Positions 1 to 64,000 of a stretch of DNA of 64,000 bases are shown here, piece after piece. Below the pieces are notes generated by a model. It searched no databases, was not told where the DNA came from, and worked only from the letters and a program-made list of their open reading frames with translations. The position numbers were made by a program, and so were the translations under genes. Every line of letters begins with the position of its first letter. Position 1 is the stretch's first letter. Source of the DNA: Spirochaetia bacterium (GTDB lineage: Bacteria > Spirochaetota > Spirochaetia > SZUA-6 > Bin103). The stretch spans positions 3,034,545-3,098,544 of the forward strand of contig OZ241863.1 of the NCBI GenBank assembly GCA_965203055.1, given 5' to 3'.

Positions 1-529
1 GGTTCTGATACTTCAGGTAGTAGGCGTGCTCCCACACGTCCATGCCCAGCAGCGGGGTGTCGCCCTGCATCAGCGGGCTGTCCTGATTGGCGGTGCTGTA
101 TACGGCCACGCCGCCGCCGCTGCTCTTGACCAGCCAGGCCCAGCCGCTGCCGAAGCGCTTGGTGCCGGCGTCGGCGAACTTCTCCTTGAAGCCCGCGAAG
201 CTGCCGCAGGCCTGGTTGATGGCGTTGGCCAGGGCGCCGCTCGGCTCCCCGCCGCCGTCCGGTCCCATCACCGACCAGAACAGGCTATGGTTGGCGTGAC
301 CGCCGCCGTTGTTCTGCACCGCGGTGCGGATGTCGGCCGGCACCTGCGAAATGTCGCGCAGCAGCTTCTCGATGCTCCAACTCTCGAACTCGGTGCCGCC
401 CACCGCGGCGTTGAGGTTGGTCACGTAGGTGGCGTGATGCTTGTCGTGGTGGATGGTCATGGTCTGCGCATCGATGTGCGGTTCCAGGGCGTCGTAGGCG
501 TAGGGCAGGGGCGGCGTCTCAAAGGCCAT
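1..529 (-). CDS. Fe/Mn superoxide dismutase; 3' end runs off the window
   Basis: Reverse-complement translation gives [36 protein letters not shown]...[15 protein letters not shown], the canonical Fe/Mn-SOD signature. The ATG is the complement of 527-529. This frame is not in the ORF track because it lacks an in-window stop. Confidence 0.9.
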
Positions 530-629
530 CTGCAACTCCTCGTAACGGGTATTTTCGAAAGAGGCGTGGATTTCCGGGCCAAGCCGGCGCGCCTCAACGC
601 GGCAAAAGTATCAGCCCGCCCGTAACCGG

Positions 630-1787
630 TCAAGGTTGCTGCGGCGCCGCGGCGCCCTCGGCGGCGGCGGCGGCGAGCGCCAGTTCTTCGTCGATGACCT
701 CCGCCAAGCGCTCGAACCGCACCGCTCCTCCGCCCAGCGAGCGGCCGTTCACGAACAGCGCGGGGGTGCCCGTGACCCCGGCCGCGGTGCCGGCGCGCAG
801 GTCGGCGCGCACCGCCGCGTAGTACCGGTCCGAATCGAGGCAGCGGTCGAAGGCCGCGCCGTCCAGCCCCAGCCGGCGCGCCATCTCCTTGAGGGAGGAA
901 ACTTCGAGCGAGTCCTGCTCGGCGAACATCAGGTCGTGCAGCTCCCAGAACTTGCCCTGCTCCCGGGCGCACGACGCTGCTTCCGCCGCCTTTTGGGCAT
1001 GGGGATGGATCGCGTCGAGCGGAAAGTGGCGGTAGACGATGCGCAGCTTGCCGGCATAGTCCCGCTTGGCGCGCTCCAGAGTCGGCAGCAGGCGGGCGCA
1101 GAACGGACACTGGAAGTCGGAGAACTCGACGACGGTCACCGGCGCGTCCGGCGGCCCGAACGCGGCGAAGCCGTCGGCGGCCACCTCGAAGCGCAGCGGA
1201 CCGAGCCGGTACTGCGCGCCGAAGCGCTGCTCCAGGCCGGCGTAGAACCGCTCCTCGGCCCGGCTCAGCGCCTGCTCCTCCAGGTAGGAGCGGATCTGGC
1301 CGGCGACCTGCGCCAGCGGGTAGGGGATGCGCTCCTGGTTCTGCAGGTAGAACGCTTCGATCGCCTCCTGCTCCACCGGCTGCGCCTCCCGGCGGAGGCC
1401 CGCTTCCAGCGCCGCGCGCGTCTCGCCGGTGCGGGCGCTTTCGAGCGCGAGCAGGCGGTCGCGCACGATCCCGCGCAACACCGACTGCAGCGCCTCGTGG
1501 CGGCCGCGCCAGGCGTCGCTCTCGCAGCGCAGGCGCGTCAGCTCGTTCTGTTCCAACGCCGGCGCAGCCGCGGCCAGCAGCTCGGCCCGGTCGATGCTCT
1601 CGGCCCCGATGCTCGCTACGACCGCTGCGGCCTCATCCTCGGCGGCCAGCGGGAGCGCGGCGGCCAGCAGCAGGCCGACGGCCAGCAGGAAACCGCCGCC
1701 GCAACGCCGCGGCCGCGCCGCCAGCCACGCTGCCGGCACGTCAGCGGTCCATCTTGGGAAAGTTATTTCCACGGTCATGCGGCTCAT
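630..1787 (-). CDS. DsbA-family thiol:disulfide oxidoreductase (thioredoxin fold), secreted or membrane-anchored
   Basis: 385 aa ORF with an N-terminal hydrophobic segment (GGGFLLAVGLLLAAALPLAA), a CPFC active-site motif and DsbA-like sequence context (FSDFQCPFCARL). Confidence 0.75.
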   Translation of the reverse strand: MSRMTVEITFPRWTADVPAAWLAARPRRCGGGFLLAVGLLLAAALPLAAEDEAAAVVASIGAESIDRAELLAAAAPALEQNELTRLRCESDAWRGRHEALQSVLRGIVRDRLLALESARTGETRAALEAGLRREAQPVEQEAIEAFYLQNQERIPYPLAQVAGQIRSYLEEQALSRAEERFYAGLEQRFGAQYRLGPLRFEVAADGFAAFGPPDAPVTVVEFSDFQCPFCARLLPTLERAKRDYAGKLRIVYRHFPLDAIHPHAQKAAEAASCAREQGKFWELHDLMFAEQDSLEVSSLKEMARRLGLDGAAFDRCLDSDRYYAAVRADLRAGTAAGVTGTPALFVNGRSLGGGAVRFERLAEVIDEELALAAAAAEGAAAPQQP

Positions 1788-1815
1788 GGCGATATTACTC
1801 TACTTCTTGCCGGGA

Positions 1816-2454
1816 TCAGGCGCCGGCGCTCTGTTCCGGGACGGCGTCCGCGTCCAGTTCGATGTCGAAGACCGTGCCGATCTGGTCGTCGGCCAGGGTG
1901 TCGGCGGCGGCGCCGGCGGGCAGCTCCAACTGCGCGGAGATCAACTCGGCGGGATCGACCCCGCGCAGGCGAAACAGCAGTTCCGGGCTGGCGTCCAGTC
2001 GATTGCCGATGCCGTAGAGCGCCGCGGCGACGTGCTTGCACATGCTCGCCCAGTCGGGGCAACTGCACTGCAGCGTAATCTCGCGCGGCTTGGGGAACAA
2101 GCCGCGGGCGGGATCGGTCACCACCGCCATCACTTCGTCGGACAATGAGCCGCGCAACAGCTCCAGGAGCGAGCCGATCTGGCCGGCGCAACGGGTCTTG
2201 ATCGCCTGCCAAGCGGCATCCGGCAGCGGCTTGACCCGGACCGTGACGGCGTAGGGGCGCGGCCGCGAGCCGCTGACCTTGGCCTTCACCCGGCCCGGCT
2301 CGATCTCCAGATTCAGGATCGAACCGCGGCGCGCGTAGGTGCGGCCGCGCGGCAGCCGGTTGGCGAAGTCGGAGAACGACTCCAGATGCGCGCACCAGCG
2401 CCGCCCCCAGAAGCTGCGCGCAATGAGATTGCCTTTGATCGTGATCGGCTCCAT
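1816..2454 (-). CDS. SWIM zinc-finger domain protein
   Basis: 212 aa with a CxC...CxH SWIM signature (LQCSCPDWASMCKH). It lies immediately downstream of the SNF2 helicase on the same strand with an 18 bp gap. Confidence 0.75.
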   Translation of the reverse strand: MEPITIKGNLIARSFWGRRWCAHLESFSDFANRLPRGRTYARRGSILNLEIEPGRVKAKVSGSRPRPYAVTVRVKPLPDAAWQAIKTRCAGQIGSLLELLRGSLSDEVMAVVTDPARGLFPKPREITLQCSCPDWASMCKHVAAALYGIGNRLDASPELLFRLRGVDPAELISAQLELPAGAAADTLADDQIGTVFDIELDADAVPEQSAGA

Positions 2455-2471
2455 CGTTTTCCCGCTCCTTC

Positions 2472-5189
2472 CTACTCCGCGGCGCGGGATACGTCCAGCC
2501 GCACCAGTTCCAGCAGCTCGTCGTCGGGCAGTTCGGTCAGGTTGATCTCCCCGCCGCCGGCCCCGGCGCCGGGCAGCAGGTCGGCCGCCAACTGCCGCTT
2601 GTCGCGGATCAGGCTATCGATCCGCTCCTCCACCGTGCCGCGGGTAATGAACTTGTGCACCAGGACGTTGCGCCGCTGGCCGATGCGGAAGGCGCGGTCG
2701 GTGGCCTGGTCTTCCACCGCCGGATTCCACCAGCGGTCGAAGTGGATCACGTGCGACGCCGCGGTCAGGTTCAGACCGGTGCCGCCGGCCTTCAGCGACA
2801 GCACCAGAAACGGCGGGCCGTCGTCGCGCTGGAACCGCTCCACCACGGCGCGGCGCTGCTTGACGCTCGTGCCGCCGTGCAGCGCCAGCCCGGCGGCGCG
2901 GAACAGAGTCGCCAGATAGTCGGCGAGCGGATCGATGATCTCCCGATATTGGGTGAAGATCAGCGCCTTCTCCTGGCGGTCCGCGAGTTCCTCGCAGATT
3001 TCCGCCAGGCGCTGGAACTTGCCGCTTGCCGCCGGGGCGTACTCGCCGTCGCCGGAGAGTTGGCTGGGGTGATTGCACACCTGCTTCAGGCGCAGCAGCG
3101 ACGCCAGCACCAGACCGCGCCGCGCCATGCGGTCGCCCGACTCGGCGGATTCCAGGGCGCGCTGCAGGGCCTGCACCACCTGCTGGTAGAGTCGGACCTG
3201 CGCCGGCGAGAGCTGGCAGTAGCGGGCGGTTTCGGTCTTCTCCGGCAGGTCGGCGATGATGCTGCGGTCGGTCTTGAGCCGGCGCAGGAGGTAGGGGCTC
3301 ACCAGCCGGCGCAACGGCGCGAACGGTTGCTGCGCCCGCGCCTGCAGGGTCTTGACGAAGGCGCGGAACACGCTTTGCGAGCCGAGCAGTCCGGGATTGA
3401 GGAAGTCGAACAGCGCCCACAGGTCGCCGAGCCGGTTTTCGACCGGCGTACCGGTCAGGGCCACGCGGGCGTCCGCGGGCAGCGCTCGGGCGGCGCGGCT
3501 CTGCCGGGTGGCCGGGTTTCTGATCGCCTGCGCCTCGTCCAGGATCACCAGCCGCCAGCGGATCTCCGCCAGCCAACTCTGGCGTACCAACATGGCGTAG
3601 GTGGTAACGACCAGGTCGGCGGCGGCCAGATGCTTCCGCGGCGCCGCGGCGATCTCCGCCAGGATCTGGCGGTCGTTCTCGGCCGGATGGAGGAAGCAGA
3701 GCCGCAGGGAGGGCGCGAACCGCTCCGCTTCGGCGCGCCAGTTGCCCAGCAGCGACGCCGGCACGACCAGCAGGGCGGGAGCGCGCCGCCGGGCTCCGTT
3801 CGCGGGCCGGTCGCACAGCAGCAGGGCCAGCACCTGGATCGTCTTGCCGAGCCCCATGTCGTCGGCCAGACAGGCGCCGAACCCCAGCCGGGTCAAAAAG
3901 TGCAACCAGGCCAGCCCGGCGCGTTGATAGGGCCGCAGCGTTCCCTGCAGGGCGGCGCCCAGTTCCGCTTCGCGCCGCTCCGAGCCGCCCGGCTGGCGCA
4001 GCCCGGCCAGCAGCTCGCGCATTGCGGCGCCGGCTTCGATCCGCACCCACGGCCGGTCGGCTTCGGTCTGTTCCTCCTGCTGCAGGTCGGCGGAGGCGCC
4101 GGCCAGCAGTCGCATCCCTTCGATGAAGGAGAGGCCGTCGCCGCCCGCCTGCTCCTGCAATGCTTCCCAGTGGGAGATCGCCTGTTGCAACCGTTCGCGG
4201 TCCACCTCCACCCACTGGTTGCGCAGCTGAACCAGGTTGCCCGCGCCGTCCCGCAACTCCTGCAGTTCAGCCGCCGACAGCGCGCGGTCGCCCAGGGCTA
4301 CCTCGACCTTGAAGTCTAGCATCGCCGCGGCGTCCACCCGCGCCGGGGTCTCCGTGCCGATCGTCACCGCCACCCGCGGCCGGGGCCGTTTGCGCCACCA
4401 GTTCGGCACCCGTACCGACAAGCCGCACCGCTCCAGATCGGGCACGCTCTGCAGGAAGCGGTAGGCCTGCTCGGGCGGCCACGTCAGCGCGCCATAGAGG
4501 TTGCCCGAGCCCGCCAGTTCCCGCACCCAGGAGCATGCCTTGGCAGCTTCCTCCACCGGCGACAGCAGCTTGAGCAGCGCGGCCCGGTCGTCCGCTCCGG
4601 CGTACTGTTGCAGGGCGTTGCGCAGCGGCGCGTGCTTCAACCGGCCGCCGGCGCCGAAGCCGGTGGAGTAGGTGGCCAGAAACGCGAACGGGCGCTCCTC
4701 ATCGGCGCGGTTCTCGGCCAGGTGAAAGCAGACCCGGCCCACCTGATGCCAGCGCGGCGCCCGCCGGCTCAGCAGCTCCTCCAGGCCGCCGGCCTCCGCC
4801 GCGGCGGCGCGGACCCACTGGCCGAGTTGCTCCCACAGCCGCTGCAGGAGCTCCGGCGACAGGTACTCTCCGCCCTCCATCGGCGGGGCGGTGAGCATCC
4901 AGGCCGCGCACTGGGCGGCGGTCGGCGGCGCCGCCAGGGGACATGCGGAATCCGGCCCCGCGGCCGCCGGCAGGTGGCACAAGGCGGTGAGATACTGCTC
5001 GGCGAATTGCTGCCAGTAGCGCAGCGCCGGGAACTCCTGCGCCGGCAGCCGTTCGGCCGCCAGGGTGAACAGCGCGCTGCGCCAGTCGCTCCGCATCGCC
5101 TCCGGGACGCCGCCCAGTTCGGCCGGCGCCGGCGCGTCCGCGGCCGGCTCCCAGCGCAACTGGCCGGCCGGCGTCAGCCGCACGCTCAT
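2472..5189 (-). CDS. SNF2-family DEAD/DEAH-box helicase with a long N-terminal SNF2-associated region
   Basis: 905 aa. Helicase motifs: LADDMGLGKT (motif I), DEAQAIRN (motif II), and the helicase-C motif FRIGQRRNVLVHKF. Partner of the SWIM protein. Confidence 0.85.
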   Translation of the reverse strand: MSVRLTPAGQLRWEPAADAPAPAELGGVPEAMRSDWRSALFTLAAERLPAQEFPALRYWQQFAEQYLTALCHLPAAAGPDSACPLAAPPTAAQCAAWMLTAPPMEGGEYLSPELLQRLWEQLGQWVRAAAAEAGGLEELLSRRAPRWHQVGRVCFHLAENRADEERPFAFLATYSTGFGAGGRLKHAPLRNALQQYAGADDRAALLKLLSPVEEAAKACSWVRELAGSGNLYGALTWPPEQAYRFLQSVPDLERCGLSVRVPNWWRKRPRPRVAVTIGTETPARVDAAAMLDFKVEVALGDRALSAAELQELRDGAGNLVQLRNQWVEVDRERLQQAISHWEALQEQAGGDGLSFIEGMRLLAGASADLQQEEQTEADRPWVRIEAGAAMRELLAGLRQPGGSERREAELGAALQGTLRPYQRAGLAWLHFLTRLGFGACLADDMGLGKTIQVLALLLCDRPANGARRRAPALLVVPASLLGNWRAEAERFAPSLRLCFLHPAENDRQILAEIAAAPRKHLAAADLVVTTYAMLVRQSWLAEIRWRLVILDEAQAIRNPATRQSRAARALPADARVALTGTPVENRLGDLWALFDFLNPGLLGSQSVFRAFVKTLQARAQQPFAPLRRLVSPYLLRRLKTDRSIIADLPEKTETARYCQLSPAQVRLYQQVVQALQRALESAESGDRMARRGLVLASLLRLKQVCNHPSQLSGDGEYAPAASGKFQRLAEICEELADRQEKALIFTQYREIIDPLADYLATLFRAAGLALHGGTSVKQRRAVVERFQRDDGPPFLVLSLKAGGTGLNLTAASHVIHFDRWWNPAVEDQATDRAFRIGQRRNVLVHKFITRGTVEERIDSLIRDKRQLAADLLPGAGAGGGEINLTELPDDELLELVRLDVSRAAE

Positions 5190-5249
5190 CGCGCGCTCGC
5201 CGGCTGCGTTGGGCCGCCCCTCACCGCCCCGGCGGCAGGCAACGGAAGA

Positions 5250-7067
5250 TCACTGGCTGGCGACCAGGGTACCGTCGCGCCCGACGGCGAGGAGCCGGGA
5301 ACCGTTCCAGGCAACGCTCAGGAGCGGAGTCGGGATCACGGGACCGGCCGCCTGCGCCCAGGAGATGCCGTCGCTGCTGTGCAGCACCACCGCGCCGGTG
5401 TATGCGCCGTCCCGGTCTTCGGTCTCGCCGACGGCGACGAAGCGCGTCCCGTTCCAGATCACGTCGTAGAGAAAGTGAGTCACCGGGGAGGGACTCGCGG
5501 TCCAGTCGATCCCGTCGCTGCTGCGCAGGATCGTGCCGCCCTCCCCGACCGCGACGAACTGCGCGCCGCCCCAGGCGAGGCCGTCGAGAATGTTCTCCGT
5601 CGGCGAGGCCGCCGCCGTCCAGTCGCTGCCGTCGCCGCTGTAGATGACCGCTCCGTCGAACCCTACCGCTACGAAGCGGGAACCGTTCCACTCCACGTCG
5701 GTAAGGTGGCTCGACACCGGGCTGGCGGTCTCGCTCCAGTGCACGCCGTCGTCGCTGCGCAGGATGATGCCGTCGCCGTCGCCCCAGTTCCCGCCCACGG
5801 CGACGAAGCGCGCGCCGTCGGTGGCGACCGCCTGCAGCGGTACGGCCTTGTCCGGCGTCGCCGCGGCCGTCCAGACGATCCCGTCGCTGCCGTACAGGAT
5901 GGTGCTGCCGCGCCGCCAGTAGCCGCCGACCGCGACCAGGCGGGCGCCGTCGCCGGCCACGTCGAACAGCCGCTCCGAGGTGGGGCTGACGGCCGCGGTC
6001 CAGGCGCTGCCGTCGCTGCTGTAGGCGATCGTGCCGTCGAACCCCACGGCGATGAACCGGGAGCCGGTCCAGACCACGGCCTCCGGCAGGTTCACCACCG
6101 GCTTGGCCGCGGCCGTCCAGACGATCCCGTCGCCGCTATGCAGGATCGTGCTGCCCATCCCCACCGCCGCGAAGCGGGCGCCGCTCCAGGCCACGCCCCA
6201 CAGCGGCTCCGGCGTCGGGACAGCGGCTGCGGTCCAGGTCGTGCCGTCGTCGCTGTAGAGCGCGGCGCCGTCGAACCCGACCGCGACGAAGCGCTCCCCG
6301 CCCCAGGCGGCGCCGTAGAGCCAGGAGGTAACCGGCGTGGCGGCGGGCACCCAGACGACCCCGTCGGCGCTGGACAGGATCACGCCGTTCGTCCCCGCGG
6401 CGAGGAAGCGGGAGCCGGCCCACGCCACGCTGTTGAGGCGCACCGCCGTGGGGCTGGGCACCGCGCGCCAGGCGCTGCCGTCGCCGCTGACCAGCACGGT
6501 GCCGTCCAGGCCTACCGCGACGAAGCGCCCGCCGCCCCAGGCCACCCCGCGCAGATCGTGTTGCGTCGGATTTGTGGCGGCGGTCCAACTGCGGCCGTCG
6601 CCGTATACGATCACCCCGTCCGAACCGACCGCCGCGAAGCGCCCGCCGCCCCAGGCCACGGCGCGCAGATTGACGTCGGTCGGGCTCGGCGCCGCGGTCC
6701 ACGCCAGCCCGTCGCCGCTGCGCAGCGTCACGCCGCGATTGCCTACCGCGACGAAGCGCCCGCCGCCCCAGGCCACCCCGCTCAGCGTGTCATGCACCGG
6801 CGCGGCGGCCTTCGCCCACTCGATCCCGTCGCTGCTGTGCGCGATGCCGCCGAACGACCCGACCGCGACGAAGCGCGCGCCGTTCCAGACCACCTCCCGG
6901 AAATGGGACGAGGCGCCTTCCCGCATGATCCTCCAGTCGCCTTCCGCCTGCTGCCCGCTGGTCTCCGCATACCCCGCCGCGGCCGCCGCCAGCATGATGG
7001 CCAGCGGACCAATGATCTTCAGGAAAGAGAGCCGCGGCGCTGCGGAGCGCGCTCGCGCCAAGTCCAT
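5250..7067 (-). CDS. secreted BNR/Asp-box repeat beta-propeller protein
   Basis: About 13 repeats of roughly 40 aa, each with an Asp-box SxDxGxxW (SSDGIDWT, SDDGTTWT, SGDGSAW) plus VAWGGGRFVAVG. Signal-peptide-like N-terminus MDLARARSAAPRLSFLKIIGPLAIMLAAAAAGYA. Start chosen at the internal Met at 7067, not the 7637 ORF-track start, which would overlap the + strand ATPase. Confidence 0.7.
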   Translation of the reverse strand: MDLARARSAAPRLSFLKIIGPLAIMLAAAAAGYAETSGQQAEGDWRIMREGASSHFREVVWNGARFVAVGSFGGIAHSSDGIEWAKAAAPVHDTLSGVAWGGGRFVAVGNRGVTLRSGDGLAWTAAPSPTDVNLRAVAWGGGRFAAVGSDGVIVYGDGRSWTAATNPTQHDLRGVAWGGGRFVAVGLDGTVLVSGDGSAWRAVPSPTAVRLNSVAWAGSRFLAAGTNGVILSSADGVVWVPAATPVTSWLYGAAWGGERFVAVGFDGAALYSDDGTTWTAAAVPTPEPLWGVAWSGARFAAVGMGSTILHSGDGIVWTAAAKPVVNLPEAVVWTGSRFIAVGFDGTIAYSSDGSAWTAAVSPTSERLFDVAGDGARLVAVGGYWRRGSTILYGSDGIVWTAAATPDKAVPLQAVATDGARFVAVGGNWGDGDGIILRSDDGVHWSETASPVSSHLTDVEWNGSRFVAVGFDGAVIYSGDGSDWTAAASPTENILDGLAWGGAQFVAVGEGGTILRSSDGIDWTASPSPVTHFLYDVIWNGTRFVAVGETEDRDGAYTGAVVLHSSDGISWAQAAGPVIPTPLLSVAWNGSRLLAVGRDGTLVASQ

Positions 7068-7196
7068 CACTGCTGTGTGCAAGAAATCCTCCGTCGGGAC
7101 CAGTAACGGCCAGCGCGGCCAGCGCCGGCAGCGGCAATTGCCGGCCGCGCACCTATCTTGAAGAAAATGCACCAGCCATGCAACTATGGAGAAACC

Positions 7197-8384
7197 ATGA
7201 GCCACGTCAAAGAGCTCAAGCAACACAGCCGACAGGAAGCGCAGGCAGGGATGTCGGACAACGGCGCATCGGCAGGTCCGCGACCGCGGCTGAAGAGCGT
7301 CAAGGTCAAGGGGTTCCGGTCCATCAAGGAGATGGATTTGGAGATGCGGCCGCTCAACGTCTGCATCGGCGCCAACGGCGCAGGAAAGAGCAACCTCATC
7401 GCGTTCTTCAAGCTGATAAACGAAATGATGGGCGGACGACTCCAACAATACTTCGGCACGACCGGACGGGCCACCGCCAATCTGTACTTCGGACCCCGCA
7501 TAACTCCGCAAATGGAGGTGGAGCTGGACTTCGAGGTCGATAGAGGAACCAACGCGTACCGCATGAGGCTCGTTCACGCGGCCGATGACTCGGTGATCTT
7601 CGCCGATGAGTCGGTCTCCTTTCACCAGGAAGGCCATGATCTGCCTCAGCTAATGTCGTTGGGCGCCGGGCATCAGGAGACGCGTATCAGAGAGGACTCG
7701 ATATACGATCCTCTCCCGAATACCCTGAGGCACCTATTGAGTCACTGCCGCGTGTACCACTTCCACGATACGTCGCAGACTGCGCGCGTTCGCCAGTACT
7801 GTTACGTTGAGGACAGTAAGTGGCTCATGCCCGATGCAGCGAATCTTGCCGCCGTTCTCCATCGGCTGAAGACCGAGAACGAGCTGGTCTACCGGCAAAT
7901 CGTGAGGAACGTGAAACAGGTAGCGCCGTTCTTCGTGGACTTCGATCTCCAGCCTTCCGGGCGCAACAAGACCGACATCATTCTCAACTGGAGACATAGA
8001 GATTCCGATCTGGTATTTGGGCCGCATCAGCTATCCGATGGCACCTTGCGCGCAATCTGCCTGATCGCGCTGCTACGGCAGCCACACGAGGACTTGCCGT
8101 ACCTGATCGTGGTTGACGAGCCGGAGCTCGGTTTGCACCCGCATGCGCTCGACATGATCGCTTCGTTTTTTCAAGCCGCGAGCGAGCACGCCCAAGTGCT
8201 CATCAGCACGCAGTCCAGCGCGTTCGTCGACGCCTTCGATCCCGAGGACATCGTGGTGGTCGAACGAGACTGCGAAGCCACGACATTCACGCGACCCGAC
8301 GCCGAGAAACTCGGCGCGTGGCTGGAAGACTACTCGCTCGGCGAAGTATGGGAAAAGAACGTCATAGGCGGCGGACCGCACTGA
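7197..8384 (+). CDS. AAA_21/ABC-type (OLD/AbiLi/AriA-like) ATPase
   Basis: Walker A GANGAGKSN, signature-like LSDGTLRAI, Walker B LIVVDEPELGLHP. GGAG sits 7 nt before the ATG at 7197; alternative starts are 7158 (TTG) and 7251. The stop overlaps the next gene's start (TGATG). Confidence 0.8.
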   Translation: MSHVKELKQHSRQEAQAGMSDNGASAGPRPRLKSVKVKGFRSIKEMDLEMRPLNVCIGANGAGKSNLIAFFKLINEMMGGRLQQYFGTTGRATANLYFGPRITPQMEVELDFEVDRGTNAYRMRLVHAADDSVIFADESVSFHQEGHDLPQLMSLGAGHQETRIREDSIYDPLPNTLRHLLSHCRVYHFHDTSQTARVRQYCYVEDSKWLMPDAANLAAVLHRLKTENELVYRQIVRNVKQVAPFFVDFDLQPSGRNKTDIILNWRHRDSDLVFGPHQLSDGTLRAICLIALLRQPHEDLPYLIVVDEPELGLHPHALDMIASFFQAASEHAQVLISTQSSAFVDAFDPEDIVVVERDCEATTFTRPDAEKLGAWLEDYSLGEVWEKNVIGGGPH

Positions 8385-9070
8385 TGCCCCGGCTCCACCT
8401 GTTCGCCGAGGGCCGTACGGAACAGGTCTTCGCTACCCAGGTGCTGCAACCGCACTTGGCGAATTTCGACGTGTGGCTGCATAATCCGATGTTGGTGGCT
8501 CACGCGCGTAAGAAGGGCCGCACCCATCGCGGGGGAGGCCGGCATTTCGAGCCAATGCAGAACGACATCATGCGGCGCCTCAAGGAGGACGCCAACGCCG
8601 ACGTGTACTTTACGACGATGGTCGATCTGTACGCATTGTATAACGACTTTCCTGGGCGCTCGGAGGCAGAGAAGGTGCGTGCCGATCCCTATAAACGTGT
8701 GGCGTCGCTCGAAGAATCATGGCGGAAGAAGACCGCGGACAATCGCTTCATCCCTTACATTCAGTTGCACGAGTTCGAAGCGTACCTGTTTGCCGACGTG
8801 TCGAAGTTCGCCGAGTGGCAATGCCCGATCCCTGCAATCACCGCGTTGCAGAACGTGGTTAACGAGGCGAAGTCTCCGGAGAGGATCGACGACGGGCAAC
8901 ACACCGCGCCATCCAAGCGGATTATCGCCCGGTTCGGTAAGTACAAGAAATTGAAGACCACCATAGGCCCGCAGATGGCAGAGATGATCGGCTTGTCGGC
9001 CATCAGGGCGAAGTGCCCTCACTTCCACGAATGGATCAGGCGGTTGGAGCGGCTCGGAACCGGCGTGTAA
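8384..9070 (+). CDS. DUF4276-family protein (possible TOPRIM-like effector), translationally coupled to the ATPase
   Basis: About 228 aa starting MPRLHLFAEGRTEQVF. Its length and conserved N-terminal Glu resemble DUF4276/RloB/AbiLii-type partners of AAA_21 ATPases. This family call is from memory, not a search. Confidence 0.6.
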   Translation: MPRLHLFAEGRTEQVFATQVLQPHLANFDVWLHNPMLVAHARKKGRTHRGGGRHFEPMQNDIMRRLKEDANADVYFTTMVDLYALYNDFPGRSEAEKVRADPYKRVASLEESWRKKTADNRFIPYIQLHEFEAYLFADVSKFAEWQCPIPAITALQNVVNEAKSPERIDDGQHTAPSKRIIARFGKYKKLKTTIGPQMAEMIGLSAIRAKCPHFHEWIRRLERLGTGV

Positions 9071-9073
9071 CGG

Positions 9074-11899
9074 TCATGAACGCGCCGCGGCGGCGAGGAG
9101 GTCGTGGACGTCTTCGGGGGTTCTCGACACGGCGCATGACCAGCGGCCGAAGCCGCCGTGGTCGGTTACGGCGGCGCACCACTCCTTGAGATACGTGCGT
9201 TTGGCGCGGTCGCCGTCGCGGTCCAGGCCCTTCACTTCCATGACCAGCATGTCTCCGGTCGTGAGCCGGATCAGGAAGTCGGGGCGGTACTTGCGGACCA
9301 CGCCGCGGTGCACGTAGAGCACCTCGAAGCCGAGATGATCGTTCTTCACCCAGGCGTCGACCGCCGGGTGGTGGTCGAGGGCATAGGCTTCCGATGCCTC
9401 CCAGGCGCTGTCGTACACGCACAGGTTGACGTGGCTGCGATCCGTGTGTTCGCACGGCTTGCCGGTGTACCAGGTGAGCATGTCGCCGGTCGAGCGGATC
9501 GGGTGATCGCGGTCGAAGATCGGCGCCAGCCGTTCCGCGTTCTGGAAGCGGATCGCCTGCAGGAGATGCTGCACGACCTTGGTCATGTTGAGCATCAGCA
9601 TGAGCCGCCGCTTCACCGCGTCGCAGGCGAACGCCGCCGGTTCGATCACCACCCGGTCCGACTGGAGCAACTGCTCAGTGAGGCGCACCAGTTGCGCGAC
9701 GAGCGCGGCCCGGTTTCCGCGCCAATCCGGCCGCATCTCGTCGTAGACCTGCTGCGCGGTCTCGAACACGATGCTTTGCAGACGGCGCTTCCGCGCCAGA
9801 CGTTGCAGGTCGATCGTCGCGATCCTGGTCAGGTCGGGCTTGCCCTCCACGACCGGCGCCAGCTCCGCGACCCCGGCGGTCTGCGCCGCGGAGAGCGCCA
9901 GCGGTTCCACGTCGTCCCAGTCCACGGTCAGATGCGGTCTGAGCACGCGGTCGACGCGCACCACGTTTGGCCACGAAAGCGCGAACCGCTCCTTCTCCCG
10001 GACCGGTTCGATGGCGGTCTTCGGCAGCGGCGGCGGCGGCACCCCGGCCCGCGACTCGTGCGGCAGGAACGTGAACGGCACGCCGAAGACGTTCACGTAC
10101 TCCGGCTCCAGCAGGCCGGTTTCGTCGCTGACGTCGTAGGCGGTGCGGCGCAGCCCGCGGCCGATCACCTGTTCGCACAGCAACTGGCTGGCGAAGGCGC
10201 GCAGGCCCATGATGTGGGTCACGGTCTTGGCGTCCCACCCCTCGGACAGCATGCCGACCGAGATCACGTTCTGTATCCGTTCGCCGGGACCGCCGGCGCG
10301 GCCCACCGTATCGACCTGCCGGCGCAGCAGTTCGGCCCGCTGCCGGGCGTTCAGCCGGCGCCTTTGGCCCGCTTGACCGCCTGCCTCGTCCTGCGCGCCG
10401 GGACCGCCGGCGTCCGCGCCATCTTCGCCGACGGCCGCCAACGGCTCCGCGGCGGCCTCGGCTTCGGCCAGCGTCTTCGAGTCGATATGCAGCGTGCGCT
10501 CGGGATCGCACAGCTCCGCGATGCGGATGCTGCCGCGCGCGAACGCGTGCCGGACGCGCGCCGCGGTCTCGGTGCGGTTGGCGACGGTGATCATCGCCGG
10601 CGGCGTCGGGAACCCCAGCGCCGCCCACTGCCGGGCGGTCTCGCGCCAGTCGTACCCCAGGAAGTAGTAGCCGTTCAGCACCAGGTCCGGCAGCGGGTCG
10701 GTAGGCGCGGCCCGGCGGTTCAGGTCGTCCCTTACCTCCGGGTCGTTGTAGATGTGGTAGAAGCGGGAGCGGTAGGTCCGCGCGTCGGGCGCCGCATCGT
10801 CGCGCACCACCACGCGCGGCGTCTTGACCAGACCCGCCTCGATGGCGTCGTTCAATCCGAAGTCGCTCACGATCCAGTCGAACAACGCCTCCTCGGAGCT
10901 GCTCCTGCCGGACGGCACGAACGGCGTGGCGGAGAAGTCGTAGCAGCGCAGGATGCCGCGCGCGCGGTGGATGCGGTCGAGGCCGCCGATCCACTTGGTG
11001 GCGGTTTCCAGGTCGGCCTTGGCGATGCCCCTGGTCGCGGACTGTTCGGAGATGCGCCAGGCGTGGTGCGCTTCGTCGTTGATGACCAGCAGGTCGCGGG
11101 CCGCGGCGAGGTCGCCGAGTACCGCGCGGACGTAGGCTTCGTCGCTCACGGCGCCGCGCTTGTCGACGCTGCGCCGCCGCGCGACCTGCGCCTCGGTCTC
11201 CCAGTTGAGCGCGTGCCAGTTGCGGACCACGACCCGGCCCAGGCGCAGCTTGTCGAGCAGCGCGGACGGGACGATGCGGAACTGCCGGTAGTAGTTGTCG
11301 GGGTGCGGCGGATCGAGGACCGCCAGCCGGCTCTTGACGGTGAGGCCGGGCGCGACCACCAGGACGTTGCGGGAGAACCGGCGGTCCTGCGGATAGGCGG
11401 CCTTGTTCAGCACCTGCCAGGCGATGACCATCGCCATGACCACGGTCTTGCCGGTGCCGGTCGCCATCTTGGCGCACAGCCGGGGGAATGCGCCGCCGTC
11501 GCCGGGAACGTCGATGCCCACCCGGTCGGCGGCCGGCGCCTCGCGCAGCCACATCAGGGTCTCCACCGCCTCGAGCTGGCAGAAGAAGAACCGGCGCGAA
11601 TCGAACTCCTCCGGGTCGGTCCAGTGCGCGAGCAGCCGCCGGGTCACGGTGGAGGCGCCGGGGTAGCCGGCGGTCCGCCATGCCTTGACGCGCGGGCGGA
11701 TGGCGTTGACCAGCGGAATCTCGACCGTGACGCCCGGATCGTCGAACGCCCGCGAGTCGGGCGAAGCGATGACGTATCCCGCCGGCCGGCGGCCCGGCGC
11801 CAGGTCGAACAGCCGCGTCGCCCGGTCGTACCGCCAGTGCCGCGCCGGCTCCTCATACGGCGAGTTGACCGTCAGCCGGTCGATGGTGGTTTGCGCCAC
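9074..11899 (-). CDS. res: type III restriction endonuclease Res subunit (SF2 helicase + C-terminal PD-(D/E)xK)
   Basis: 941 aa with ATGTGKT (Walker A) and INDEAHH (DEAH box). C-terminal nuclease-like motif DMLVMEVKG. Directly downstream of mod and the nucleotidyltransferase. Confidence 0.85.
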   Translation of the reverse strand: MAQTTIDRLTVNSPYEEPARHWRYDRATRLFDLAPGRRPAGYVIASPDSRAFDDPGVTVEIPLVNAIRPRVKAWRTAGYPGASTVTRRLLAHWTDPEEFDSRRFFFCQLEAVETLMWLREAPAADRVGIDVPGDGGAFPRLCAKMATGTGKTVVMAMVIAWQVLNKAAYPQDRRFSRNVLVVAPGLTVKSRLAVLDPPHPDNYYRQFRIVPSALLDKLRLGRVVVRNWHALNWETEAQVARRRSVDKRGAVSDEAYVRAVLGDLAAARDLLVINDEAHHAWRISEQSATRGIAKADLETATKWIGGLDRIHRARGILRCYDFSATPFVPSGRSSSEEALFDWIVSDFGLNDAIEAGLVKTPRVVVRDDAAPDARTYRSRFYHIYNDPEVRDDLNRRAAPTDPLPDLVLNGYYFLGYDWRETARQWAALGFPTPPAMITVANRTETAARVRHAFARGSIRIAELCDPERTLHIDSKTLAEAEAAAEPLAAVGEDGADAGGPGAQDEAGGQAGQRRRLNARQRAELLRRQVDTVGRAGGPGERIQNVISVGMLSEGWDAKTVTHIMGLRAFASQLLCEQVIGRGLRRTAYDVSDETGLLEPEYVNVFGVPFTFLPHESRAGVPPPPLPKTAIEPVREKERFALSWPNVVRVDRVLRPHLTVDWDDVEPLALSAAQTAGVAELAPVVEGKPDLTRIATIDLQRLARKRRLQSIVFETAQQVYDEMRPDWRGNRAALVAQLVRLTEQLLQSDRVVIEPAAFACDAVKRRLMLMLNMTKVVQHLLQAIRFQNAERLAPIFDRDHPIRSTGDMLTWYTGKPCEHTDRSHVNLCVYDSAWEASEAYALDHHPAVDAWVKNDHLGFEVLYVHRGVVRKYRPDFLIRLTTGDMLVMEVKGLDRDGDRAKRTYLKEWCAAVTDHGGFGRWSCAVSRTPEDVHDLLAAAARS

Positions 11900-11911
11900 T
11901 ACCCCGGTTCC

Positions 11912-12220
11912 CTACTCATAGATGGTCTCTGCCGACTCCAGTATCGCCCGGCGGCGCAGGTGATTGCGGCTGCGCTCGACGCCGCGGCGGCTGACGAGAT
12001 CGACGTCCCGTCCGAATAGCGAGCGGAGTTCTTCCTCCATTTGGTGCAGGTCGAACAGCGTGTGGCGTGCGCTTTCGTCCAGGCTGACCAGCACGTCGAC
12101 GTCGCTTTCGGGTCCGAAGTCTTCGCGGAGCACCGAGCCGAACAGCGCGAGCTCGACCACGTTCCAGCGCTTGCAGAACTCGGCGAGCGCGGCGCGGTCC
12201 AGCGGTATCGCCTCGATCAT
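11912..12220 (-). CDS. MNT/MntA-type minimal nucleotidyltransferase (Pol-beta fold), nested between mod and res
   Basis: 102 aa with the core NTase motif LFGSVLREDFGPESDVDVLV. It is 8 nt downstream of the mod stop and 10 nt upstream of the res ATG. No HepT/DUF86 partner was found nearby. Confidence 0.8.
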   Translation of the reverse strand: MIEAIPLDRAALAEFCKRWNVVELALFGSVLREDFGPESDVDVLVSLDESARHTLFDLHQMEEELRSLFGRDVDLVSRRGVERSRNHLRRRAILESAETIYE

Positions 12221-12230
12221 GTCGTCTCGG

Positions 12231-14810
12231 TCATGGCCGTGACGAACCGTTGAGCGGGATCACCTTCAGGCTTTCGATGCCGCGGTCGTCGACGATCTTG
12301 ACCGCGGCCCGCTCGTGGGCGCCCGGCGCGAACGGCAGGGAGACGGTGCCGTGGTAGGCGGCGATCAACCGCTCGTCGATCTCGGTGCGGAGGCTGCGGG
12401 CGAGGCGCTTCCAGCCGTCGCGGGGGGAACCGGCCATGGGGAAGAAGACCTGGCGCGGAAACAGGCTGCGGCCGTCGTAGTCCGGGTCCAGCATCCACAA
12501 GGCGATGCGGTCGCCGCCGCCCGATTCGAGGCCGCCGGTGCGGGTGTTGTAGTAGTCGAACCCGTGCACGGCGACGCGCAGCTTGCCGGCGTGCTCGCCC
12601 GCCTCGATCCGCTCGACTTCGACTTCCGGCTGGCCGATCAGCCAGAAGCTCTCGTTGCCGGCGCGCTTGCGCTTGAGGTCGTCGGTCAGCAGGTCGGCGT
12701 TCATCTGCGCCTTGAGCAGGGTGACGCTCGGCCAGTTGGTCTCGTCGATGTCCTTGGCGGCTTCCGGGTCGAACTGGAAGGCGGCGAATACCAGGACGGT
12801 CGGCCGCGGCACCAGCGTCAGCGATTCCTCCAGGGCGCGGGTTACCTGGCGCTGCTCCAGCGGCGCGTGGTCGGGGCCGAACGAGACCACCGCCCGTTGC
12901 GCGTGATAGGCGGTGCCGGTTTCGCGGACGCGGTCCGCCCCGGAGGAGTCCGGGCGCGTGTCGCCCTCGGCGTGCAGCCAGCGGGTGCCGGGCAGCGGCT
13001 CGACCCGCGCGAAGGAGATGCGCTGGCCGGCCTTGCCGCGGATGCCGGTCTTCAGCAGCTCGTCGCGCCAATCGCCCTGCCGCAGCGTCTCGCCGGAGCG
13101 CGCGATCGACTCGTCAGCCGGCTGCTGCGGCGCTTCCAGCTCGTCGAGCGGCTGAACGGTTGGCGCGGGGACCGCCTCGACGGTGAAGGGGCCGGTGACG
13201 CGCGCCTTGCGCCGGTCCGGTTCCGGCTGGTCGTAGAGGATGGTCTCGACGGGCGGCTCGTCGTAGCCCAGGATTCTTGGCGAAACGGTGGCGACGCTGC
13301 GGTAGCGGAGCCCTGAGCCGATCCCTTCGTCGGGATGGGCCAGCTCGTAGTAGTCGAAGTTCGCGGTCATCAGCCGCTGGCGGGCGATGGCGACGGCCAC
13401 GCGCGAGGTGTCGCAGGTGATCCACCGGCGGCCCCACTGCTCCGCGACGTACGCGGTGGTGCCGGAACCGCAGGTCGGGTCGAACACCAGATCGCCGGGA
13501 TCGGTCGTCATGAGGATGCAGCGCTGAATCGCCTTGGCGGCGGTCTGTACGACGTACCGCTTGTCGGTGGGGGACATCGGCGCGGCCCAGATGTTGTTGA
13601 TGCGGCGCCCGGGCACTTCGTCTTCGTACCGCTTCCACATGAGCGAAGATTGCCCTTCCAGCGCTTCCAGCCGTCCCAACTCGGCCAGTCGATCCATACC
13701 GGCCGCGGAAATCGCCCAGTGGCGATCTCGACCACAACGAAAGACTCGTCCGTTCCATTCGTACGGTTCGGAACGCCCGGTCGTGGAGACACCCTGCGAA
13801 TCGAGCGGCATGCGCCGGTAGATACGTGCCCTTTTCGGAAGATTCTCGTCCGGGTCGAAACACTCTTCGGGCGTCGGTTTACGACAATGGCCGTCCGGCA
13901 ACTCGACCATGACGTGCCAACTGAAGGATTCGATCACCTCGGCGCGCGTGAGCAGCTCGTACAACTGGCGGTACTTGGTATGCTTCCGGTCCTTGGCGTA
14001 CCACAACAGATAGTCGGCGACCTCCGACAACGTCGTCGTCGAACTGGCGCCGGTCGTGGCGTACGAAATCGTCGCCATCCGGTTTTCGGCGCCGAAGATC
14101 TCGTCCATGACGAGGCCGGCGCGGTGCACGTTCTCGGGACCGATCTGCACGAAGCAGCTTCCGCTCTCGTGCAGCAACTCGCGCGCCAGCAGCAGGCGGT
14201 CGCGGAGATAGGCGAGATAGGAGTGGATGCCGAGCTCCCAGGTATCGCGGAAGGCGCGGATCTGCTCCGGTTCGGACGTCAGGTCCGCGTCCCGGCCGTC
14301 GGTGACCTCGCGCCGGTTCACGAACGGCTGGAAGTTGGAGCCGTAGCGGATGCCGTAGGGCGGGTCGAGGTAGACCGTCTGCACCCGCCCGCCGAGCCCT
14401 TCCTTCTCCAACAGGCTGTTCATCACCAGCAGGCTGTCGCCGGCGATCAGGCGGTTGCTCCAGTTATGCCGGTGGCGGTAGAATTCGATCGCCTGTCGGA
14501 TCGGCGGGTTCTCCTCGGGCGCGTCGAACAGCGAGCGCTGCCCCTCCGCGCCGTTGCGCCGGCGCACCGCCTCGACCACGGTGCGCGGGTCGATGCGCTC
14601 GTGCACGTGCAGCGAGACCGTCGGCACCGTGAACGAGGTGTGCTCGGCCTTCCCCGCCCAGTCGAGCCGCGGCTCCAGGTGCGGATCGTAGGCGTAGGCC
14701 GCCGCCCCCGCGTCCCGGTCGGTCTCCGGCGTCACCAGCCCCACCGGCGGATTGTTCGCCCGCTCCTCGGTATGGGCGTAGCTCTCGATCTCCCGCTTGC
14801 TCTTCGCCAT
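12231..14810 (-). CDS. mod: type III RM Mod subunit (N6-adenine/N4-cytosine DNA methyltransferase)
   Basis: 859 aa with motif IV DPPYGIRY and FxGxG-like motif I DPTCGSGTT. The N-terminus MAKSKREIE... is homologous to the second Mod at 57289. Confidence 0.85.
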   Translation of the reverse strand: MAKSKREIESYAHTEERANNPPVGLVTPETDRDAGAAAYAYDPHLEPRLDWAGKAEHTSFTVPTVSLHVHERIDPRTVVEAVRRRNGAEGQRSLFDAPEENPPIRQAIEFYRHRHNWSNRLIAGDSLLVMNSLLEKEGLGGRVQTVYLDPPYGIRYGSNFQPFVNRREVTDGRDADLTSEPEQIRAFRDTWELGIHSYLAYLRDRLLLARELLHESGSCFVQIGPENVHRAGLVMDEIFGAENRMATISYATTGASSTTTLSEVADYLLWYAKDRKHTKYRQLYELLTRAEVIESFSWHVMVELPDGHCRKPTPEECFDPDENLPKRARIYRRMPLDSQGVSTTGRSEPYEWNGRVFRCGRDRHWAISAAGMDRLAELGRLEALEGQSSLMWKRYEDEVPGRRINNIWAAPMSPTDKRYVVQTAAKAIQRCILMTTDPGDLVFDPTCGSGTTAYVAEQWGRRWITCDTSRVAVAIARQRLMTANFDYYELAHPDEGIGSGLRYRSVATVSPRILGYDEPPVETILYDQPEPDRRKARVTGPFTVEAVPAPTVQPLDELEAPQQPADESIARSGETLRQGDWRDELLKTGIRGKAGQRISFARVEPLPGTRWLHAEGDTRPDSSGADRVRETGTAYHAQRAVVSFGPDHAPLEQRQVTRALEESLTLVPRPTVLVFAAFQFDPEAAKDIDETNWPSVTLLKAQMNADLLTDDLKRKRAGNESFWLIGQPEVEVERIEAGEHAGKLRVAVHGFDYYNTRTGGLESGGGDRIALWMLDPDYDGRSLFPRQVFFPMAGSPRDGWKRLARSLRTEIDERLIAAYHGTVSLPFAPGAHERAAVKIVDDRGIESLKVIPLNGSSRP

Positions 14811-14844
14811 CCCCGTCCCGCATCCAGTCTACGCCAACCCACGA

Positions 14845-15605
14845 ACCATCGGGTAGAGTCGCGCCGGCGTCCCGCTCAGCCATGCCGGCCGCTGGAGAAC
14901 TGCGGGGGTGACCAAGCTCCTCGGCGTGTCGTCAGGTCCCGTCGCCGCCTGCCGCGGCCGCGCCGTTGGGTTGGCTCTTGAGCTTCTGATACTCCTGCTC
15001 GCCAATTCCGGTCGCCCGCTCGATCAACGACCAGTCGACGCCGGTCCGCAGGAAACCGTCGATCGTCTCCAACCGCCCCTCGCGCTGGCCGTCGCGGTGC
15101 CGCTGTTCGGCAACCGCTCGCATCTCGTTACGCATCTGGTCGCGCATCTGGTCGCGCCCTTCCTGGCGCAGCCGCTCGCCGCTCGTCATCAACTCCCCTC
15201 CTGCCGCTGTGCGGCTCAGTATATCGCCCATCGCCTCGGGCGTGTCTTCAGGCCCCGTCTCCGCGATATAGTGCATGAACATCTTCATGTCGTCCTGACC
15301 GCCGCTTCCTTCCCGCTCCAAGTCGTCCAGCAGCGGCCGCATCCGCGCCCGTGCCTCCCGCACCGCGCGGCTGAAGGCGTGCATCATCGTCAGTTGCAGC
15401 AACCGCGCCCGGACGCTGCCGGCCGCCTGCGCCGGCGACATTTGAGTCTGGTCGAACAGCACGTGCTCGAACCGGGGCAGCCATGGCCAGTCCCGCGTTG
15501 CGGCCGGAAACAGGTCAGCGAACTGCGGGGAGTGCTGCCAGCCGGTGGGACCCTGGTAGAAGACCAGCGGCAGGATCGGGCGCAGGTAGCCGGAATAACG
15601 GGCCG
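14845..15605 (-). repeat. repeat copy A: remnant of an Rpn-family (YhgA-like, transposase_31/PDDEXK_7) element
   Basis: About 95% nucleotide identity to 23115-24190. It encodes only the C-terminal roughly 220 aa of an Rpn protein (YLRPILPLVFYQGPTGWQ...GRLETIDGFLRTGVDWSLIERATGIGEQEYQKL). The nuclease core is absent. Confidence 0.7.
14932..15600 (-). pseudogene. truncated Rpn-family recombination-promoting nuclease/putative transposase (C-terminal fragment)
   Basis: Translation matches the Rpn C-terminal region only. Upstream, in-frame sequence is non-homologous read-through that the ORF track merges into a 624 aa artefact. Confidence 0.65.
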
Positions 15606-15743
15606 GCTGTCTGTGGCGCTTCAACGCGCGGCGGTCACGGCCGCCGAATCGATCACGACGGGGCAGCCGCCGCCGCAAGCGGGCGCCGTGGCCGGTGGAC
15701 AATCGACGCGCGTCATGCGCCGGCCAGGCCAGGCAGTCCGCTC

Positions 15744-16859
15744 TCAGGAGGAGTAGGGATCGGCGGCGTCGCGCAGGCCGTCGCCGAGGAAGTTGTAGAG
15801 CAGCACCGTAATCACCACGAAGATGCAGGGGATGAGCAGCCACGGCTGACTCGCCACCGCCTGGAAGTTCTGCGCGTCCTGCAGCAACGTGCCCCAACTC
15901 ACCGCCGGCGGCTGGATGCCGAGCCCCAGAAAGCTCAGCGCGGTTTCGCCCAGGATCATCGCCGGAATCGCCAGCGTCAGCGACACGATGATGTAGCTCA
16001 GGAACGACGGCAGCAGGTGCCCGAAGATGATGGCGCGTTCGGGCGCCGCCGACACCACCGCGGCCATCACGAAGTCCTCCTCCCGCAGGGACAGGAAGCG
16101 GCCGCGCACCACGCGCGCGAGCTGGGTCCAGCCGACCAGCGACAGGATCAGCGTGATGGCGAAGTAGGTGGTGAGCACGCTCCACTGCCGGGGTACCGCC
16201 GCGGCCAGCCCCATCCACAGCGGAATGGTGGGAATGGAGGACAGCAGGTCGACCAGCCGCATCACCACCCGGTCCGCGATGCCGCCAAAGTAGCCGGCCA
16301 GCCCGCCTAGCAGCACTCCCAGAACGGTGCTTACCGCCACCCCCACCAGGCCGATCGACAGGGAGATGCGGGCGGCGTGGAGCACCCGCGAAAACAGATC
16401 GCGCCCCAGCCGGTCGGTACCGAACAGAAACAGGGGCGCCCCGTCTGCGGCTTCCGCGTCCGGCACGAACAGATGCGCGCGCGTCTTGAACAGGCCCCAG
16501 AAGCGGTACTCCTCGCCGGCGCCGAAGAACCGGATCGGGTAGCGCCGCTCGCGGTCGAGCTCGTAGATCTTGCGCATCGTGTAGGGGTGGCGCTCCTGCC
16601 GCAGGCCGTACACGTACGCCCCGCCGGCGCCGCCGGCCAGTCGGATGAGATTCGGCGGCGCGTTCAGGTAGTCGGGAAAGCGCGTGGTCACCCCGTACGG
16701 GGCGACGAAGTCCGCAAACAACGCCGCCGCGTACATGAGCGCCAGGGCGGGGCCCGCCACCAGCGCCAGCCGGTGGCGGCGAAACTTCCACCACATCATG
16801 CGCCACTGCGACGCGACGTAGTAGCGGTCGTCGGCGCCCGCCCGCGCGCGCGTGCTCAC
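15744..16859 (-). CDS. peptide/nickel ABC transporter permease (OppC/DppC-like)
   Basis: 371 aa with multiple TM segments and the EAA-loop region typical of OppC. Its ATGA overlaps the upstream permease. Confidence 0.85.
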   Translation of the reverse strand: MSTRARAGADDRYYVASQWRMMWWKFRRHRLALVAGPALALMYAAALFADFVAPYGVTTRFPDYLNAPPNLIRLAGGAGGAYVYGLRQERHPYTMRKIYELDRERRYPIRFFGAGEEYRFWGLFKTRAHLFVPDAEAADGAPLFLFGTDRLGRDLFSRVLHAARISLSIGLVGVAVSTVLGVLLGGLAGYFGGIADRVVMRLVDLLSSIPTIPLWMGLAAAVPRQWSVLTTYFAITLILSLVGWTQLARVVRGRFLSLREEDFVMAAVVSAAPERAIIFGHLLPSFLSYIIVSLTLAIPAMILGETALSFLGLGIQPPAVSWGTLLQDAQNFQAVASQPWLLIPCIFVVITVLLYNFLGDGLRDAADPYSS

Positions 16860-17854
16860 GACTCGAGGCGATCGAACCGGATGCGGGGATCGACCCAGGC
16901 CAGCACGATGTCCGAGATGAGGTTGCCGACCAGCACCAGGACGCTGAGGATCAGCACGAAGCTGCCCGCCAGGTACATGTCCTGCGCCTGCAGCGCGCCC
17001 AGCAGCACCGGCCCGGTCGTCGGCAGATTGAGCACGATCGAGGTGATGGTCGCGCCGGAGATGATCGCCGGCAGCAGCCAGCCGATGCCGCTGATGATCG
17101 GGTTGACGGCAAGCCGCACCGGATACTTGAACAGCAGCCGGCCTTCACCGACCCCCTTGGCGCGCGCGGTCACCACGTACTGCTTGCGCAGCTCGTCCAG
17201 CAAGGTGCCGCGCATGACGCGGATCAACCCCGCCATCCCCGCGGTCCCGACCACCAGGACCGGCGCCCAGAGCCGTTGCAACATGCTCCACACCCGCGCC
17301 AGACTCCACGGCGCGTCGACGTACTCGGGCGCGAACAACCCGGTAATGGCGACGCCGAAGTAGCGGAACGCAATCCACAGGAGCACCAGCGCGAGCAGGA
17401 AGTTCGGGATCGCCAGCCCCACGAATCCCCAGAAGGTCCAGAAGTAGTCGAAGAAGGAATACTGCCGCACCGCCGAATAGACGCCGATCGGCACCGCCGT
17501 CAGGTAGGTGAAGATCAGGGTCGAGATGGTCACCACCAGCGTCAGTCCGATGCGCTCGCCGATCACGGCGGACACCGGCCGGTCATGGGCGAAGGACCAG
17601 CCGAGGTTGCCGCGCAGCACGATGTTGCGCAGCCACAGCAGGTACCGGGTATGGACCGGCTTGTCCAGGCCGTAGTAGGCGGCGAGATTGGCCACCTGTT
17701 CGTCGGTGACCCGGTTCCCCTGGATCTCCAACTGCAGCATGTACGAGCTGAGATAATCTCCCGGCGGGAGCTCGATGATCGCAAAGCTCACCGCCGAGAT
17801 CAGGAACAGGAGCGGCACGAAGGCCGCCACCCGGCGCGCGACGTATTCAAGCAT
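16856..17854 (-). CDS. peptide/nickel ABC transporter permease (OppB/DppB-like)
   Basis: 333 aa starting MLEYVARRVAAFVPLLFLISAVSFAIIELPPGDYL, a typical OppB N-terminus. The 1240 aa ORF in the track is a read-through artefact. Confidence 0.85.
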   Translation of the reverse strand: MLEYVARRVAAFVPLLFLISAVSFAIIELPPGDYLSSYMLQLEIQGNRVTDEQVANLAAYYGLDKPVHTRYLLWLRNIVLRGNLGWSFAHDRPVSAVIGERIGLTLVVTISTLIFTYLTAVPIGVYSAVRQYSFFDYFWTFWGFVGLAIPNFLLALVLLWIAFRYFGVAITGLFAPEYVDAPWSLARVWSMLQRLWAPVLVVGTAGMAGLIRVMRGTLLDELRKQYVVTARAKGVGEGRLLFKYPVRLAVNPIISGIGWLLPAIISGATITSIVLNLPTTGPVLLGALQAQDMYLAGSFVLILSVLVLVGNLISDIVLAWVDPRIRFDRLES

Positions 17855-17877
17855 GTCCCCGCCGGGGCGCGGCGCGG

Positions 17878-19800
17878 TCAGTTCCCGTAATAGAGCTGCT
17901 CCGCGCTGTAGATCACCCACTGCGCCACGCCCTCGGTAAACACGTTGCGCAGTTGCCGGTTGACGATCAGCACGGTAGCCGGATTGTAGGTCACGTTGAT
18001 CTGCGGGATGGTCTCGAAGAACGTCTGCCGGTAGCGGTCGACGATCTCCTGGTCCCACGGGATTCCGGGACCGATGCCCAGGCCCAGGTCGTACAGCTCC
18101 CGGAACCACGCCGGCGGCTCCTCGCCCTGTTCGCCGCCCGACCGGTACCACTGCCGCCACGGCGGAATGTGGTTGATCAGGTGGTCCTTGGCATGGCCGA
18201 AGGCATGCAGCGTGGTCGCCTCGTTCCACAGCGTGTCGATCTGGTACTGGTTGGCGTTGCGGCGCTCTATGAACAGGCCGATCTCCACCACCCCCAGGGT
18301 GGTATACAGCCCCACCGCGCGGTAATGCTCGACGACCAGCTCGTTGGCCGGCACCGTGTCCGGCAGGTGCGCGGTCACCTCCAGGGCGATCTCGAAGCGC
18401 GACCCGTCGGGCGCCAGACGCCAACCGTCGGCGTCGCGCTGGTCCAGGCCCACCGCATCCAGCAGCCGATTCGCCTCCTCGGGATCGTAGGCGGCGGGAA
18501 TCCACTCCGGCGGCGACGCGAAGCCGTAGTACACCGCGTCGATGATCTCGCCGCGGTCGATCGCCAGGTTCAGCGCTTGGCGGAAGCGCAGGTCGCCGGC
18601 GAGCCGGCGCCACGTCGGGTCCTCGTAGCCGAAGTTGAAGGCGTGCACCACCGGGTTGTAGGCGACCCCGGAGGTGAGCGCCCGGTACCCCTTGTCCTCG
18701 TTTTCGCGGTAGAGCGGCAGGGACGATATCTTCGCCAGCTCGTCGGCCAGGTCGACCTCCCCGGCGATGATCTTGAGGCTGGCGCCCTCCGGACCCTCCA
18801 CCTTGGTGCTGACGATGCGGTCGATGTAGGGAAGCTGATTGCCGGCGGCGTCGACCTTGAAGTAGTAGGGGTTGCGCTCGAACACGGTCTGCGTCGGCGA
18901 GGTGCCGGTCACCACCCACGGATGCAGCACGGGAATGTCGACCACGTCCGGGGTCTTCGCTTCCCAGGGCGTGAGCATCTTGATCTGGAACAGGCGCGGC
19001 CACTCGTCGGCCAGCAGATCGGCGGCCGCGACCTTGGCCGCCAACTCCTCGGCGTCGGCGAAGTTGGCGTGGAACTGGGACAGGTAGTGCCGGGGCTGCA
19101 AGAAGCCGGTGTAGTCCATCCACGGCTTGTCGATTTCGTCCAGGAACCCGGGCGTCGGCGCCGAGAAGGTGATGCGATACGAGTAGTCGTCGATCACTTC
19201 CAGGTCGTAGACGTCCCCGGTGGGGCGCAGCCCGGAGCGGTACTGCCAGCCGACGTTGGGGGTGAGCTGCTCGTTGAGCAGGATCTCCTCGTAATGGAAC
19301 GCCACGTCCGCCGTGGTCAGCGGTTCGCCGTCCGACCAGCGCATGCCGCGGCGCAACTGAAAGGTGAACGTGGTGCCGTCCGGACTGATCTCGTAGCTCT
19401 CGTAGATGTTGCCGGTAAGCGGATGCCCCATGCTGATCCAGCCCGGCCGCGCCAGCAGCGTCTCGATGGTCATGAAGTACATCTCCGGCGCGAAGTTGGG
19501 CGCCAGGTTGATCAGCCGCACGTCGCCGCCGTAGGCGCCGATCGCCAGCTCGTCGAGCATGCCGTCGGGAGCGGCGCTCCGTTCCAGCGTGAGCACCAGC
19601 GGGTTCTCCGGGAGCCGCTCGTTCACCGGGGGCAGTTCGCCGGCGGCCACGCGCGCCGCCAGCAGCGGCGCTTCCTGATAGCCTCCGGCGCCGGTCGCGG
19701 CGCTCATGGGGGCGGCGCCTGCGGACTCTTCCTGACCGGTCGCCGCGGCCAGGACGCTGCCCGCCAGGAGCAGCGCAACTGTCATCAACACTCGATTCAC
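17878..19800 (-). CDS. ABC transporter substrate-binding protein, family 5 (peptide/oligosaccharide)
   Basis: Signal peptide (M)NRVLMTVALLLAGSVLAAA. A GTG at 19800 is preceded by GGAGG; an alternative ATG is at 19785. Family-5 SBP-like length and composition. Confidence 0.8.
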   Translation of the reverse strand: MNRVLMTVALLLAGSVLAAATGQEESAGAAPMSAATGAGGYQEAPLLAARVAAGELPPVNERLPENPLVLTLERSAAPDGMLDELAIGAYGGDVRLINLAPNFAPEMYFMTIETLLARPGWISMGHPLTGNIYESYEISPDGTTFTFQLRRGMRWSDGEPLTTADVAFHYEEILLNEQLTPNVGWQYRSGLRPTGDVYDLEVIDDYSYRITFSAPTPGFLDEIDKPWMDYTGFLQPRHYLSQFHANFADAEELAAKVAAADLLADEWPRLFQIKMLTPWEAKTPDVVDIPVLHPWVVTGTSPTQTVFERNPYYFKVDAAGNQLPYIDRIVSTKVEGPEGASLKIIAGEVDLADELAKISSLPLYRENEDKGYRALTSGVAYNPVVHAFNFGYEDPTWRRLAGDLRFRQALNLAIDRGEIIDAVYYGFASPPEWIPAAYDPEEANRLLDAVGLDQRDADGWRLAPDGSRFEIALEVTAHLPDTVPANELVVEHYRAVGLYTTLGVVEIGLFIERRNANQYQIDTLWNEATTLHAFGHAKDHLINHIPPWRQWYRSGGEQGEEPPAWFRELYDLGLGIGPGIPWDQEIVDRYRQTFFETIPQINVTYNPATVLIVNRQLRNVFTEGVAQWVIYSAEQLYYGN

Positions 19801-19926
19801 CGTGTTCCTCCGTCTCTCGGTCGGTCGTCGGTCGATGCAGCCCAGTATATGCCGGTCCCGCTGCGCCCACAATCGGCGGGGCAGCGGTCAGCAGCGGCCA
19901 GCGGTTACCTGCCTCAAGCGTTACCG

Positions 19927-22900
19927 TTACCCGGTGAGCGGCACCCGGATGCGCCCGCCGGCGCCGGGACCGAAGTCGGCGGAGGCTTCCGCTACGGGAC
20001 GGCCGCCGGCATCGAGCACCCGGGCCGTGTAGCGGGCGGCGGCCGGCACCATGTTCCGCGCCTCGATGACGACGGCGCCGCCTGAGCGCCACGCGCGCAC
20101 CCGATCGACCGTCTCCAGGGCGCCGACCCAGTCCCGTTGCGGCGCATCGCCCAGCCGGCAGGTCACGTCTCCGTAGCGGGCCAGGATTGGATCCACGTCC
20201 AAGCCCTCGGCCAGCATGTACATGCTCAGGATCGCCCCGTACTTGGTGGTCCAGTTGCCCCGGTAGGGCCAAGCCGGGAGCACGTCTTCCGTACCGCCGC
20301 CCAGGCAGGCGGCGTCGAACCGGGTATCGGGATTGAACGCATGCTGCGCCGGTACCCGCGCTTCCGACTGATAGTGCGCGTTGAGCCAGCGCCGCTTCTC
20401 TTCCGTCAGCGAGCTCTGCACCCCTTGATGCAGCAGCGCCCGGGCGCGCTCGAACCACTCCGGGTCGGCGGTGTGACGCCACAGCCGCATCAGCTCCGCG
20501 GCGCCCTGGGCGTATACCAGATTGTTGGTGGAGTACTTGACGTCGACGGTGGTGCCGCCGACCGTCCGGTAGTCCCAACGGCCCAGCGGCAGGTGCTCCA
20601 GGCCGTCGGTGCGGACGTTGTAGTGGTACTGCCAGCTCCCGAACCAGCTCGCCGCCACTTCCGCGGCGGCCAGCCAGCGCCGGTCGCCGGTGGCGGCGTA
20701 CAGGTCGTTGTGGGCGGCCAGCAGCGCGTGGCCCTGGCGCTTGTCGATGTTGTAGAAATCCATCTCGGAGCCGGCGAAGACCGCGAAGCGCTCCATCACC
20801 TGCAGCGCCAGCTCGCCCAGCCGCACGGCGTAGTCCAGATAGCGCTGCTCGTTGCAGTGGCGGGCGGCCCGCACGTACGCCCAGATCAGATAGATGAAGT
20901 TGGTGGCGCCGCGCTCGCTCGGCTTGAGGAAGCGGATGTCCGCCGCGCGGGTCTGACGGTCGGTCCAGCGCGAGCGCTCCCAGTAGAGGAGCCGGATGCG
21001 CCGCGCGGCCGGCTTGCCGGTGGCGCCGTCGATGCGCCCCGGTACGTCGGCGTCGGGAAACAGCTCCATGATCCGGTCGAGGGAGCCGCGCACCGCCGGC
21101 AGCCAGCTCCGCGGCGGCTCGCTCCCGTGCCGCCGGAACCGCTCGGCGCAGCGCAGATACCAGTACAGCCCCTCGCCCAGCGGCCCCACGTCGATGCGGC
21201 CGGGGTCGTAGTAGGTGCCGAAGGCGTCGACGATCCCGGCGTGGTCCTCATGGTAAGTGGGATAGAGGATGCCGAGCGGCGAAATGCCGTGCTCGGCGAA
21301 GAAGTCGAGTGTGTCGACGGCGACCCGCACCGCGCCGCCGTCGTCGTGGCGCAGGCCGTGATCGAGGGCCGCATGGGCCGCCAGACCGGCCATGCCGGAC
21401 CATGAGAAGCCGACGAAGCGATGGAAGTATTCCTTGGGCAGGAACCGCCCGTCGCCGGCCGGCGCATCGCCGTACACCCAGCGACCGACGTAGAAGACGC
21501 GGTAGGTCCGCCCGCCGCGCGTGATCTCCTGCATCAGCCCGCGGTCGTCGAGCATGGTCCGCAGGCGCAGATCGCAGTCGGCGCGCAGGGTGTGCGGCGG
21601 GTTGGTGGGGGAGTCGGGGTAGAGCTGGCGCCACGCCGCCGAGAGCGCGCCGCAGTAGCCGGGCCGGTAGACGGCGCCGCGGCGGCGGGCGGCGGCGTAC
21701 AGATAGAGCGTCTTGGCGTACCGGGCGCCATCCTCCAGGGTGAGCCGTTCGTCGCTGTCCAGCAGCAGCCGGCGTCCGAACACGGCCGACTCCGGTACCT
21801 GATGCACCGCCTCGTACCGGCCCGACTCGGGGTCGACCTGCAACCGCACGCTAGCGGCCGCGTCGGCAGCGCGGCGCTGCGGCGCCGCCCAGCCGGCGCA
21901 CACCCGCTCCGCGTCCTCGACGCTGAACCCGGCGGGGAGCGTGGAGGCCGCCTCGGGAAAGTCCTCGCCCAGGTAGTGGCACGCCTCGGCGGTGGGGTTG
22001 CCGTCGTACAGGAGCCCGGGGTGCAGGGTATGGCGCGCATGCGCGGCGGCAATCGGCAGGCGGCTGGTGAGCAGCAGCTTGACCCCGCTCAGCGCCGTCC
22101 CCCGGTAGCGCCAAGTGACCGACACGCGCCACAGGTCGGCGGCGCATGGCGCGACCGCGGCGTCGCAATAGAGCGAGCCGACCACCCCGCCCCGGCTGCG
22201 GTCGCGTATCTCGAAGAGACCGCCCGCGCCGCCGGCGCCGTCGACGCCCTGCGCGGCGGTCACGGTGAACCGTTCCGGCAACAGCGTCTCGAAGTCGAAG
22301 TTGCGCGCGCGGTCTCCCGCTTCGTCGACGCGCCGCGGGCTCGGGGCGCCGTCGGTCTGGCGGATGTCGTCGACCAGGATGAAGCCCCAGTCATCCTCCG
22401 GATAGCGGGGCGCGGCGTGCCAACCCCACGGTTCCACGGGAGCGTAGTCGAGTATCTGCAGGTACGCCTGCCGGCCGCGGAACTCCGCCACGTCCCAGCC
22501 GCGCCGCACCAGCTCCAGGTTGCGTTCGCCGGTAGCGGACCGCACCCGTTCCCAGCCGGCGGCGCCGTTCACGTACAGGTTCAGGCAGGTGACGTCCGCG
22601 AAGTCGCCGCCGCCGATCAGGAAGTCGATGCCGGCGCCGGCGATGGTGAATACCTCCGACTGCAGCTCGCCGATCAGGGTGCCCAGATTGCGGTTCTTGC
22701 TGTTCACCAGGCGCCGGCCCTGAAAGCCGGTCACCGCTCCCTGGCCGGGGAAGGCGCCGAGCGCCGGCTGCATGCCGAACGCCGTTCCGTTGGGCCGCAC
22801 CTGGCCGGTGTCGTGGACGTTGAACGGAACCGAGCGAGAATCCCAGGCGCCGGCCACGGGATGCCATCCCCGGTAGCGGTTCTGGCGGATATCGATGCCG

Positions 22901-22965
22901 GCGGTCAGTTCGACGGCGGCGGCCGCCGGCCCGACCGGCCAGCGCAGCGCGGTGCCCGCGGTCAC
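19927..22965 (-). CDS. large glycoside-hydrolase/lyase-like protein (beta-sandwich + (alpha/alpha)6-like region), function unclear
   Basis: 1012 aa. Co-oriented with the SBP and permeases and rich in Trp/Tyr in the style of carbohydrate-active enzymes. No firm family call is possible by eye. Confidence 0.4.
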   Translation of the reverse strand: MTAGTALRWPVGPAAAAVELTAGIDIRQNRYRGWHPVAGAWDSRSVPFNVHDTGQVRPNGTAFGMQPALGAFPGQGAVTGFQGRRLVNSKNRNLGTLIGELQSEVFTIAGAGIDFLIGGGDFADVTCLNLYVNGAAGWERVRSATGERNLELVRRGWDVAEFRGRQAYLQILDYAPVEPWGWHAAPRYPEDDWGFILVDDIRQTDGAPSPRRVDEAGDRARNFDFETLLPERFTVTAAQGVDGAGGAGGLFEIRDRSRGGVVGSLYCDAAVAPCAADLWRVSVTWRYRGTALSGVKLLLTSRLPIAAAHARHTLHPGLLYDGNPTAEACHYLGEDFPEAASTLPAGFSVEDAERVCAGWAAPQRRAADAAASVRLQVDPESGRYEAVHQVPESAVFGRRLLLDSDERLTLEDGARYAKTLYLYAAARRRGAVYRPGYCGALSAAWRQLYPDSPTNPPHTLRADCDLRLRTMLDDRGLMQEITRGGRTYRVFYVGRWVYGDAPAGDGRFLPKEYFHRFVGFSWSGMAGLAAHAALDHGLRHDDGGAVRVAVDTLDFFAEHGISPLGILYPTYHEDHAGIVDAFGTYYDPGRIDVGPLGEGLYWYLRCAERFRRHGSEPPRSWLPAVRGSLDRIMELFPDADVPGRIDGATGKPAARRIRLLYWERSRWTDRQTRAADIRFLKPSERGATNFIYLIWAYVRAARHCNEQRYLDYAVRLGELALQVMERFAVFAGSEMDFYNIDKRQGHALLAAHNDLYAATGDRRWLAAAEVAASWFGSWQYHYNVRTDGLEHLPLGRWDYRTVGGTTVDVKYSTNNLVYAQGAAELMRLWRHTADPEWFERARALLHQGVQSSLTEEKRRWLNAHYQSEARVPAQHAFNPDTRFDAACLGGGTEDVLPAWPYRGNWTTKYGAILSMYMLAEGLDVDPILARYGDVTCRLGDAPQRDWVGALETVDRVRAWRSGGAVVIEARNMVPAAARYTARVLDAGGRPVAEASADFGPGAGGRIRVPLTG

Positions 22966-23114
22966 CGGCCCTCCGCGTGCGGCGCGCCCGCCGGGACGGC
23001 GGGCAACGAGATGGTGAGCGGCGCGCCGGGTCCAGCCTCCGCTATGGCGTGCGATGTCGCGACGACGGTCGGGCGCGTCATGCGACGGCTATGCGGTCCG
23101 CAACTCCGATACCG

Positions 23115-24190
23115 CCGGACGAGTCGGTCCTGCGCGCCGGCATCCCGCTCAGCCGTGCCGGCGGCTCCTGGTGAACGGCGGGGTGACTGATTTCCTCGGC
23201 GTGTCGTCGTCAGGTCCTGTCGCCGCCCGCCGCGGCCGCGCCGTTGGGTTGGCTCTTGAGCTTCTGATACTCCTGCTCGCCGATCCCGGTCGCCCGCTTG
23301 ATCAACGACCAGTCGACGCCGGTCCGCAGGAAACCGTCGATCATCTCCAGCCGCCCCTCGCGCTGGCCTTCCAGGCGGCCTTCGCGGTGGCCTTCCTGTT
23401 GGCCTTCGCTCCGGCCCTCGCGGTGCCGCCGTTCGGCAACCGCTCGCATCTCGTCGCGCCCTTCCTGGCGCAGCCGCTCGCCGCTCGTCATCAGCTCCCC
23501 TCCTGCCGCCGTGTGGCTCAGTATATCGCCCATCGCCTCGGACGTGTCCTCAGGTCCCGTCTCCGCGATCGGCTCGCCGGTATCGGGATCGATCGGCCCC
23601 CGATCGTAGTCAGGCCATCCGTTCCTGCCTGGGTAGTAGTAGTGGTCGTCATGGCCTGCCACCAACCTGAACGACCCATCTGCGGAAGCGATGCCTTCCA
23701 GATCGGCCAGATCGTCGTGCCAATCTGTATCGTCGAGATCCTCCGGTGGGGGCCGGTCGAGCGGTCGACCGGAGTAGTCGCTGTCTACGGAAGCTTTCTT
23801 CTTGCCCATCCCTTCGCCATCAATAGCCTGTCGATATAGTGCATGAACATCTTCATGTCGTCCTGACCGCCGCTTCCTTCCCGCTCCAAGTCGTCCAGCA
23901 GCGGCCGCATCCGCGCCCGCGCCTCCCGCATCGCGCGGTTGAAGGCGTGCATCATCGTCAGTTGCAGCAACCGCGCCCGGACGCTGCCGGCCGCCTGCGC
24001 CGGCGATATCTGAGTCTGGTCGAAGAGCACGTGCTCGAACCGGGGCAGCCATGGCCAGTCCCGCGTTGCGGCCGGGAACAGGTCAGCGAACTGCGGGGAG
24101 TGCTGCCAGCCGGTGGGCCCCTGGTAGAAGACCAGCGGCAGGATCGGGCGCAGGTAGCCGGCATCCTGGTGGTCCCGGCGGTCGTGCTCC
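23115..24190 (-). repeat. repeat copy B: Rpn-family remnant carrying a 272 bp mini-gene insertion
   Basis: Collinear with copy A at about 95% identity, except for an insertion at 23567-23838 encoding MGKKKASVDSDYSGRPL.... Confidence 0.7.
23210..24190 (-). pseudogene. truncated and interrupted Rpn-family nuclease/putative transposase fragment
   Basis: Same truncation point (YLRPILPLVFYQG) as copy A. The reading frame is disrupted by the 272 bp insertion. Confidence 0.6.
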
Positions 24191-24287
24191 CAGATGCGGC
24201 AGCAGTAGCCGGGCGGCGGTGGCGGTGCCTGACCCGCTCGGAGTATGGTGGCAGTGGATCGCGGCGTCCCGATCCAGGCGTTCAATC

Positions 24288-25160
24288 ATGGCATCCAGCG
24301 TTCTGAAAGAGATCGACCGGCTCAAGGGGGAGCTCGACGAATTGCGGCCGCTGCCGCCGGAGGTGGTCGCCCGCGTCGAACAGAAGCTGCGGATCGAGTC
24401 CAACTACCATTCCAACGCGGTCGAAGGCAATGCGCTCACCCTGGGCGAAACCCGGAGCCTGATCCTCCATGGCCTCACCGCGCGCGGCAAGCCGATGCGC
24501 GACCACCTGGACATCCAGGGACACGACCAGGCCGTCAAGACGATCGAACGGGCGGTCAAGGACGAAGAACCGCTCACCGAAGTCTTCATCCGCAACCTCC
24601 ATCGCGTGCTGTTGAAGGAACCGTACGAAAACGCGGCGGTCACCCCGGACGGCCGCCGCTCCACGCGCCGCATTACGCCCGGCGACTACAAGACCACGCC
24701 GAACAACGTGGTGACCTCGACCGGCGAGATATATCACTTCACGCCGCCGGAGCAGGTGAAGCCGGCGATGAGCGATCTCATCGACTGGTACCGCGCTCGG
24801 GAGGCCGCCGGCGAACATCCGATCATCACCGCCGCAACCGTCCACTACCGATTCGTGCGCATCCACCCGTTCGACGACGGCAACGGACGCATGGCGCGCC
24901 TGCTGATGAACCTGATCCTGATCCGGCACGGCTACACCGTGGCCATCGTCCAGAGCGACCACCGAGAGCGCTACCTGCAAGAGCTCGAACGCGCCGATCG
25001 GACCGAAGACCTCGCGCAGTTCATCGACTACATCGCCTCCTGCAGTCGGTATGCGCTGACCCTGTACCTCAACGCCGCCCGCGGGGAACCGATCGAAGCT
25101 CCTGAAGACATCGACCGCGAAATAGCGCTCTTCAAGCGCACCATCCTGCGCGACGCCTGA
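24288..25160 (+). CDS. Fic/DOC family protein (AMPylase-like) with an internal inhibitory helix motif
   Basis: HPFDDGNGRMARL Fic motif. The N-terminal SNAVEGN matches the (S/T)xxxE(G/N) auto-inhibitory motif. Confidence 0.85.
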   Translation: MASSVLKEIDRLKGELDELRPLPPEVVARVEQKLRIESNYHSNAVEGNALTLGETRSLILHGLTARGKPMRDHLDIQGHDQAVKTIERAVKDEEPLTEVFIRNLHRVLLKEPYENAAVTPDGRRSTRRITPGDYKTTPNNVVTSTGEIYHFTPPEQVKPAMSDLIDWYRAREAAGEHPIITAATVHYRFVRIHPFDDGNGRMARLLMNLILIRHGYTVAIVQSDHRERYLQELERADRTEDLAQFIDYIASCSRYALTLYLNAARGEPIEAPEDIDREIALFKRTILRDA

Positions 25161-25209
25161 GATATTCGATGGAGGTCATGCAGCGGTGGAGCACCGGCGT
25201 CGATTAGCA

Positions 25210-25467
25210 ATGGTCGAGAACGCAGACTCTACGGATCGAGATTTTGACCCGGATACCGCGCCGGACCTTTCGCAGGATGGCTGGCCGGAACAATTCGCCA
25301 AGGCGGCCGTTCAACGCGGTCGGCCACCCTCCGTCCAACCGAAAGTGTCAACCACCATCCGTCTCTCGCAGGAGGTCATAGATCACTTCAAGGCCGACGG
25401 CCGCGGGTGGCAGACGCGGATCGACTGCGCGCTGCGCGAATGGATCAAGGAGCACCAGGCCGGGTAA
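25210..25467 (+). CDS. BrnA-like (RHH/CopG-type) antitoxin, orphan
   Basis: C-terminal TIRLSQEVIDHFKADGRGWQTRIDCALREWIKEH matches the BrnA antitoxin family. No BrnT-like ORF is adjacent. The start could be 25186. Confidence 0.55.
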   Translation: MVENADSTDRDFDPDTAPDLSQDGWPEQFAKAAVQRGRPPSVQPKVSTTIRLSQEVIDHFKADGRGWQTRIDCALREWIKEHQAG

Positions 25468-25529
25468 GGCGCGGGGCAGCTTGGTACGGATGATGCGGAA
25501 ACAACGCGTTGTTTGTACTATGGGAGTCG

Positions 25530-26915
25530 ATGGAACGGGAGTTCTCGGCCTTCCTCGGCGACTGGCTCCATACCAGGCCGCGCCGCCCGCTGGTGGTCCG
25601 CGGCGCCCGGCAGGTAGGCAAGACCTGGCTGGTGCGGGATTGGGCGGCGCGGGCGCGGCGCGTCCTGGTGGAGGTGAACTTCGAGCGCGACCCGCGGCTG
25701 CGGCGCTACTTCGACCAGCCTGACCCGCGCCGCATCTTCGACGATCTCACGCTGGCGCTGGGGGTAGCGGCTGCCCCGGAGCAGGCGGTGCTGTTCCTCG
25801 ACGAGGTGCAGGCGGCGCCCGAGGTGCTGGCGAATCTGCGCTGGTTCGCGGAGGAGCAGCCGGAGCTGCCGGTGGTCGCCGCCGGGTCGCTGTTGGAGTT
25901 CGGCCTTGCCGACTTCGCGTACAGCATGCCGGTGGGACGTATTCGCTACGGTTACGTGGAGCCGCTGAGCTTCGCCGAGTTCCTCGCGGCGCACGGGCAG
26001 ACCGCGCTGCGCGACCGGCTGGCGCGGTGGCGCCCGGAGGAACCGCTGGCGGCCGCGGCGCACGATGCCGCCGGCCGCTGGTACGAGCGGTATGCCATGG
26101 TCGGCGGCATGCCCGGCGTGGTGGCGCAGGACGCCGCGGGCGCCCCGGCGGCGGAGTGCCGCTCCCTGCAGCGGGACCTGCTGCAGACCTATCGCGACGA
26201 CTTCGCCAAGTACGCCGGCCGCACCGAGCACGGGCTGCTGGATTCGGTACTGCTCGCCGTGATCGCCGCGCTGGGCGGCAAGTTCGTCTACCGCCGGGTT
26301 GGTGACGGCGTCAAGCATCACCAGGCGAAGAAGGCCCTGGAGGCCCTGGTCATGGCCCGGTTGTGTCACCTGATTCCGCACAGCGGCGCCAACGGCGTTC
26401 CGCTTGCCGCCGAGGCCAGCGACCGCGTCCGCAAGGTGGGGTTGCTCGACGTGGGACTGGCCCATGGGCTGTGGAACACCCCGGCGGGACGCGGCTTCCC
26501 GCGCTGGAGCGACCTCCCGCCGCAGCTCGCCGGCGGTCTGGCCGAGCAGATGGCGGCGCAGCAGTTGCGCATCGCCACCGGGAGCGCCGCGGTCACCGGG
26601 CAGTTGTTCCACTGGCGCCGGGAAGGCGGCCGCGCCGGCGAAATCGACTACTTGATGGAAGCCGGCGCCCGCGTCGTCCCGATCGAGGTCAAGAGCGGCG
26701 CCGTCGGCGCGATGAAGAGCCTGCACCAGTTCATGTACGAGAAGCGGCTCCCGCTGGCCGTTCGGCTGGACCGCAATCCCCCGTCGCTGCAACAGGTCGA
26801 CGTCCGCACCACCCTGGGGAATCCGGTTCGCTACCGGCTCCTGAACCTCCCGCACTATCTGGCGTGGCGCGCGCCGGAGCTGGTCGAGCTGCTCGACTTC
26901 GGCGAACGCCCGTGA
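25530..26915 (+). CDS. AAA ATPase with DUF4143 C-terminal domain
   Basis: Walker A GARQVGKTWL and Walker B LFLDEVQ. Typical of the AAA_14/DUF4143 family. Confidence 0.75.
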   Translation: MEREFSAFLGDWLHTRPRRPLVVRGARQVGKTWLVRDWAARARRVLVEVNFERDPRLRRYFDQPDPRRIFDDLTLALGVAAAPEQAVLFLDEVQAAPEVLANLRWFAEEQPELPVVAAGSLLEFGLADFAYSMPVGRIRYGYVEPLSFAEFLAAHGQTALRDRLARWRPEEPLAAAAHDAAGRWYERYAMVGGMPGVVAQDAAGAPAAECRSLQRDLLQTYRDDFAKYAGRTEHGLLDSVLLAVIAALGGKFVYRRVGDGVKHHQAKKALEALVMARLCHLIPHSGANGVPLAAEASDRVRKVGLLDVGLAHGLWNTPAGRGFPRWSDLPPQLAGGLAEQMAAQQLRIATGSAAVTGQLFHWRREGGRAGEIDYLMEAGARVVPIEVKSGAVGAMKSLHQFMYEKRLPLAVRLDRNPPSLQQVDVRTTLGNPVRYRLLNLPHYLAWRAPELVELLDFGERP

Positions 26916-26942
26916 GACTGCGCCGGCCCCGGGCGGCTAGCG

Positions 26943-28397
26943 CTAGCGGGAAAGCAGCGCCGCGACCGCGCTCTGGTTGCGGCGGACGGCGCTTTCGTGC
27001 GGCGTTTCGCCGCGGGAATCGCGGGCCGCAAGGTCGGCCCCGGCCTTCAGCAATGCCTCGACGACGCGCTCGATGAACAGGTATTTGTCGCGCAGGTGAT
27101 GGAGGGGGGAGCCGCCGTCCAGCATGGTGGCGGTAGCATACTCGGGATGCTCCGCCAAGTAGCGCTCCAACGCCTCGATCCTGCCGTCGTCGATCAGGTC
27201 GAGACCGTCGGCGCAGTGGTCGAGCAGGTAGTCGCGCATGCCGGCGTGGCCGGCGTGGTCGGCCCATCCGGCCGGCGTGGACCCGTGATTGGCCTCGCGC
27301 AACGGGCGCGCGCCGTGCGCCACCAGCACCTCCGCCGCCGCCCGCCGGTCGTGCCACGCCGCCTGGTGCAGCGCGGTCGTACCGTCGTCCCCGGCGGCGT
27401 TCGGGTCCGCGCCGAGCCGCAGCAGACAACGCAGCGCGGCGAGGTTGCCCCGGCCCGCGGCCGCGTGCAGCGCGCCGGGGTCCTTCAGACTGTCGGGCGC
27501 CCGTTCGAGCGCGGCGCGGGCGGCGGCCTCGTCGCCGCTCATGCAGGCGGCCCGAACCCGGTTCTCCGGGCTCAGCTCGACCGGCTCGGCGCCGGCGCGC
27601 TGCAGCATCGCGGCCACCTCCGGGAAGCCGTTCAACAACGCGTTTTCGTAGTGGGCGCGGCCGTCGTAGTAGCTGGTGCCGCGCGGGTCGGCGCCATGCC
27701 GCAGCAGCAGCGCAACCCGATCCCCGAATCCCTGGCCGGCGGCGTGGCCGAGGAGAAAGTCGAGCGTTCCGACCACGTTGTCGGTCCGCCAGTTGATCTT
27801 GGCCGCCGCGGTCAGCCCGCGCTCCAGCAGCAGTCGCAGCCAGCGGTCGTCGGGCCGGAACATCGTGTTGTAGAGCCCCTGGGCTTCGTTGGGATCTGCC
27901 CCGGCGTCGAGCAGCAGCGCGGCCAGCGCCCAGGCATGGGCATGCGGCGGCTGGCTGACGAGGCCGCCTTCCCCTTCGCCCATCGCTCCGGTCAGGGCGG
28001 TGAACCGGTAGGTGCCGTCCCACATGAAGTGCGCGTTGGGGTCGGCCCCGTGCGCCAGCAGCAGCCGCGCGGCCGCGACGGCGTCGGCGCGGGGAAGCTG
28101 CTCGGTCACCCGCGAGTAGCAGAGGTAGAGCAGCGGCGGCCAGTCGCGCGGTCCGCCCGCGGCCGACGCCCGCCCCGGCTCCTCGCTCAGGAGCTCCTGC
28201 AGCCGCTCCAGGTTGGCCGTCGCCGCGGCGCTATGCGCGCCGGCCCGCGCCAGGTCGGGCTGCGACGACAGCATCGCCCCGGCGCGGCTGATCCGCTCCG
28301 GCGAATCGTCGCCATAGGTCAGGCAGGCCAGGTCCAGAAACCGCTCCGCCTCGCTCCTGCGCGCTGCCGCGCCCAACTCGTCACTCTGTTCCGCCAA
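26943..28397 (-). CDS. ankyrin-repeat protein
   Basis: Multiple ANK repeats (LLLAHGADPNA, LLRHGADP, GTTALHQAAWHDRRAAAEVLVAHGA). Confidence 0.75.
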   Translation of the reverse strand: MAEQSDELGAAARRSEAERFLDLACLTYGDDSPERISRAGAMLSSQPDLARAGAHSAAATANLERLQELLSEEPGRASAAGGPRDWPPLLYLCYSRVTEQLPRADAVAAARLLLAHGADPNAHFMWDGTYRFTALTGAMGEGEGGLVSQPPHAHAWALAALLLDAGADPNEAQGLYNTMFRPDDRWLRLLLERGLTAAAKINWRTDNVVGTLDFLLGHAAGQGFGDRVALLLRHGADPRGTSYYDGRAHYENALLNGFPEVAAMLQRAGAEPVELSPENRVRAACMSGDEAAARAALERAPDSLKDPGALHAAAGRGNLAALRCLLRLGADPNAAGDDGTTALHQAAWHDRRAAAEVLVAHGARPLREANHGSTPAGWADHAGHAGMRDYLLDHCADGLDLIDDGRIEALERYLAEHPEYATATMLDGGSPLHHLRDKYLFIERVVEALLKAGADLAARDSRGETPHESAVRRNQSAVAALLSR

Positions 28398-28549
28398 CTC
28401 CGCGCGCCCTCGCCGTACGCTCGCCTCAGCAAACCACTGCTACCCGGATCGGGTCAACCGTCCGCGCCGGCCCGCCAGCCCGCCGCGCCGGAAGGCCACG
28501 CTTTGACAGGGGCGCGCGCGCCGTCGTAGCGTCCCCCAAGGAGGCCACA

Positions 28550-29242
28550 TTGGCTACGAATTCGTCCGCCGGCTACCCGGTAAAGTTTCAAGTCGACTCC
28601 CCGGAGGGACCGAGGAACCGGCTGTCGGTGCTGCTTCGCCCGATCCTCGCGCTACCGATCCTGATCATCATCACCCTGCTGACCGGACAGAGCGACCCCA
28701 GTCAGTATGACTACGAGTCCTACCGGGGCTGGGAAGTCGCCCACCCGTGGCGCGGCGGCATGAACGACATGGGCCCCGGCATGGCGGGCGTCGGCGCGGG
28801 TCTCGGCATCGCTACGGCGCTCATGATTCTGTTCCGCCGGAAGTACCCGCGCTGGTGGTTCGACTGGAATCTGGAGCTGGCCCGCTTCAGCGCCCGGGTA
28901 GGCGCCTACCTGCTCCTGCTGCGCGACGAGTACCCCTCCACTGATGAACGGCAGGCGGTGACGCTGGACATCGCGTATCCCGACGTGCCGAATGAGCTCA
29001 ACCGGGTCCTGCCGCTGTTCAAGTGGCTGCTGGTGATTCCTCATTACGTCGTTCTGGCGGTGCTGGGCGCGCTGCTGGCGCCGGTCACCTTCATCGGCTG
29101 GATCGTGATTCTGGTCACGGGCCGCACCCCGCCGTGGGCCTTTCGGTACGTGGAAGGCGTCATGCGCTGGGGACTCAGGGTGGCCGCCTACGCGTTCCTG
29201 CTGACCACCGACCAGTACCCGCCGTTCCAGTTCCGGCAGTAG
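28550..29242 (+). CDS. DUF4389-like membrane protein
   Basis: 230 aa with two hydrophobic regions and FDWNLELARFSARVGAYLLLLRDEYP, a pattern typical of DUF4389. Confidence 0.5.
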   Translation: MATNSSAGYPVKFQVDSPEGPRNRLSVLLRPILALPILIIITLLTGQSDPSQYDYESYRGWEVAHPWRGGMNDMGPGMAGVGAGLGIATALMILFRRKYPRWWFDWNLELARFSARVGAYLLLLRDEYPSTDERQAVTLDIAYPDVPNELNRVLPLFKWLLVIPHYVVLAVLGALLAPVTFIGWIVILVTGRTPPWAFRYVEGVMRWGLRVAAYAFLLTTDQYPPFQFRQ

Positions 29243-29303
29243 CGGCGCCCCGCACGCCTGCCCCGCCCGCGCCCGCCGGCGGGGCGCGGCGCGTTGCTCC
29301 TCC

Positions 29304-30389
29304 TCAGCCTGCCCCGCCGGCAGCGAAGATGCCGACCAGCTCCGGCCGCAAGGGGTAGCGCAGCGGTTCGCCGGCGAAGTGCCGGCGCGCATCCTCGCAC
29401 TGGCCCAGAAAGACGCCCCGGTGCGCGCCGTAGGTGGTGCCGGCGCGGTGCGGCGTGTGGATCACGTTGGGCAACGTTCGCCAGGGGCTGTCCGGCGGCG
29501 GCGGCTCCGGGCGGTACACGTCGAGGGCGGCGCGCAGCTCGCCGGCCGTCAGCCGTTCGAGCAGCGGCTCCTGCGCCACCACCGCCATGCGCGATACCAG
29601 CACGAAGACCGCCTCGCGCGGCAGGGCGAAGATCACCTCGCGGCTGATGATCTCGATCGTCTCCGGGGTCGGCGGTATGGCGATGAAGAACACCTCGCTG
29701 CGCGCCGCCATGGCCGCCAGATCGGTCACCTTGCGGCCGCCCGCGGCGGCCATCCGTTCCGCCGGAACGTAGGGATCGAACGCTTCCCAGTCGGTGTCGA
29801 ACGGCGCCAGCATGCGCGCCAGGTGGCGATGGATCTCGCCGAACCCGGCCAGCCCCACGCGCCGGCCTTGCAGCCGGTCGGGGGTTTCGGGCCGCTCGGG
29901 CAGGTTCTTCGAGTTGACCCAGCCGTTGGCGCCCACCGTCTGATGCTCCTGGGGGATGTTGCGCAGCGCGGCCAAGCCTAGCGCCAGTTCATACTCCGCC
30001 ACCCACGGCGACATCACCGGCGCCGTTTCGGTGACGGCGATGCCCTGCGCCAACGCCGCGTTCACGTCGCAGAACTGCGCCTGCTGATAGTGACAGGTGG
30101 ACCCGAGGTAGCGCAGCCGGGTCGCCCGGGCGAGGCGTTCGGCGGACAGGTAGCCGATGCCCTGGCCGCCCCAGCCGCACAGCACCATGCCGTCCGCTTC
30201 GGCGAGCGCGGCATCCACCGCCGCGGCGCGTTCGGCCTCGGTCTGGTCGGGCGTCAGGTGAACGTCGACGCGCTCGGCGAAGGAATCGAGCACCTCCCCG
30301 GCGGCGCTGCTCCAGTGCCAGTGCCGGTCCAATTCCCGGCCTGAGGACCAGGGACCGAATACCACGACGATCCTGGGACGAGCCATCAT
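29304..30389 (-). CDS. D-isomer-specific 2-hydroxyacid dehydrogenase family, NAD-binding
   Basis: GxGxxG-like LAGFGEIHRHLARMLAPF and the catalytic-region motif TPHRAGTT. Confidence 0.65.
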   Translation of the reverse strand: MMARPRIVVVFGPWSSGRELDRHWHWSSAAGEVLDSFAERVDVHLTPDQTEAERAAAVDAALAEADGMVLCGWGGQGIGYLSAERLARATRLRYLGSTCHYQQAQFCDVNAALAQGIAVTETAPVMSPWVAEYELALGLAALRNIPQEHQTVGANGWVNSKNLPERPETPDRLQGRRVGLAGFGEIHRHLARMLAPFDTDWEAFDPYVPAERMAAAGGRKVTDLAAMAARSEVFFIAIPPTPETIEIISREVIFALPREAVFVLVSRMAVVAQEPLLERLTAGELRAALDVYRPEPPPPDSPWRTLPNVIHTPHRAGTTYGAHRGVFLGQCEDARRHFAGEPLRYPLRPELVGIFAAGGAG

Positions 30390-30503
30390 CTCCCTCCTCG
30401 ACGCAACCGCCCGCGCGGGCAGCGCCGGGCCGCAGTGTAGCGCGGTCTCCGGCAGCCGCCAAAGCCCCGCCCCGCGGCGGGGGGAGCGCGGCGCGGGCGG
30501 TCG

Positions 30504-30536
30504 GGGTTCACGCCGGGTTCACACCCGGTTCACGCC
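30504..30536. promoter_or_regulatory. three tandem 11 bp direct repeats GGGTTCACGCC / GGGTTCACACC / CGGTTCACGCC in the region upstream of the dehydrogenase gene
   Basis: Read directly in the 140 bp gap between the PhyH stop (30530) and the dehydrogenase start (30389). Confidence 0.35.
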
Positions 30537-31405
30537 CCCGGCGCCGCCACCGGGATGCCATCCCGGCACACGACCGGGAAGTGCGGGCCGGCCTTGGCCA
30601 TCGGTTCGCCCACCGCCAGGTCGATGAACCCCCGCATCGGGTGATCGCGGCCGGTGAACCGGGCCGCGCCGGTCATGTAGTGAATGGCCAGCGCCCGCCG
30701 CGCCCGCGCCGAGTCGTTCTCCGGCGATCCGTGCCAGGTCAGCGAATGGTGGAAGTGCACCTCCCCGCGCTTGACGGGCCGCGGGACCGCCGCCACTTCG
30801 CGGATCTCGGCGTCCTGCGGCGGGCTGAACCCGGCGCCGATGTTGGCGAAGTCGGCGACGGTGCGCAGGTGGTCGAGGGAGTTGAGGTACTCCTGCTGGC
30901 GGTTCCCCCAGCGGTGCGAGCCGGGCACCATCCACATGCAGCCGTTTTCGACATCGGCGTCGTCGAACGGCAGCCACGCCGACACCGGCGTCATGGGATC
31001 GATGCTCGGCCACAGCGGCGCGTCCTGGTGCCAGCGGGTGGCGCCGCCGGCCCGGGCCGGCTTGTACTGCACCTGGTCGTGCCACACCTGCAGGTCGGCG
31101 AAGCCGGTCAACTGGCTGATGCCCCGGACGATGGCGGGATGGTACATGAGCCGTTCGAAGGCCGGCGACGCCTCCCAGATGTTGAGAATCTGCCACACCG
31201 GCCGTTCCGGCTCGAAGGCGCGGTACAGCACCGGGCGCGGAGCGCCGGCGGCGAAGCCGTCCGGCCCGACGGCGATGATGCGGTTCACCTCGGCCGACAG
31301 CTCATCCAGCTCGGCGTCGTCCAGGAGCCGGCCGGCGTTGAGGAACCCGTCGCGCCGAAAGGAGCTGACCTGTTCGGGGCTGAGCCCGGCGAAGGTTGTC
31401 GGCAT
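30530..31405 (-). CDS. phytanoyl-CoA dioxygenase (PhyH) family Fe(II)/2-OG oxygenase
   Basis: WHQD...H motif region (TRWHQDAPLWP ... HFHHSLTWHGSPEN). Confidence 0.7.
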   Translation of the reverse strand: MPTTFAGLSPEQVSSFRRDGFLNAGRLLDDAELDELSAEVNRIIAVGPDGFAAGAPRPVLYRAFEPERPVWQILNIWEASPAFERLMYHPAIVRGISQLTGFADLQVWHDQVQYKPARAGGATRWHQDAPLWPSIDPMTPVSAWLPFDDADVENGCMWMVPGSHRWGNRQQEYLNSLDHLRTVADFANIGAGFSPPQDAEIREVAAVPRPVKRGEVHFHHSLTWHGSPENDSARARRALAIHYMTGAARFTGRDHPMRGFIDLAVGEPMAKAGPHFPVVCRDGIPVAAPGA

Positions 31406-31497
31406 CTGTCACCTCCTCGATTGCCGGAGTCTGCGGCCTAGGCAACCACCGGCGCAAGTGCCCGCCGGCGCACTTCCGATTTGTTGGTAGACCCTCG

Positions 31498-32026
31498 GTT
31501 TCAGCGACGGCGCGGGAGCTGGTGGAGCAGGCGTCCGGCAAGAGCAGCCGGCAGGTGATGCAGTTGCTGGCCGAGGTGGACCCGGAGCTGGCGGCGTCGG
31601 CGGATCGGGCGCGGCCCCTGGGCGGCGGGCGCTGGGAACTCAAGGCGGTGATCGACGATGAGTGCCGGCGTGGCTTGGAGCGGCTCAAGGAGCTCCTGTC
31701 CCACGTTGATCCGCACCTGCCGTTGGGGCAGCTCATGGGGCGGCTGGTGCGGGAAGGGCTCGACCGCCACGACCCGGCCCGGCCGCCGCGCGGGCGGCGC
31801 GCCGCGCCGGCCAAAGGAGCCGAGCAAACTTCGGCGGCGAAGACGCGGCGCCTCGGCCGGCAGGCTGCGACGACGGGCACGGCGCGGGCTGCGCCGCCGG
31901 CGCGGACCGAAACTTCGCCAGCGAAGACCGGCGGCGCGACCGGGGCCGCTGCCGCTACGTGGACCGCACCAGCGGGCGCCGCTGCGGCTCCCAACACCTG
32001 CTGCAGATCGATCACGTCGTGCCGTC
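31498..32026 (+). pseudogene. truncated copy of the DUF222/HNH endonuclease element (lacks N-terminus; HNH cut after IDHVVP)
   Basis: Aligns to residues about 165 onward of the 35176 copy (RELVEQASGKSSRQVMQLLAEVDPELAA...). The HNH motif RCRYVDRTSGRRCGSQHLLQIDHVVP sits in a shifted frame and is fused to repeat module R2 at 32027. Confidence 0.6.
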
Positions 32027-32095
32027 ATCTTACACTGGGACTTGGGCTTGGCCGCCAAGCGGCCTGACGCTTACCTACATTTTGGAAATGCGCCC
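32027..32095 (+). repeat. repeat module R2 (copy 1): tcatcttacactgggacttgggcttggccgccaagcggcctgacgcttacct...ttggaaatgcgccc
   Basis: Near-identical to 36580-36648. Contains the palindrome GCTTGGC-C-GCCAAGC. Fused to the truncated HNH copy. Confidence 0.75.
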
Positions 32096-32255
32096 CATGA
32101 CAGACGTCCGCTTGCCGTCAAGGCATCAAGCGAGCACGCTGATTCGGTTTGACGCCCAGACGGGCGGTGAGTCGATGCCGCGCTTGGGCCTTGAACCTTG
32201 AACAGACCACTTGCCCATACGTACCAAACGTGAGATATTGATACGTAGCAGCGTC

Positions 32256-32519
32256 ATGAGCACGAAACTCACCCTGAGCGTCAACGCTACGATCGTCCAA
32301 CGGGCGAAGGAGTTGGCGAGACGGCGACGAACGAGCCTCTCCGGACTGGTTGAGGAGTATCTCCGATTTGCCAGCGCCGGCCTTGATGAGCGGCCCGCCG
32401 TCAGCAGCCGAGTTCAGGCGGTTGCCGAATCACTGCCGATGCCGCCGGACGCTACCTACGATCGCTTGCAGGAGCAGTACCTGCGGGAAAAGCTACTCGG
32501 TGCGGAAGATTCTGCTTGA
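32256..32519 (+). CDS. vapB: VapB-like antitoxin (RHH-type)
   Basis: MSTKLTLSVNATIVQRAKELARRRRTSLSGLVEEYL. It overlaps the downstream PIN gene by 20 nt. Confidence 0.65.
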   Translation: MSTKLTLSVNATIVQRAKELARRRRTSLSGLVEEYLRFASAGLDERPAVSSRVQAVAESLPMPPDATYDRLQEQYLREKLLGAEDSA

Positions 32520-32964
32520 TTCCGACGTCATTCTGGACCTGTTCGTCTCGCGCGAACCGCATCACACGGTCGCCTTGCATTTCTTCTCGTGCATCGATCT
32601 CGAGCGAGACACCATCAGCGCAACGGCGTCGCCGGTGGCTATGGCCAACGTCGCCTACGTGTTGGCCAAGTTGAAGAATCAGGCATTTGCGGTGGGTAAA
32701 CTGCGCGAACTCAGAACCATGATCGGGGTGTCTCCCATCAACCAAACGGTCGTGGACCGTGCCCTGGCACGTCCGCATCGTGATTTCGAAGATGCCCTGC
32801 AACGAGAATGCGCGCTGGAGAATGGGATCGAGATTCTCGTGACTCGCAACACCCGCCACTATTCCAAGACCGACGTCGCTATCCTCTCACCGGCTGACTT
32901 CTTGCAGCTTCACGGCGCCGCGCTGGCGCTCATAGGCGGCGGCGGACCGGACAGACCGACCTAA
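32500..32964 (+). CDS. vapC: VapC PIN-domain toxin
   Basis: GTG start. The N-terminus KILLDSDVILDLF is a PIN signature. Confidence 0.7.
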   Translation: MRKILLDSDVILDLFVSREPHHTVALHFFSCIDLERDTISATASPVAMANVAYVLAKLKNQAFAVGKLRELRTMIGVSPINQTVVDRALARPHRDFEDALQRECALENGIEILVTRNTRHYSKTDVAILSPADFLQLHGAALALIGGGGPDRPT

Positions 32965-34930
32965 TCCGCCAGCCGAACCAGAAGCTGCTTGCCCTCCAGC
33001 GTTTGGCGCGCCCAATACAGGTTCTGGTATTGATCGTAGCCGCCCTCGCTCTCTGCCAACCTTGCCGCGCCGGTCGCGGTGGTACCGCCGGACGGCGCTG
33101 CCCCGAAGGTCACGGTTGGAGCAGTCGTGTAACCGCTCCCACGGTCCGTGATCGTCACCGACGCTACGCGCAGCGCCGCAGTGCCGGCGGCCGTGGCGCC
33201 GGCACCCGGCGCCGCGCCAAAGGTCACGGTTGGGGCAGTGGTGTAGCCGCTCCCACGGTTCATGACATTCACCGACGTGACGCGCAGCGCCGCAGTGCCG
33301 GCGGCCGTGGTGCCGCCGCCCGGCGCCGCGCCAAAGGTCACGGTTGGGGCAGTCGCGTAGCCGCTCCCGCGGTTCGTGATCGTCACCGACGCTACGCGCA
33401 GCGCCGCAGTGCCGGCGGCCGTGGTGCCGCCGCCCGGCGCCGCGCCAAAGGTCACGGTTGGGGCAGTCGCGTAGCCGCTCCCACGGTTCGTGAGCGTCAC
33501 CGACGTGACGCCGGTTTGCAGCACTGCGGTGCCGGTGGCCGTGGTGCCGCCGGACGGCGCCGCTCCGAAGGTCACGGTTGGGGCAGAGGTGTAGCCGGCC
33601 CCCGCGTTCGTGAGCGTCACTCCCTCTACTCTGGTCGTCCGTAACGTCGCGGTGGCGCTCGCGCCGGTGCCCCCTCCTCCCGAAAACGATACGGTTGGGG
33701 CAGAGGTGTAGCCGCTCCCCCGGTTCAATAGGATTATGTTCACCACACTACCGGAACTTATCGTCGCCCATCCGATTGCCCGGGTGCCACCGGCGGCCTG
33801 CGGAGCGCTGAACGTTACGGTTGGACCAGACGTGTAGCCGTTCCCCCCGCTCGTGAGCGTCACCGTCCCTACTTCTGATCGCAGCGTTGCGGTGCCGGTC
33901 GCCGTGGTGCCGCCGGACGGCGCTGCTCCGAACGTCACGGTGGGAGCGGACGTGTAGCCGTTCCCCCGGTTCCCGATCGTCACTGACGCGACGCCGCCGG
34001 GCCCCACCGCGGTGCCGGTGGCCGCGGTGCCGCCGGACGGCGGTGCGCTGAACGTCACGCTGGGAACCGACGCGTAGCCGCTTCCCGCAGTCCCGACCGT
34101 CACCGCGTCGACGGCGCCCGCCGCGGCGCCGGTCGCCGTGGTGCCGCCGGACGGCGGCGCGCTGAACGTCACGGTAGGGACGGAAGTGTAGCCGCTTCCT
34201 GCGGTCCCGACCGTCACGGCATCGACGGCGCCCGCCGCGGCGCCGGTCGCCGTGGTGCCGCCGGACGGCGGCGCACTGAACGTCACGGTGGGAGCGGATG
34301 CATATCCGCTTCCTGCGGTCCCGACCGTCACGGCATCGACCGAGGCCACCGCGGTGCCGGTTGCCGTGGTGCCGCCGGACGGCGCCGCCTCGAACGTCAC
34401 GCCGGGAACGGACGCATAGCCGCTCCCCGGGTTCGCTATCGTGACCGCCTGAACCGTGCCGACGGCGCCCGGCTCGATCGTGTCGGAGCCCGACTGATCC
34501 GGGGCGGTGAGCGCCAGTACCACTGCGCCCGCCCGGACTTCCGGGGTGACCGTCCACTCCGCGCCGGTGAGGTCGGACGCGAAGACCGGCTTGGCGCTCG
34601 TGGTCGTGAACGGCAGCGGGTGCCCGCCGATCGACACCTGCACCTTCTCGCCCTCGCCGCCGGTGATCCGCTCCCAGGCATACGGCGCGGAACGGTTGGT
34701 CGTTGCGCTCAGCAGGTCCGCGCCGTCACCAAAGTCAGCCGCGCTGATCGTCCAGCTCTTCTCGGCCGGCTGGGCCGGCTGCGGGGTTGGCGGCGGCTCG
34801 CTCGGCGGTTTACCCCCCCCCCTTGGGCCGGGTCGGCGGTCGCGGCGGGCGGGCCCGCCGCCTGCGCGCAGGCCATCAGCATGGCGATACCGGCGGCCAG
34901 CAACAGCGATACCAGCGACGCTCTGCCCAA
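32961..34930 (-). CDS. tandem-repeat surface lipoprotein with a G10 homopolymer frameshift between signal peptide and mature domain (candidate phase-variable; currently out of frame)
   Basis: Lipoprotein-like signal (TTG start with GGAGGA 5 nt upstream; ...LVSLLLAAGIAMLMAC) in the frame of ORF 34709..35065. Mature part (KPPSEPPPTPQP... then about 16 repeats of 29 aa, GSGY(A/T)SAPTVTF(G/S)A(A/P)PSGGTTATG) in the frame of ORF 32961..35123. The two frames meet at C10 on the + strand, 34813-34822. 11 or 8 G would restore the frame. Confidence 0.6.
33070..34450 (-). repeat. array of 87 bp (29 codon) tandem repeats inside the lipoprotein gene
   Basis: Units around 33100-33520 are near-identical at the nucleotide level (...ccaaaggtcacggttggggcagtcgcgtagccgctccc...). 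Units toward the 5' end are more degenerate. Confidence 0.75.
34813..34822 (-). repeat. homopolymeric G10 (C10 on + strand) tract at the signal-peptide/mature-domain junction
   Basis: Read directly: tacccccccccc ttggg. The two reading frames of the lipoprotein meet here. Confidence 0.9.
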
Positions 34931-35175
34931 GATTATCCTCCTGCCGGGCGGTTGGTCCCAGGCGGCGGCACGGTAGCACGCGCTCCCCAAGCTGTCCATC
35001 CCCACATCGCTCGCTCGCTGCGGGGCGCACTTCCAATTTGCTGGTACCGATCCCGGCAGCAGCATCTGACGGAACGTCCAGCCGCTTGGAAATGCGCCGC
35101 CGAGTCACGCCCGCAGGTGGCATCTTCCGGGCCGAATAACTTGACTCAAGTAGTTTCCATGATTATACTTATATC

Positions 35176-36560
35176 ATGTACAATCAGGCTTCCGACGAGG
35201 CCGTCACCACTACCGTATCAGCCCTCTCAGACGACCGCCTGCTGGAGCGGACCAAGGAACTTTCCGGCATCGAACACCATCTCGAAGTGGTCGTGATCGA
35301 CCACCTGCGCGAGATTCAGAAGCGCCGCCTGTATCTGCGCCGCGGGTTCTCGAGCCTGTTCGATTACGCGGTGCGCGAGTTGGGTTACAGCGACGCTGCG
35401 GCGTGGCGGCGCATCAAGGCGATGCGGCTCTGCGCGGAGGTCGAGGGCGTGCGTGAGCGCCTGCAGAATGGCTCGATGACGCTGAACGCGGCGGCGCAGT
35501 TGCAGAACGCCTTCGACCGGCAGGAGCGCAAGAAGGAACGGGCGGCGCGTAGCGCGCCGGGCGGTGTCGGGTGCGGGGCTGCCGCTCAGTCGCAGAACGG
35601 CTCGGCGCCGCCGCGGTCGGCGGAGCGGAAGCCGGCGCCGGTGCTGGATCCGGAGGCGCGGCGGGAGCTGGTGGAGCAGGCGTCCGGCAAGAGCAGCCGG
35701 GAGGTGATGCAGTTGCTGGCCGAGGTGGACCCGGAGCTGGCGGCGCCGGCGGATCGGGTGCGGGCGCTGGGCGGCGGGCACTGGGAGCTCAAGGCGGTGA
35801 TCGACGATGAGTGCCGGCGCGGCTTGGAGCGGCTGAAGGGCCTCCTGTCCCACGTCGATCCGCACCTGACGATGGGGCAGCTCACGGCGCGGCTGGTGCG
35901 GGAAGGGCTCGACCGTCACGACCCGGCCCGGCCGCCGCGCGGGCGGCGCGCCGCGCCGGCCAAAGGCGCCGAGCAAACTTCGGCGCCGAAGACGCAGGCG
36001 GCCTCGGCTCGCGGCGCTGCCTCGGCAACGAAGCAGGAGGCCGGCGCGGACAGCGCCGCTCCTTCGGCGGCGAGGTATCGGCTCAGGCGGCGGCGCAGCC
36101 GGGAGACGAAGCCGCTGACCGCTCGGACACTTCGGCAGCGAAGCCGGCGGGCGACGCAACTTCGGCGCCGAAGACGCGGCGCCTCGGCCGGCCGGCTGCG
36201 GTGGCGTGCGTGGCGCGGGCTGCGCCGCCGGCGCGGACCGAAACTTCGGAAGCTAAGGCCGGCGGCGCGACCGGCCGCGCCATCCCGGCGGCGGTCAAGC
36301 GCGAGGTCTGGCGGCGCGATCGGGGCCGCTGCCGCTACGTGGACCGCACCAGCGGGCGCCGCTGCGGCTCCCAACACCTGCTGCAGATCGATCACGTGGT
36401 GCCGTATGCCTGCGGCGGCGGCGCCGAGCCGAACAATCTCCGCCTGCTGTGCGCCGCCCATCACCGCTACCGCCACGCCGGCGCCGGGTTCGGCCGCCCC
36501 GGCGAGGATCGGCAGGCGACGGTTCCGTTCAGCCCTACTGCCGAAAGCGTAGACCGGTGA
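35176..36560 (+). pseudogene. DUF222 N-terminal domain / HNH endonuclease (REP13E12-like family); frameshifted between N-domain and HNH
   Basis: N-terminal DUF222-like region (SALSDDRLLERTKELSGIEHHLEVVVIDHLREIQKRRLY) in frame 1 (35176..36552). HNH motif (CRYVDRTSGRRCGSQHLLQIDHVVPYACGGGAEPNNLRLLCAAHHRY) in a second frame (35811..36560). Candidate promoter TTGACT-N17-TATACT about 35 bp upstream. Confidence 0.65.
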
Positions 36561-36579
36561 TCAAGATCGCCGAGAAACG

Positions 36580-36800
36580 TCATCTTACACTGGGACTTGG
36601 GCTTGGCCGCCAAGCGGCCTGACGCTTACCTGCATTTGGAAATGCGCCCAGTGCCCGCCGGCGCGCAGCCCGACATATTGACTAGTGATACCATAATGAA
36701 TACCATATGGCAACGGATATTACTATAGATCGTGTCGGACTCGTTGTGGTGCCGAGAACAGTTCTGTGACCGGGGAACTTGGTTCCTGGTACCGTTCCGG
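36580..36800 (+). repeat. composite repeat patch: R2 copy 2, then a GTGCCCGCCGGCGC palindromic module, then a degenerate copy of the AbrB-antitoxin promoter and 5' coding region
   Basis: 36655-36800 aligns with 56884-57060 (gtgcccgccggcgcgcagcc..ttgact..gataccat..gaataccatat..attac.atagatcg...). The AbrB-like frame is broken by stop codons. Confidence 0.65.
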
Positions 36801-36833
36801 CACCAATAGAAGAATTCCCCTGAGGAGGCGGTT

Positions 36834-37043
36834 ATGATGGGCGGTAATAAAATCAGAGAGATGATCGAATTACTTTCTCACTTTTTTTACTCTGATGAAG
36901 ATGGTTTTGATATTATTGTGGATAGAAATACTTTAACTTTCAGTGATCTTCGGCGGACTGATACTTTTTGTATAAAGACCAAACAAAATTTTGAGATTAC
37001 ACTAGATGAAAGATATGGGCTGCACTATAGACCAAGAAAATAG
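36834..37043 (+). CDS. AT-rich 69 aa orphan ORF (hypothetical)
   Basis: Strong RBS GAGGAGG 7 nt before ATGATG. Local GC is about 33% in a roughly 70% GC context. No recognisable domain. Confidence 0.4.
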   Translation: MMGGNKIREMIELLSHFFYSDEDGFDIIVDRNTLTFSDLRRTDTFCIKTKQNFEITLDERYGLHYRPRK

Positions 37044-37195
37044 AGAGCTAACTGCAAGAGCTATATCGCTTCGCTCGCTTCCGGATGACGGGCATTGCAG
37101 TGGTGACGCCGTGATCCACCCAACAGCGTGCTCACCACCCCGCTACCGGCCGTGTTTGCTACCGGTGACCCCAACGCAGGAGTAGAGGAGCTGGC

Positions 37196-38650
37196 GTGAT
37201 CATCAAGAGCAACCCCGGCCACGTCGATACCGAGCGGATCGTGCTGTTTCCGTTCGACGATCATGGCCTGCCGTTTCGTCACGGGGTGCGGCTCCATCTG
37301 GTGAGCCACCGGACGCCGGTGGACCGCACCCGCATCGTGGTTCCGCCCGGACCTCCCGGCGCGCCCGACAGCAAGCGCGTCATCTACTACGGCACGGTGC
37401 TCCGGGTCGGCGGCGAGCTGTGGATGTGGTATCTCGGACAGGGCGACGACGACCACTGGCACCAGCGCGTGTGCCTGGCCCGGAGCCGCGACGGCTACAC
37501 GTGGGAAAAGCCGCGCCTCGGGCTGGTGGAGTACCGCGGTTCCCGGCGCAACAACCTGGTGGACATGCTCGGCGGCGAGCACTCCATCGTCGCCTGCGTG
37601 GTGTACCACGACCCCGGCGATCCCGACCCCGAACGGCGCTTCAAGGCGGTGATCGAAGTCAAGGGCCGCGGCCAACAGTTCGGGGCGCTGTTCTCCGCCG
37701 ACGGCCTGCGCTGGCGCGAGTACGAGCTCGGTTCCGCCGCGCCGCATTGCGAGCCCACCGGCGGCATCAAGTTCAACGGCTGCTACTACCTCAGCGGCCA
37801 CGGAGGCAGCCACTTCGGCGCGCCGCGCCAGTTGGTGACCTACGTCTCATACGACTTTGAGCACTGGATCGAAGCCTCGTGCCGGGGCCTGCAGCGGGAC
37901 GACGTTCCCCCGCGGCCCTGCCGGGAGACGTTCGCGGGCGGCGAGCAGGTCCACGTCGGCGCGGGGTTGTGGAACCGGGGCAACGTGATCCTCGGGCTGT
38001 ACGGGCAGTGGCACGGTCCCGCCAATGACGACCGCCGCCACGTGGAGATGGACCTGGGGCTGGTGGTGAGCATCGACGGGCTGCACTACAGCGAGCCGAT
38101 CCCCGATTTTCCCATGGTGGCCGCGGCCGAGGACGGCATGCACCACCTGCCGCAGCCGTGGCAGTTCAAGCACCCCGCCCTGGTGCAGGGGCAGGGGTTC
38201 GAGAATCTAGGCGACGAGACCCTGTTCTGGTACGCGCCGTGGCCGGAGCAGTTGAGCGACGGCGTGCGCATCGCCTCCTGGCAGCGCGACCGCCTCGGCT
38301 ACCTGCAGCCGTTCGACCGCCGGCAGTTGCAGATTCCGAACGGCTGCCACGTGATCTCCGCTCCCATCGACCTGGGCGGCCGCCCGGCGCAGGTCGCCTT
38401 GAACGTCGCCGGCCTCTCGCAGTACGCGCAGGTGACGGTCGAGGTGCTGGATGAACGGTTCCGCCCGGTGGACGGCTACTCGCACCGCGACTGCCGGCCT
38501 CTCGAGTCGGGCCTCAAGCAACCGGTCACTTGGCGCGGCCACGCCGTCGTGGACGGGACCGGCGGGCCGATTCGGCTACGGGTGAACTACGCCGGAATCC
38601 GCCCCGAGGACCCGCAACTGTACGCCATCTACGTCGAACCGGCCGCGTAA
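37196..38650 (+). CDS. glycoside hydrolase family 32/43-like (5-bladed beta-propeller) protein
   Basis: 484 aa with GH32/43/130-superfamily-like sequence features (WMWYLGQGDDD, RDGYTWEKP, LFSADGLRWR). GTG start. Confidence 0.5.
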   Translation: MIIKSNPGHVDTERIVLFPFDDHGLPFRHGVRLHLVSHRTPVDRTRIVVPPGPPGAPDSKRVIYYGTVLRVGGELWMWYLGQGDDDHWHQRVCLARSRDGYTWEKPRLGLVEYRGSRRNNLVDMLGGEHSIVACVVYHDPGDPDPERRFKAVIEVKGRGQQFGALFSADGLRWREYELGSAAPHCEPTGGIKFNGCYYLSGHGGSHFGAPRQLVTYVSYDFEHWIEASCRGLQRDDVPPRPCRETFAGGEQVHVGAGLWNRGNVILGLYGQWHGPANDDRRHVEMDLGLVVSIDGLHYSEPIPDFPMVAAAEDGMHHLPQPWQFKHPALVQGQGFENLGDETLFWYAPWPEQLSDGVRIASWQRDRLGYLQPFDRRQLQIPNGCHVISAPIDLGGRPAQVALNVAGLSQYAQVTVEVLDERFRPVDGYSHRDCRPLESGLKQPVTWRGHAVVDGTGGPIRLRVNYAGIRPEDPQLYAIYVEPAA

Positions 38651-38893
38651 CCGGCGGCGCGCTGCCGCGCCCGCCAGCCGCTTGTGCCGGTTGCGCGTCG
38701 GCCCGCCCTGTCGGGAGCCCGCCGGTTCAGCGGGGCGGCGGACTTCCGGCGGCAGTGACGAGCAGTGACGGGCGCTTCCTTGCGGGGGGCCGGGGGCGGT
38801 GGTAGGGTGGACCGATGGGGCCGTGCAGCGGCGCCGGCCCGCGAGTGGGATGGGCAGCCGCCGGCAGCAGGTCCGTAAGCAAGGAGTCAGAAA

Positions 38894-40576
38894 ATGTATC
38901 GCATCAAGACCACTATCGGGTTCGTACTGGCCGGGCTGCTGCTGGCGCCGGCGGCGGGGTTGCTGGCCAGCGGCCAGGAGGAGGCGGCGGGCGCGGCCGC
39001 GGGCGCCGTTCCGCCCGGTTACTTCGGCACCTACGAGCCGGCCATCGACATGGAGTGGATCAAGAGCACTTGGCAGGGCGCGCGCGAGGCGGTCAACAAC
39101 AAGCTCAACCCGGCCACCGGGGAGACTTTCGAGGACAACCGCTGGACGCGGGCGATGCGTGACGAGCTGGGCATCAACGTCACCTACAAGTGGGTGGCGG
39201 ACGGCTCCCAGGCGCAGGAGAAGCTGAAGCTGGCCATGGCATCGGGCGACCTGCCCGACGTCATCACCCTGGAGGGCGCCCAGCGCCTGGTGGACTTCCA
39301 GCAGCTCGCCGAGGCGGACCTGCTCGCCGACGTGACCGACCTGTGGGAGCAGTACGCGGCGCCGCTCACCAAGGAGGTGGTGGGCGCCGACGGGCAGGTG
39401 ATCTTCGACGCGGTGAGCTACGACGGGCGCATGATGGGCATTCCCGGCCCCTCGGCGGGACTGGACACCTTCAGTTACTTCTGGGTGCGCCAGGACTGGC
39501 TGGACAACCTGGGGCTGGCGCCGCCGCGCACCACCGCCGAGCTGCTGGAGATGGCGCGCGCATTCACCCACGACGACCCGGACGGCAACGGCGAGGACGA
39601 CACCTTCGCCATGATGCTGGACAAGTCGCTGTGGTATCGGTCGGAGGGGTTCTTCTGGTCGTTCGGAGCCTATCCCGACACCTGGCTGGAAGCTCCCGGC
39701 GGCGGCCTGACGTACGGCGCGCTGCAGCCGGAGGTGAAGGACGCGCTGGCCGCGCTGCGCGCCATGCACGCCGACGGCCAGCTCGACCCCGAGTGGGCGG
39801 TGAAGGACGGCGCCAAGGCGAACGAGGCGTTCGCGCGCAACGCCGTGGGCATCGCCTACGGCGGCCACTGGATCTCCTACGACTTCCTGCCCGGCTGGGA
39901 GAACGACGACAGCATCGACTGGAGCGTGTACCCGCAGCCGGGCGTGGACGGCACCCCGCCGAAGGGCGAGCTGGAGCTGGGCATGCAGCGCATCTACGCG
40001 GTGCGCAAGGAATATGAGCACCCGGAGGCGCTGCTGAAGGCATACAACCTGTACTGGGAGAAGCTGTACGGCGACACCGGCGACTACGAGTACTGGGGCA
40101 ACGACGAGCACATGGACGGCATCTGGTGGATCGGGCCGTTCGCCGCCTTCCATCCGTGGGTCAACATCCCGCCCTACTACGACATCCAGGCGGTCTACGC
40201 CGGCACCAAGGACCCGGCGGAGCTTACCGGCGTGTCGCTGGACTACTACAACAACACCGAGAACAACCCCCATCCGGCCCAGCAGTGGGCGTGGCAGGAG
40301 ATGTTCAGCGATCCGGCGACCTCGCCGTTCGGCCACATTACCCGCCGGGTCGACGAAGGCAGCCTGTTCATCGACAACTTCGTCGGCGCGCCCACCCCGA
40401 CCATGACCGACCGCTGGGGCACCCTGGAGGAACTGAAGATCACCACCTTCACCCGCATCATCGTCGGCGACCTGGACCTGGATAGCGGCTTCGCGGAGTT
40501 CGTCGAGGACTGGCAGAAGCTGGGCGGCGACCGGATCACCCAAGAGGTGAGCGACTGGTACCGCGCCGGCCGCTAG
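38894..40576 (+). CDS. extracellular solute-binding protein, CUT1 family 1 (sugar ABC)
   Basis: Signal peptide MYRIKTTIGFVLAGLLLAPAAGLLASG. About 560 aa SBP, typical of LipO/YesO-like sugar binders. Confidence 0.8.
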   Translation: MYRIKTTIGFVLAGLLLAPAAGLLASGQEEAAGAAAGAVPPGYFGTYEPAIDMEWIKSTWQGAREAVNNKLNPATGETFEDNRWTRAMRDELGINVTYKWVADGSQAQEKLKLAMASGDLPDVITLEGAQRLVDFQQLAEADLLADVTDLWEQYAAPLTKEVVGADGQVIFDAVSYDGRMMGIPGPSAGLDTFSYFWVRQDWLDNLGLAPPRTTAELLEMARAFTHDDPDGNGEDDTFAMMLDKSLWYRSEGFFWSFGAYPDTWLEAPGGGLTYGALQPEVKDALAALRAMHADGQLDPEWAVKDGAKANEAFARNAVGIAYGGHWISYDFLPGWENDDSIDWSVYPQPGVDGTPPKGELELGMQRIYAVRKEYEHPEALLKAYNLYWEKLYGDTGDYEYWGNDEHMDGIWWIGPFAAFHPWVNIPPYYDIQAVYAGTKDPAELTGVSLDYYNNTENNPHPAQQWAWQEMFSDPATSPFGHITRRVDEGSLFIDNFVGAPTPTMTDRWGTLEELKITTFTRIIVGDLDLDSGFAEFVEDWQKLGGDRITQEVSDWYRAGR

Positions 40577-40603
40577 CGCCGCGCGGCGCCGAGCAACGCC
40601 GCT

Positions 40604-40632
40604 GAACCGGGGGCCGCCGCCGGCCCCGGTTC
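40604..40632 (+). terminator. intercistronic GC-rich stem-loop between the SBP and permease genes (attenuator/terminator-like, no U-tract)
   Basis: gaaccgggggcc-gccgcc-ggccccggttc forms an 11-12 bp inverted repeat. Confidence 0.4.
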
Positions 40633-40704
40633 GGCGGCGCGGCCGCAACCCCGCGGCCCGCCCGCCGCACCTCGCACCCAGCGCCCGGCACCCAAGAGAA
40701 TCCC

Positions 40705-41604
40705 GTGGCTTCCCGACGCGCCAACACGCTGCCCTATCACCTGATGCTGCTGCCCGGCGTCGTGCTGGTGCTGGTCTTCTCCTACGTTCCGATCTACGGC
40801 GTCATCATTGCCTTTCAGCGCTTCATCCCGGCGCGCGGCATGTTCGGGGATCAGACCTGGCTGGGGCTGGGCAACTTCGAGTACCTGCTCGCCCTGCCGA
40901 CGGTGTGGCAGGTGTTCGCCAACACCCTGATCATCGCCATCCTCAAGATTGCCGGCGGCACCGTGCTGCCGATCGTGGTTTCGCTGCTCCTCAACGAGGT
41001 GCGCAGCCGGCTGTTCCGGCGCACCGTGCAGACCATCATCTACTTTCCCTACTTCATCTCCTGGATCGTGTTCGGCGGCATCATGGTGGACCTGCTGTCG
41101 CCCGACGGCGGCATGGTGAATCAGGTGATCGCCGCGTTCGGCTTCGCGCCGGCCTACTTTCTGGGGGACGTCGAGTTGTTCCGCGGCACGCTGGTGGTCA
41201 CCGACGTGTGGAAGACCTTCGGCTTCGTCACGGTGATCTACCTGGCGGCCATCACCTCGATCGACCCGACCCTGTACGAGGCGGCGTCGATCGACGGCGC
41301 CGGGCGCTGGCAGAAGGCGTGGCGCATCACCCTGCCGGGCATGGGCATGGTGATCGTCCTGCTGATGGTGCTCAACCTGGGCAACATCCTCAACGCCGGC
41401 TTCGAGCAGGTGTTCGTGCTGTACAGCCCGCTGGTGTACCAGACCGGCGACATCATCGATACCCTGGTCTACCGCCTCGGCCTGCTGCAGGCGCAGTTCG
41501 GCGTGGCCACCGCGGTGGGGCTGCTCAAGGGCGTGATCTCGTTCGCCCTGATTTCCGCCTCCTACTACGTCGCCTACCGGTTCTTCTCCTACCGGCTGTT
41601 CTGA
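40705..41604 (+). CDS. sugar ABC transporter permease (MalF/LplB-like)
   Basis: GTG start. EAA loop EAASIDGAGRWQKAWRITLP. Six TM segments. Confidence 0.85.
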   Translation: MASRRANTLPYHLMLLPGVVLVLVFSYVPIYGVIIAFQRFIPARGMFGDQTWLGLGNFEYLLALPTVWQVFANTLIIAILKIAGGTVLPIVVSLLLNEVRSRLFRRTVQTIIYFPYFISWIVFGGIMVDLLSPDGGMVNQVIAAFGFAPAYFLGDVELFRGTLVVTDVWKTFGFVTVIYLAAITSIDPTLYEAASIDGAGRWQKAWRITLPGMGMVIVLLMVLNLGNILNAGFEQVFVLYSPLVYQTGDIIDTLVYRLGLLQAQFGVATAVGLLKGVISFALISASYYVAYRFFSYRLF

Positions 41605-42509
41605 TGGCTCGCAGCGCGCGTTCCCGGCGCCGGCAGCGCCCGCGGCTGCCGCTGTTCGCCCTGGTCAACGGCAGCGTGCTGGCGCTGTTCGCCGCGGCCT
41701 GCCTGTTTCCGATGGTGCACGTGGCGGCGGTGTCGTTCAGCACCCGCGCCAAGGCGCTGGCCGGCGAGGTGGTGTTCTGGCCGCGCGGCTTCAACACCGC
41801 CTCCTACGCCTGGGTGCTGCTGCAGAGCGGGTTCTGGACCTCGCTGTGGGTGTCGGCGCAGCGCATGGCGGCGGGAATCGCGATCAACGTGGTCCTCGTG
41901 CTGCTGCTGGCCTTCCCGCTGTCCAAGGAGAAGCACGAGTTCCCGGCGCGCGCCTGGTACGTGTGGTTCTTCTTCTTCACCATGCTGTTCGAGGGCGGGC
42001 TGATCCCGTTGTACATGACGGTGGCGGGGCTTGGCCTGCTGGATACCATCTGGGCGCTGGTGCTGCCGCGCGGGGTGCAGGTGTTCCTGGTGCTGCTGAT
42101 GCTCAACTTCTTCCGCCAGGTGCCGCGCGAGCTGCAGGATGCCGCGGAGATCGACGGCGCCGGCAAGTGGCGCATCCTGTGGCAGGTGTACGTGCCGGTG
42201 TCGCTGCCGGCCATCGCCACCATCACCCTGTTCTCCGGGGTGTTCCACTGGAACTCCTGGTTCGACGGCCTGATCTACGCCAACCACCCGCGGCGCTACC
42301 CGCTGCAGACCTACCTGCAGATTCTGCTGCGCGGCGACATCCTGTCGCAGGCGGCGTCGCTGAGCGAGATCTCGGAGATCTACCACCTGTCCAACCGCAC
42401 GGTGCGGTCGGCGTACATCGTCATCGGCATCGTGCCGATTCTGGCGCTGTACCCGTTCCTGCAGCGCTACTTCGTCAAGGGCATCGTGATCGGCAGCGTG
42501 AAGGGGTAG
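41604..42509 (+). CDS. sugar ABC transporter permease (MalG/LplC-like)
   Basis: ATG overlaps the upstream stop (TGATGG). EAA loop DAAEIDGAGKWRILWQVYVP. Confidence 0.85.
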   Translation: MARSARSRRRQRPRLPLFALVNGSVLALFAAACLFPMVHVAAVSFSTRAKALAGEVVFWPRGFNTASYAWVLLQSGFWTSLWVSAQRMAAGIAINVVLVLLLAFPLSKEKHEFPARAWYVWFFFFTMLFEGGLIPLYMTVAGLGLLDTIWALVLPRGVQVFLVLLMLNFFRQVPRELQDAAEIDGAGKWRILWQVYVPVSLPAIATITLFSGVFHWNSWFDGLIYANHPRRYPLQTYLQILLRGDILSQAASLSEISEIYHLSNRTVRSAYIVIGIVPILALYPFLQRYFVKGIVIGSVKG

Positions 42510-42512
42510 AGA

Positions 42513-43640
42513 TTACTGGTAGGGATCGGCGGCGTCGCGCAGGCCGTCGCCGACGAAGCTGAACATCAGCACGGCAACGACCACGAAGATCCCCGGAATG
42601 AGCTGCCAGGAGCGCTGCGCCACCGCCGCCAGGTCCTGCGCTTCCTTCAGCAACACCCCCCAACTGACCGCCGGCGGCTGCATGCCGAGGCCGAGAAAGC
42701 TGAGCGAGGTTTCGCCGAGGATGGTCTGCGGAATCGCCAGGGTGACGTGGACCACCAGGTAGCTGATGAAGTTGGGCAGCAGGTGGCGCACGATGGTCGC
42801 GGTTTCGGTGGAGCCGGCGATCTTGGCGGCGCGGATGAAGTCCTCCTCGCGCAGCGACAGCAGCTTGCCGCGCACGATCCGCGCCAGGCCGGCCCAGCCC
42901 ACCACCGCCAGCACGATGGTGATCGCGAAGTAGGTCTGGGTCACGCTCCAGTCGCGCGGTATGGCCGCGGCCAGGGCCATCCACAGCGGGATGGTGGGAA
43001 TCGACAGCAGCACCTCGATGATGCGTTGAATCACCTCATCCACGGCGCCGCCGAACATGCCCGAGACGCCGCCGATCAGGCAGCCGAGCACGAAGCTCAC
43101 GAACACCCCGCCGAAGCCGATCAGCAGCGAGATGCGCGCGCCGCTGATGGTGCGCGAGTAGACGTCCCGCCCCAGACGGTCGGTCCCGAACAGAAACACC
43201 GGCGCCCCCTCGGTGCCGAACAGACGCACCCGCGCCGGGATGAATCCCAGCAGCTCGTAGCGCTCGGTGCGCACGAAGAAGCGGATCGGGAAGCGCGCCG
43301 CGCGATCCTCGGTGAACTCCACCCGGAAGGTCTCGCGGTTCACGTTGCGTTCCAGGGCGTGCACGAAGGGACCCTGCAGGCCGGCGCCGGGAGCGAACCA
43401 GCGCACCGGCGTGGGGCGGGCGTTTTCGAATCCCTCGAAGCGGGCGAGGGTGTCGTAGGGCGAGAAGAACTCGGCGAACAGCGCCACGCCGTACATCACC
43501 GCCAGCACCGCGATGCCGGTCAGGGCCAGGCGGTGGCGGCGAAAGCGCCACCAGATCAGTTGCCCCTGGGAGGCGTATTCCAGCCGCTCCAGGCGGCGCG
43601 CGCGGCGCAGGTCGGCGCGCGCCGCCGGCGCCTCAGCCAT
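42513..43640 (-). CDS. peptide ABC transporter permease (OppC-like)
   Basis: 375 aa paralogous to 15744..16859. Overlaps the upstream permease. Confidence 0.85.
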   Translation of the reverse strand: MAEAPAARADLRRARRLERLEYASQGQLIWWRFRRHRLALTGIAVLAVMYGVALFAEFFSPYDTLARFEGFENARPTPVRWFAPGAGLQGPFVHALERNVNRETFRVEFTEDRAARFPIRFFVRTERYELLGFIPARVRLFGTEGAPVFLFGTDRLGRDVYSRTISGARISLLIGFGGVFVSFVLGCLIGGVSGMFGGAVDEVIQRIIEVLLSIPTIPLWMALAAAIPRDWSVTQTYFAITIVLAVVGWAGLARIVRGKLLSLREEDFIRAAKIAGSTETATIVRHLLPNFISYLVVHVTLAIPQTILGETSLSFLGLGMQPPAVSWGVLLKEAQDLAAVAQRSWQLIPGIFVVVAVLMFSFVGDGLRDAADPYQ

Positions 43641-44631
43641 CGCCGGCCCCCAGGCGGATGCGCGGGTCGAGCCAGGCCAGGCAGATGTCGGAGATCAGGG
43701 TGCCGATCACGGTGAGCGTGCCGAGGATCAGCACGATCGCCCCGGCCAGGAACATGTCCTGCGCCAGGGTGGCGCGCAGCAGCACCGGCCCGATGGTCTG
43801 CAGGTTGAGCACGATGCCGACGATCACCTGCCCGGAGATGAGCGACGGCAGCAGCCAGCCGATGGTGCTGAACACCGGATTCATGGCGATCCGGATCGGG
43901 TACTTGAACAGCAGATTGCGCTCGCTCACCCCCTTGGCGCGCGCCGTGATCACGTACTGCTTGCGCAGCTCATCCAGCAGGGTGCCGCGCAGCACCCGGA
44001 TCAGCCCCGCGGTGCCGGCCAGCCCGATGATGATCACCGGCAGCCACACGTTCTTGAGCAGGTCCAGCAGCTTGGCCCACGACCACGGGGCATCCACGAA
44101 CTCCAGCGAGAACAGGCCGGTAATGGCCCAGCCGGTGACGTCGTAGATCACCCAGCTCGTCACCAGCGCCACCAGGAACTGCGGCATCGACAGGCCGATG
44201 AAGCCGATCAGGGTGAACAGGTAGTCGAACCAAGTGTACTGGTTGGTGGCCGACACCACCGCGATCGGAATCGCGAGCAGCCAGACGAAGAACAGACTGG
44301 AGATGGAGATCGCCAGGGTGGTGGGCAGGCGCTCGGCGATCACCTCGTTGACCCGCTTCTCCCACTGGAACGACCAGCCGAGGTCGCCCTGCAGCACGAT
44401 CCCGGTCATCCAGCGGAAGTACTGCACGTGGATTGGCCGGTCCAGCCCGAACTGGGCCGTGAGGTTGGCCACTTCGGCGTCGTCGAGCTCCGCGCCCGAC
44501 TCGCGCAGGGCGGCGATGTAGGTGGTCAGGTAGTCGCCCGGCGGAAGCTGGATCACGGCGAAGGTCAGCACCGAGATCAGCAGCAGCAGCGGGACCATGA
44601 TGGTCAGGCGGCGCGTGATGAAGCGAACCAC
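43633..44631 (-). CDS. peptide ABC transporter permease (OppB-like)
   Basis: 332 aa starting MVRFITRRLTIMVPLLLLISVLTFAVIQLPPGDYL. Confidence 0.85.
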   Translation of the reverse strand: MVRFITRRLTIMVPLLLLISVLTFAVIQLPPGDYLTTYIAALRESGAELDDAEVANLTAQFGLDRPIHVQYFRWMTGIVLQGDLGWSFQWEKRVNEVIAERLPTTLAISISSLFFVWLLAIPIAVVSATNQYTWFDYLFTLIGFIGLSMPQFLVALVTSWVIYDVTGWAITGLFSLEFVDAPWSWAKLLDLLKNVWLPVIIIGLAGTAGLIRVLRGTLLDELRKQYVITARAKGVSERNLLFKYPIRIAMNPVFSTIGWLLPSLISGQVIVGIVLNLQTIGPVLLRATLAQDMFLAGAIVLILGTLTVIGTLISDICLAWLDPRIRLGAGDG

Positions 44632-44756
44632 GTTGGTTTTGAGTTACCGGCCTCCGCCCGGCGGCAGCCGCGCGGAGGCAGCTTCACGCACGGGGCGGGC
44701 GCGCGGCGCGCGCCCGCCCCGCATCACGGTGCCGTCGAGATGCGGCAGGATGCCTC

Positions 44757-46706
44757 CTACTCGAAGAAGAACTGCTCGGCCGCGAACCAGGTGGCCGACG
44801 ACTTGCCGGACACCGCCAGATTGCCCAGGTTCTCGGGAATGATCACCGGCCCCACCACGTCGCGCGCCAGCGGGAACATCGGGACGTGGGTGTTCATCCA
44901 GGTGCTGAACGCGTCCACCGCCTGCATCGCCTGGTCGGAGGTGGGCAGCTCCGCGGTGAAGGTGCCGTACAGATCGTACAGTTCCTTGATCCAGACCGGC
45001 GGTTCCTCGCCCTGCGCGCCGCCGGTTCCCAGCCAGCTATGCCAGCCCTGGCCCCAGCGCGACCGCGTGTTGGGCAGGTAGTCCACCATCAGGATCGGCC
45101 AGTTCACGTCGTCCAGCCAGGACAGCGTGGCGTAGAGCTGGCCGGCGTCGCGGCGCTCGATCCAGAGTTGGCGCGCGATCAGCTTCATCGGCGTGCGGAT
45201 GCCCACCGCTTCCAGGTCGGCGGTGATCAACTCGCCCATCTTCTCCCAGTCGGCGGCGCCTTCGATAATCTCGAACACGAGCTGGAACTGCTCGCCGTCG
45301 GGGCCGAGGCGGAATCCGTCGGCGTCCTTCCGGTCCAGGCCGATCTCGTCCAGGATGCGGTTCGCCTCCGCCGGGTCGTAGTCCGGCTTGATCCACGGGT
45401 TGGGCTCGCCCAGGCCGAGGAACATCACGTCGATGATGTTCTGGTAGTTGATCGCCTTGTTGACGGCATGCCGGAAGCGCGGGTTCCACACCACCTCGCG
45501 CCACGTCTCGTCGGGATTCAGGTAGTTCAGAAACAGCGCCACCGGAGCGTTGTGGTACACCAGGTTGGTGTACACCCGGTATCCGCCGCGCTCCTCGTTC
45601 TCCTTGAGCAGCGGCACCTTGTCGTGGGCGATCAGGTCGCGGTTCAGGTTGACGTCGCCGGCGATCACCTTGAGCGGGATGTTCTCCGCCTTGGCCACGA
45701 TCACCGACTCGTAGCGGTCGACGTAGGGGAGCTGATTGCCGGCCGCGTCCACCTTGTAGTAGTAGGGGTTGCGCTCCATCACCATCAGGTCCTGCGGCGA
45801 GTCGACCCGCACCCACGGTCCCAGGGTGGGGAAGCCGGCGGCCTCGCTGCGCATGTTCTCGTGCCACAGAATGTCCTTCTGCAGGAACAGGCGGTGCCAT
45901 TCATCGCTCTCCAGGCCCGCTTCCCGGAGGTTGGCGGCCAGGGTGGCGGCGTCGGCGTGGTTCTTGTGGTACTGCATCAGCACGTGGCGCGGCTTGAGCA
46001 GCTCGTTGTAACCGCCCCACAGCGCCCCTACGCCCATCGCGATCACGAACCGGCCGTACTGCCGGTCGAAGCTGATGCGGAAGGCGTGATCGTCGACGAT
46101 CTCGAACGTCATCGGCGTGCCGTCGGGCTGGCCCGCGGCCTTGTAGCGCGCAGGCAGCGCCGGCGTCAGGGCGTCGACGAACAACACGTCCTCTACCGCG
46201 AAGCGCATGTCCTCGGTGGTGATCGGCGTGCCGTCCGACCACTTCAACCCGCGCCGCAGGGTGAAGGTGAACACCCGATTGTCGGCGTCCACCTCGAAGC
46301 TCTCCGCCACGTTGCCCATGATCGGCGCCACGGTATGCGCCGGGCTCATCAGGAAGTGCTCCATGGCCGCGTCGCGCAGGTTCCAGTCCAGCTCGGGATT
46401 GGCGGTCACCGAACGCAGCGTGCCGCCGTACTTGCCAATCTCGACCGTGAGATCCTCCGCCCGCACCATGGTGCCGGTGGTGACCACCAGCGGATTTTCG
46501 GGCAGCCGCTCCTCTACCGGCGGCAGTTCGCCCGCCGCCACCATCGCGGCCAGGGCCGGCGCCTCGCCGAACGCGCCGCGTTCCATGGTCGCCGCGCCGG
46601 TGGCCGCGGCCGCGCCCTCCTCGCCCTCGCCGCCGGCCCAGGCGACCAGCGCCGGCGCCGCGCCGAGCAGCGCTGCGCATACGATCCGAATGAACGATCG
46701 TGACAT
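44757..46706 (-). CDS. ABC transporter substrate-binding protein, family 5
   Basis: Signal peptide MSRSFIRIVCAALLGAAPALVAWAG. Paralogous to 17878..19800. Confidence 0.8.
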   Translation of the reverse strand: MSRSFIRIVCAALLGAAPALVAWAGGEGEEGAAAATGAATMERGAFGEAPALAAMVAAGELPPVEERLPENPLVVTTGTMVRAEDLTVEIGKYGGTLRSVTANPELDWNLRDAAMEHFLMSPAHTVAPIMGNVAESFEVDADNRVFTFTLRRGLKWSDGTPITTEDMRFAVEDVLFVDALTPALPARYKAAGQPDGTPMTFEIVDDHAFRISFDRQYGRFVIAMGVGALWGGYNELLKPRHVLMQYHKNHADAATLAANLREAGLESDEWHRLFLQKDILWHENMRSEAAGFPTLGPWVRVDSPQDLMVMERNPYYYKVDAAGNQLPYVDRYESVIVAKAENIPLKVIAGDVNLNRDLIAHDKVPLLKENEERGGYRVYTNLVYHNAPVALFLNYLNPDETWREVVWNPRFRHAVNKAINYQNIIDVMFLGLGEPNPWIKPDYDPAEANRILDEIGLDRKDADGFRLGPDGEQFQLVFEIIEGAADWEKMGELITADLEAVGIRTPMKLIARQLWIERRDAGQLYATLSWLDDVNWPILMVDYLPNTRSRWGQGWHSWLGTGGAQGEEPPVWIKELYDLYGTFTAELPTSDQAMQAVDAFSTWMNTHVPMFPLARDVVGPVIIPENLGNLAVSGKSSATWFAAEQFFFE

Positions 46707-46897
46707 AGGTCAGGGTTCCTCCTTGAGGTAGTAATTGAGTGAGTGACAGTTAAAGCCTGCCGCTCCGCATCTGGTCAAGCTGCCGCCCCTCCACTATCAT
46801 CCGGGGACCGTGCCGGGACTAGCCAGGTGAACTCAATGCGCAACAAGCCTATGACCGCAGCCCCGGGAGTGCGGCCCCTGCGCCGGGCGGCCCGGGC

Positions 46898-47866
46898 GTG
46901 AGCGCCGGCCACGCGGCGGCGCATCCCCGGGTGGCCGCGGCGGCGCGGCCGCGGTTGCTGCTGCGCCTGTATCAGCACCGCGTCAGCTATCTGCTGCTGC
47001 TGCCGGCGCTGGCGGCGGTCACCATCTTCGCCTACCGCACCTACCCCTGGGTGTTGATGTCGTTCCAGGACTTCACCTTCAAGCGCGGCCTGCTCGGCAG
47101 CGACTGGGTCGGCCTGCTCCACTTCCGGGAGATGTTCGCCAACCCGGTGTTCTACCGCGCGGTGCGCAACACTCTGGTAATAAACTTCCTCACCTTCCTG
47201 GTGGGCATTCCCGCGCCGATCATCTTCGCGCTGCTGCTCAACGAACTGCGCCAGCGGCTGTTCAAGCGGGTTACCCAGACCATCACCTATCTGCCCCACT
47301 TCCTTTCCTGGGTGATTACCGCCGGTCTGTTCTATCAACTGCTCAACGTCGATACCGGCCTGATCAACCTCGCCATCCGCGGCCTGGGGCTGCAGCCGGT
47401 GGCGTTCTTCCGCGAGCCCGAGCTGTTCTGGCCGATCATGGTGGGCGTCTCGATATGGAAGGAGGTGGGCTGGACTTCGATCATCTATCTCGGCGCGCTG
47501 TCGGCGATCAACGCCGAGCTGTACGAGGCCGCCACCATCGACGGCGCCAACCGCTGGCAGCAGGTGTGGCACGTCACGGTGCCGGGCTTGCTGGGCACCA
47601 TGGCGGTGGTGCTGATCCTCACTGCCGGTCAGATCATCCGCGGCGGCGGCATCATTCCGGACTTCGAGGCCATCTTCAACATGCGCAATCCGCTGGTGGC
47701 GATGCGCTCCGATACCGTCGCGGTGCATACCTACCTGGAGGGAGTGCTGCACTCGCGCTACGCCTACGGCACCGCGGTGGGGCTGGCCGAGTCGGTGTTC
47801 GCACTGGTGGCGGTGGTGTCCGCCAACTGGTTGGCCAAGCGGTTCCGCGGTTCGGGGGTGTTCTAA
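46898..47866 (+). CDS. sugar ABC transporter permease (MalF-like)
   Basis: GTG start. EAA loop EAATIDGANRWQQVWHVTVP. Confidence 0.8.
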   Translation: MSAGHAAAHPRVAAAARPRLLLRLYQHRVSYLLLLPALAAVTIFAYRTYPWVLMSFQDFTFKRGLLGSDWVGLLHFREMFANPVFYRAVRNTLVINFLTFLVGIPAPIIFALLLNELRQRLFKRVTQTITYLPHFLSWVITAGLFYQLLNVDTGLINLAIRGLGLQPVAFFREPELFWPIMVGVSIWKEVGWTSIIYLGALSAINAELYEAATIDGANRWQQVWHVTVPGLLGTMAVVLILTAGQIIRGGGIIPDFEAIFNMRNPLVAMRSDTVAVHTYLEGVLHSRYAYGTAVGLAESVFALVAVVSANWLAKRFRGSGVF

Positions 47867-47870
47867 GACG

Positions 47871-48758
47871 GTGCAGGGCCGCTCTTCCGCAGAACGCATA
47901 TTCGCCGGCGCCAACGTCATCTTCTTCCTGTTCTTCTGCGCCATCACCATCTACCCGTTCATCAATGCAATCGCCTATTCGCTGTCCTCGGCCGACGGCG
48001 TGCGGCGCAACATCATCACCTTCCTGCCGTATGGCCTGACGCTGGAGAACTACGGCATCATCTTCCGCCGCGCGGACATTCTCCGGGCCAGCGGCATCTC
48101 GCTCGCGCGCACGGTGCTGGGCACCCTCTACGCGATCGTCATCACCACGCTCGCCGCCTATGCCCTGCTCGACCGGCGGCTGCCGCTGCGGCGTCCGATC
48201 ACCATCTATCTGATCATCCCGATGTACGTGTACGCCGGGCTGATCCCCTACTTCGTGCTGATCTACGATCTCAAGTTGATGAACAACTTCCTGGTGTACG
48301 TGCTGCCGCATGGCTTCTGGGCCTTCAACATGATTCTGATTCGCACCTACATGGAATCGATCCCCGACAGCCTCGTGGAGTCGGCCAAGATCGACGGCGC
48401 CCGGGAGTTGACTATCATGACGCGCATCGTGGTCCCGCTGTCGTTGCCGATCATCGCCGTGATCTGCCTGTTCCTCGCGGTGTGGCAGTGGAACTCCTGG
48501 TTCGACGCCATGCTCTTCGTCACCCGGCCGGAGCTGCAGCCGTTGGCCATCATGTTGCGCAAGATCCTGCTCCAGGAAGTGGTCGCCGACGCCTCCTCGA
48601 TGATGTCGCTCACGCGGGTGGACGCGGTGCGCAAGGTGAGCAGCGAAGGCGTCAAGATGGCAACCCTGATCGTCGCCACGCTGCCGATCATATTCGCGTA
48701 TCCGTTCTTCCAACGCTACTTCATCAAGGGCATCATGATCGGGGCAGTAAAAGAATGA
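47871..48758 (+). CDS. sugar ABC transporter permease (MalG-like)
   Basis: GTG start. EAA loop ESAKIDGARELTIMTRIVVP. Confidence 0.8.
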   Translation: MQGRSSAERIFAGANVIFFLFFCAITIYPFINAIAYSLSSADGVRRNIITFLPYGLTLENYGIIFRRADILRASGISLARTVLGTLYAIVITTLAAYALLDRRLPLRRPITIYLIIPMYVYAGLIPYFVLIYDLKLMNNFLVYVLPHGFWAFNMILIRTYMESIPDSLVESAKIDGARELTIMTRIVVPLSLPIIAVICLFLAVWQWNSWFDAMLFVTRPELQPLAIMLRKILLQEVVADASSMMSLTRVDAVRKVSSEGVKMATLIVATLPIIFAYPFFQRYFIKGIMIGAVKE

Positions 48759-48826
48759 GCAACAGGAGCCCGCAGCCGCGGGCGTTCGCCTCGGAACAAG
48801 CGCGCAATCACGCAACAGGAGGATTG

Positions 48827-50587
48827 ATGATGAAACGCCTTGGTATTCTGATAATGACGCTGGCGCTGGCCGCGCCGTTCGCGCTCCTGGCCGGCGGAAC
48901 TGAAGAACAGACCGCGGTCGGCGAAGATGAGTGGGCGGAATATGAAGTATTCATGTTCACCCGCTTCGAGAACCTGTGGATGAACAATCCGGGGGACGTC
49001 GTCACCCCGTACATAGAGGAGAAGTTCAAGCTGCGCATCAGCGACCTGCAATGGCAGGGCGAGATGACGGCGCAGCAACGCATCGCCCAATACGCCGCCA
49101 CCGGATCGTGGCCGGACGTGTTCATCGGCGACCCCAACTTCCTGCAGCTCATGCTCAAGCAGGATGAGCACATGGACCTGACCGAGCTGGTGCCGCAGTA
49201 CATGCCCACCTACTGGAACGAGGTGATGACCGACGTCGATAAGCAGCTCAACTACGGCATGAGCGGCGGCGACGGCAAGATCGCGTTCATCTACAAGCAC
49301 AGCCTGCATCCGTTCGACCCGGCGAAGGACGACGATCCCTACACCGTGTTCAACCGCAGCTCGCACGCCCTGCAGACGCGCGAGGATCTGTTGACCGCGG
49401 CGGGGTATACCTTCAAGCCGATGGCCGAAATCGTGGCCGAGGCGCAGCGCACCGGCAAACCGCCGAGCCGGGAAGACTTCGCCCTCGATCCACCCATCGA
49501 CACGCCGGAGCAACTCACCGAGTACCTGCGCAAGATCAAGGCGATGAACCTGACCATGAACAACGCGCCGGTCTACCCGATCACCTGGGACTGGTCGATG
49601 TTTCACATTGGCACGATGTACGACTGGGGGCACTGGAAGTACAACTTCGAGACCCGGACCGCGGACGGCTACCTGGGCAGTCCGGGGGCCAAGGAATGGT
49701 TCTGGCTGGTCAATCGCTGGTACCAGGAAGGGCTCGTGGATCCTGACTTCCTGGTCGACAAGAAGGCGCAGATTCGCCAGAAGTACGCCGGCGGCCGGAT
49801 CGGCACGTTCTTCGACGTGTACGACCTGCCGGGGACCATCCGCGCGCTCAAGGCGCTCGATTCAAGCTACGTCATGCGCCCGATACCGATGGTCGAGGCC
49901 GATCCCTCCAACCACGGCTATTGGGACGCCTATGTGCCCGGTTGGTTCGACGTCGTGCTGAGCGCCGACCTGGATGAGTCGATTGCGATCCGGCTGCTGA
50001 AGATGTGGGACTGGATGTACACCCGCGAAGGGATGGAGATCCTGACCTGGGGGCCACCCGACAGCGGCTTGTGGGAGCTCCGCGACGGGGTCAAGGTGTT
50101 CACCGATCCGGCGGTATGGGAAGCGGGGCGCACCATGAGCGAAGGCCAGGGCGGACCGGAGGAGTATGGACTGCAGGCCCTGCGCGGCCATACCGAGGGC
50201 GACATGTGGTCGCGCATCGCCAATGCGAGCGCCGGCCCGCAAGCCGCCCGCTTCTTCCCTTCCAGCATCCAACGCAGCTATCCGCTGGATATCAACGATA
50301 CGCTGGTCTACAACGCCGGCAAGGTACTGACCGGGTTCAGCCACCACCGTCCGCTGCGCGGCAACGTGAGTTACGGCGTGGGCGAGGTGGTCGGCAAGAC
50401 TTCCGACTACTACTGGGGCGACTTCCGCACCGGGCTCAATCAGGACTTGACGTCGTTGATCAACGCCGAAACGCGGCAGGAGTACGATGCCGCATGGGAG
50501 GACGTGTTCTCCCGCTTCAAGCGCACCACCCGCTACGACGAGGCGCAACAGATCATGACCGAGTATTTTCAGAGCTACCTGGAGTAG
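48827..50587 (+). CDS. extracellular solute-binding protein, CUT1 family (sugar ABC)
   Basis: AGGAGG RBS. Signal peptide MMKRLGILIMTLALAAPFALLAGG. 586 aa. Confidence 0.8.
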   Translation: MMKRLGILIMTLALAAPFALLAGGTEEQTAVGEDEWAEYEVFMFTRFENLWMNNPGDVVTPYIEEKFKLRISDLQWQGEMTAQQRIAQYAATGSWPDVFIGDPNFLQLMLKQDEHMDLTELVPQYMPTYWNEVMTDVDKQLNYGMSGGDGKIAFIYKHSLHPFDPAKDDDPYTVFNRSSHALQTREDLLTAAGYTFKPMAEIVAEAQRTGKPPSREDFALDPPIDTPEQLTEYLRKIKAMNLTMNNAPVYPITWDWSMFHIGTMYDWGHWKYNFETRTADGYLGSPGAKEWFWLVNRWYQEGLVDPDFLVDKKAQIRQKYAGGRIGTFFDVYDLPGTIRALKALDSSYVMRPIPMVEADPSNHGYWDAYVPGWFDVVLSADLDESIAIRLLKMWDWMYTREGMEILTWGPPDSGLWELRDGVKVFTDPAVWEAGRTMSEGQGGPEEYGLQALRGHTEGDMWSRIANASAGPQAARFFPSSIQRSYPLDINDTLVYNAGKVLTGFSHHRPLRGNVSYGVGEVVGKTSDYYWGDFRTGLNQDLTSLINAETRQEYDAAWEDVFSRFKRTTRYDEAQQIMTEYFQSYLE

Positions 50588-50678
50588 CGGAGTCACCGCA
50601 TCCGGGGGCGGGGCGGCGGCGTGGTTACCGCGCCGCTCCCCGCCGTTTCGCAAGGATTTCGCAGCAAGGATACTGCAG

Positions 50679-51563
50679 ATGGCCAACGAGCAAACGGTGC
50701 GGCCGGCGCTGGCGGCCGCCGACTGGGAGCGGCTGAACGCCGCGCCGCTGCCTGACCTGGACGGCGAATACCCGCTCAGCGAGGCGCAGGTGGAGCGCTT
50801 CCGGGAGCAGGGATTCATCGTCCTGGAAGGGGTGCTGGACCGCGCCGAGATCACCGCCTACGGGGAGGCGATCCGCGCCGTCGCCATGGCCCACTTCCGC
50901 GCCCGCGGGCTGGCCGCGTCGTTCGGCGGCGCCTTCCTGCAGCAGCTCAACCTGCGCTACTGCTCCGACGCGGTGCGCAGCTTCGTGCTCAGCCCGCGCT
51001 TCGGGCGCATTGCCAGCCGCCTGCTGGGCGCGCCCGCGGTGCGCCTGTATCACGAGCAGGCGCTGTTCAAGCCGCCGGGCGGGATCGACTCGCACTGGCA
51101 CCAGGACCAGTTCTACTTCCCGTTCGACGATACCTTCACCCTGGGAATGTGGATGCCGCTGGTGGACTGCTCGCCGGACATGGGGCCGCTGCGCTTCATC
51201 GCCGGCTCGCACAAGTACGGCAACCTGGAGGGCATGTCGATCAGCGAGGAGTCGAAGCACTTCTTCGACGACTTCGCCGCGCGCGAGGGGCTGCAGGTGG
51301 TGCAGGTGCCTGGGCTTCGGGCCGGCGACTGCTCGCTGCACCTGGGCTGGACCGTGCACGGCGCGCCGGCCAACCGCTCGGACAAGATGCGCGAGGCGAT
51401 GACCGCCAACTACTTCCCCGACGGCGCGCGCATCACCGACCTGGCGCGCTCGCCGGACGGGCTGCGCTTCGTGGGCGGCCTGCTGCCCGGCCAGCTCGCC
51501 ACCAGCGCGATGAACCCGATCGTCTTTTCCGCCGCCGACGCGGCGGCGGCGGAGGGCGGCTGA
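50679..51563 (+). CDS. phytanoyl-CoA dioxygenase (PhyH) family oxygenase
   Basis: HWHQDQFYFP ... HLGWTVHGAPAN. Paralogous in fold to 30530..31405. Confidence 0.7.
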   Translation: MANEQTVRPALAAADWERLNAAPLPDLDGEYPLSEAQVERFREQGFIVLEGVLDRAEITAYGEAIRAVAMAHFRARGLAASFGGAFLQQLNLRYCSDAVRSFVLSPRFGRIASRLLGAPAVRLYHEQALFKPPGGIDSHWHQDQFYFPFDDTFTLGMWMPLVDCSPDMGPLRFIAGSHKYGNLEGMSISEESKHFFDDFAAREGLQVVQVPGLRAGDCSLHLGWTVHGAPANRSDKMREAMTANYFPDGARITDLARSPDGLRFVGGLLPGQLATSAMNPIVFSAADAAAAEGG

Positions 51564-53101
51564 TGGAGCAGTGGAGCGCCGCGCGCGCGAACGAGTGGTT
51601 CGCTTCGATCCCGCTGCCGTTCGGCTGCAACTTCCTGCCGAGCAGCGCGGTGAATAGCACCGAGATGTGGCAGGCGGAGAGCTTCGACCCGGCCACCATC
51701 GAGCGCGAGCTGAGCTGGGCGGCCGGGCTCGGCTACAACACGGTGCGCGTGTTCCTGCAGTTCATGGTCTGGGAGGCGGACCCGGAGGGCCAGAAGGAGC
51801 GCCTGGAGACGTTCCTCAGGCTGGCTGACGCGGCCGGCATTTCGATGATGCCGATCCTGTTCGACGATTGCCGCTTCGACGACCGCGACCCCTACCCGGG
51901 GCGCCAGGATGAGCCCAAGCCGGGGGTGCACAACAGCCGCTGGACGCCGAGCCCCGGCTACGCCGCGGCCGACGACCCGGCGCGCTGGCCGCAGCTCGAA
52001 GCGTACGTGACCGACCTGGTGGGGGCGTTCGGCGGCGACCGCCGGGTGCTGGTGTGGGACCTGTACAACGAGCCGGGCGGGGCGCGCCCCCAGGCCAGCC
52101 TGCCGCTGCTGGAGGCGGCGTTCCGCTGGGCGCGCGCCGCGCGGCCGCGCCAGCCGCTGACCGTGGGGTCATTCTTCTGGGACGACTACATGACCGAGAT
52201 TCGGCTTCGCGGCGAACGCAACTCCGACGTGGTGTCGTTCCACAGCTACGGCAACCTCAACGAAATCGGGGAGCGGCTCGACGAGCTGGCGCGGTACGGG
52301 CGGCCGCTGCTGTGCACCGAATGGCTGGCGCGCCACCACGGCTCCAAGTTCGCCAGCCACCTGCCGCTGTTCCGCGACCGCAACGTCGGCAGCTATCAGT
52401 GGGGGCTGGTGGCCGGGCGCACTCAGACCTTCCTGCACTGGTACACGCGCTACAGCCCGGAGCCGGCGCCGCCGGAGCCGCGCCTGTGGCTGCACGACGT
52501 GCTGCGGCGCGACGGCTCGCTGTACGATCCCGCGGAAGCCGCGCCGCTGCGCGCGCACGCCGGCGAGGAGCTGGCGCTGGAACCGGCGCCAATGACGCCG
52601 GAGCTGATGGCCGACCTGGAGCGGCGCGGGCTGATCATCCGCCTGCGGCCCGGCGCCCATGACCTGGCGGCGCGGCCGGGCGAGACCCTCGGCGAGTCGA
52701 TCTACGAGAGCGCTGGCCGGTACGGCCCGCACAAGCTGATCGCGGTCACCGTGAACCGCGCCGAGTTCGCGGCCTTCGGCACCCATCCCGACAACGAGGA
52801 GTTCCTGTTGCTCGGCAACCCCGACAGCCAGCCGCTGTACCTTGCGGTGGCGCTGTGCCTGCGGGAGGAGTTCGAGGACAAGGTGAAGAGCGGCCGGCTG
52901 ACCGCCGCGGACCTGGTGATGATCGAGTGCCGTTACAACGACCCGGAGGTGAGTTTCTTCGTGATGCGCGCCGGCGTGCCGCACGGCGAGGCGGTGATGC
53001 CGGCGGCGGGCAAGCCGGCGCCCAGCTTCTACGTCACCGAATCGCGCGACCTGCCGCTGGACCTGCTCGACCTGCGCAAGTACCGCCTGTCCGCGACCTG
53101 A
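51563..53101 (+). CDS. TIM-barrel glycoside-hydrolase-like domain fused to a C-terminal cupin-like domain
   Basis: The N-terminal half has GH5/GH113-like features (NTVRVFLQFMVWEADP, VLVWDLYNEPG, LCTEWL). The C-terminal roughly 150 aa are separate. The ATG overlaps the upstream stop. Confidence 0.45.
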   Translation: MEQWSAARANEWFASIPLPFGCNFLPSSAVNSTEMWQAESFDPATIERELSWAAGLGYNTVRVFLQFMVWEADPEGQKERLETFLRLADAAGISMMPILFDDCRFDDRDPYPGRQDEPKPGVHNSRWTPSPGYAAADDPARWPQLEAYVTDLVGAFGGDRRVLVWDLYNEPGGARPQASLPLLEAAFRWARAARPRQPLTVGSFFWDDYMTEIRLRGERNSDVVSFHSYGNLNEIGERLDELARYGRPLLCTEWLARHHGSKFASHLPLFRDRNVGSYQWGLVAGRTQTFLHWYTRYSPEPAPPEPRLWLHDVLRRDGSLYDPAEAAPLRAHAGEELALEPAPMTPELMADLERRGLIIRLRPGAHDLAARPGETLGESIYESAGRYGPHKLIAVTVNRAEFAAFGTHPDNEEFLLLGNPDSQPLYLAVALCLREEFEDKVKSGRLTAADLVMIECRYNDPEVSFFVMRAGVPHGEAVMPAAGKPAPSFYVTESRDLPLDLLDLRKYRLSAT

Positions 53102-53117
53102 AAAAGGGCCGGTTCGG

Positions 53118-53804
53118 GTGGAACGGCCGCACTATCACCAACACCGCCGGCGGCTGCGCGAACGCTTCCTCAAGAGCGGCGTGGCCGGGTTCGCCGAGCA
53201 TGAGGTCATCGAGCTGATCCTGACGCTGGCCATTCCCCGCCGCGACGTAAAGGAACCCGCCAAGGCGCTGCTCGCGCGCTTCGGCAACCTGCGCGGCGTC
53301 ATGGATGCGCCGCGTTCCGAATTGCAGGCCGTAGCGGGCGTGGGCGAAGTCGCCGCAACCGCGCTGCAAGTCATACGCGCGGTCGCCACGCTCTACCTGC
53401 AGCAGGCGTCCGAGGACGAAGCGGAAGCGCTGAGCGATCCCCGGCGGCTGAGCGACTTCTGGCGCATGCGGATCGGCGCCCTGAAGCACGAAGTGTTCGC
53501 CGTGGCATATCTGGATTCGGCGGGCCGGCTGCTCCGCGACGGCGTGGAGACCCTGCAGGAGGGCACCATCGACCGCGCCGCGGTGTATCCCCGCCGGGTG
53601 GCGGCGGCCGCGCTCCGGCGGGAGGCGGCGGCCATCGTGCTGGCGCACAATCATCCGAACGGCCTGCTGCAGCCGAGCGAGCACGACAAGCTGATCACGC
53701 GCGCGATCGTGCTGGCCGCCGAGACCGTCGGGCTGCGCGTCGTCGATCACCTGATCGTGGCCGCGCAGGACACCTTCAGCTTCCGGCAGGCCGGCCTGCT
53801 GTGA
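53118..53804 (+). CDS. radC: RadC-family JAB/MPN domain protein
   Basis: HhH N-terminal region and JAMM-like motif HNHPNGLLQPSEHD. GTG start. Confidence 0.75.
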   Translation: MERPHYHQHRRRLRERFLKSGVAGFAEHEVIELILTLAIPRRDVKEPAKALLARFGNLRGVMDAPRSELQAVAGVGEVAATALQVIRAVATLYLQQASEDEAEALSDPRRLSDFWRMRIGALKHEVFAVAYLDSAGRLLRDGVETLQEGTIDRAAVYPRRVAAAALRREAAAIVLAHNHPNGLLQPSEHDKLITRAIVLAAETVGLRVVDHLIVAAQDTFSFRQAGLL

Positions 53805-53887
53805 GCGCCGCCTGCCGTCCTGACGTTCGTTCGCTCGTCTCGACGGCGCCGGCCCGAAAAGGGTAGATTCCGGTCAGGAGAGTTGGA

Positions 53888-54628
53888 ATGCCGTTTACCG
53901 TCGAAGACTTCCAAGACTTGGTGCAACTGCTCGATGAGCGTCCGGAGTGGCGGTCGGAACTGCGTCGTCTGGTATTGAGCGACGAGTACCTGGCGCTGCC
54001 GGAGCAGCTTGCCGAGTTCCGGCGCGACATGGAACAGCGCTTTATCGAGGTCGAGAAGCAGATCGCCGACCTGCGGCGCGACATGGAGCAGCGTTTTTGC
54101 GAAGTCGAGAAGCAGATCGCTGAACTGCGGGGCGACACCGACGTCCACTTCCATCGTGTCAACGTGCAGATCGGGCAACTCAAGGGCGAGAACCTGGAGC
54201 GGCGCTACCGGGAACGCGCGCACGCCTACTTCGGCCGGCTGCTCCGCAAGGGCCGGGTGGTAGGGTCGCAAGAACTGTCCGATCTCCTGGAGGAAGCGGC
54301 CGACCGCGGCGTCCTGTCGCAGAGCGACCGGGAGGAGGTGGCGTGGGCCGATCTGATCATGCGCGGCCGGTGGCGCGCTGACGGCCGGCAGGTCATGGTG
54401 CTCGCGGAGGTCTCGTGGGTCGTCGACCGCAACGACGTGCGGCGGGCCGTGGACCGGGCGGCGCTGCTGAGCCGGCTGGGCACGCCGGTGGTGCCGGTGG
54501 TCGCCGGAGACTCCGTCACCGAGCGCGCGGCGGACATGGCGCGCAGCCGCAACGTGTGGCAAATGCTCGATGGCCGATTGGTTGAACCGGATGGCATGAG
54601 CCAGACTGAGTTGGCAGCGCGTCCGTAA
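53888..54628 (+). CDS. hypothetical coiled-coil protein (DUF3782-like?) with an internal 22 aa duplication
   Basis: EFRRDMEQRFIEVEKQIADLRR immediately repeated as DMEQRFCEVEKQIAELRG. The C-terminal region has a possible restriction-endonuclease-like motif (VLAEVSWVVDRND). Confidence 0.4.
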   Translation: MPFTVEDFQDLVQLLDERPEWRSELRRLVLSDEYLALPEQLAEFRRDMEQRFIEVEKQIADLRRDMEQRFCEVEKQIAELRGDTDVHFHRVNVQIGQLKGENLERRYRERAHAYFGRLLRKGRVVGSQELSDLLEEAADRGVLSQSDREEVAWADLIMRGRWRADGRQVMVLAEVSWVVDRNDVRRAVDRAALLSRLGTPVVPVVAGDSVTERAADMARSRNVWQMLDGRLVEPDGMSQTELAARP

Positions 54629-54637
54629 GCGGCCGCG

Positions 54638-56146
54638 ATGACACCCGCTGATCTGGAAGTCCTCATCCAGCAGGGCGAAGGCACGACGCTCGAATTCAAG
54701 GAAGCGGTGTCGTCGTCGTTCGCGCGGGAGCTCGTGGCGCTGGCCAACACCGTCGGCGGGAAGATTTTGCTAGGTGTACGGGACGATCATTCCATCGTCG
54801 GGATCCGGGACGCCAACGAGCTGCGCGCCCGACTCCAGGGCCTTGCCCGCAACTGCGATCCTCCGGTGAAGGTGCGCGTGGAGCCGGTCGGCAACGTGCT
54901 GGTGGTCCACGTACGGGAGAGCGACGCCAAACCGGTGCAGTGCAGCGACGGGTTCTTCAGTCGCCAAGGCGCGGTAACGCAGAAGCTGAACCGAAACGAG
55001 ATCCGCGACTTCTTCCGGGTCGAAGGGGCGATCCGGTTCGACTTGGCGGTTTGCCCCCGGTTCCGCTATCCGGAGGACTTCGACCGCGAGAAGTACGACC
55101 GGTGGGTAGGTTACTCCGGCATCACCGGACGGCCGCCGGTGGAGGACACTCTGGTCAACATCGAGGCGGCCGAGCGGGCTGGCGACCGGCTGCTGTTCCG
55201 CAACGCCGGCGTGCTGTTCTTCGCCCGGAACGTGCGGCACTTCTTCCCGGAGGCATATATCACCTGTCTGTTGGGCCGGGGGACCGACAAGGTTCACATT
55301 CTGGATCGCAAGGACTTCGCCGGGGGGACCGTGGCCGACATCGAGGAAGCCATGCGCTTCATCGAGCGCAATACCCGCACCGCCTACCGGATCGAGGGCC
55401 TGCGCCGGGAAAACGTCCCGGAGTACCCGATGAACGCGCTGCGCGAGGCGATCACCAACGCGGTCATGCATCGCGACTGGTTCTACAACGGCACCAACGT
55501 GTTCGTGGAGCTCTACGCCGACCGCATCGAGGTGATCAGTCCCGGCAGCCTGCCCCCCGGCCTGACCGTTGCCGAGCTGGGGCGCCGGAGCGTGCGGCGC
55601 AACCCGCTCATCTCCGACCTGCTCCACCGCATCGAGTTCATCGAGATGGCCGGCACCGGCATCCGGCGCATCCGGGAGGAAGCGCGGGCGCGCCGCTGCC
55701 CGGAGCCGACGTTCGAGGCCAACAGCTTCGTGACCGTCACCTTCCGGCCCAACCCCGAGGTGCGGGCGGCGACCGGCGATGATGGGACTACCGGGGAAGT
55801 CACCGGGGATGTTACCGGGGTAGTTACGCCGCAGGAGACGCATCAAACCCCTTCCCGGGCAACCACCGGGGAAGTCACCGGGGATGTTACCGGGGAAGTC
55901 ACCGGGGAAGTCGCGGCGGTTGTCCGGCTGCTGCGAGCGATGGCCGGCGACATGACCAGGCAGCATCTCCAGGAGGCGCTTGGCCTGAAGCACGAGGACC
56001 ACTTCCGCAGTGCGTACCTGCAGCCCGCTCTGCGCGCCGGCCTGGTAGAAATGACCATCCCCGACAAGCCGCGCAGCCGCAGCCAGCGCTACCGGCTGAC
56101 GCCCGCCGGCAGCCGCTACCTGAGACGAACGGAGGAGACCCCGTAG
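54638..56146 (+). CDS. AlbA_2 (Schlafen-like) + HATPase_c_4 (RecG C-terminal-like) putative DNA-binding / ATP-binding regulator
   Basis: The N-terminus TLEFKEAVSSSFARELVALANTVGGKILLGV is typical of AlbA_2. The C-terminal HATPase_c_4-like region is ...NALREAITNAVMHRDW. A linker carries TGEVTGDVTG heptad-like repeats. Confidence 0.7.
   Translation: MTPADLEVLIQQGEGTTLEFKEAVSSSFARELVALANTVGGKILLGVRDDHSIVGIRDANELRARLQGLARNCDPPVKVRVEPVGNVLVVHVRESDAKPVQCSDGFFSRQGAVTQKLNRNEIRDFFRVEGAIRFDLAVCPRFRYPEDFDREKYDRWVGYSGITGRPPVEDTLVNIEAAERAGDRLLFRNAGVLFFARNVRHFFPEAYITCLLGRGTDKVHILDRKDFAGGTVADIEEAMRFIERNTRTAYRIEGLRRENVPEYPMNALREAITNAVMHRDWFYNGTNVFVELYADRIEVISPGSLPPGLTVAELGRRSVRRNPLISDLLHRIEFIEMAGTGIRRIREEARARRCPEPTFEANSFVTVTFRPNPEVRAATGDDGTTGEVTGDVTGVVTPQETHQTPSRATTGEVTGDVTGEVTGEVAAVVRLLRAMAGDMTRQHLQEALGLKHEDHFRSAYLQPALRAGLVEMTIPDKPRSRSQRYRLTPAGSRYLRRTEETP
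55789..55911 (+). repeat. 12-nt tandem repeats (accggggaagtc / accggggatgtt) in two blocks inside the AlbA_2/HATPase gene
   Basis: Block 1 is three units at 55789-55824 and block 2 is four units at 55864-55911. They encode TGEV/TGDV repeats. Confidence 0.8.
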
Positions 56147-56166
56147 ATGGCGAAGATCGATGGCCC
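56061..56166 (+). repeat. about 95 bp direct duplication (copy 1) of the AlbA_2-gene 3' end plus the mod 5' start; copy 2 is at 57221-57306
   Basis: gccgcagccagcgctaccgg...ccgctacctgagacgaa(c/t)ggaggagac(c/g)ccgtagATGgcgaagatcga occurs at both sites. Copy 1 ends the AlbA_2 gene and copy 2 immediately precedes mod #2. Confidence 0.8.
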
Positions 56167-56950
56167 GCGTACTATAGGTGCCACGGCGTCGCGCAGGCTC
56201 TCAGCCCCTCGCGTGGGATCGACGTTGCCGGTCCGTATCCGCCAAGGCCAGTTCCTCGACGGCGGCCATAGCACGCTCAGGACCGCTGGCTCGACCAGGG
56301 CCTGCGCGGGCGCGCAGCGGTCGGCGACGGCTTGCGCGGCGGCAGCTTCTCGCCGGTGTACGCGTCCCACTCGTTGCCGTCAGCGTCGGCCATGATAAAG
56401 CGGTCCTCGCGGCGCACCCTGCCGCTCGCGAGCGACTCCCGGACCCCTTCCGGCGTCAGCTCCCCGAGCGGGCGCCCGGAGTAGTCGCTGTCTACGGCTT
56501 GGGTTTCGTCGGCTTCTTCTTTCTGCTTGCCCATCTGCGACTCATCAGGAGCTTGTCATTGGCTTGCGCGATCGGCACGAACTCGTCATACGGCCACTGC
56601 CTGACCCGCAACACCCTGTTCTTTGTGGGTGAGCATCTTGTCGAGCTGCGCCTTTAGGACCGATGACCCGCTCCGCCACGCAATATACTGCGCATACGCC
56701 CGCGCCCACAACTCGGCCTCGTGGGTCAGGTAGGTATCGCCCTGCAGGAGCGCATACCTCTTGCTCTGCAGGATCGCCTTATGACCGCCTGCATCGTCCG
56801 AGTCGACTCCCGCTTAGACTCGAGGTCGTCTATTTCGGCGACGCCCTTCTTTGACATGCCCGACGTCAGTACGCGCCGGCGCGAGTGCCCGCCGGCGCGC
56901 AGCCTGGATGCCTGTTTGACTGATGATACCATGGCGAATACCATATAGCC

Positions 56951-57220
56951 GTGGTCATTACCATAGATCGCGACGGGCGCGTCGTAGTGCCGAAGCAGTT
57001 CCGTGACCGCTTCAACTTGGTTGCTGGTACGCAGTTGGAGATCGAAGCCGCAGGTGACGGGCTGAAGCTTCGTAAGGTCGTAAGCGAGCCGACGCTGGTT
57101 CGGAAGAAAGGGTTCCTGGTGCATCACGGCACTGCTCGTCCCGACATCGATATCGTCGAGTTCATCCGTGCCGAGCGCGACGCCCGCAGCCGTCATATTG
57201 CCACGGACACCACGGATTGA
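56951..57220 (+). CDS. AbrB/MazE/SpoVT-family antitoxin-like DNA-binding protein
   Basis: The N-terminus (V)ITIDRDGRVVVPKQFRDRFNLVAGTQLEIE is the swapped-hairpin AbrB signature. GTG start. An upstream TTGACT and three ACCATA/ATACCAT repeats suggest an autoregulated promoter. Confidence 0.65.
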   Translation: MVITIDRDGRVVVPKQFRDRFNLVAGTQLEIEAAGDGLKLRKVVSEPTLVRKKGFLVHHGTARPDIDIVEFIRAERDARSRHIATDTTD

Positions 57221-57288
57221 TGCGCAAGCCGCAGCCAGCGCTACCGGCCGGCCGCCGCTACCTGAGACGAATGGAGGAGACGCCGTAG

Positions 57289-59247
57289 ATGGCGAAGATC
57301 GACGTCACCCGGACCGAGCTGGTCTGGCCGGGCAAGTACAACGAAGACGGCACGCTCAATGAAGCGCCGCGCGTCAACCTGCCGTTCCAGGTCATCGAGA
57401 CCGTCAACGAGAGCCGCGCCACCCGCGAGGCGCGCAAGACGAAGGGCATGTCATTATTCGACGTGTACGAGGGCACCGAAGGCGATACCTTCGAGGAGGG
57501 TTGGCGGAACAAGCTGATCTGGGGCGACAATCTGCTGGTGATGGGCTCGCTCCTGGAGAAGTTCGCCGGAAAGATCGATCTGATCTACATCGACCCACCA
57601 TTCGCGACCGGAGCAGACTTCTCATTTACGGCGCCAATAGGAGAGTCCGGGGAAGAAGTGTTCAAGGCGCAATCTGCCATTGAGGAGAAAGCATATCGTG
57701 ATACATGGGGAAGTGGGCATTCATCTTATGTTTCCATGCTCCATGATCGCTTGATGCTTATACGAGAACTCCTTTCAAGTACCGGCAGCGTATATGTACA
57801 CATTGATCCCCGGGTAGACTATCTTGTCAGAGGTATTCTCGATGACGTATTCGGTCAAGAGTCATTTCGTAACGTCATTGTCTGGAAGCGAGACGTTGCA
57901 GGTAAAGGAGCCAAGAGAACCAGCAGTCAATGGCCACGAAATGCAGACACAATAATTTGGTATGGTAGGTCTCCGGCATCGTGGACGTTCGAACAACAGT
58001 ATGCGCAGTTGAGCGATGATCAGAAGAAACCATATCGATACCACGATTCGAACGGCCGTCGGTATAAGGCAGTTCAACTCGGTGACTACTCCGAAAGATC
58101 AATTGCAATTATGGTTCAGAAAGGGATGATTCATACTTCCTCCACTGGTAAGATGTATAAGAAATACTACTTGGATGAAGCTCGCTCGACAATCGACTGT
58201 ATTTGGACCGATATTCTTGGTTTTGGAACAAAGACCGCCTCGCACGAGATTCAAGGATTCCCTACTCAGAAGCCTGAGATGCTACTTGAACGTATTGTCG
58301 CTGCGTCATCCAAGAAGGGGGACCTCGTAGCCGACTTCTTCTGTGGTTCGGGAACTACCCTTGCCGTGGCCGAGAAGCTCGGGCGCCGCTGGATCGGCTG
58401 CGACCTGGGCCGCTGGGGAATACACGTCACCCGCAAGCGGCTACTTGGTATCGAAGACTGCAAGCCGTTCGAAATTCTGAATCTCGGCAAGTATGAACGG
58501 CAGTACTGGCAGGGCGCGACCTTCAGCGAACAAGGCTCCGAGCAGGCGCTCTACGAGTACCTCGCGTTCATCCTCAAGCTGTACGGCGCGCAACCGGTCG
58601 CCGGCATGGCGCACGTGCACGGCAAGAAGCATCGGGCCATGGTCCACGTCGGCGCGGTGGATGCGCCGGTGACTATCGACGAGATCGAACAGGCGGTCAA
58701 CGAATGCCAGCGGCTCCGCCAGAACGAGCTGCACGTGCTAGGTTGGGAGTGGGAGATGGGGCTGGCTGGCCCCAACAACGACCTGCGCAAGGGCGGATTG
58801 ATGCACGAATCGGCCAAGGCGCGCGGCGTCAAGCTCATCCTGCTGCAGATACCGCGCGAGGTGATGGAGCAGCAGGTGCGCGACGAGAACGACGTGCGCT
58901 TCTTCGAGCTGGCGTACCTGGAAGCGGCGGTCGAGACTCCGGATACGCTGACCGCGCAGGTGCGGCTCGAGGACTTCGTCATTCCCAACGACGAGCTGAT
59001 CCCGGACGAGGTGCGCGGCAAGGTCCGGCAGTGGTCCGATTACATCGACTACTGGGCGGTGGATTGGGACTTCCGCAACGACACCTTCATGCAGGGCTGG
59101 GTAACCTACCGCACGCGCAAGGAGCGCAGTCTGCCGCTCGCCTCCGATCCGCACCGCTACGAATCTCCCGGCACCTATCAGGTGCTGATCAAGGTAATCG
59201 ACATCTTCGGCAACGACACGTCGCAATGCTACCCGGTGACGGTATGA
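57289..59247 (+). CDS. mod: type III RM Mod subunit #2 (DNA methyltransferase) with a low-GC central target-recognition region
   Basis: Motif IV IDPPFATGADF, motif I FFCGSGTTLAVAEKLGRRWIGCDL. The N-terminus is homologous to Mod #1. 57660-58340 is about 45% GC while the flanks are about 68% GC. Confidence 0.85.
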   Translation: MAKIDVTRTELVWPGKYNEDGTLNEAPRVNLPFQVIETVNESRATREARKTKGMSLFDVYEGTEGDTFEEGWRNKLIWGDNLLVMGSLLEKFAGKIDLIYIDPPFATGADFSFTAPIGESGEEVFKAQSAIEEKAYRDTWGSGHSSYVSMLHDRLMLIRELLSSTGSVYVHIDPRVDYLVRGILDDVFGQESFRNVIVWKRDVAGKGAKRTSSQWPRNADTIIWYGRSPASWTFEQQYAQLSDDQKKPYRYHDSNGRRYKAVQLGDYSERSIAIMVQKGMIHTSSTGKMYKKYYLDEARSTIDCIWTDILGFGTKTASHEIQGFPTQKPEMLLERIVAASSKKGDLVADFFCGSGTTLAVAEKLGRRWIGCDLGRWGIHVTRKRLLGIEDCKPFEILNLGKYERQYWQGATFSEQGSEQALYEYLAFILKLYGAQPVAGMAHVHGKKHRAMVHVGAVDAPVTIDEIEQAVNECQRLRQNELHVLGWEWEMGLAGPNNDLRKGGLMHESAKARGVKLILLQIPREVMEQQVRDENDVRFFELAYLEAAVETPDTLTAQVRLEDFVIPNDELIPDEVRGKVRQWSDYIDYWAVDWDFRNDTFMQGWVTYRTRKERSLPLASDPHRYESPGTYQVLIKVIDIFGNDTSQCYPVTV

Positions 59248-59583
59248 ACGAGCTGCACCTTACGCCCGAGGAGAGCGCATGGTTGCGCGCATATCGGAGT
59301 CTGATACGTCGGCGGTACCCGGAAACGGTGGCGCGAATGCTCGTCTATGGTTCCAAGGCGCGCGGCGACGCCCACGCCGACAGCGACCTGGACGTTCTCA
59401 TCATCGTCCGGAACGACGCCGCCGACGAAGCGGGAGCTGCGCGGAATCGGCTACGATCTGGCGGCAACCTCCCACGCGGTGCCGTCGATCCTGGCGTATT
59501 CGCTGAAGGAATGGCAGGAACGGAGCGCACGGGGGTACCCGTTCCAACGCGCGGTCGAGCGCGACGGCGTGTCCGTCCTGTGA
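59244..59583 (+). pseudogene. MNT-type nucleotidyltransferase #2 between mod and res, carrying a +1 frameshift near 59425
   Basis: Frame A reads MNELHLTPEESAWLRAYRSLIRRRYPETVARMLVYGSKARGDAHADSDLDVLIIVRND. Frame B continues RELRGIGYDLAATSHAVPSILAYSLKEWQERSARGYPFQRAVERDGVSVL*. The ATG overlaps the mod stop (ATGA), and the res ATG lies 10 nt after frame B's stop. Confidence 0.65.
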
Positions 59584-59592
59584 AATCGGACG

Positions 59593-62364
59593 ATGGCTGA
59601 GTCGGTCGTTTCTTACGACCGGGACCTGCCGCAGATTGCCGGCCGTCTGCCGTGGGAGGCGCCGTGCTCCTGCCTGGTGAAGGACGACGCGGCGCGCACC
59701 GGCTGGCGCGAGGATCGTTCCGGGCGGCGCCCGAGCCAACTGCTGCTGGTGCCGAAGATTCGCGACGCGGTGGACTCATGGCGCGCGGCCGGGTACGACG
59801 GCGCGTCCGGCGTGACCAAGCGGCTGTTCGCGTACTGGTTCGAGGAGGATCACGAAGTCTCAGGCTTCGACGCGCCGTTCCGGTACTATTTCTGCCAGCG
59901 CGAGGCGATCGAGACACTGGCGTGGCTGGTGGAAATCGCCGGCAGGCGCGACGCGCTCGCGTTGATCCGGGACTACGGGACGATCTCCGTCACCGATCGG
60001 TTTCAGACCGCGATGGACGGCCGGCGGCAGCTTCGCCGTTATGTCCCGGAACTGGATAAGGACGTCGAGCAGGAGCTGCCGCCGGAGAACTTGCGCCGCT
60101 ACGCCCTCAAGCTGGCGACCGGCGCCGGCAAGACCTGGGTGATGGCGATGGCGGTCGTGTGGTCGCGCTTCCACCGGCTGCGCGTGGCAGACTCCGAACT
60201 CTCCACCAACTTCCTCATCGTCGCCCCCAACGTGATCGTCTATCAGCGGCTCGAAAGGGACTTCGCCAACAACAATATCTTCCACCGGTTGCCGCTGATC
60301 CCGCCGGAGTGGAAGGGCAGCTTCACCCAGAAAGTGATCCTGCGCGGCGAGGCCGCCGAACCCGCTCCGTCCGGGAATCTGTTTCTCACCAACATCCAGC
60401 AACTCTACGAGTCGCGCGACGATACCTGGACTCCCGCGAACCCCGTCGAGGCGCTATTGGGAGAGAAACCGGCGCAGGATCTCGCGGGGTCCGCCGGGCG
60501 TTCCATGCTGGAACGGGTCAAGTCGCTCCCCGATCTGGTGGTGATGAACGATGAGGCGCACCACGTGCACGACGAGGACCTGGCGTGGAGCAGGTCGCTG
60601 CTCGGCGTTCACGGTGGGCTGCCGCAGGGGGTCGGCGCCTGGCTCGACTTCTCGGCCACGCCCAAGGACCGGAACGGCATGTACTTCCCGTGGACGGTGT
60701 GCGACTACCCGCTGGCGCAGGCGGTGGAGGACCGGATCGTCAAGGCGCCGATCATCGTCACCAACGAGGACGACGCCGGGCAGCCGGCGCAAGACCCGGA
60801 GGGGGTGACGAAGGACAATGTCGCCGCCAAGTACGGCTACTGGCTGCAAGCCGCGGTACGGCGCTGGCAGGAGCACCGCGCCGCGTACGGCCCGCTCGGC
60901 ATCAAACCGGTGCTCTTCATCATGGCGGAGAAGAACGTCTACGCCGACGCGTTGGGCGAGTATCTCGTCACGACCGCAGGATTCAAGACGTCAGAGGTAC
61001 TGGTGATCCACACCGACACCACCGGCGAGGTGCGGAAGGGAGACCTGGAAAAGGCGCGGCAGGCGGCGCGCGACATCGACCGCCGCGGCAGCCGGATCAA
61101 GGCGATCGTGAGCGTGATGATGCTGCGCGAGGGCTGGGACGTGCGCAACGTGACGGTCGTGCTGGGGCTGCGGCCGTTCACCGCCAAGGCGGAGATCCTG
61201 CCGGAGCAGGTGATCGGGCGCGGGCTGCGGCTCATGACGCAGGTGAGCCCGGACCGCACGCAGACGCTGGAGGTGCTCGGCACGCGCAATCTGCTCAACG
61301 TGCTGCGCGAGCAACTGGAAGCCGAGGGAGTCGGCGTGGCCAGCACGGCGCAGGGTCCGCCGCCGCCGGTGACCATCGCACCGGTGCGGGAGCGGCTGGC
61401 GCACGACATCGCGATCCCCCTCACCAAGCCGAGTCTGACGCATGACTCCCGCAAGCTGTCGGAGCTCGACGTGCAGTCGCTCATTCCGATCTACGAATCG
61501 AACGATCTGGCGGAACCGGTGCGAATCACGATGCGGATGGAGTTCGCGACCACGGAGACCGAAGTCCATCAGGCGGCCTTGGCGCCGGAGGGGAGTCCGG
61601 CGCGGGAGCTCCTGGCCGGCATCGCCGGCGAGGTGAGCAAGCGGACCGGGCTCACCAACCGGTTCGCCGAGCTCTACCCGATCGTGCGGCGGTACGTGGC
61701 GGAGCGCTGCTTCGGCGGGCCGGTCGACGTGGAGGATTCCGGGATTCGATCGCACCTGACGCGGCTGGAACTGCGCGAAGGAATCGCCCGCTATCTGGCC
61801 GGGGCGATCGGCGAGCTCACCGTCGAACGCCGCTCGCTGCAGTTCGAGCGCACCGACTTCCGGCTGTCCGCTACCAGACCGTTCAGTTGGCGGCGCAATC
61901 TGCCGCCCCTCGAAGCCGACAAGACCGTGTTCAACTACGTGGCGACCTACAACGAGTTCGAGCGCAGCTTCGCCGAGTTCCTGGACCGCGCGGCCGACGT
62001 GCCGCGCTTCGCCGCGCTGGGCACCACCGATCAGGGCAGCTCCGGCACCGCGTTCCGCGTCGACTACCTGAAGGCGAGCGGCGCCATCGGCTTCTACTAT
62101 CCCGACTGGGTAGCCGTCCAGCAAACCGAAGACGGCGCCGAAGACGGCGAGGTGCACTGGATCATCGAAACCAAGGGCCGCGTCTGGGAAGGCACCGACC
62201 GGAAGGACGCCGCAATGCGCGAGTGGTGCCGGCGCGTGCACGACGCCGCCGGCATCGTCTGGCGCTACCTGCGCGTCAACCAAGCCGAGTTCCGCAAGCT
62301 CCCGCCCGACTCCCCGACCCTCAAGGCCCTGATCGCGCAACTCTCCGACGACGCCCTGTCTTGA
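59593..62364 (+). CDS. res: type III restriction endonuclease Res subunit #2
   Basis: LATGAGKT (Walker A), VMNDEAHH (DEAH box), C-terminal PD-(D/E)xK-like VHWIIETKG. 923 aa. Confidence 0.85.
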   Translation: MAESVVSYDRDLPQIAGRLPWEAPCSCLVKDDAARTGWREDRSGRRPSQLLLVPKIRDAVDSWRAAGYDGASGVTKRLFAYWFEEDHEVSGFDAPFRYYFCQREAIETLAWLVEIAGRRDALALIRDYGTISVTDRFQTAMDGRRQLRRYVPELDKDVEQELPPENLRRYALKLATGAGKTWVMAMAVVWSRFHRLRVADSELSTNFLIVAPNVIVYQRLERDFANNNIFHRLPLIPPEWKGSFTQKVILRGEAAEPAPSGNLFLTNIQQLYESRDDTWTPANPVEALLGEKPAQDLAGSAGRSMLERVKSLPDLVVMNDEAHHVHDEDLAWSRSLLGVHGGLPQGVGAWLDFSATPKDRNGMYFPWTVCDYPLAQAVEDRIVKAPIIVTNEDDAGQPAQDPEGVTKDNVAAKYGYWLQAAVRRWQEHRAAYGPLGIKPVLFIMAEKNVYADALGEYLVTTAGFKTSEVLVIHTDTTGEVRKGDLEKARQAARDIDRRGSRIKAIVSVMMLREGWDVRNVTVVLGLRPFTAKAEILPEQVIGRGLRLMTQVSPDRTQTLEVLGTRNLLNVLREQLEAEGVGVASTAQGPPPPVTIAPVRERLAHDIAIPLTKPSLTHDSRKLSELDVQSLIPIYESNDLAEPVRITMRMEFATTETEVHQAALAPEGSPARELLAGIAGEVSKRTGLTNRFAELYPIVRRYVAERCFGGPVDVEDSGIRSHLTRLELREGIARYLAGAIGELTVERRSLQFERTDFRLSATRPFSWRRNLPPLEADKTVFNYVATYNEFERSFAEFLDRAADVPRFAALGTTDQGSSGTAFRVDYLKASGAIGFYYPDWVAVQQTEDGAEDGEVHWIIETKGRVWEGTDRKDAAMREWCRRVHDAAGIVWRYLRVNQAEFRKLPPDSPTLKALIAQLSDDALS

Positions 62365-62420
62365 CGCGGACCGCTACCCGCCGAGTGGAGAAGATGGAGT
62401 CCTTGCCTTGCTTGGCGCTG

Positions 62421-63581
62421 TCACGGGCCGGCCGGGGCGGTTGCGAGGAAGTTGATGAAGCCGTCGAGGTCGCATACTACTTGGTGGTCGCGGGCCAGCC
62501 ACGGGCTGCGCCGGCAGATCAGGAACCGCCGGCTGGCGGCGATCAGGTCGGCGGCGGCGTTGAGGCGCTTCAGGTCGTCGAGTCCGGGGCGGGTGGTCAG
62601 CTTGACTTCGAGCGCCCACAGTTCCGTGCCGACGCGCAGCACCAAGTCGATTTCGCGCTGGTCGCTGGTGCGGAACGAGAATGCCTCGAACGGTCGTCCG
62701 GCGTGCCGCAAGGCCGTGAACACCTGGTCGATGACGAACCCCTCCCAACTGGCCCCGACCCACGGCTGATTCAGCAGCTCGCCGGCGCTGGCGCCAAGCA
62801 GCGCGTGCAGCAGCCCGCTGTCGCGCCAGTAGACGCGCGGGCGCTTGACGATGCGCTTGCGGATGTTGGCGTGGAACGGGAGCAGGCGGCGGATCAGGAA
62901 CGCGCCTTCGAGGTAGTCCAGGTAGCTGTTGACCGTGTGGTAGGAGAGGGCCAAGCTCTTGCCGATCTGGGTGGCGTTCCACTCCTGGCCGTTGGTCGCC
63001 GCCAGCATCTGCAGCAGGCGCCGCGTGGTCGGCGCGCGGGCGGGCAGCCCCCAGTTCGGCAGGTCGCGCTGCATCAGCAGGTCCAGGTAATCGTGCTGCC
63101 ACTGGGGAAAGCCGCGCCCGGTCAGCACGCCGCCGTCCGCATACCCGCCGCAGAGCCACAGCCGTTCCCGCTGCCCGGGAGCGGCCAGTTCCGACCATGA
63201 CAACGGCGCCAGTTCCACCACCGAGAGTCGGCCGGCCAGCGACTCCGAGACCTGGGTCATGAGCGCCGGCGAGACCGATCCCAGCAGCAGGAACCGCCCC
63301 ATGCGCCGGCGGTCGTCGTCGATGGCGCCGCGCAGGCGCGGAAACACCTCCGGCCACGCCTGCGCCTCGTCCAGCACGATCAGTTCGCGTCCGCTGACCA
63401 CCGTGTCCCACGTCAGGTCCAGGCGCAGCCGGTCGCTCTCCTGCTCCAGGTCGAAGTAGACGCCGCCGAGCGACCGGGCCAACGTAGTCTTGCCGCACTG
63501 GCGCGGCCCCACCAGCGCCGCCGCCGGATAGTTGCGGAGCCGCGCGAGCAGCACCGGCGTCAGGCCCCGTTCCACCATCAC
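62421..63581 (-). CDS. AAA ATPase with DUF4143 domain (second copy of this family)
   Basis: Walker A GPRQCGKTTLA and Walker B LIVLDEAQ. Confidence 0.75.
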   Translation of the reverse strand: MMVERGLTPVLLARLRNYPAAALVGPRQCGKTTLARSLGGVYFDLEQESDRLRLDLTWDTVVSGRELIVLDEAQAWPEVFPRLRGAIDDDRRRMGRFLLLGSVSPALMTQVSESLAGRLSVVELAPLSWSELAAPGQRERLWLCGGYADGGVLTGRGFPQWQHDYLDLLMQRDLPNWGLPARAPTTRRLLQMLAATNGQEWNATQIGKSLALSYHTVNSYLDYLEGAFLIRRLLPFHANIRKRIVKRPRVYWRDSGLLHALLGASAGELLNQPWVGASWEGFVIDQVFTALRHAGRPFEAFSFRTSDQREIDLVLRVGTELWALEVKLTTRPGLDDLKRLNAAADLIAASRRFLICRRSPWLARDHQVVCDLDGFINFLATAPAGP

Positions 63582-63604
63582 TACGACATTTTAGAAATCG
63601 ATTT

Positions 63605-63889
63605 CTATTTTGCAAGATTGGGGGCGCGGAGCTGGTGCAGCCGGTAGTCCTTCTCGATGCCGAGCCAGATTTTGGCATCGACGCCGAGCACCATCTCGAA
63701 CTGGAGGGCGGTCTTTGGCTCGATCGGGGCCTTCCCGGCGATGATCTCGCTGATGAGCTTCGCGGACCGGCCGCACCGACGTGCGAACTCGGCTTGAGAG
63801 ACGCCGTGCGCCTCCAGGCGTTCCTCCAGCACCAGCCCGGGCGGAACCGCATAGTCAGGCCGGTACTCATTGATCGCTGCCGTCGCCAT
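63605..63889 (-). CDS. higA: HigA-family HTH (XRE) antitoxin
   Basis: GVSQAEFARRCGRSAKLISEIIAGKAPIEPKTALQFEMVLGVDAKIWLGIEKDYRL matches the HigA antidote family. GGAGGA RBS upstream. Confidence 0.7.
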   Translation of the reverse strand: MATAAINEYRPDYAVPPGLVLEERLEAHGVSQAEFARRCGRSAKLISEIIAGKAPIEPKTALQFEMVLGVDAKIWLGIEKDYRLHQLRAPNLAK

Positions 63890-63892
63890 GTC

Positions 63893-64000
63893 CTCCTCTA
63901 TCCCGGACCGTGGCCAGGATAGCTGAGAATGGCTGTTCCGGGTCGAGGGCGCGCAGGAACGGGGCGCATGGCAGGCACAGCACGCCGTGTTCGCGGAGCC
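63893..64000 (-). CDS. possible HigB/RelE-like toxin, 3' end only (5' end beyond the window)
   Basis: An open frame ends with TAG at about 63896, immediately before the HigA RBS. Only about 35 codons are visible, so no family motif can be confirmed. Confidence 0.25.

Follow-up and report, generated by a model that had tools for sequence, protein, structure and literature searches.

An overlapping ATPase and DUF4276 gene pair beside a type III restriction-modification system matches the HEC-01 candidate anti-phage system

Two overlapping genes next to a type III restriction-modification (RM) system in a Spirochaetia bacterium raise the question of what kind of system they encode and whether this system serves in defense against phages. 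The genes lie in a stretch of 64,000 nucleotides of contig OZ241863.1, referred to here as the window. From the DNA alone they had been proposed (the original prediction) to form an OLD-like abortive-infection pair, composed of an ATPase (gene A) and a DUF4276 protein (gene B). The features considered are the following:

7197..8384, + strand: ORF A, HEC-01A, ABC-type (AAA_21/AAA_15) ATPase, 395 aa plus stop
7368..7391, + strand: Walker A (P-loop) GANGAGKS, A residues 58-65, read from the sequence
8031..8045, + strand: ABC signature-like LSDGT, A residues 279-283, read from the sequence
8109..8141, + strand: Walker B and following His, VVDEPELGLHP, A residues 305-315, read from the sequence
8319..8381, + strand: C-terminal tail of A, about residues 375-395 (WLEDYSLGEVWEKNVIGGGPH), strongly conserved and disordered in the model
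8381..8386, + strand: stop/start overlap cTGATG, in which the TGA of A (8382-8384) and the ATG of B (8384-8386) have one base in common
8384..9070, + strand: ORF B, HEC-01B, DUF4276 protein, putative nuclease effector, 228 aa plus stop
8408..8422, + strand: E9-G-x-x-E13 at the end of strand b1 of B, from conservation and the model strand
8528..8539, + strand: R49-G-G-G52, glycine-rich loop of B, conserved, in a region not placed by the model
8624..8632, + strand: D81-L-Y83 at the end of strand b3 of B, from conservation and the model strand 74-81
8768..8779, + strand: H129-E130-F-E132 directly after strand b4 of B, from conservation and the model
9074..14810, - strand: type III RM operon (context, outside the module), from Pfam and PADLOC, convergent with the pair
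9074-11899, - strand: Res of this operon
11912-12220, - strand: small MNT-like nucleotidyltransferase of this operon
12231-14810, - strand: Mod of this operon (MTase_III, 1e-148)

Both products were matched full-length by PADLOC models, a search that had been suggested together with the original prediction. The HEC-01A model PDLC04175 aligned with A (5.3e-139, 461 bits) from residue 31 to 394, corresponding to positions 5-362 of 363 in the model, and the HEC-01B model PDLC04188 aligned with B (1.7e-73) from residue 1 to 224, corresponding to positions 12-226 of 230. Judged by these profiles, the pair clearly belongs to HEC-01, a candidate anti-phage system that had been catalogued before; it is real, and it is not new. 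HEC-01 is the Hma-embedded candidate 01 of PADLOC-DB v2, an ABC ATPase plus a TOPRIM protein (Payne et al., 2024, bioRxiv 10.1101/2024.01.29.577857). The module is thus not uncatalogued, HEC-01 having been published in 2024 and its members having been tested by two groups with opposite outcomes. The same two proteins are found here in the same order as in HEC-01. Unlike the founding set, they are not embedded in Hma (helicase-methylase-ATPase), the pair being convergent with the RM operon and not nested; such embedding is the context in which HEC-01 was discovered and no part of its sequence definition.

The experimental support for HEC-01 is mixed, as the two published tests disagree. The representative assayed in E. 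coli against a phage panel gave no protection (Payne et al., 2024), whereas another member reportedly protected E. coli B from one or more of the phages T4, T5, and T7, with little detail given (PMC12881386, a 2026 study in Nature Communications). In the latter study, HEC-01 was among the top 12 defense types of cold-seep MAGs, and it counts among the more common candidate defense systems in environmental genomes.

The identification of A as an ABC-type ATPase was confirmed by Pfam (AAA_21, 8.5e-24; AAA_15), and all of the motifs quoted in the original prediction were present; the length of 396 aa had included the stop codon, the true product being of 395 aa. Walker A, Q-loop, signature, Walker B with the following His and an ABC head fold were all found in A, as in ABC ATPases of the SMC/Rad50/OLD clade. 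Among 40 homologues, the invariant residues were G58, N60, G61, G63, K64, and S65 in Walker A, Q278, D281, G282, and T283 in the signature region (L279 and S280 nearly so), and D307, E308, P309, E310, G312, L313, H314, and P315 in the Walker B region, whose core VVDEPE occupies 8109-8126. The best matches in the structure search were SMC and Rad50 heads, with RecF and RecN also recovered, and the best sequence match in the PDB was Ts OLD (2.3e-11).

The two ends of A differ in their conservation. Residues 1 to about 28 form a lineage-specific extension, with pLDDT below 50 in the predicted structure, and the homologues are mostly of 365-368 aa; the conserved core begins near residue 29 (RPRLKSVKVKGF). 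A GGAGA sequence is found at 7188-7192, four bases 5' of the ATG at 7197, and an identical 395 aa product was called independently in the public annotation of a sister contig. Locus L001, a related copy, carries other sequence in place of the extension. By contrast, W375, Y379, L381, G382, E383, W385, K387, N388, G391, and P394 of the C-terminal tail were invariant in the 40 homologues, despite pLDDT values below 50 for residues 381-395, and the tail could be a docking element for B.

The two genes are joined by the one-base overlap that had been read as translational coupling (TGATG), and the reading held across the family. The 1-nt stop/start overlap was observed in all 76 of the fully alignable related loci, as TGATG in 46, TAATG in 26, and TAGTG in two, while in the remaining two the back-extrapolated start of B was not a start codon. 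This arrangement indicates translational coupling, by which both proteins are made together. A lay directly upstream of B in 79 of 80 related loci, and the identities of A and B co-varied across loci (Spearman 0.83). Because order and overlap are kept and the identities co-vary, A and B behave, on comparative grounds, as one unit with obligate pairing. Among the related loci, L027 has lost A and carries a truncated B, and A is disrupted in L062 and L068.

The second protein, with the N-terminus MPRLHLFAEGRTEQVF, had been assigned to DUF4276 with a conserved N-terminal Glu of Toprim type, and both points were borne out. DUF4276 (PF14103) was matched with 3.4e-52 and 177.9 bits (gathering threshold, 30.2), over residues 8-222 of B and the full profile (1-192 of 192), so that the family matches of both A and B lie well outside chance. 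A three-layer alpha/beta fold with an alternating beta-alpha core of four strands, as in Toprim domains, was predicted; in the model, B consists of an OLD-like Toprim domain (about residues 1-137) followed by a C-terminal helical domain, and its best fold matches were the C-terminal regions of Bp and Xcc OLD, not RecR. Profile searches of all PDB sequences with a close (A1) and a divergent (A4) alignment gave no real match, so that the structural relationship to Toprim proteins comes from the predicted fold. No match to RloB, the other family named for checking, was detected. In the Menshen study, RloB as well as DUF4276 was placed in the Toprim superfamily. At 90% identity the DUF4276 partner alone forms 5,455 clusters, and at 50% identity it has 3,368 representatives; an exact look-up of the B protein in an assembly index gave no match.

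The acidic residues of B were kept. E9, G10, and E13 were invariant down to 36% identity, with E9, the Glu expected after b1 of a Toprim domain, kept in all of the 36 close and all of the 38 divergent homologues; D81, E130, and E132 were also invariant, H129 nearly so, and Y83 was conserved in at least 90% and near-invariant across the family. The model places a strand at 3-8 followed by a helix at 11-26, and a strand at 122-127 followed by a helix at 131-137. The roles of E400, E404, D455, and T506/E508 in the active site of Bp OLD have been described (PMC6755086), and a metal-binding site in common with Bp OLD has been reported for HEC-01B (Payne et al., 2024). By order and spacing in the model, E9, E13, D81, E130, and E132 appear to lie at strand ends matching these positions. 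Thus E9 and E13 are candidate equivalents of the Toprim Glu (E400) and the metal-B helper (E404), with a spacing of +4 in both proteins and the correspondence taken from order and spacing, not from superposition, and H129-E130-F-E132 may correspond to T506-x-E508, which are metal B ligands.

The proposal of an OLD-like Toprim partner was correct for the fold and the Glu, with the qualification that B lacks the canonical DxD motif after b3, of which the first Asp is kept and the second is replaced by Tyr (D-x-Y). Catalysis by B could therefore differ or be weaker, and the invariant E130-x-E132 after b4 may make up for the missing Asp. In the glycine-rich loop, R49, G50, G51, and G52 were invariant in close relatives and G51 family-wide, with pLDDT below 50 at residues 41-50; this loop is perhaps an interface or substrate loop. 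Being conserved and disordered in the models, it and the tail of A are natural candidates for the A-B interface.

OLD, PARIS, Gabija, and AbiL had been named for comparison, which proved to be the correct superfamily. The OLD enzymes of Class 1 (P2 Old, Ts OLD) and Class 2 (Bp and Xcc OLD, GajA) are the closest solved relatives of A and B, and the acidic residues of B resemble the two-metal site of Bp OLD, apart from the second DxD Asp. However, ATPase and Toprim are fused in a single polypeptide in OLD Classes 1-3, whereas those of HEC-01 are two proteins, from separate ORFs with the stop between them kept in the 76 alignable loci. For Gabija, neither a GajA fusion nor the UvrD-like helicase GajB was found: GajA models matched A in part (6e-18), and no UvrD/GajB-like gene was detected beside the pair in the window. 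PARIS, a Class 4 OLD-like system, pairs the ABC ATPase AriA with the Toprim nuclease AriB. Its DUF4435 effector and a full-length AriA match were likewise absent; B is a DUF4276 protein without a match to the AriB HMM, and AriA models covered A only in part (1.2e-22 for residues 241-345; 3.4e-17 for residues 32-73). Moreover, phages or satellites are the typical carriers of PARIS, whereas a search of 50,697 phage records yielded no homologue of HEC-01B, and a phage-borne origin like that of PARIS was discarded for lack of a match in this collection. The trigger (Ocr) and the tRNA target are features of PARIS, not known to apply to HEC-01.

As in HEC-01, AbiL combines an AAA_21-type ATPase with a small Toprim-superfamily partner, and the AbiLi model matched A (8.6e-24), but no AbiLii match was obtained for B. 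In Menshen, a three-gene system, DUF4276 is fused to NsnC, whereas in HEC-01 it forms a protein of its own. The experimentally validated MADS system is encoded by an operon of eight genes with mandatory Mad6-8, in which the Mad3 ATPase and the Mad4 DUF4276 protein are required for defense, the ATPase homologous to A being needed for defense and not for methylation. The PADLOC mad3 model aligned along the whole of A (8.5e-21). Membership in MADS was rejected, as the NCBIfam model MADS3 gave 97.9 bits against a cut-off of 420 and B had no Mad4 match; additionally, mad6-8 were not found among the ten neighboring proteins scanned with PADLOC.

The genomic surroundings were then compared with the predicted defense island. 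The type III RM operon does adjoin the pair, the convergent stop codons of B and Res being 3 bp apart, and the window holds several other defense genes; the other flank contains a repeat protein and SNF2/SWIM genes. A PADLOC "pAgo" match at 54638-56146 was found to be a Schlafen AlbA_2/HATPase_c_4/Fic-like_C protein and no Argonaute. Positions 7269-14862 align with L001 as a single 7.6 kb block at 95.7% identity, with a different left flank; by this alignment, pair and RM system are co-inherited. The codon composition of the pair is foreign, with a GC3 of 0.75 against 0.90-0.92 for Mod, Res, and the flanking genes. A search for flanking direct or inverted repeats, which might mark the pair or the block as a discrete mobile element, gave only short matches at the level of chance for high-GC DNA. 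A promoter and terminator scan, based on an E. coli-type consensus and uninformative for this organism, detected neither a convincing sigma-70-like promoter on the + strand ahead of A nor a terminator within the 3 bp between B and Res. The position beside the type III RM system is best explained by clustering and co-transfer of defense genes, with no common operon and an autonomous module.

Close relatives of the pair were found in Spirochaetia, Binatia, Latescibacterota, Acidobacteriota, Planctomycetota, Cyanobacteria, and Gammaproteobacteria, most of them among housekeeping genes, and distant pairs on 13 plasmids, one of which is an 11 kb mobilisable plasmid with the pair beside VapBC. From this distribution, the pair is horizontally mobile across phyla and plasmids. 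In raw tallies with no matched background, defense models matched about 20% of the downstream and about 12% of the upstream neighbors, mostly methylase-based and of RM type, and about 80-88% of the neighbors were housekeeping genes; the context signal for defense is thus modest. The upstream Pfam tally contained transporters, epimerases, amidases, and similar genes. HmaB and HmaC appeared once each among the 80 loci, in the upstream and the downstream tally, respectively. Type III RM systems adjoin the pair also in L049, L067, and further loci. A Type IIG enzyme lies directly downstream of B in 7 of 72 loci, the mad2 model was matched in eight, and in eight loci a co-directional gene of about 1,100 aa begins at or within about 30 nt after the stop of B. 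Upstream genes of about 770 and 287 aa and downstream genes of about 1,115 aa had suggested embedding in a Type I RM system (hsdM-hsdS-[A-B]-hsdR), which was refuted by the Pfam tallies; the downstream genes are Type IIG/Type_ISP_C plus N6_Mtase enzymes, present in those seven loci only.

From sequence, models and analogy, the pair is probably a HEC-01 module working in effect as a "split OLD nuclease," in which an ATPase controls a nuclease. A is an SMC/Rad50-type ABC ATPase, and B, as a protein of its own, has the architecture of the OLD C-terminal region (Toprim plus helical domain), the two presumably forming a complex. By analogy with AriA-AriB of PARIS and with OLD/Gabija, A would act as sensor and regulator and keep B silent or away from its substrate until a cue from infection alters the nucleotide state or the assembly of A. 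B would then cut nucleic acid, DNA and tRNA both being candidate substrates, at a two-metal site suggested by its conserved residues, with E9 and D81 as candidate ligands of metal A, E13 and E130/E132 as those of metal B, and possibly a conserved basic residue of the helical domain (K191 or the APSKR motif). As a result, either the phage nucleic acid would be destroyed or the infected cell would stop growing. The defense reading is supported because one HEC-01 member was protective and Mad3/Mad4 are needed in MADS. Nuclease activity, complex formation and an infection trigger are putative for all HEC-01 members, as is the "abortive infection" label, and the mechanism given here is a proposed one.

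The neighborhood would also fit an accessory of the adjacent methylation system, comparable to Mad3/Mad4, that acts as an extra restriction arm relying on methylation by the neighboring Mod. The co-inherited block with its variable left flank, the recurrent type III RM, Type IIG, mad2-like and co-directional neighbors, and the separate requirement of the MADS ATPase for defense speak for it. Nevertheless, such a role is unlikely: pair and RM operon are convergent and hence not co-transcribed, the type III system already has its own Res, and the difference in GC3 points to separate origins. About 80% of the related loci lack an RM neighbor, small plasmids carry the pair alone, and the sub-threshold MADS3 score, the lack of a Mad4 match and the absence of MADS genes among the scanned neighbors weigh in the same direction. 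A related proposal, also rather improbable, is that HEC-01 is not fully autonomous and plugs into an adjacent N6-adenine methyltransferase system (here type III; in about eight loci Type IIG or mad2-like) as a minimal MADS-like, methylation-aware restriction unit with an OLD-type Toprim, in which the second Asp of DxD became Tyr and E-x-E was recruited after b4. If this were true, ATPase plus DUF4276 would be a portable "restriction arm" common to MADS, Hma, and classical RM.

It is quite improbable that the pair is mainly a toxin-antitoxin-like module for selfish addiction or stabilisation, with B as a toxic nuclease checked by A, maintained because its loss kills the cell, and no real anti-phage role. 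Its patchy, horizontally transferred distribution, its presence as independent cargo of small plasmids next to VapBC, the Pfam label of AAA_21 as a "putative AbiEii toxin, Type IV TA system" domain and the HEC-01 test without protection (Payne et al., 2024) would agree with this, but the other member was protective (PMC12881386), the neighbors are enriched for RM-type defense and not for plasmid maintenance genes, and OLD, Gabija, PARIS, and MADS are all bona fide defenses; moreover, one module could serve both addiction and abortive infection. Toprim domains are used by RecR and other repair proteins, and with the SMC, Rad50, RecF, and RecN matches of A this could suggest housekeeping DNA repair or recombination by a RecF/Rad50-like ATPase with a RecR-like Toprim partner. 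This is very unlikely given the foreign codon composition, the absent or sporadic occurrence with close copies scattered across phyla, the carriage on plasmids and the closer resemblance of B to OLD than to RecR; NCBIfam recF gave 28 bits against a cut-off of 172, and no NCBIfam repair equivalogs were matched. That the copy in the window is an inactive remnant of a decaying acquired cassette is hardly credible: the damaged loci L027, L062, and L068 and the lack of a convincing sigma-70-like promoter would favor decay, whereas both ORFs and the coupling overlap are intact, all of the family-invariant catalytic and motif residues are present, and A is 100% identical on two independent contigs, with near-identical copies on several more.

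Therefore, the window adds no new kind of system and provides an intact, clean example of HEC-01 in a high-GC Spirochaetia-like genome. The comparison of loci yields features that ease tests of the family, namely the universal 1-nt coupling, the candidate catalytic set E9, E13, D81, E130, and E132, the two conserved disordered segments and the association with methyltransferase-containing systems that recurs in a minority of loci. Should the split-OLD model be true, HEC-01 would extend the design of PARIS, a Toprim nuclease set free by an ATPase scaffold, to a much larger chromosomal family.

Translation of the window recovered both genes of the original prediction at the positions proposed, with the ATPase motifs GANGAGKS, LSDGT and VVDEPELGLHP in the first. 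Its product is one residue shorter than the 396 aa expected and is matched exactly by a public gene call on the sister metagenome contig, and the second protein, predicted at about 228 aa, has that length. GGAGA (7188-7192) lies four bases 5' of the first ATG (7197). The proposed TGATG coupling was likewise present, the last base of the first stop codon TGA (8382-8384) being the first base of the second ATG. The adjoining restriction-modification (RM) system is a type III operon (#1), downstream of and convergent with the pair, the two stop codons lying 3 bp apart.

Genes of the pair and its flanks
5250-7067, minus strand: 605 aa protein of no confident family (weak partial DUF6242 match only), divergent from HEC-01A
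7197-8384, plus strand: HEC-01A (A), ABC-type ATPase, 395 residues
8384-9070, plus strand: HEC-01B (B), DUF4276 protein, 228 residues, N-terminus MPRLHLFAEGRTEQVF
9074-11899, minus strand: Res (restriction gene) of the type III RM operon
11912-12220, minus strand: MNT-type nucleotidyltransferase, 102 aa, between mod and res (NTP_transf_2; PADLOC PDC-S09)
12231-14810, minus strand: Mod (methylase; MTase_III 1e-148)

In Pfam, the DUF4276 assignment held over the full length of B (3.4e-52; 177.9 bits, cut-off 30.2), and A matched AAA_21 (8.5e-24) and also AAA_15. The PADLOC search identified the pair as HEC-01, a candidate anti-phage system, A matching HEC-01A (PDLC04175, 5.3e-139, whole model covered) and B matching HEC-01B (PDLC04188, 1.7e-73). 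Matches of A to the AbiLi, AriA, Old, GajA and mad3 models were far weaker or partial only, and B gave no PADLOC match to the partner proteins of these systems. Against NCBIfam, A scored 97.9 bits with the MADS3 equivalog, below its cut-off of 420, and B had zero matches. The original observation was real and its interpretation essentially right. A begins with a lineage-specific extension of ~28 residues: homologues are mostly 365-368 aa long, pLDDT is below 50 over this stretch of the predicted model, and the closest genome, a Spirochaetia MAG (L001), has other sequence there, the conserved core beginning RPRLKSVKVKGF.

The pairing of A and B is obligate. A one-genome-per-species scan yielded 385 loci with a relative of B, and among the best 80 of these 385 an A homologue lay directly upstream in 79. 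A 1-nt stop/start overlap was found in all 76 fully alignable junctions (TGATG 46, TAATG 26, TAGTG 2, and two in which the back-extrapolated B start is not a recognisable start codon). Identity to the A and B of the window co-varied (Spearman 0.83, n = 71), as expected of two genes with shared inheritance and divergence. B belongs to a large family (5,455 clusters at the 90% identity level, 3,368 representatives at 50%).

In B, residues E9, G10, E13, G51, D81, E130, E132, P176, K191, C211, H213, F214 and W217 are invariant down to 36% identity, and Y83, H129, S177 and R179 nearly so. The predicted model places E9 and E13 after strand 1, D81 at the end of strand 3 and E130/E132 after strand 4. 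In Bp OLD, a Class 2 OLD nuclease of solved structure, E400 and D455 bind metal A, to which D457 contributes via water; metal B is bound by E508, aided by E404 and T506, and K562 extends into the site from the helical domain (PMC6755086). HEC-01B shows the same order and spacing: E-x3-E, D, a residue-x-E right after the last Toprim strand, and a basic residue in the helical half. Because of this agreement, an OLD-like two-metal site is predicted for HEC-01B, as in the alignment of Payne et al. (bioRxiv 2024). B departs from the Toprim superfamily in one defining feature, since the canonical DxD is replaced by D-x-Y, with a near-invariant Tyr. The motif C-P-H-F-x-x-W near the C-terminus of B (residues 211-217; 9014-9034), also invariant down to 36% identity, could be assigned no OLD counterpart; it could pack on the Toprim sheet or form a metal site.

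Every ATPase motif residue of A is invariant among homologues. Conservation in the pair is among the highest in the C-terminal tail of A (residues 375-395; 8319-8381; LGE[IV]WEKNVIGGGP) and the R49-G-G-G52 loop of B (8528-8539), yet it is exactly these two segments that come out disordered in the AlphaFold models. Their folding may require an A-B complex or bound substrate, and, speculatively, both are candidates for the A-B interface.

Copies of B 55-76% identical to that of the window are scattered over Spirochaetia, Binatia, Latescibacterota, Acidobacteriota, Planctomycetota, Gemmatimonadota, Cyanobacteria and Gammaproteobacteria, a distribution that requires horizontal transfer. More distantly related pairs, at 32-37% identity and annotated as "DUF4276 family protein / AAA family ATPase", are carried by 13 plasmids; on an 11 kb mobilisable Acinetobacter plasmid the pair adjoins VapBC. 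No HEC-01B homologue was found in a phage collection of 50,697 records.

Window positions 7269-14862, from the A core through Mod, align with L001 (OZ241907.1) as one block at 95.7% identity. The left flank of this 7.6 kb block is wholly different in L001, so the pair and the type III RM system moved, or were kept, together in this lineage. There, the HEC-01A start overlaps the stop of the tyrosyl-tRNA synthetase gene tyrS (ATGA, 8850-8853), and the block may be read through from this housekeeping gene. The sister contig (L081) shares the left flank of the window at 97.7%. The pair differs from every flanking gene in codon composition (GC3 ~0.75 vs 0.90-0.92) and is convergent with the RM operon, both of which speak against their having a common operon or a long shared past. 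Where the window has the MNT gene alone, L081 carries a complete HepT-MNT toxin-antitoxin pair (14703-15336); the ~316 bp carrying HepT are absent from the window and L001, leaving an orphan antitoxin-like gene. Mod is called as two ORFs in L081 (257 and 566 aa) and as one of 859 aa in the window. The gene of the 605 aa protein is internally repetitive (many offset self-matches, 63-73% identity, ~5430-6900), and beyond it, farther from the pair, lie a SNF2+DUF3670 helicase and a SWIM protein.

Other defence genes and neighbours in the window
24051-25160, plus strand: Fic-domain protein (PADLOC SoFic 3e-34)
25509-26915, plus strand, and 62421-63581, minus strand: AAA_14+DUF4143 ATPases (one scanned with PADLOC: PDC-S01, 1e-121)
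53118-53804, plus strand: RadC-like JAB protein, followed by an unannotated 246 aa ORF
54638-56146, plus strand: 502 aa Schlafen AlbA_2 + HATPase_c_4 + Fic-like_C protein, just upstream of type III RM #2
57289-59247, plus strand: Mod of type III RM #2 (MTase_III 9e-120)
59593-62364, plus strand: Res of type III RM #2 (REase_III 6e-17)

The Fic gene and the two AAA_14+DUF4143 ATPases add to the defence-gene load, and the second type III system is unrelated to the first. The 502 aa protein matches the PADLOC pAgo model (2e-21), with no Argonaute domains detected by Pfam. A YhgA-like (Transposase_31) element occurs as two diverged copies (14861-15402 and 23125-23970), one on either side of an oligopeptide ABC transporter block of ~8 kb (about 15744-22965). 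In L001 this block is missing, and the Fic gene comes directly after the one copy present; the repeated element seems to have mediated a rearrangement or insertion. Housekeeping genes are interspersed. The region is fairly called defence-rich; to call it a tight defence island would be generous.

Association with defence genes is partial across related loci. In raw fractions of the nearest gene on each side, unmatched to a genomic background, upstream neighbours were mostly housekeeping and ~12% matched defence models (DUF1156 methylase, type III methylase, HmaB, HKD+Snf2, DrmD, IetA-like), and ~20% of 72 downstream neighbours were defence genes. The latter included seven Type IIG enzymes (REase-MTase models, 1e-89) and one each of type III REase, HmaC, DrmD, GajB-like helicase, PLD-helicase, DRT-type RT-helicase (PADLOC RTasHel) and a second HEC-01; eight of the 72 matched models of mad2, the methyltransferase of the multi-gene MADS system, all tallied over the set as a whole. 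A co-directional gene of ~1,100 aa starts at, or at most ~30 nt from, the B stop in eight loci of several phyla (L004, L009, L010, L017, L023, L032, L040 and L042; about 10650-14050 in each). These data suggest that A, B and a Type IIG gene recur together as a three-gene cassette (A-B-TypeIIG) recalling mad2-mad3-mad4. Methylase-based defence accompanies the HEC-01 subclade of the window at a minority of its loci; at the others the pair stands alone.

The best-supported reading, which we consider probable, is a split OLD/PARIS-like module of an ABC ATPase and an OLD-type Toprim nuclease. What is shown comprises the obligate, coupled pairing, the motifs conserved in both proteins, their domain identities and predicted folds, horizontal mobility, and the partial link to defence genes. 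The ATPase would act as sensor and regulator, produced in step with the nuclease, and the two would form a complex; upon infection as trigger, the ATPase would release or activate the nuclease, with an abortive or other outcome. The nuclease might act on DNA, like OLD and GajA, or on tRNA, like AriB, the Toprim partner of the ATPase AriA in PARIS. ATPases with a DUF4276 partner are among those in the AAA15/21 tree of the PARIS paper, and the Menshen analysis placed DUF4276 and RloB in the Toprim superfamily and tied DUF4276 to Mad4. In MADS, defence needs mad3 (the ATPase) and mad4, and methylation depends on mad2. A similar functional coupling of the pair to a neighbouring methyltransferase system is improbable, kept alive by the recurrent adjacency to methyltransferase-containing systems. 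A mainly addictive, toxin-antitoxin-like role is rated lower still, a housekeeping repair role is very unlikely, and an inert remnant is the least credible reading.

HEC-01 was defined by Payne et al. (bioRxiv 2024) as an ABC ATPase and TOPRIM pair embedded in Hma (helicase-methylase-ATPase) systems, and gave no protection in E. coli against the phage panel used. In a study of cold-seep genomes (Nature Communications 2026; PMC12881386), which gives little detail, a randomly picked HEC-01 was reported to protect E. coli B from at least one of the phages T4, T5 and T7; other surveys still class HEC-01 as an unvalidated candidate. The module raised in the original prediction as a candidate under-characterised one is already catalogued as HEC-01, has been placed in the Toprim/OLD superfamily and has been put to the test twice. 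What the analysis usefully adds is a set of candidate positions for catalysis and for the interface, a D-x-Y form of the Toprim motif, a universal 1-nt overlap coupling the genes, and repeated adjacency to methyltransferase-containing systems.

Follow-up and report, generated by a model that had tools for sequence, protein, structure and literature searches.

An orphan MntA-type nucleotidyltransferase between mod and res of a type III restriction operon is probably the remnant of a toxin–antitoxin cassette

Does a small nucleotidyltransferase (NTase) gene lodged between the mod and res genes of a type III restriction operon encode a component of the restriction enzyme, or does it have a different origin? 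The question is raised by a 64,000-nucleotide stretch of DNA from a Spirochaetia bacterium (hereafter the window), in which mod1 (12231-14810), a gene for a 102-aa NTase (NT1, 11912-12220) and res1 (9074-11899) lie in head-to-tail order, all on the minus strand. The ORF list and Pfam agree with the coordinates, strand and order given for this operon in a preliminary description, and the NTase motif quoted there, GSVLREDFGPESDVDVLV, is found in the sequence. That description proposed that the NTase acts on Res or Mod to tune restriction, and took the recurrence of the same architecture at 57.3-62.4 kb as an argument for function. Here, we propose that NT1 is most likely the MntA-type antitoxin of a type VII MntA-HepT cassette that has lost hepT by deletion and persists as a passenger in the operon. 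On this view, a type III restriction operon harbours the remains of a toxin–antitoxin (TA) module, and the restriction enzyme itself is an ordinary Mod/Res pair.

The assignment of both restriction systems in the window as type III-like is borne out by Pfam and PADLOC. An N6/N4 beta-class methyltransferase domain (PF01555) is present in both Mod proteins, and res, encoding an SF2 helicase (ResIII, PF04851, in both Res proteins) with a C-terminal PD-(D/E)xK nuclease, lies downstream of mod. Mod1 (859 aa) matches Pfam N6_N4_Mtase (5e-28) and the PADLOC MTase_III model PDLC03632 (1e-148). Res1 (941 aa) is a restriction endonuclease/helicase of the BPTD_3080 family, scoring 1089 bits against NCBIfam NF046055 (cut-off 800) across model positions 2-968 of 970, with a TnsA-like nuclease match at residues 809-916 in a profile search; PADLOC REase_III models match the Res proteins, Res1 included, only weakly. 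The intergenic gaps of operon 1 measure 10 nt (12221-12230) and 12 nt (11900-11911), not the 8 and 10 nt first given. Promoter and terminator scans inside both operons found no site above background in shuffled controls, and since no such signal lies between the genes, co-transcription of mod, NTase and res is plausible from their close spacing. The window additionally carries a HEC-01 pair at 7158-9070 and, with its two restriction systems, constitutes a defence island.

NT1 is an MNT/MntA-type NTase, in agreement with its initial identification. It matches Pfam NTP_transf_2/Polbeta (PF01909, E 6.5e-17) and carries the catalytic GSX10DXD motif of MntA at residues 27-41 (GSVLREDFGPESDVD; motif scan). 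Its AF2 model (pLDDT 88.8) resembles the MNT chains of solved MntA-HepT complexes, with 1WOT, 6M6U_A, 7BXO_A and 8XEO_A as best Foldseek matches (probability 1.0 to MntA chains), and phmmer relates NT1 to 1WOT at 1.7e-9; the model thus predicts a minimal pol-beta-type NTase fold. Identity to solved MntA proteins is about 17-19%, and the score against the NCBIfam MntA_antitoxin model NF047752 is 40.1 bits, under the 60-bit equivalog cut-off. The HMMs of PADLOC PDC-S09, a class without a functional definition, match both NT1 (E 1.2e-22) and the NTase of the second system, NT2 (E 4.2e-12).

BPTD_3080-family res genes are widespread, with at least 585 hits among GTDB representatives. A survey of 80 res1 orthologues (family 1) yielded 74 mod-res pairs, of which 24 have abutting genes and 50 hold variable cargo, between 185 nt and 7.5 kb long, at the junction. 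By Pfam, this cargo includes HepT-like, HEPN, PIN, CAP12-PCTIR_TIR, AAA_15/21 and DUF4258/DUF2283 families. An NTase is found in 22 family 1 loci and is followed by a toxin gene in 18 of them (HepT-like in 15, HEPN in three); it stands alone in the remaining four, so that the order mod-NTase-res does occur in homologous restriction loci. All six close NT1 homologues that were looked up lie directly after a type III mod, with a HepT-like gene next in three. From these counts, mod-res without an NTase would be the majority or ancestral state. NTase and Res distance matrices are hardly correlated (Spearman 0.02, Mantel r 0.28), which rules out strict vertical co-evolution of the two and favours shuffling of cassettes between homologous junctions.

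One relative, L164, has the order mod-mntA-hepT-res, and its Res and NTase are 95% and 91% identical to those of the window. Its 112-aa HepT (Pfam HepT-like, 3.5e-28) has an intact RX4HXY motif, RNRMIHGY. Aligned to this locus, the window lacks hepT codons ~3-108 and retains the hepT start and the last four codons, a 6-codon remnant at 11899-11919 on the minus strand (mini-ORF ATG AGT AGG GAA CCG GGG TAG; MSREPG*), the start of which overlaps the 3′ end of NT1 and the TAG of which overlaps the GTG start of res1. Alignments including the HepT-bearing loci L164 and L002 place this scar in the window, L161 and L163; the identical junction is present in four independent assemblies (the window, L161, L162 and L163), with an analogous junction in L003. 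Since L003, an orphan, and the HepT-bearing L002 (Res 95% identical) together form a separate clade, hepT loss has recurred, and the same loss is seen separately in the sister clade and at least three further loci. Toxin-gene fragments are still present in L041 and L116, and the HepT of L016 has an H to D change within RX4H. By these alignments, the scar shows the solitary NTase to be a derived state: the hepT gene (PF01934, RX4HXY) found directly downstream of the NTase in orthologous loci including L164 is missing from the window.

The stated absence of HepT holds for the full 64 kb, as HMMs made from the HepT and HEPN genes next to NTase homologues and run against the six-frame translation recovered no HepT or HEPN (best E about 0.9). 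One weak HMM match (E 0.005, 11902-12216, minus strand) was rejected as an out-of-frame read of the NTase 3′ end; it was traced to over-extended N-termini of mis-called HepT ORFs in the HMM set, and improved HMMs gave none.

The second system lies on the plus strand and consists of mod2 (57289-59247, 652 aa; Pfam N6_N4_Mtase 1.3e-38, PADLOC MTase_III PDLC03633 9e-120), NT2 (59244-59583) and res2 (59593-62364, 923 aa; Pfam ResIII 2.8e-13), which directly follows NT2 without an intervening HEPN gene. Res2 is not a BPTD_3080 member (268 bits against NF046055, under 800), and its residues 777-876 give a sub-threshold match to RE_endonuc PF19778 (E 0.001, 19.3 bits versus the 23.4-bit cut-off). The recurrence described earlier is therefore real with regard to gene order, but the NTase is not intact. 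NT2 starts at 59244 in an ATGA overlap with the mod2 stop, and its homologues align in two frames by tblastn (N-half 59253-59414, C-half 59425-59577): the N-half, with GSX10DXD at residue 36 (GSKARGDAHADSDLD; motif scan), is in the frame of 59244, and the C-half in the frame ending at 59583. An intact 113-aa homologue, P0121, is 96% identical and indicates a 2-nt deletion after 59427. The repaired NT2 sequence has a Pfam match. NT2 scores 26.4 bits against NF047752, under the cut-off of 60, and falls in an MNT subfamily different from that of NT1, one partnered with HEPN. Among the family 2 orthologues, mod and res abut in 59 of 69 pairs, and the NTase is accompanied by HEPN in L104, L106 and L173 and orphaned in L116 and L171. 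Alignment with L173 and L104 shows HEPN to be cleanly absent from the NT2-res2 junction of the window. On these comparisons, NT2 is the remnant of an MNT-HEPN cassette and already a pseudogene; neither system thus holds an intact TA module, the toxin being deleted in both and the second antitoxin frameshifted as well. Taking the junction survey, the scar and the frameshifted NT2 together, the recurrence on which the argument for function was based would reflect a cargo hotspot with repeated toxin loss, and no conserved three-gene restriction architecture.

In view of these results, the NTase is very unlikely to have been taken on as a regulator or third subunit, adjusting restriction through nucleotidylation of Res or Mod. 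Mod and res do without an NTase in most pairs, an NTase usually comes with HepT or HEPN, the scar marks the solitary state as derived, and in the second system mod2 and res2 are intact beside an NTase pseudogene. Such a role would fit the tight gene spacing without internal terminators, the conservation of the orphan NTase, and the exclusive occurrence of the NT1 subfamily, among the homologues looked up, with the restriction family of operon 1. It could also draw on the single RX4HXY match in Res1, RSRFYHIY at residue 376 (motif scan). This candidate AMPylation site was, however, rejected, as it belongs to a family-wide helicase segment, K/R-S-R-L-Y-H-I-Y, mostly with K first, that is unrelated to NTase presence (a match in 7 of the 22 NTase-bearing loci and in 8 of the 58 others), and an HMM search of the Mod and Res frames found no HepT-like segment. 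It is highly improbable that NT1 is a stand-alone, single-gene defence NTase of the PDC-S09 type, working without HepT and apart from the restriction system: the HMM matches and the defence-island setting would suit this, but PDC-S09 is a candidate class whose HMMs would match any MntA, and in orthologous loci a HepT partner, the loss of which the scar records, is the norm. Mis-assembly of a hepT gene that is really there can be virtually discounted; many of the related records are metagenome assemblies, some of low coverage (L163 at 3x), yet four independent assemblies share the identical junction and L003 has an analogous one.

A more serious, though still doubtful, alternative is that the orphan NTase is a pure relic, functionless now, intact only because hepT was lost recently, and bound to decay as NT2 has done. 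NT2 is already frameshifted, the NTase copy of L163 has a disrupted C-terminus, orphan branches in a neighbour-joining (NJ) tree of NTases are not longer than HepT-paired ones, and Res differs by only about 5% between HepT-bearing and orphan operons, which suggests that the deletions are young. Against this stands the pattern of substitution in NT1. We discarded the window-L003 comparison (dN/dS 0.20) as a post-deletion measure because Res identities and the NTase tree indicate that L003 lost hepT independently, and replaced it with a comparison within the orphan clade, where no more than 11 substitutions in total comprise 6 nonsynonymous and 5 synonymous changes. About 15 nonsynonymous changes would be expected under neutrality, a deficit of about 2.5-fold (Poisson P about 0.007), and this comparison shows purifying selection on orphan NT1. 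All catalytic residues are retained in five orphan lineages, and orphan NT1 looks catalytically competent.

We therefore return to NT1 as the antitoxin left over from an MntA-HepT cassette, for which the following history can be envisaged. The mod-res junction of this restriction family would be a slot repeatedly occupied by small toxin or abortive-infection modules (mntA-hepT, MNT-HEPN, VapBC/PIN, a CAP12-type TIR protein and ATPase pairs), and the ancestor of the window operon would have had the order mod-mntA-hepT-res. A deletion of about 320 bp would then have removed hepT codons ~3-108 while sparing the hepT 3′ end, which abuts the res GTG start and probably contains the res ribosome-binding site, leaving mntA behind as a co-transcribed passenger. 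The NTase would then be an antitoxin that outlived its toxin, a remnant of an ordinary kind and no new subunit of the restriction enzyme. A remaining role of NT1 could be the AMPylation of HepT in trans, supplied by paralogues or by near-identical cassettes of sister strains; we do not think that it modifies Res or Mod.

Several observations sit uneasily with a remnant. Unlike a purely dead relic, the orphan NTase has an intact gene on which purifying selection acts; orphan NTases are fairly common (about five lineages in family 1 and three of the six NTase-bearing loci in family 2); and with 40 bits NT1 falls short of the 60 bits that the NCBIfam MntA model requires. Moreover, because all close NT1 homologues examined are attached to the restriction family of operon 1, NT1 may have some functional tie to the operon. 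Going further, type III systems of the BPTD_3080 family, and related ones, could reserve their mod-res junction for abortive-infection effectors that act as a second line of defence (HepT, HEPN, PIN, CAP12-TIR) and are expressed from the operon, with MntA selected after toxin loss for a new job, such as AMPylation of another restriction-linked substrate or protection from HepT cassettes that invade again ("anti-addiction"); we regard this combination as unlikely.

A new NTase subunit of type III enzymes would have mattered, and the data do not support one. What they suggest for annotation is caution, since a small NTase encoded in a defence island, also one that PDC-S09 models hit, can be an MntA antitoxin orphaned from its toxin instead of a stand-alone defence gene. 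The loci form a natural series from the intact cassette through toxin point-inactivation, partial deletion and clean deletion to an antitoxin pseudogene, documenting toxin-first decay of TA modules inside an operon with the downstream start signals preserved. In one widespread type III family, the mod-res junction emerges as a cargo hotspot for TIR, HEPN and PIN effectors; the link of restriction–modification (R-M) with HEPN toxins, known for type I systems, thereby extends to type III, and a coupled two-layer defence becomes a testable idea.

A literature search for a described type III mod-NTase-res architecture found nothing specific, and one for PDC-S09 returned mentions in survey lists only. 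PDC-S09 is a PADLOC candidate class defined by genomic association, and its HMM hits in the window are explained here as MntA antitoxins or orphans. The closest parallel is the type VII MntA-HepT system (Shewanella oneidensis SO_3165/SO_3166; PDB 5YEP/7AER, 6M6U, 7BXO), in which MntA neutralises HepT by poly-AMPylation via GSX10DXD (PMC7641770). NT1 shares with it this motif, the minimal NTase fold and PF01909, and orthologous loci pair the NTase with a PF01934 HepT (RX4HXY) in the order mntA-hepT with overlapping genes, whereas in the window the toxin gene is deleted, the cassette lies within a restriction operon instead of being free-standing, and NT1 is only distantly similar to solved MntA. 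NT2 corresponds to HEPN-MNT pairs (PF05168 and PF01909), such as that of Aphanizomenon flos-aquae (PDB 7AE9), in its subfamily, its GSX10DXD motif and the HEPN gene that comes next in L104, L106 and L173; it differs in its frameshift and in the lack of HEPN in the window. HEPN/MNT modules have been reported to cluster with R-M operons (Anantharaman et al. 2013, PMC3710099), and in PrrC-EcoprrI (PMC3710099), as in the ancestral state envisaged for the window, a HEPN-superfamily RNase toxin gene lies inside an R-M operon. PrrC, however, is part of a type Ic hsd operon and is restrained by the restriction enzyme itself, whereas the window has a type III host and a toxin, now gone, that had its own enzymatic antitoxin. 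Operon 1 resembles the canonical type III enzyme EcoP15I (Mod2Res1; PMC4490356) in having mod upstream of res, an N6_N4 Mod and an SF2-helicase Res with a C-terminal nuclease region, and differs from it in the BPTD_3080-family Res1 and the extra passenger gene at the junction.

Comparisons with homologous loci show that NT1, the gene for a 102-aa nucleotidyltransferase (NTase) between mod1 and res1, originated as the mntA of an mntA-hepT cassette embedded in the operon, from which hepT has been deleted. The three genes of system 1 lie on the minus strand: mod1 (12231-14810, 859 aa, Pfam N6_N4_Mtase), NT1 (11912-12220, Pfam NTP_transf_2/Polbeta) and res1 (9074-11899, 941 aa, Pfam ResIII). PADLOC identified Mod1 as a type III methyltransferase (1e-148) and matched NT1 to PDC-S09, a single-gene candidate class; Res1 belongs to the BPTD_3080 restriction endonuclease family (NCBIfam, 1089 bits; cut-off 800), and NT1 scored 40 bits against NCBIfam MntA_antitoxin, under the 60-bit cut-off. 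The spacers measure 10 and 12 nt, correcting the 8 and 10 nt of the preliminary description, and no promoter-like or terminator-like site between the genes of system 1 or system 2 (mod2-NT2-res2) rose above shuffled background. Both agree with co-transcription, which had been called almost certain; judged from spacing alone, we consider it plausible for each system. A PADLOC candidate pair, HEC-01A/B (6e-139 and 1e-74), is convergent with the res1 3′ end and comprises an AAA_21/AAA_15 ATPase (7158-8384, +) and a DUF4276 protein (8318-9070, +). The same pair follows res in L163, a 96-97% identical relative. Operon flanks differ between strains: L163 carries a Thoeris pair (ThsA_Macro and ThsB_TIR; 1800-3189) directly upstream of mod that is not in the window. 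Directly upstream of mod1 is a truncated YhgA/Rpn-like 'Transposase_31' fragment (14935-15600, −; profile positions 108-197 of 203), a full-length member of which was found near the L163 operon.

L164, from the same sample series as two further close relatives (L161 and L162), has the order mod-NT-HepT-res, with an NTase 91% identical to NT1 and a Res 95% identical to Res1. Its 112-aa HepT (Pfam HepT-like, 3.5e-28) has an intact RX4HXY motif, RNRMIHGY. DNA alignments of the window, L161 and L163 to L164 show two matching stretches, one on either side of the missing hepT interior: the first reaches the hepT start ATGAGT, overlapping the NTase 3′ end, and the second starts with the final four codons of hepT, GGAACCGG(A/G)GTAG, their stop overlapping the GTG start of res. 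Codons about 3-108 of hepT are missing from all three, and its remnant in the window is a six-codon mini-ORF (11899-11919) reading MSREPG and a stop. Since the ends of hepT are kept and its interior is gone, the solitary NTase is a derived state. The deletion left intact the bases just ahead of the res start codon, where the res ribosome-binding site probably lies. L161 has an intact NTase and an intact res, but its mod is split into two called ORFs (197-2779; 392 and 448 aa), which may mean either that the methylase is broken or that the assembly is at fault.

Scanning species-representative genomes with Res1 recovered orthologous loci at 62-86% identity in many phyla, 80 in all, and 74 of these have a Mod1 orthologue upstream of res. 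The two genes abut in 24 of these pairs (gap ≤22 nt), and in the other 50 the junction holds between 185 nt and 7.5 kb of cargo. Clustering of gap ORFs and Pfam scans of representatives assigned this cargo to NT1-type NTases (22 loci), CAP12/Pycsar-type TIR proteins (17), PF01934 HepT-like proteins (15), PIN/small-antitoxin pairs (12), AAA_15/21 ATPase pairs (6), PF05168 HEPN proteins (3) and DUF4258/DUF2283 pairs (3). The TIR proteins (17/74 operons) are 260-290 aa long and match PF10137 (5e-39), often in the order mod-TIR-mntA-hepT-res. The preliminary description had looked to homologous mod-res pairs for an intervening NTase; 22 of 74 do carry one, with a toxin following in 18 (HepT directly downstream in 15, HEPN in 3) and the NTase alone in four (L003, L021, L041 and L075). 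Six close NT1 homologues (70-97% identical) all directly follow a type III mod, and the next gene is HepT-like in three, the other three being orphans, that is, lacking a HepT/HEPN partner. Distances between NTases hardly track those between the Res proteins (Spearman 0.02, Mantel r 0.28), which rules out strict co-inheritance and argues that the cassette is exchanged among homologous junctions.

Res identities define two clades, one of the window, L161, L163 and L164 and the other of L002 and L003, each holding HepT-bearing and orphan members at ~95% Res identity, and a neighbour-joining tree of the NTases agrees with them. Because both states occur in each clade and the scar-flanking sequence of each orphan resembles its own HepT-bearing sister, hepT has been lost at least twice; these losses are recent and have near-identical end points. 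Elsewhere, L021 and L075 are further clean orphans, L041 retains ~150 nt of hepT, L018 has only a C-terminal HepT fragment and no NTase, and in L001 mntA adjoins an IS element and hepT is truncated. The L016 HepT (about 9650-9994) looks like a point-inactivated toxin, its RX4H catalytic His replaced by Asp (MRNRLVDVY) with the NTase partner still present. No intact HepT without an NTase occurs among the surveyed loci; decay at these junctions is toxin first, as expected of a toxin-antitoxin module.

Comparisons show the same origin by toxin loss, plus a frameshift, for system 2, where ORF and Pfam searches placed mod2 (57289-59247), NT2 (start 59244) and res2 (59593-62364) on the plus strand. 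NT2 homologues align in two different frames. P0121, an intact homologue of 113 aa with 96% identity, has ...AADVKREL... at the point where GAC-G-AAG stands in the window, which implies a 2-nt deletion after 59427. This is more likely a real mutation than a sequencing error, since no homopolymer lies there. Of the Res2-family loci, 69 have mod upstream, and in 59 of these mod and res abut. NTase-bearing relatives include L104, L106 and L173, with an NTase and a PF05168 HEPN before res, and L116 and L171, with an orphan NTase, L116 keeping ~90 nt of HEPN remnants. System 2 thus repeats the history of system 1 with a different MNT subfamily, one step further on, its antitoxin gene being already a predicted pseudogene. 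Just upstream of mod2 lies a MazE/AbrB-type antitoxin gene (56951-57220, +; PF04014, 1.4e-10) with a promoter-like site at 56916-56944. The interval from this gene to mod2 holds no toxin gene, and the gene may encode another orphaned antitoxin or else a controller-like regulator of system 2. Further upstream (53118-56146, +) are a RadC-like JAB protein, an unannotated 246-aa ORF and a Schlafen/AlbA_2-HATPase_c_4-Fic-like_C protein, content typical of mobile or defence islands.

NT1 has the exact GSX10DXD motif, the catalytic signature of MntA (PMC7641770), and its AF2 model (pLDDT 88.8) matches 1WOT and shares the fold of the MNT chains in the solved MntA-HepT and HEPN-MNT complexes 6M6U, 7BXO, 8XEO and 7AE9. 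Within the orphan clade, 6 nonsynonymous and 5 synonymous changes separate NT1 of the window from its L161 counterpart, against about 15 nonsynonymous changes expected at the neutral rate given by the dS of NT1 and flanking res, about 0.066 (Poisson P about 0.007). Though the sample is small, at 11 substitutions in all, this deficit indicates that the orphan is being conserved. Such constraint could reflect the short time since the hepT deletion, and in L163, an orphan on a 3x-coverage contig, the NTase C-terminus is disrupted. We favour NT1 as a co-transcribed passenger; the best explanation of its constraint would be that it acts on HepT toxins provided in trans, by paralogues elsewhere in the genome or by the 91-95% identical intact cassettes of sister strains.

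The preliminary description instead suggested that the NTase could nucleotidylate Res or Mod and so tune restriction, or act as a sensor or effector. Its observation that HepT is absent holds across the whole 64 kb, where we found no HepT or HEPN gene, and neither the Mod nor the Res frames contain a HepT-like segment. MntA neutralises HepT by moving up to three AMPs onto the Tyr of RX4HXY (PMC7641770). The single match in Res1 (RSRFYHIY, residue 376) is a coincidence, falling in a helicase segment conserved across the family (K/R-S-R-L-Y-H-I-Y, the first residue K in most orthologues); Res matches at 7 of 22 NTase-bearing loci versus 8 of the 58 others were judged no commoner with an NTase. 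The motif is not linked to the NTase, and many, or most, genomes have these restriction families working without one. We found no positive support for AMPylation of Res or Mod. The recurrence at 57.3-62.4 kb, previously read as a sign of function, does place an NTase between mod2 and res2, but there toxin loss is repeated and NT2 is frameshifted. That an orphan adenylyltransferase has been co-opted, or that type III operons have a dedicated effector slot, we regard as improbable.

In the literature we found no description of mntA-hepT embedded at the mod-res junction of the BPTD_3080 family, or of orphaned derivatives. None of the components (type III R-M, MntA and HepT/HEPN) is new, nor is the general association of R-M with HEPN: HEPN/MNT modules are known to lie in clusters with R-M operons, and a role there as second-line suicide effectors has been proposed for them (PMC3710099).

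Follow-up and report, generated by a model that had tools for sequence, protein, structure and literature searches.

The window, a 64,000-nucleotide stretch from a Spirochaetia bacterium, contains two direct repeats, copy A and copy B, which sit within a defence island and bracket a cassette of transport-related genes (Table 1). Aligned within the window, the repeats extend over 14860–15596 (A, 737 nt) and 23133–24164 (B, 1032 nt), both on the minus strand, and the longest exact word that they have in common is 88 nt, whereas 200 shuffles gave a maximum of 15 nt. A preliminary description of this DNA had reported two minus-strand direct repeats at about these positions with about 95% identity; the repeats are real, but their identity is 91.3% over aligned pairs, and B contains an additional block of 266 nt. 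Identity varies along the alignment, with 97.3% in the first 329 nt, followed by 94%, then 65% in a zone of four-residue repeats in which indels amount to 24 nt altogether (9 + 15), and 90% at the 3' end. The preliminary description was also right in placing A next to a methyltransferase gene (mod) and B next to a Fic gene, as the 3' flank of A stops 49 nt short of the mod start codon at 14810, and ~78 nt lie between the 5' end of B and the Fic start at 24288.

Table 1. Features of the locus, in order of window coordinates.
Feature	Coordinates	Strand	Remarks
Type III-like DNA methyltransferase gene (mod)	12231–14810	−	MTase_III, 495 bits; directly downstream of copy A
Copy A, rpn without its first ~113 codons	14860–15594	−	Open frame of 219 aa, GYLRPIL up to the stop codon
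Conserved 3' flank of copy A, 72 nt	14860–14931	−	
RpnS-like gene of copy A	14932–15205	−	Shine-Dalgarno sequence GGCAGGAGGGGAG at 15193–15205; ATG at 15189; intact 85-aa ORF with stop codon
Conserved rpn 5' flank kept upstream of copy A, ~80 nt	15595–15676	−	Starts with GCGGCGGCGGCTGCCCCG
OppC-like permease gene, last of the cassette	15744–16859	−	OppC_N, BPD_transp_1
OppB-like permease gene	16856–17878	−	BPD_transp_1_N, BPD_transp_1
Family-5 solute-binding protein gene	17878–19872	−	SBP_bac_5, E=6e-47
Gene of a 1012-aa protein	19927–22965	−	Unmatched in Pfam and NCBIfam
GH116 gene remnant, last ~22 codons (PGAPLTISL...)	22966–23031	−	Left breakpoint of the operon fragment
Copy B, rpn without 5' flank and first ~97 codons	23133–24209	−	3' flank included
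RpnS-like gene of copy B	23210–23507	−	Shine-Dalgarno sequence; ATG at 23491; intact 93-aa ORF with stop codon
266-nt block missing from copy A	23566–23831	−	ATCG repeats at its bounds
Fic/DOC gene	24288–25160	+	Divergent from copy B; SoFic/PDC-S04 match

Both copies match PF04754 (Transposase_31, Rpn/YhgA) above the gathering cut-off of 21 bits (A, 33.7 bits; B, 42.9 bits), and they do so at profile positions 92/96–197 of 203 alone. As they thus retain only the back half of Transposase_31, their derivation from Rpn-family genes without the nuclease half, already proposed from the letters, is confirmed. With TIGR01784, copy A gave no match and P0077, a relative of the B-derived ORF, scored just 21 bits, whereas the full-length relative P0002 passes with 59.8 bits (cut-off 52.1 bits). 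Because PF04754 recognizes the window copies and TIGR01784 does not, they descend from the Rpn family without being complete members of it. D60 and Q86 never vary among full-length relatives, and E84 hardly does, which corresponds to the PD-(D/E)XK core motif (D ... E-x-Q/K), and this catalytic region, the N-terminal ~90 residues, is deleted in A and in B.

The preliminary description had the repeats bracket a cassette of peptide-ABC and glycoside hydrolase-like genes that lacks an ATPase, and this holds: OppC-like, OppB-like, SBP_bac_5 and 1012-aa protein genes lie between A and B, and no ATPase gene was found there. Over about 11–24% of its length, the 1012-aa protein is similar to portions of GH32 and GH116 proteins, and its relatives are always encoded directly downstream of a GH116 gene. 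Two related loci (L012 and L014) have genes for GH116, a 1009-aa protein, (TrkH), SBP, OppB and OppC in this order, and a third (L013) has GH116, a 1087-aa protein and TrkH without downstream SBP/Opp genes; none of the three contains rpn. The cassette is a 7.3-kb fragment of this conserved glycan/peptide-uptake operon (GH116, 1012-aa protein, SBP, OppB, OppC), and since it starts inside the 3' end of the GH116 gene and stops at the OppC stop codon, the fragment lies outside its native context. It is flanked by rpn in four haplotypes (the window, L001, L011 and L015), always at the Fic...mod locus, and orthologous cassettes at other places carry no rpn. The order of events may have been either way, with the cassette inserted between rpn copies or rpn copies arriving beside the cassette.

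The related haplotypes reveal what the two rpn sites can contain. In the sister metagenome haplotype L015, whose flanks are 97–98% identical to the window, intact rpn genes at the B site (350 aa) and the A site (338 aa) flank the cassette. The A site of L001 (flanks 98.6% identical to the window) has an intact 330-aa gene and a second copy in tandem, where the window holds one copy, and L011 (98–98.6% for the flanks of L001 and L011) combines an intact rpn at its A site with a B copy in which Rpn sequence is kept from ~codon 19. As these haplotypes have intact or longer rpn genes at the same sites, the truncations are independent and later than the duplication, and the earlier view that the duplicated unit was already a remnant had to be abandoned. 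In comparison with L001 and L015, copy A has a 347-nt deletion that reaches from 7 nt ahead of the ATG to ~codon 113, with the junction at 15595/15594 (CCCGTTAT joined to TCCGGCTACC); the 5' flank kept upstream of it also precedes full-length rpn in L001–L007, L009, L011 and L015. The junction of copy B lies at 24210/24209 (CCGCCGCCCG joined to GCTACTGC). Rpn homology in B continues for 44 nt beyond that of A, to ~24209, and encodes GYCCRIWEHDRRDHQDA, which is absent from A, so that B retains ~15 more Rpn codons. Both copies were therefore not cut at an identical residue, as had been believed; because of these 44 nt, the point at which the A/B homology stops is the deletion endpoint of A itself. 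The junctions of A and B fall at short repeats of 2–10 nt and differ on both sides.

The duplication of a single, already-truncated remnant, perhaps with A and B as the two ends of a duplicated segment, would require only one truncation event, and it would account for the common end of the A/B alignment (15596/24164) and for the finding that A and B are, positional orthologues aside, mutual closest paralogues with 97.3% identity in the core. However, the longer rpn part of B, the unlike junctions, and the intact genes that L015 has at both sites, and L001 and L011 at the A site, make this explanation very improbable. Multi-copy, near-identical sequence is also a classic assembler hazard, and with rpn copies of 90–100% identity, a collapse or mis-join had to be considered. 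Such an artefact is hardly conceivable, as three independent metagenome contigs (L001 and L015, 16x; L011, 2.7x) repeat the gene order across both repeats, yet each has private structural differences.

Our data make it very likely that A and B are two once-full-length paralogues of a multi-copy rpn family that were separately eroded beside an operon fragment. An rpn gene would have been duplicated locally to generate the direct repeats, in keeping with neighbours being the most similar of all copies. Each copy would then have lost promoter-proximal flanking sequence, its start codon and its catalytic core in a separate deletion at repeats of 2–10 nt, 347 nt in A and ~421 nt in B, and the frame of B would already have been split by the 266-nt insertion, which is common to all 5'-deleted B-site copies. 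This block is confined to the B-site copies of the window, L001 and L011; it shifts the rpn frame of B and gives a new start codon to a chimeric ORF of 199 aa (23210–23809). Loss of the N-terminal half may be tolerated or even favoured because it removes the toxin, whereas loss of the antitoxin part presumably would not be.

According to the published model, rpn encodes the PD-(D/E)XK nuclease toxin RpnL and, from an internal start, the antitoxin RpnS, in which the number of four-residue repeats, starting 8–20 residues past the Met, is hypervariable (Zhong et al., 2023, PMC10400941). An RpnS-like ORF is intact in both window copies, although with unequal numbers of four-residue repeats in A and B, and the Shine-Dalgarno sequence GGCAGGAGG, 4 nt ahead of the ATG, together with an open ORF, was found in 14/14 copies that bear the RpnS region. 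In the 12 copies with a normal C-terminus, the ORFs have 73, 77, 81, 85, 89 or 93 aa, or 70 or 74 aa, and thus step by four residues, with the repeats beginning at residue 10; in the partial copy L005b, the ORF has 70 aa and a frameshifted tail. The AF2 model of the RpnS-like protein of A (mean pLDDT 74.6) has helices at residues 3–49, 53–60 and 64–72. Its best Foldseek match among 350,542 PDB chains was E. coli RpnA-S (7TH0), which was non-significant (E=0.72) and a weak fold match (TM-score 0.37 query-normalised, 0.64 target-normalised); RpnS itself folds into three bundled helices, the first of them long (PDB 7TH0). PF14261 (DUF4351) matched neither the 85-aa ORF nor the 93-aa ORF nor P0077, even at E<=5, the C-terminal domain went undetected in a PDB sequence profile search, and a search for a sigma-70-like promoter of the RpnS-like ORFs found none. 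Judged from their sequences, expression of the two ORFs as orphan antitoxins may persist, which we consider to be almost an even prospect.

A total of 89 homologues was found, many of them internally deleted or without the N-terminus. Among the loci retrieved, contig OZ241907.1 has at least 12 rpn copies or fragments, five full-length and seven partial, and the 3' end is kept in 7/7 of the partial copies, a bias to be read with n=9 and with some of the partial copies having been found by C-terminal probes. Across a core of 301 nt, identity is 97–100% between neighbours and 90–94% between dispersed copies, and the rpn family is prone to tandem duplication. With 10 upstream and nine downstream flanks aligned, the limits of rpn homology vary from ~−45 to −95 at the 5' side and from +7 to +170 at the 3' side, and neither terminal inverted repeats (TIRs) nor target-site duplications (TSDs) nor fixed ends were found in these flanks.

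The family resembles the RpnL/RpnS systems, in which genes within genes serve as toxin–antitoxin pairs and in phage defence (Zhong et al., 2023, PMC10400941; Kingston et al., 2017, PMC5350276). Here too, TIGR01784 and PF04754 recognize full-length relatives, the C-terminal ~70–93 aa are spanned by an internal ORF behind a Shine-Dalgarno sequence, the RpnS-like length varies by 12-nt steps from ~9 residues past the Met, the genes lie among defence genes, and tandem arrays with ragged ends and without TIRs or TSDs occur, as described by Zhong et al. (2023, PMC10400941). Unlike in those systems, the window copies are without any nuclease core, DUF4351 or RpnA-S sequence similarity is not detectable and the fold match is weak, and the copies belong to a high-GC Spirochaetia lineage, where they are known from sequence. 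A second comparison is with stand-alone rpnSs genes (ypaA/rpnE-Ss, rpnC-Ss; DUF4351 in some species), which are encoded downstream of rpn genes. As in these, the N-terminus is gone and the RpnS part is kept, near rpn in the same orientation, and copies arise independently from a local paralogue, a pattern that L002b, L005b and L008 also show. In contrast to them, the window remnants keep ~100–130 dead Transposase_31 codons upstream of the RpnS part, their intact ancestors are documented at these sites, and no intact rpnL adjoins A or B within the window.

Repeats of 0.7–1.0 kb would be substrates for homologous recombination, and the structural variation at the locus suggests that the cassette could thereby be deleted or amplified. 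This capacity, foreseen in the preliminary description, is plausible, as one relative lacks the cassette and the copy number at the A site is one in the window and two in L001. The cassette-less relative, L007 on OZ241907.1, consists of Fic, one rpn and mod/res; its rpn is without the 266-nt block, and the initial ~40 nt of another rpn 5' flank come after it. Unrelated sequence of ~830 nt, in which there are two small ORFs, separates this rpn from mod. From Fic through the intergenic region to rpn codon 26, L007 and L015 are 93.5% identical, the mod/res genes are 95.5% identical, and the 3' part of its rpn is 84.6% identical to A versus 79% to B. L007 is no clean product of recombination between A and B, because ~830 nt of other sequence follow its rpn. 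It could still descend from such an event in a sister lineage, with a 5' side orthologous to B, a 3' part nearer to A, and no 266-nt block. We regard this as rather doubtful, since in addition to the ~830 nt, the difference in similarity to A and B mostly reflects repeat number, and a state before cassette insertion fits as well.

Direct repeats of a "putative transposase" gene around an out-of-context operon fragment are also reminiscent of composite transposons and IS26-type units, and like those, A and B permit deletion or amplification by homologous recombination. We know of no transposase activity of Rpn. Unlike such elements, A and B have no TIRs, TSD or fixed ends, no inverted repeats were found, and the combination of rpn and cassette has been seen at one locus. 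The earlier suggestion of host DNA being mobilised by an Rpn-associated element is unproven. It would amount to an Rpn-bounded translocatable unit, in which recombination promoted by Rpn or mediated by rpn homology excised the fragment from the native GH116 operon and moved it into an rpn pair of the defence island, possibly via a circular intermediate that crossed over within rpn or the adjoining flank, and which could move again. The isolated cassette, beginning in the GH116 3' end and ending at the OppC stop, would fit, as would the Fic–rpn–mod arrangement of OZ241907.1 without cassette, in which ~40 nt of a second 5' flank follow rpn. Furthermore, Rpn proteins are reported to raise RecA-independent recombination (Kingston et al., 2017, PMC5350276), and local recombination initiated by RpnL has been speculated upon (Zhong et al., 2023, PMC10400941). 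However, the missing TIRs, TSDs and fixed ends, the single locus in all four carrier haplotypes, the lack of an rpn-flanked cassette or anything alike on the plasmids and phages searched, the missing evidence for autonomous transposition of rpn (Zhong et al., 2023, PMC10400941), and L007, which falls short of a clean empty site, make such a unit unlikely. It is distinctly unlikely that the rpn paralogues were active participants and that the Rpn nuclease, or portable rpn homology, captured a fragment of 7.3–8.7 kb from a housekeeping glycan-uptake operon into the defence island, with the toxins disarmed later and RpnS kept; the orphan RpnS of two lengths would then possibly neutralise other RpnL paralogues of the genome.

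In summary, A and B are an ordinary example of rpn behaviour that has already been described, and no novel type of system. The one aspect that might prove important, the capture or movement of chromosomal cargo by rpn units, is unproven; if true, it would be the first natural case of Rpn-associated cargo mobilisation. The value of the locus is that it traces stepwise the decay of multi-copy rpn toxin–antitoxin genes in four co-existing haplotypes, among which there are intact, insertion-split and 5'-deleted copies as well as a toxin-less remnant with an antitoxin ORF. For annotation, copies like A and B should not be taken for "truncated transposases". The locus further illustrates how ordinary operons within defence islands come to be framed by kilobase direct repeats of decayed rpn, which helps explain structural variation in this Spirochaetia lineage.

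The two minus-strand direct repeats, copy A and copy B, were recovered alike by repeat search, MAFFT and self-BLAST of the window, and their longest common exact word measures 88 nt, compared with no more than 15 nt in shuffled sequences. The preliminary description had recognized this pair and had rightly assigned it to the Rpn family, as both copies match PF04754 (Transposase_31), albeit only at profile positions 92/96-197 of 203. The identity of about 95% that had been given was somewhat too high, as we measured 91.3% over the aligned pairs of the global alignment, with 97.3% in the first 329 nt, 94% in the 100 nt that follow, 65% in about 80 nt rich in indels, and 90% in the last 228 nt. 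Relative to copy A, copy B contains an extra block of 266 nt (23566-23831) that had escaped that description, and the other indels of 9 and 15 nt add up to 24 nt, or two 12-nt units. Intact Rpn genes are absent from the window, and the sequence had thus not been misread.

Features of the repeat pair, the enclosed cassette and the neighborhood (window positions)
Feature	Position	Strand	Length	Remark
ZorD/DpdE-like SNF2 helicase	2472-5249			PADLOC/NCBIfam
BPTD_3080/Type III-like endonuclease	9074-11899			PADLOC/NCBIfam
PDC-S09/MntA-like nucleotidyltransferase	11912-12220			PADLOC/NCBIfam
Type III methyltransferase (mod)	12231-14810			start at 14810; PADLOC/NCBIfam
Copy A	14860-15596	-	737 nt	global alignment
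RpnS-like ORF of copy A	ATG at 15189	-	85 aa	
OppC-like gene	15744-16859			between A and B
OppB-like gene	16856-17878			between A and B
SBP_bac_5 gene	17878-19872			between A and B
1012-aa ORF	19927-22965		1012 aa	between A and B; no Pfam/NCBIfam match
Copy B	23133-24164	-	1032 nt	global alignment
RpnS-like ORF of copy B	ATG at 23491	-	93 aa	
SoFic/PDC-S04 (Fic)	24288-25160			start at 24288; strand opposite to mod; PADLOC/NCBIfam
PDC-S01	25494-26915			PADLOC/NCBIfam

It had been proposed that both copies are truncated at the same residue, and that the unit that duplicated was already a remnant. The truncation points differ: the translation of copy B upstream of GYLRPIL reads GYCCRIWEHDRRDHQDA, a sequence that is also present in full-length relatives such as P0001 and P0002, and copy A has unrelated sequence at this position. 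BLAST against related loci placed the boundary of rpn homology at about 24208-24224 in copy B and at 15596 in copy A, and the end of the A/B alignment is simply the deletion endpoint of copy A. The 166-aa ORF of copy B has the same sequence as P0048, a protein whose look-up led to the ENA contig L001, which is colinear with window 25365-15595 at 98.6% identity. L001 has the order Fic, B with its 166-aa and 199-aa ORFs, a 1009-aa gene, SBP, OppB and OppC, followed at the A site by an intact 330-aa rpn gene and a second tandem rpn. In the haplotype L011 from the same sample, the gene at the A site is intact (350 aa), the B copy keeps rpn from about codon 19, and a Peptidase_M78 gene lies between B and the 1009-aa gene. 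In L015, a 76-kb contig with 16x coverage, rpn is intact at both sites, with a 350-aa gene (P0002) adjoining Fic and a 338-aa gene after OppC; over 1.1 kb these two genes share about 95% identity, and the contig also has the M78 module. The different truncation points, together with the intact genes at the same sites in other haplotypes, refute the duplication of a remnant.

Relative to L001, copy A has lost exactly 347 nt, which reach from 7 nt ahead of the ATG to around codon 113, and its deletion junction joins CCCGTTAT to TCCGGCTACC. The deletion in copy B of the window comprises about 421 nt between the near-repeats CCGCCGC(T/C)CG and CGCCTCCTCG, and that in L011 B comprises 190 nt between GCGGAA(A/G)C repeats and differs in its left breakpoint. 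Since the 266-nt block is common to all three B copies with a 5' deletion and is missing in the intact B of L015, it is plausible that this block was inserted first, separating the nuclease domain from the C-terminal domain, and that the 5' deletions would have followed independently. The probable source of the block is the 5' end of some other gene family: the ORF that starts in it reads MGKKKASVDSDYSGRPL, which resembles the N-terminus, MGKQKEEADETQAVDSDYSGRPL, of an 85-aa ORF on the minus strand (56277-56534). L001 and L011 likewise encode the chimeric ORF of 199 aa to which the block gives rise (cluster P0077, 14 member sequences).

The locus is structurally unstable, as three haplotypes of one metagenome are distinguished by an IS insertion, by the M78 module, by how many rpn copies occupy the A site, and by the state of B. 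The IS (DDE_Tnp_1_4 transposase, 486 aa), which is not in the window, occupies L001 799-2259 between the counterparts of window 25361 and 25365. A third rpn unit directly after copy B (GCGGAGGCTGG, about 23032-23042) was considered and dropped, because the end of the M78 module of L015 aligns with this stretch as well. The conserved mod-start motif had no match in a scan of JGI metagenomes, and exact-protein look-ups of the Mod, the 102-aa nucleotidyltransferase and the Fic protein of the window returned no record.

A variant without the cassette, which the preliminary description had suggested looking for, was found at L007, a locus of the genome OZ241907.1, but it represents neither a clean A×B recombinant nor a clean empty site. 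In L007, a Fic gene that is 95% identical to that of the window precedes a single rpn that has an internal deletion and is orthologous to B on its 5' side (93.5% to L015). Next come the initial ~40 nt of a second rpn leader, a solid match with 34/39 positions by eye, then about 830 nt with two small ORFs, and finally mod/res genes that are 95.5% identical to window 14862-9774.

The enclosed cassette is a fragment of a conserved chromosomal operon. In other Spirochaetaceae, the 1012-aa protein has orthologues with 78-88% protein and 83-87% nucleotide identity, and two relatives (L012, L014) have the order GH116, 1012-aa orthologue, (TrkH), SBP, OppB, OppC, while L013 has GH116, the 1012-aa orthologue and TrkH without the downstream SBP and Opp genes. 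Homology to these three loci is limited to window 22948-15749, and none of them has rpn, Fic or mod genes nearby. Upstream of the 1012-aa gene, the last ~22 codons of the GH116 ORF survive (23031-22966, PGAPLTISL...), and the stop codon of this remnant overlaps the GTG start of the 1012-aa gene. No ATPase gene was detected between A and B by Pfam/NCBIfam, in agreement with the preliminary description, and the operon order in relatives, together with the GH116 tail, shows that this lack is ancestral. That the rpn units themselves mediated the capture of this cargo seems unlikely to us. A paralogous SBP_bac_5/OppB/OppC cluster with about 68% nucleotide identity to the cassette is located at 42513-46709, and further BPD_transp_1 permease genes are found at 40606-41604 and 46823-48758.

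The neighborhood of A and B is a defense island. A Megablast comparison of 14800-24300 with plasmids and phages turned up no matches other than trivial ones to ABC transporters, so the region does not correspond to a known segment of a plasmid or phage. The ZorD/DpdE-like helicase and a SWIM protein adjoin an 800-aa ORF containing DUF6242, which has internal degenerate repeats of 64-72% identity at 5428-6893. The window encodes at least two mod-like genes, as a second Type III-like methyltransferase (MTase_III, 399 bits; 57289-59247) is found in a low-GC stretch (56-58%), followed by another large ORF (59584-62364); GC dips are seen at 7000-9000 and 57000-59000, and the second mod region is suggestive of recently acquired DNA. 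A second direct-repeat pair (31512-32095 and 35661-36649, 94-97% identical in parts) flanks about 3.5 kb with a PIN/DUF6364-like pair and a repeat-rich ORF, and a related copy lies near an rpn gene in L002 (1772-3229). A 720-aa ORF at 32961-35123 consists of tandem units of about 114 nt (repeats at 33069-34467); its relatives are located directly upstream of rpn in three other loci (L004 4116-5855; L006 1099-5481; L016 1-139), which suggests a recurrent association.

A homologue search with the A peptide yielded 89 proteins. Full-length members have 321-357 aa, one of them (P0002) passing both PF04754 and TIGR01784 ('Rpn family recombination-promoting nuclease/putative transposase'), and many homologues lack the N-terminus or are internally deleted (e.g. 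P0034, P0045, P0049, P0071). When the PDB was searched with a sequence profile from the family alignment, the only matches were spurious ones to DARPin and IMPDH. The 4.14-Mb GTDB genome OZ241907.1 ('MAG: Spirochaetia bacterium') has at least 12 rpn copies or fragments among the loci fetched, five full-length and seven partial; the 3' end is kept in all seven, and two of them lie just downstream of a full copy. Flank alignments showed a 5' leader conserved over about 95 nt and a 3' homology that stops variably at +7 to +170 nt, and neither these alignments nor the repeat search detected TIRs or TSDs at rpn ends. All 5' leaders contain a hairpin-like CGGCGG-CCGTGA-CCGCCG about 55 nt upstream of the start codon (window ~15620-15645), for which we found no compensatory changes; variants break the stem, and covariation gives no support.

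Over the shared 301-nt core, A and B are 97.3% identical, B of the window and of L001 100%, and the tandem copies of L001 are also identical; adjacent copies in OZ241907.1 share 98%, and dispersed copies 90-94%. This greater similarity of adjacent copies indicates that local duplication, conversion, or both dominate in the family. A solo rpn of 338 aa (P0007; L017 3461-4477) is found intact on a small contig, next to a sulfatase gene; as P0007 is also encoded on a 4.56-Mb NCBI chromosome on which the exact copy-B ORF (P0048) occurs too, the source genome, or one very close to it, probably has an intact paralogue at another locus. Published rpn genes have no TIRs or TSDs and variable ends, form arrays through tandem direct duplication, are accompanied by stand-alone rpnSs genes downstream, and are enriched beside defense genes, with no evidence for autonomous transposition (Zhong et al., 2023; PMC10400941). 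The family described here matches them in its ends, arrays, downstream partial copies and defense context, and all of its family-level features had thus already been described for rpn genes.

In the published system, the small RpnS is translated from an internal start and blocks the RpnL nuclease; it contains four-residue repeats in variable number, starting 8-20 residues past the Met, and neutralization of RpnL needs a matching repeat number (Zhong et al., 2023; PMC10400941). Each of the 14 copies with this region has GGCAGGAGG(G/C)GAG, 4 nt, an ATG and then an open ORF of 70, 73, 74, 77, 81, 85, 89 or 93 aa, with repeats (EGRD/QMRD/EGRL...) starting at residue 10, and the sole defect seen is a frameshifted C-terminal tail in the 70-aa ORF of the partial copy L005b. 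A and B each still have an RpnS-like ORF. The zone of 65% A/B identity corresponds to the hypervariable repeat region, and the 266-nt block lies upstream of it and leaves it intact. In the AF2 model of RpnS-A (mean pLDDT 74.6), a long helix precedes two short ones; the best PDB match of this model, 7TH0 (E. coli RpnA-S; E=0.72), is only suggestive of a resemblance to that fold. DUF4351 was undetected by Pfam at E<=5, and scans around both copies found no sigma-70 promoters or terminators.

In conclusion, the best-supported reading is that A and B were originally intact rpn toxin-antitoxin paralogues, which arose by local duplication and then decayed independently of each other on the two sides of a captured operon fragment. 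We infer that deletions of the toxin half are tolerated or selected and that loss of the antitoxin part is not, which would explain why the 3' end is kept in all nine partial copies examined.
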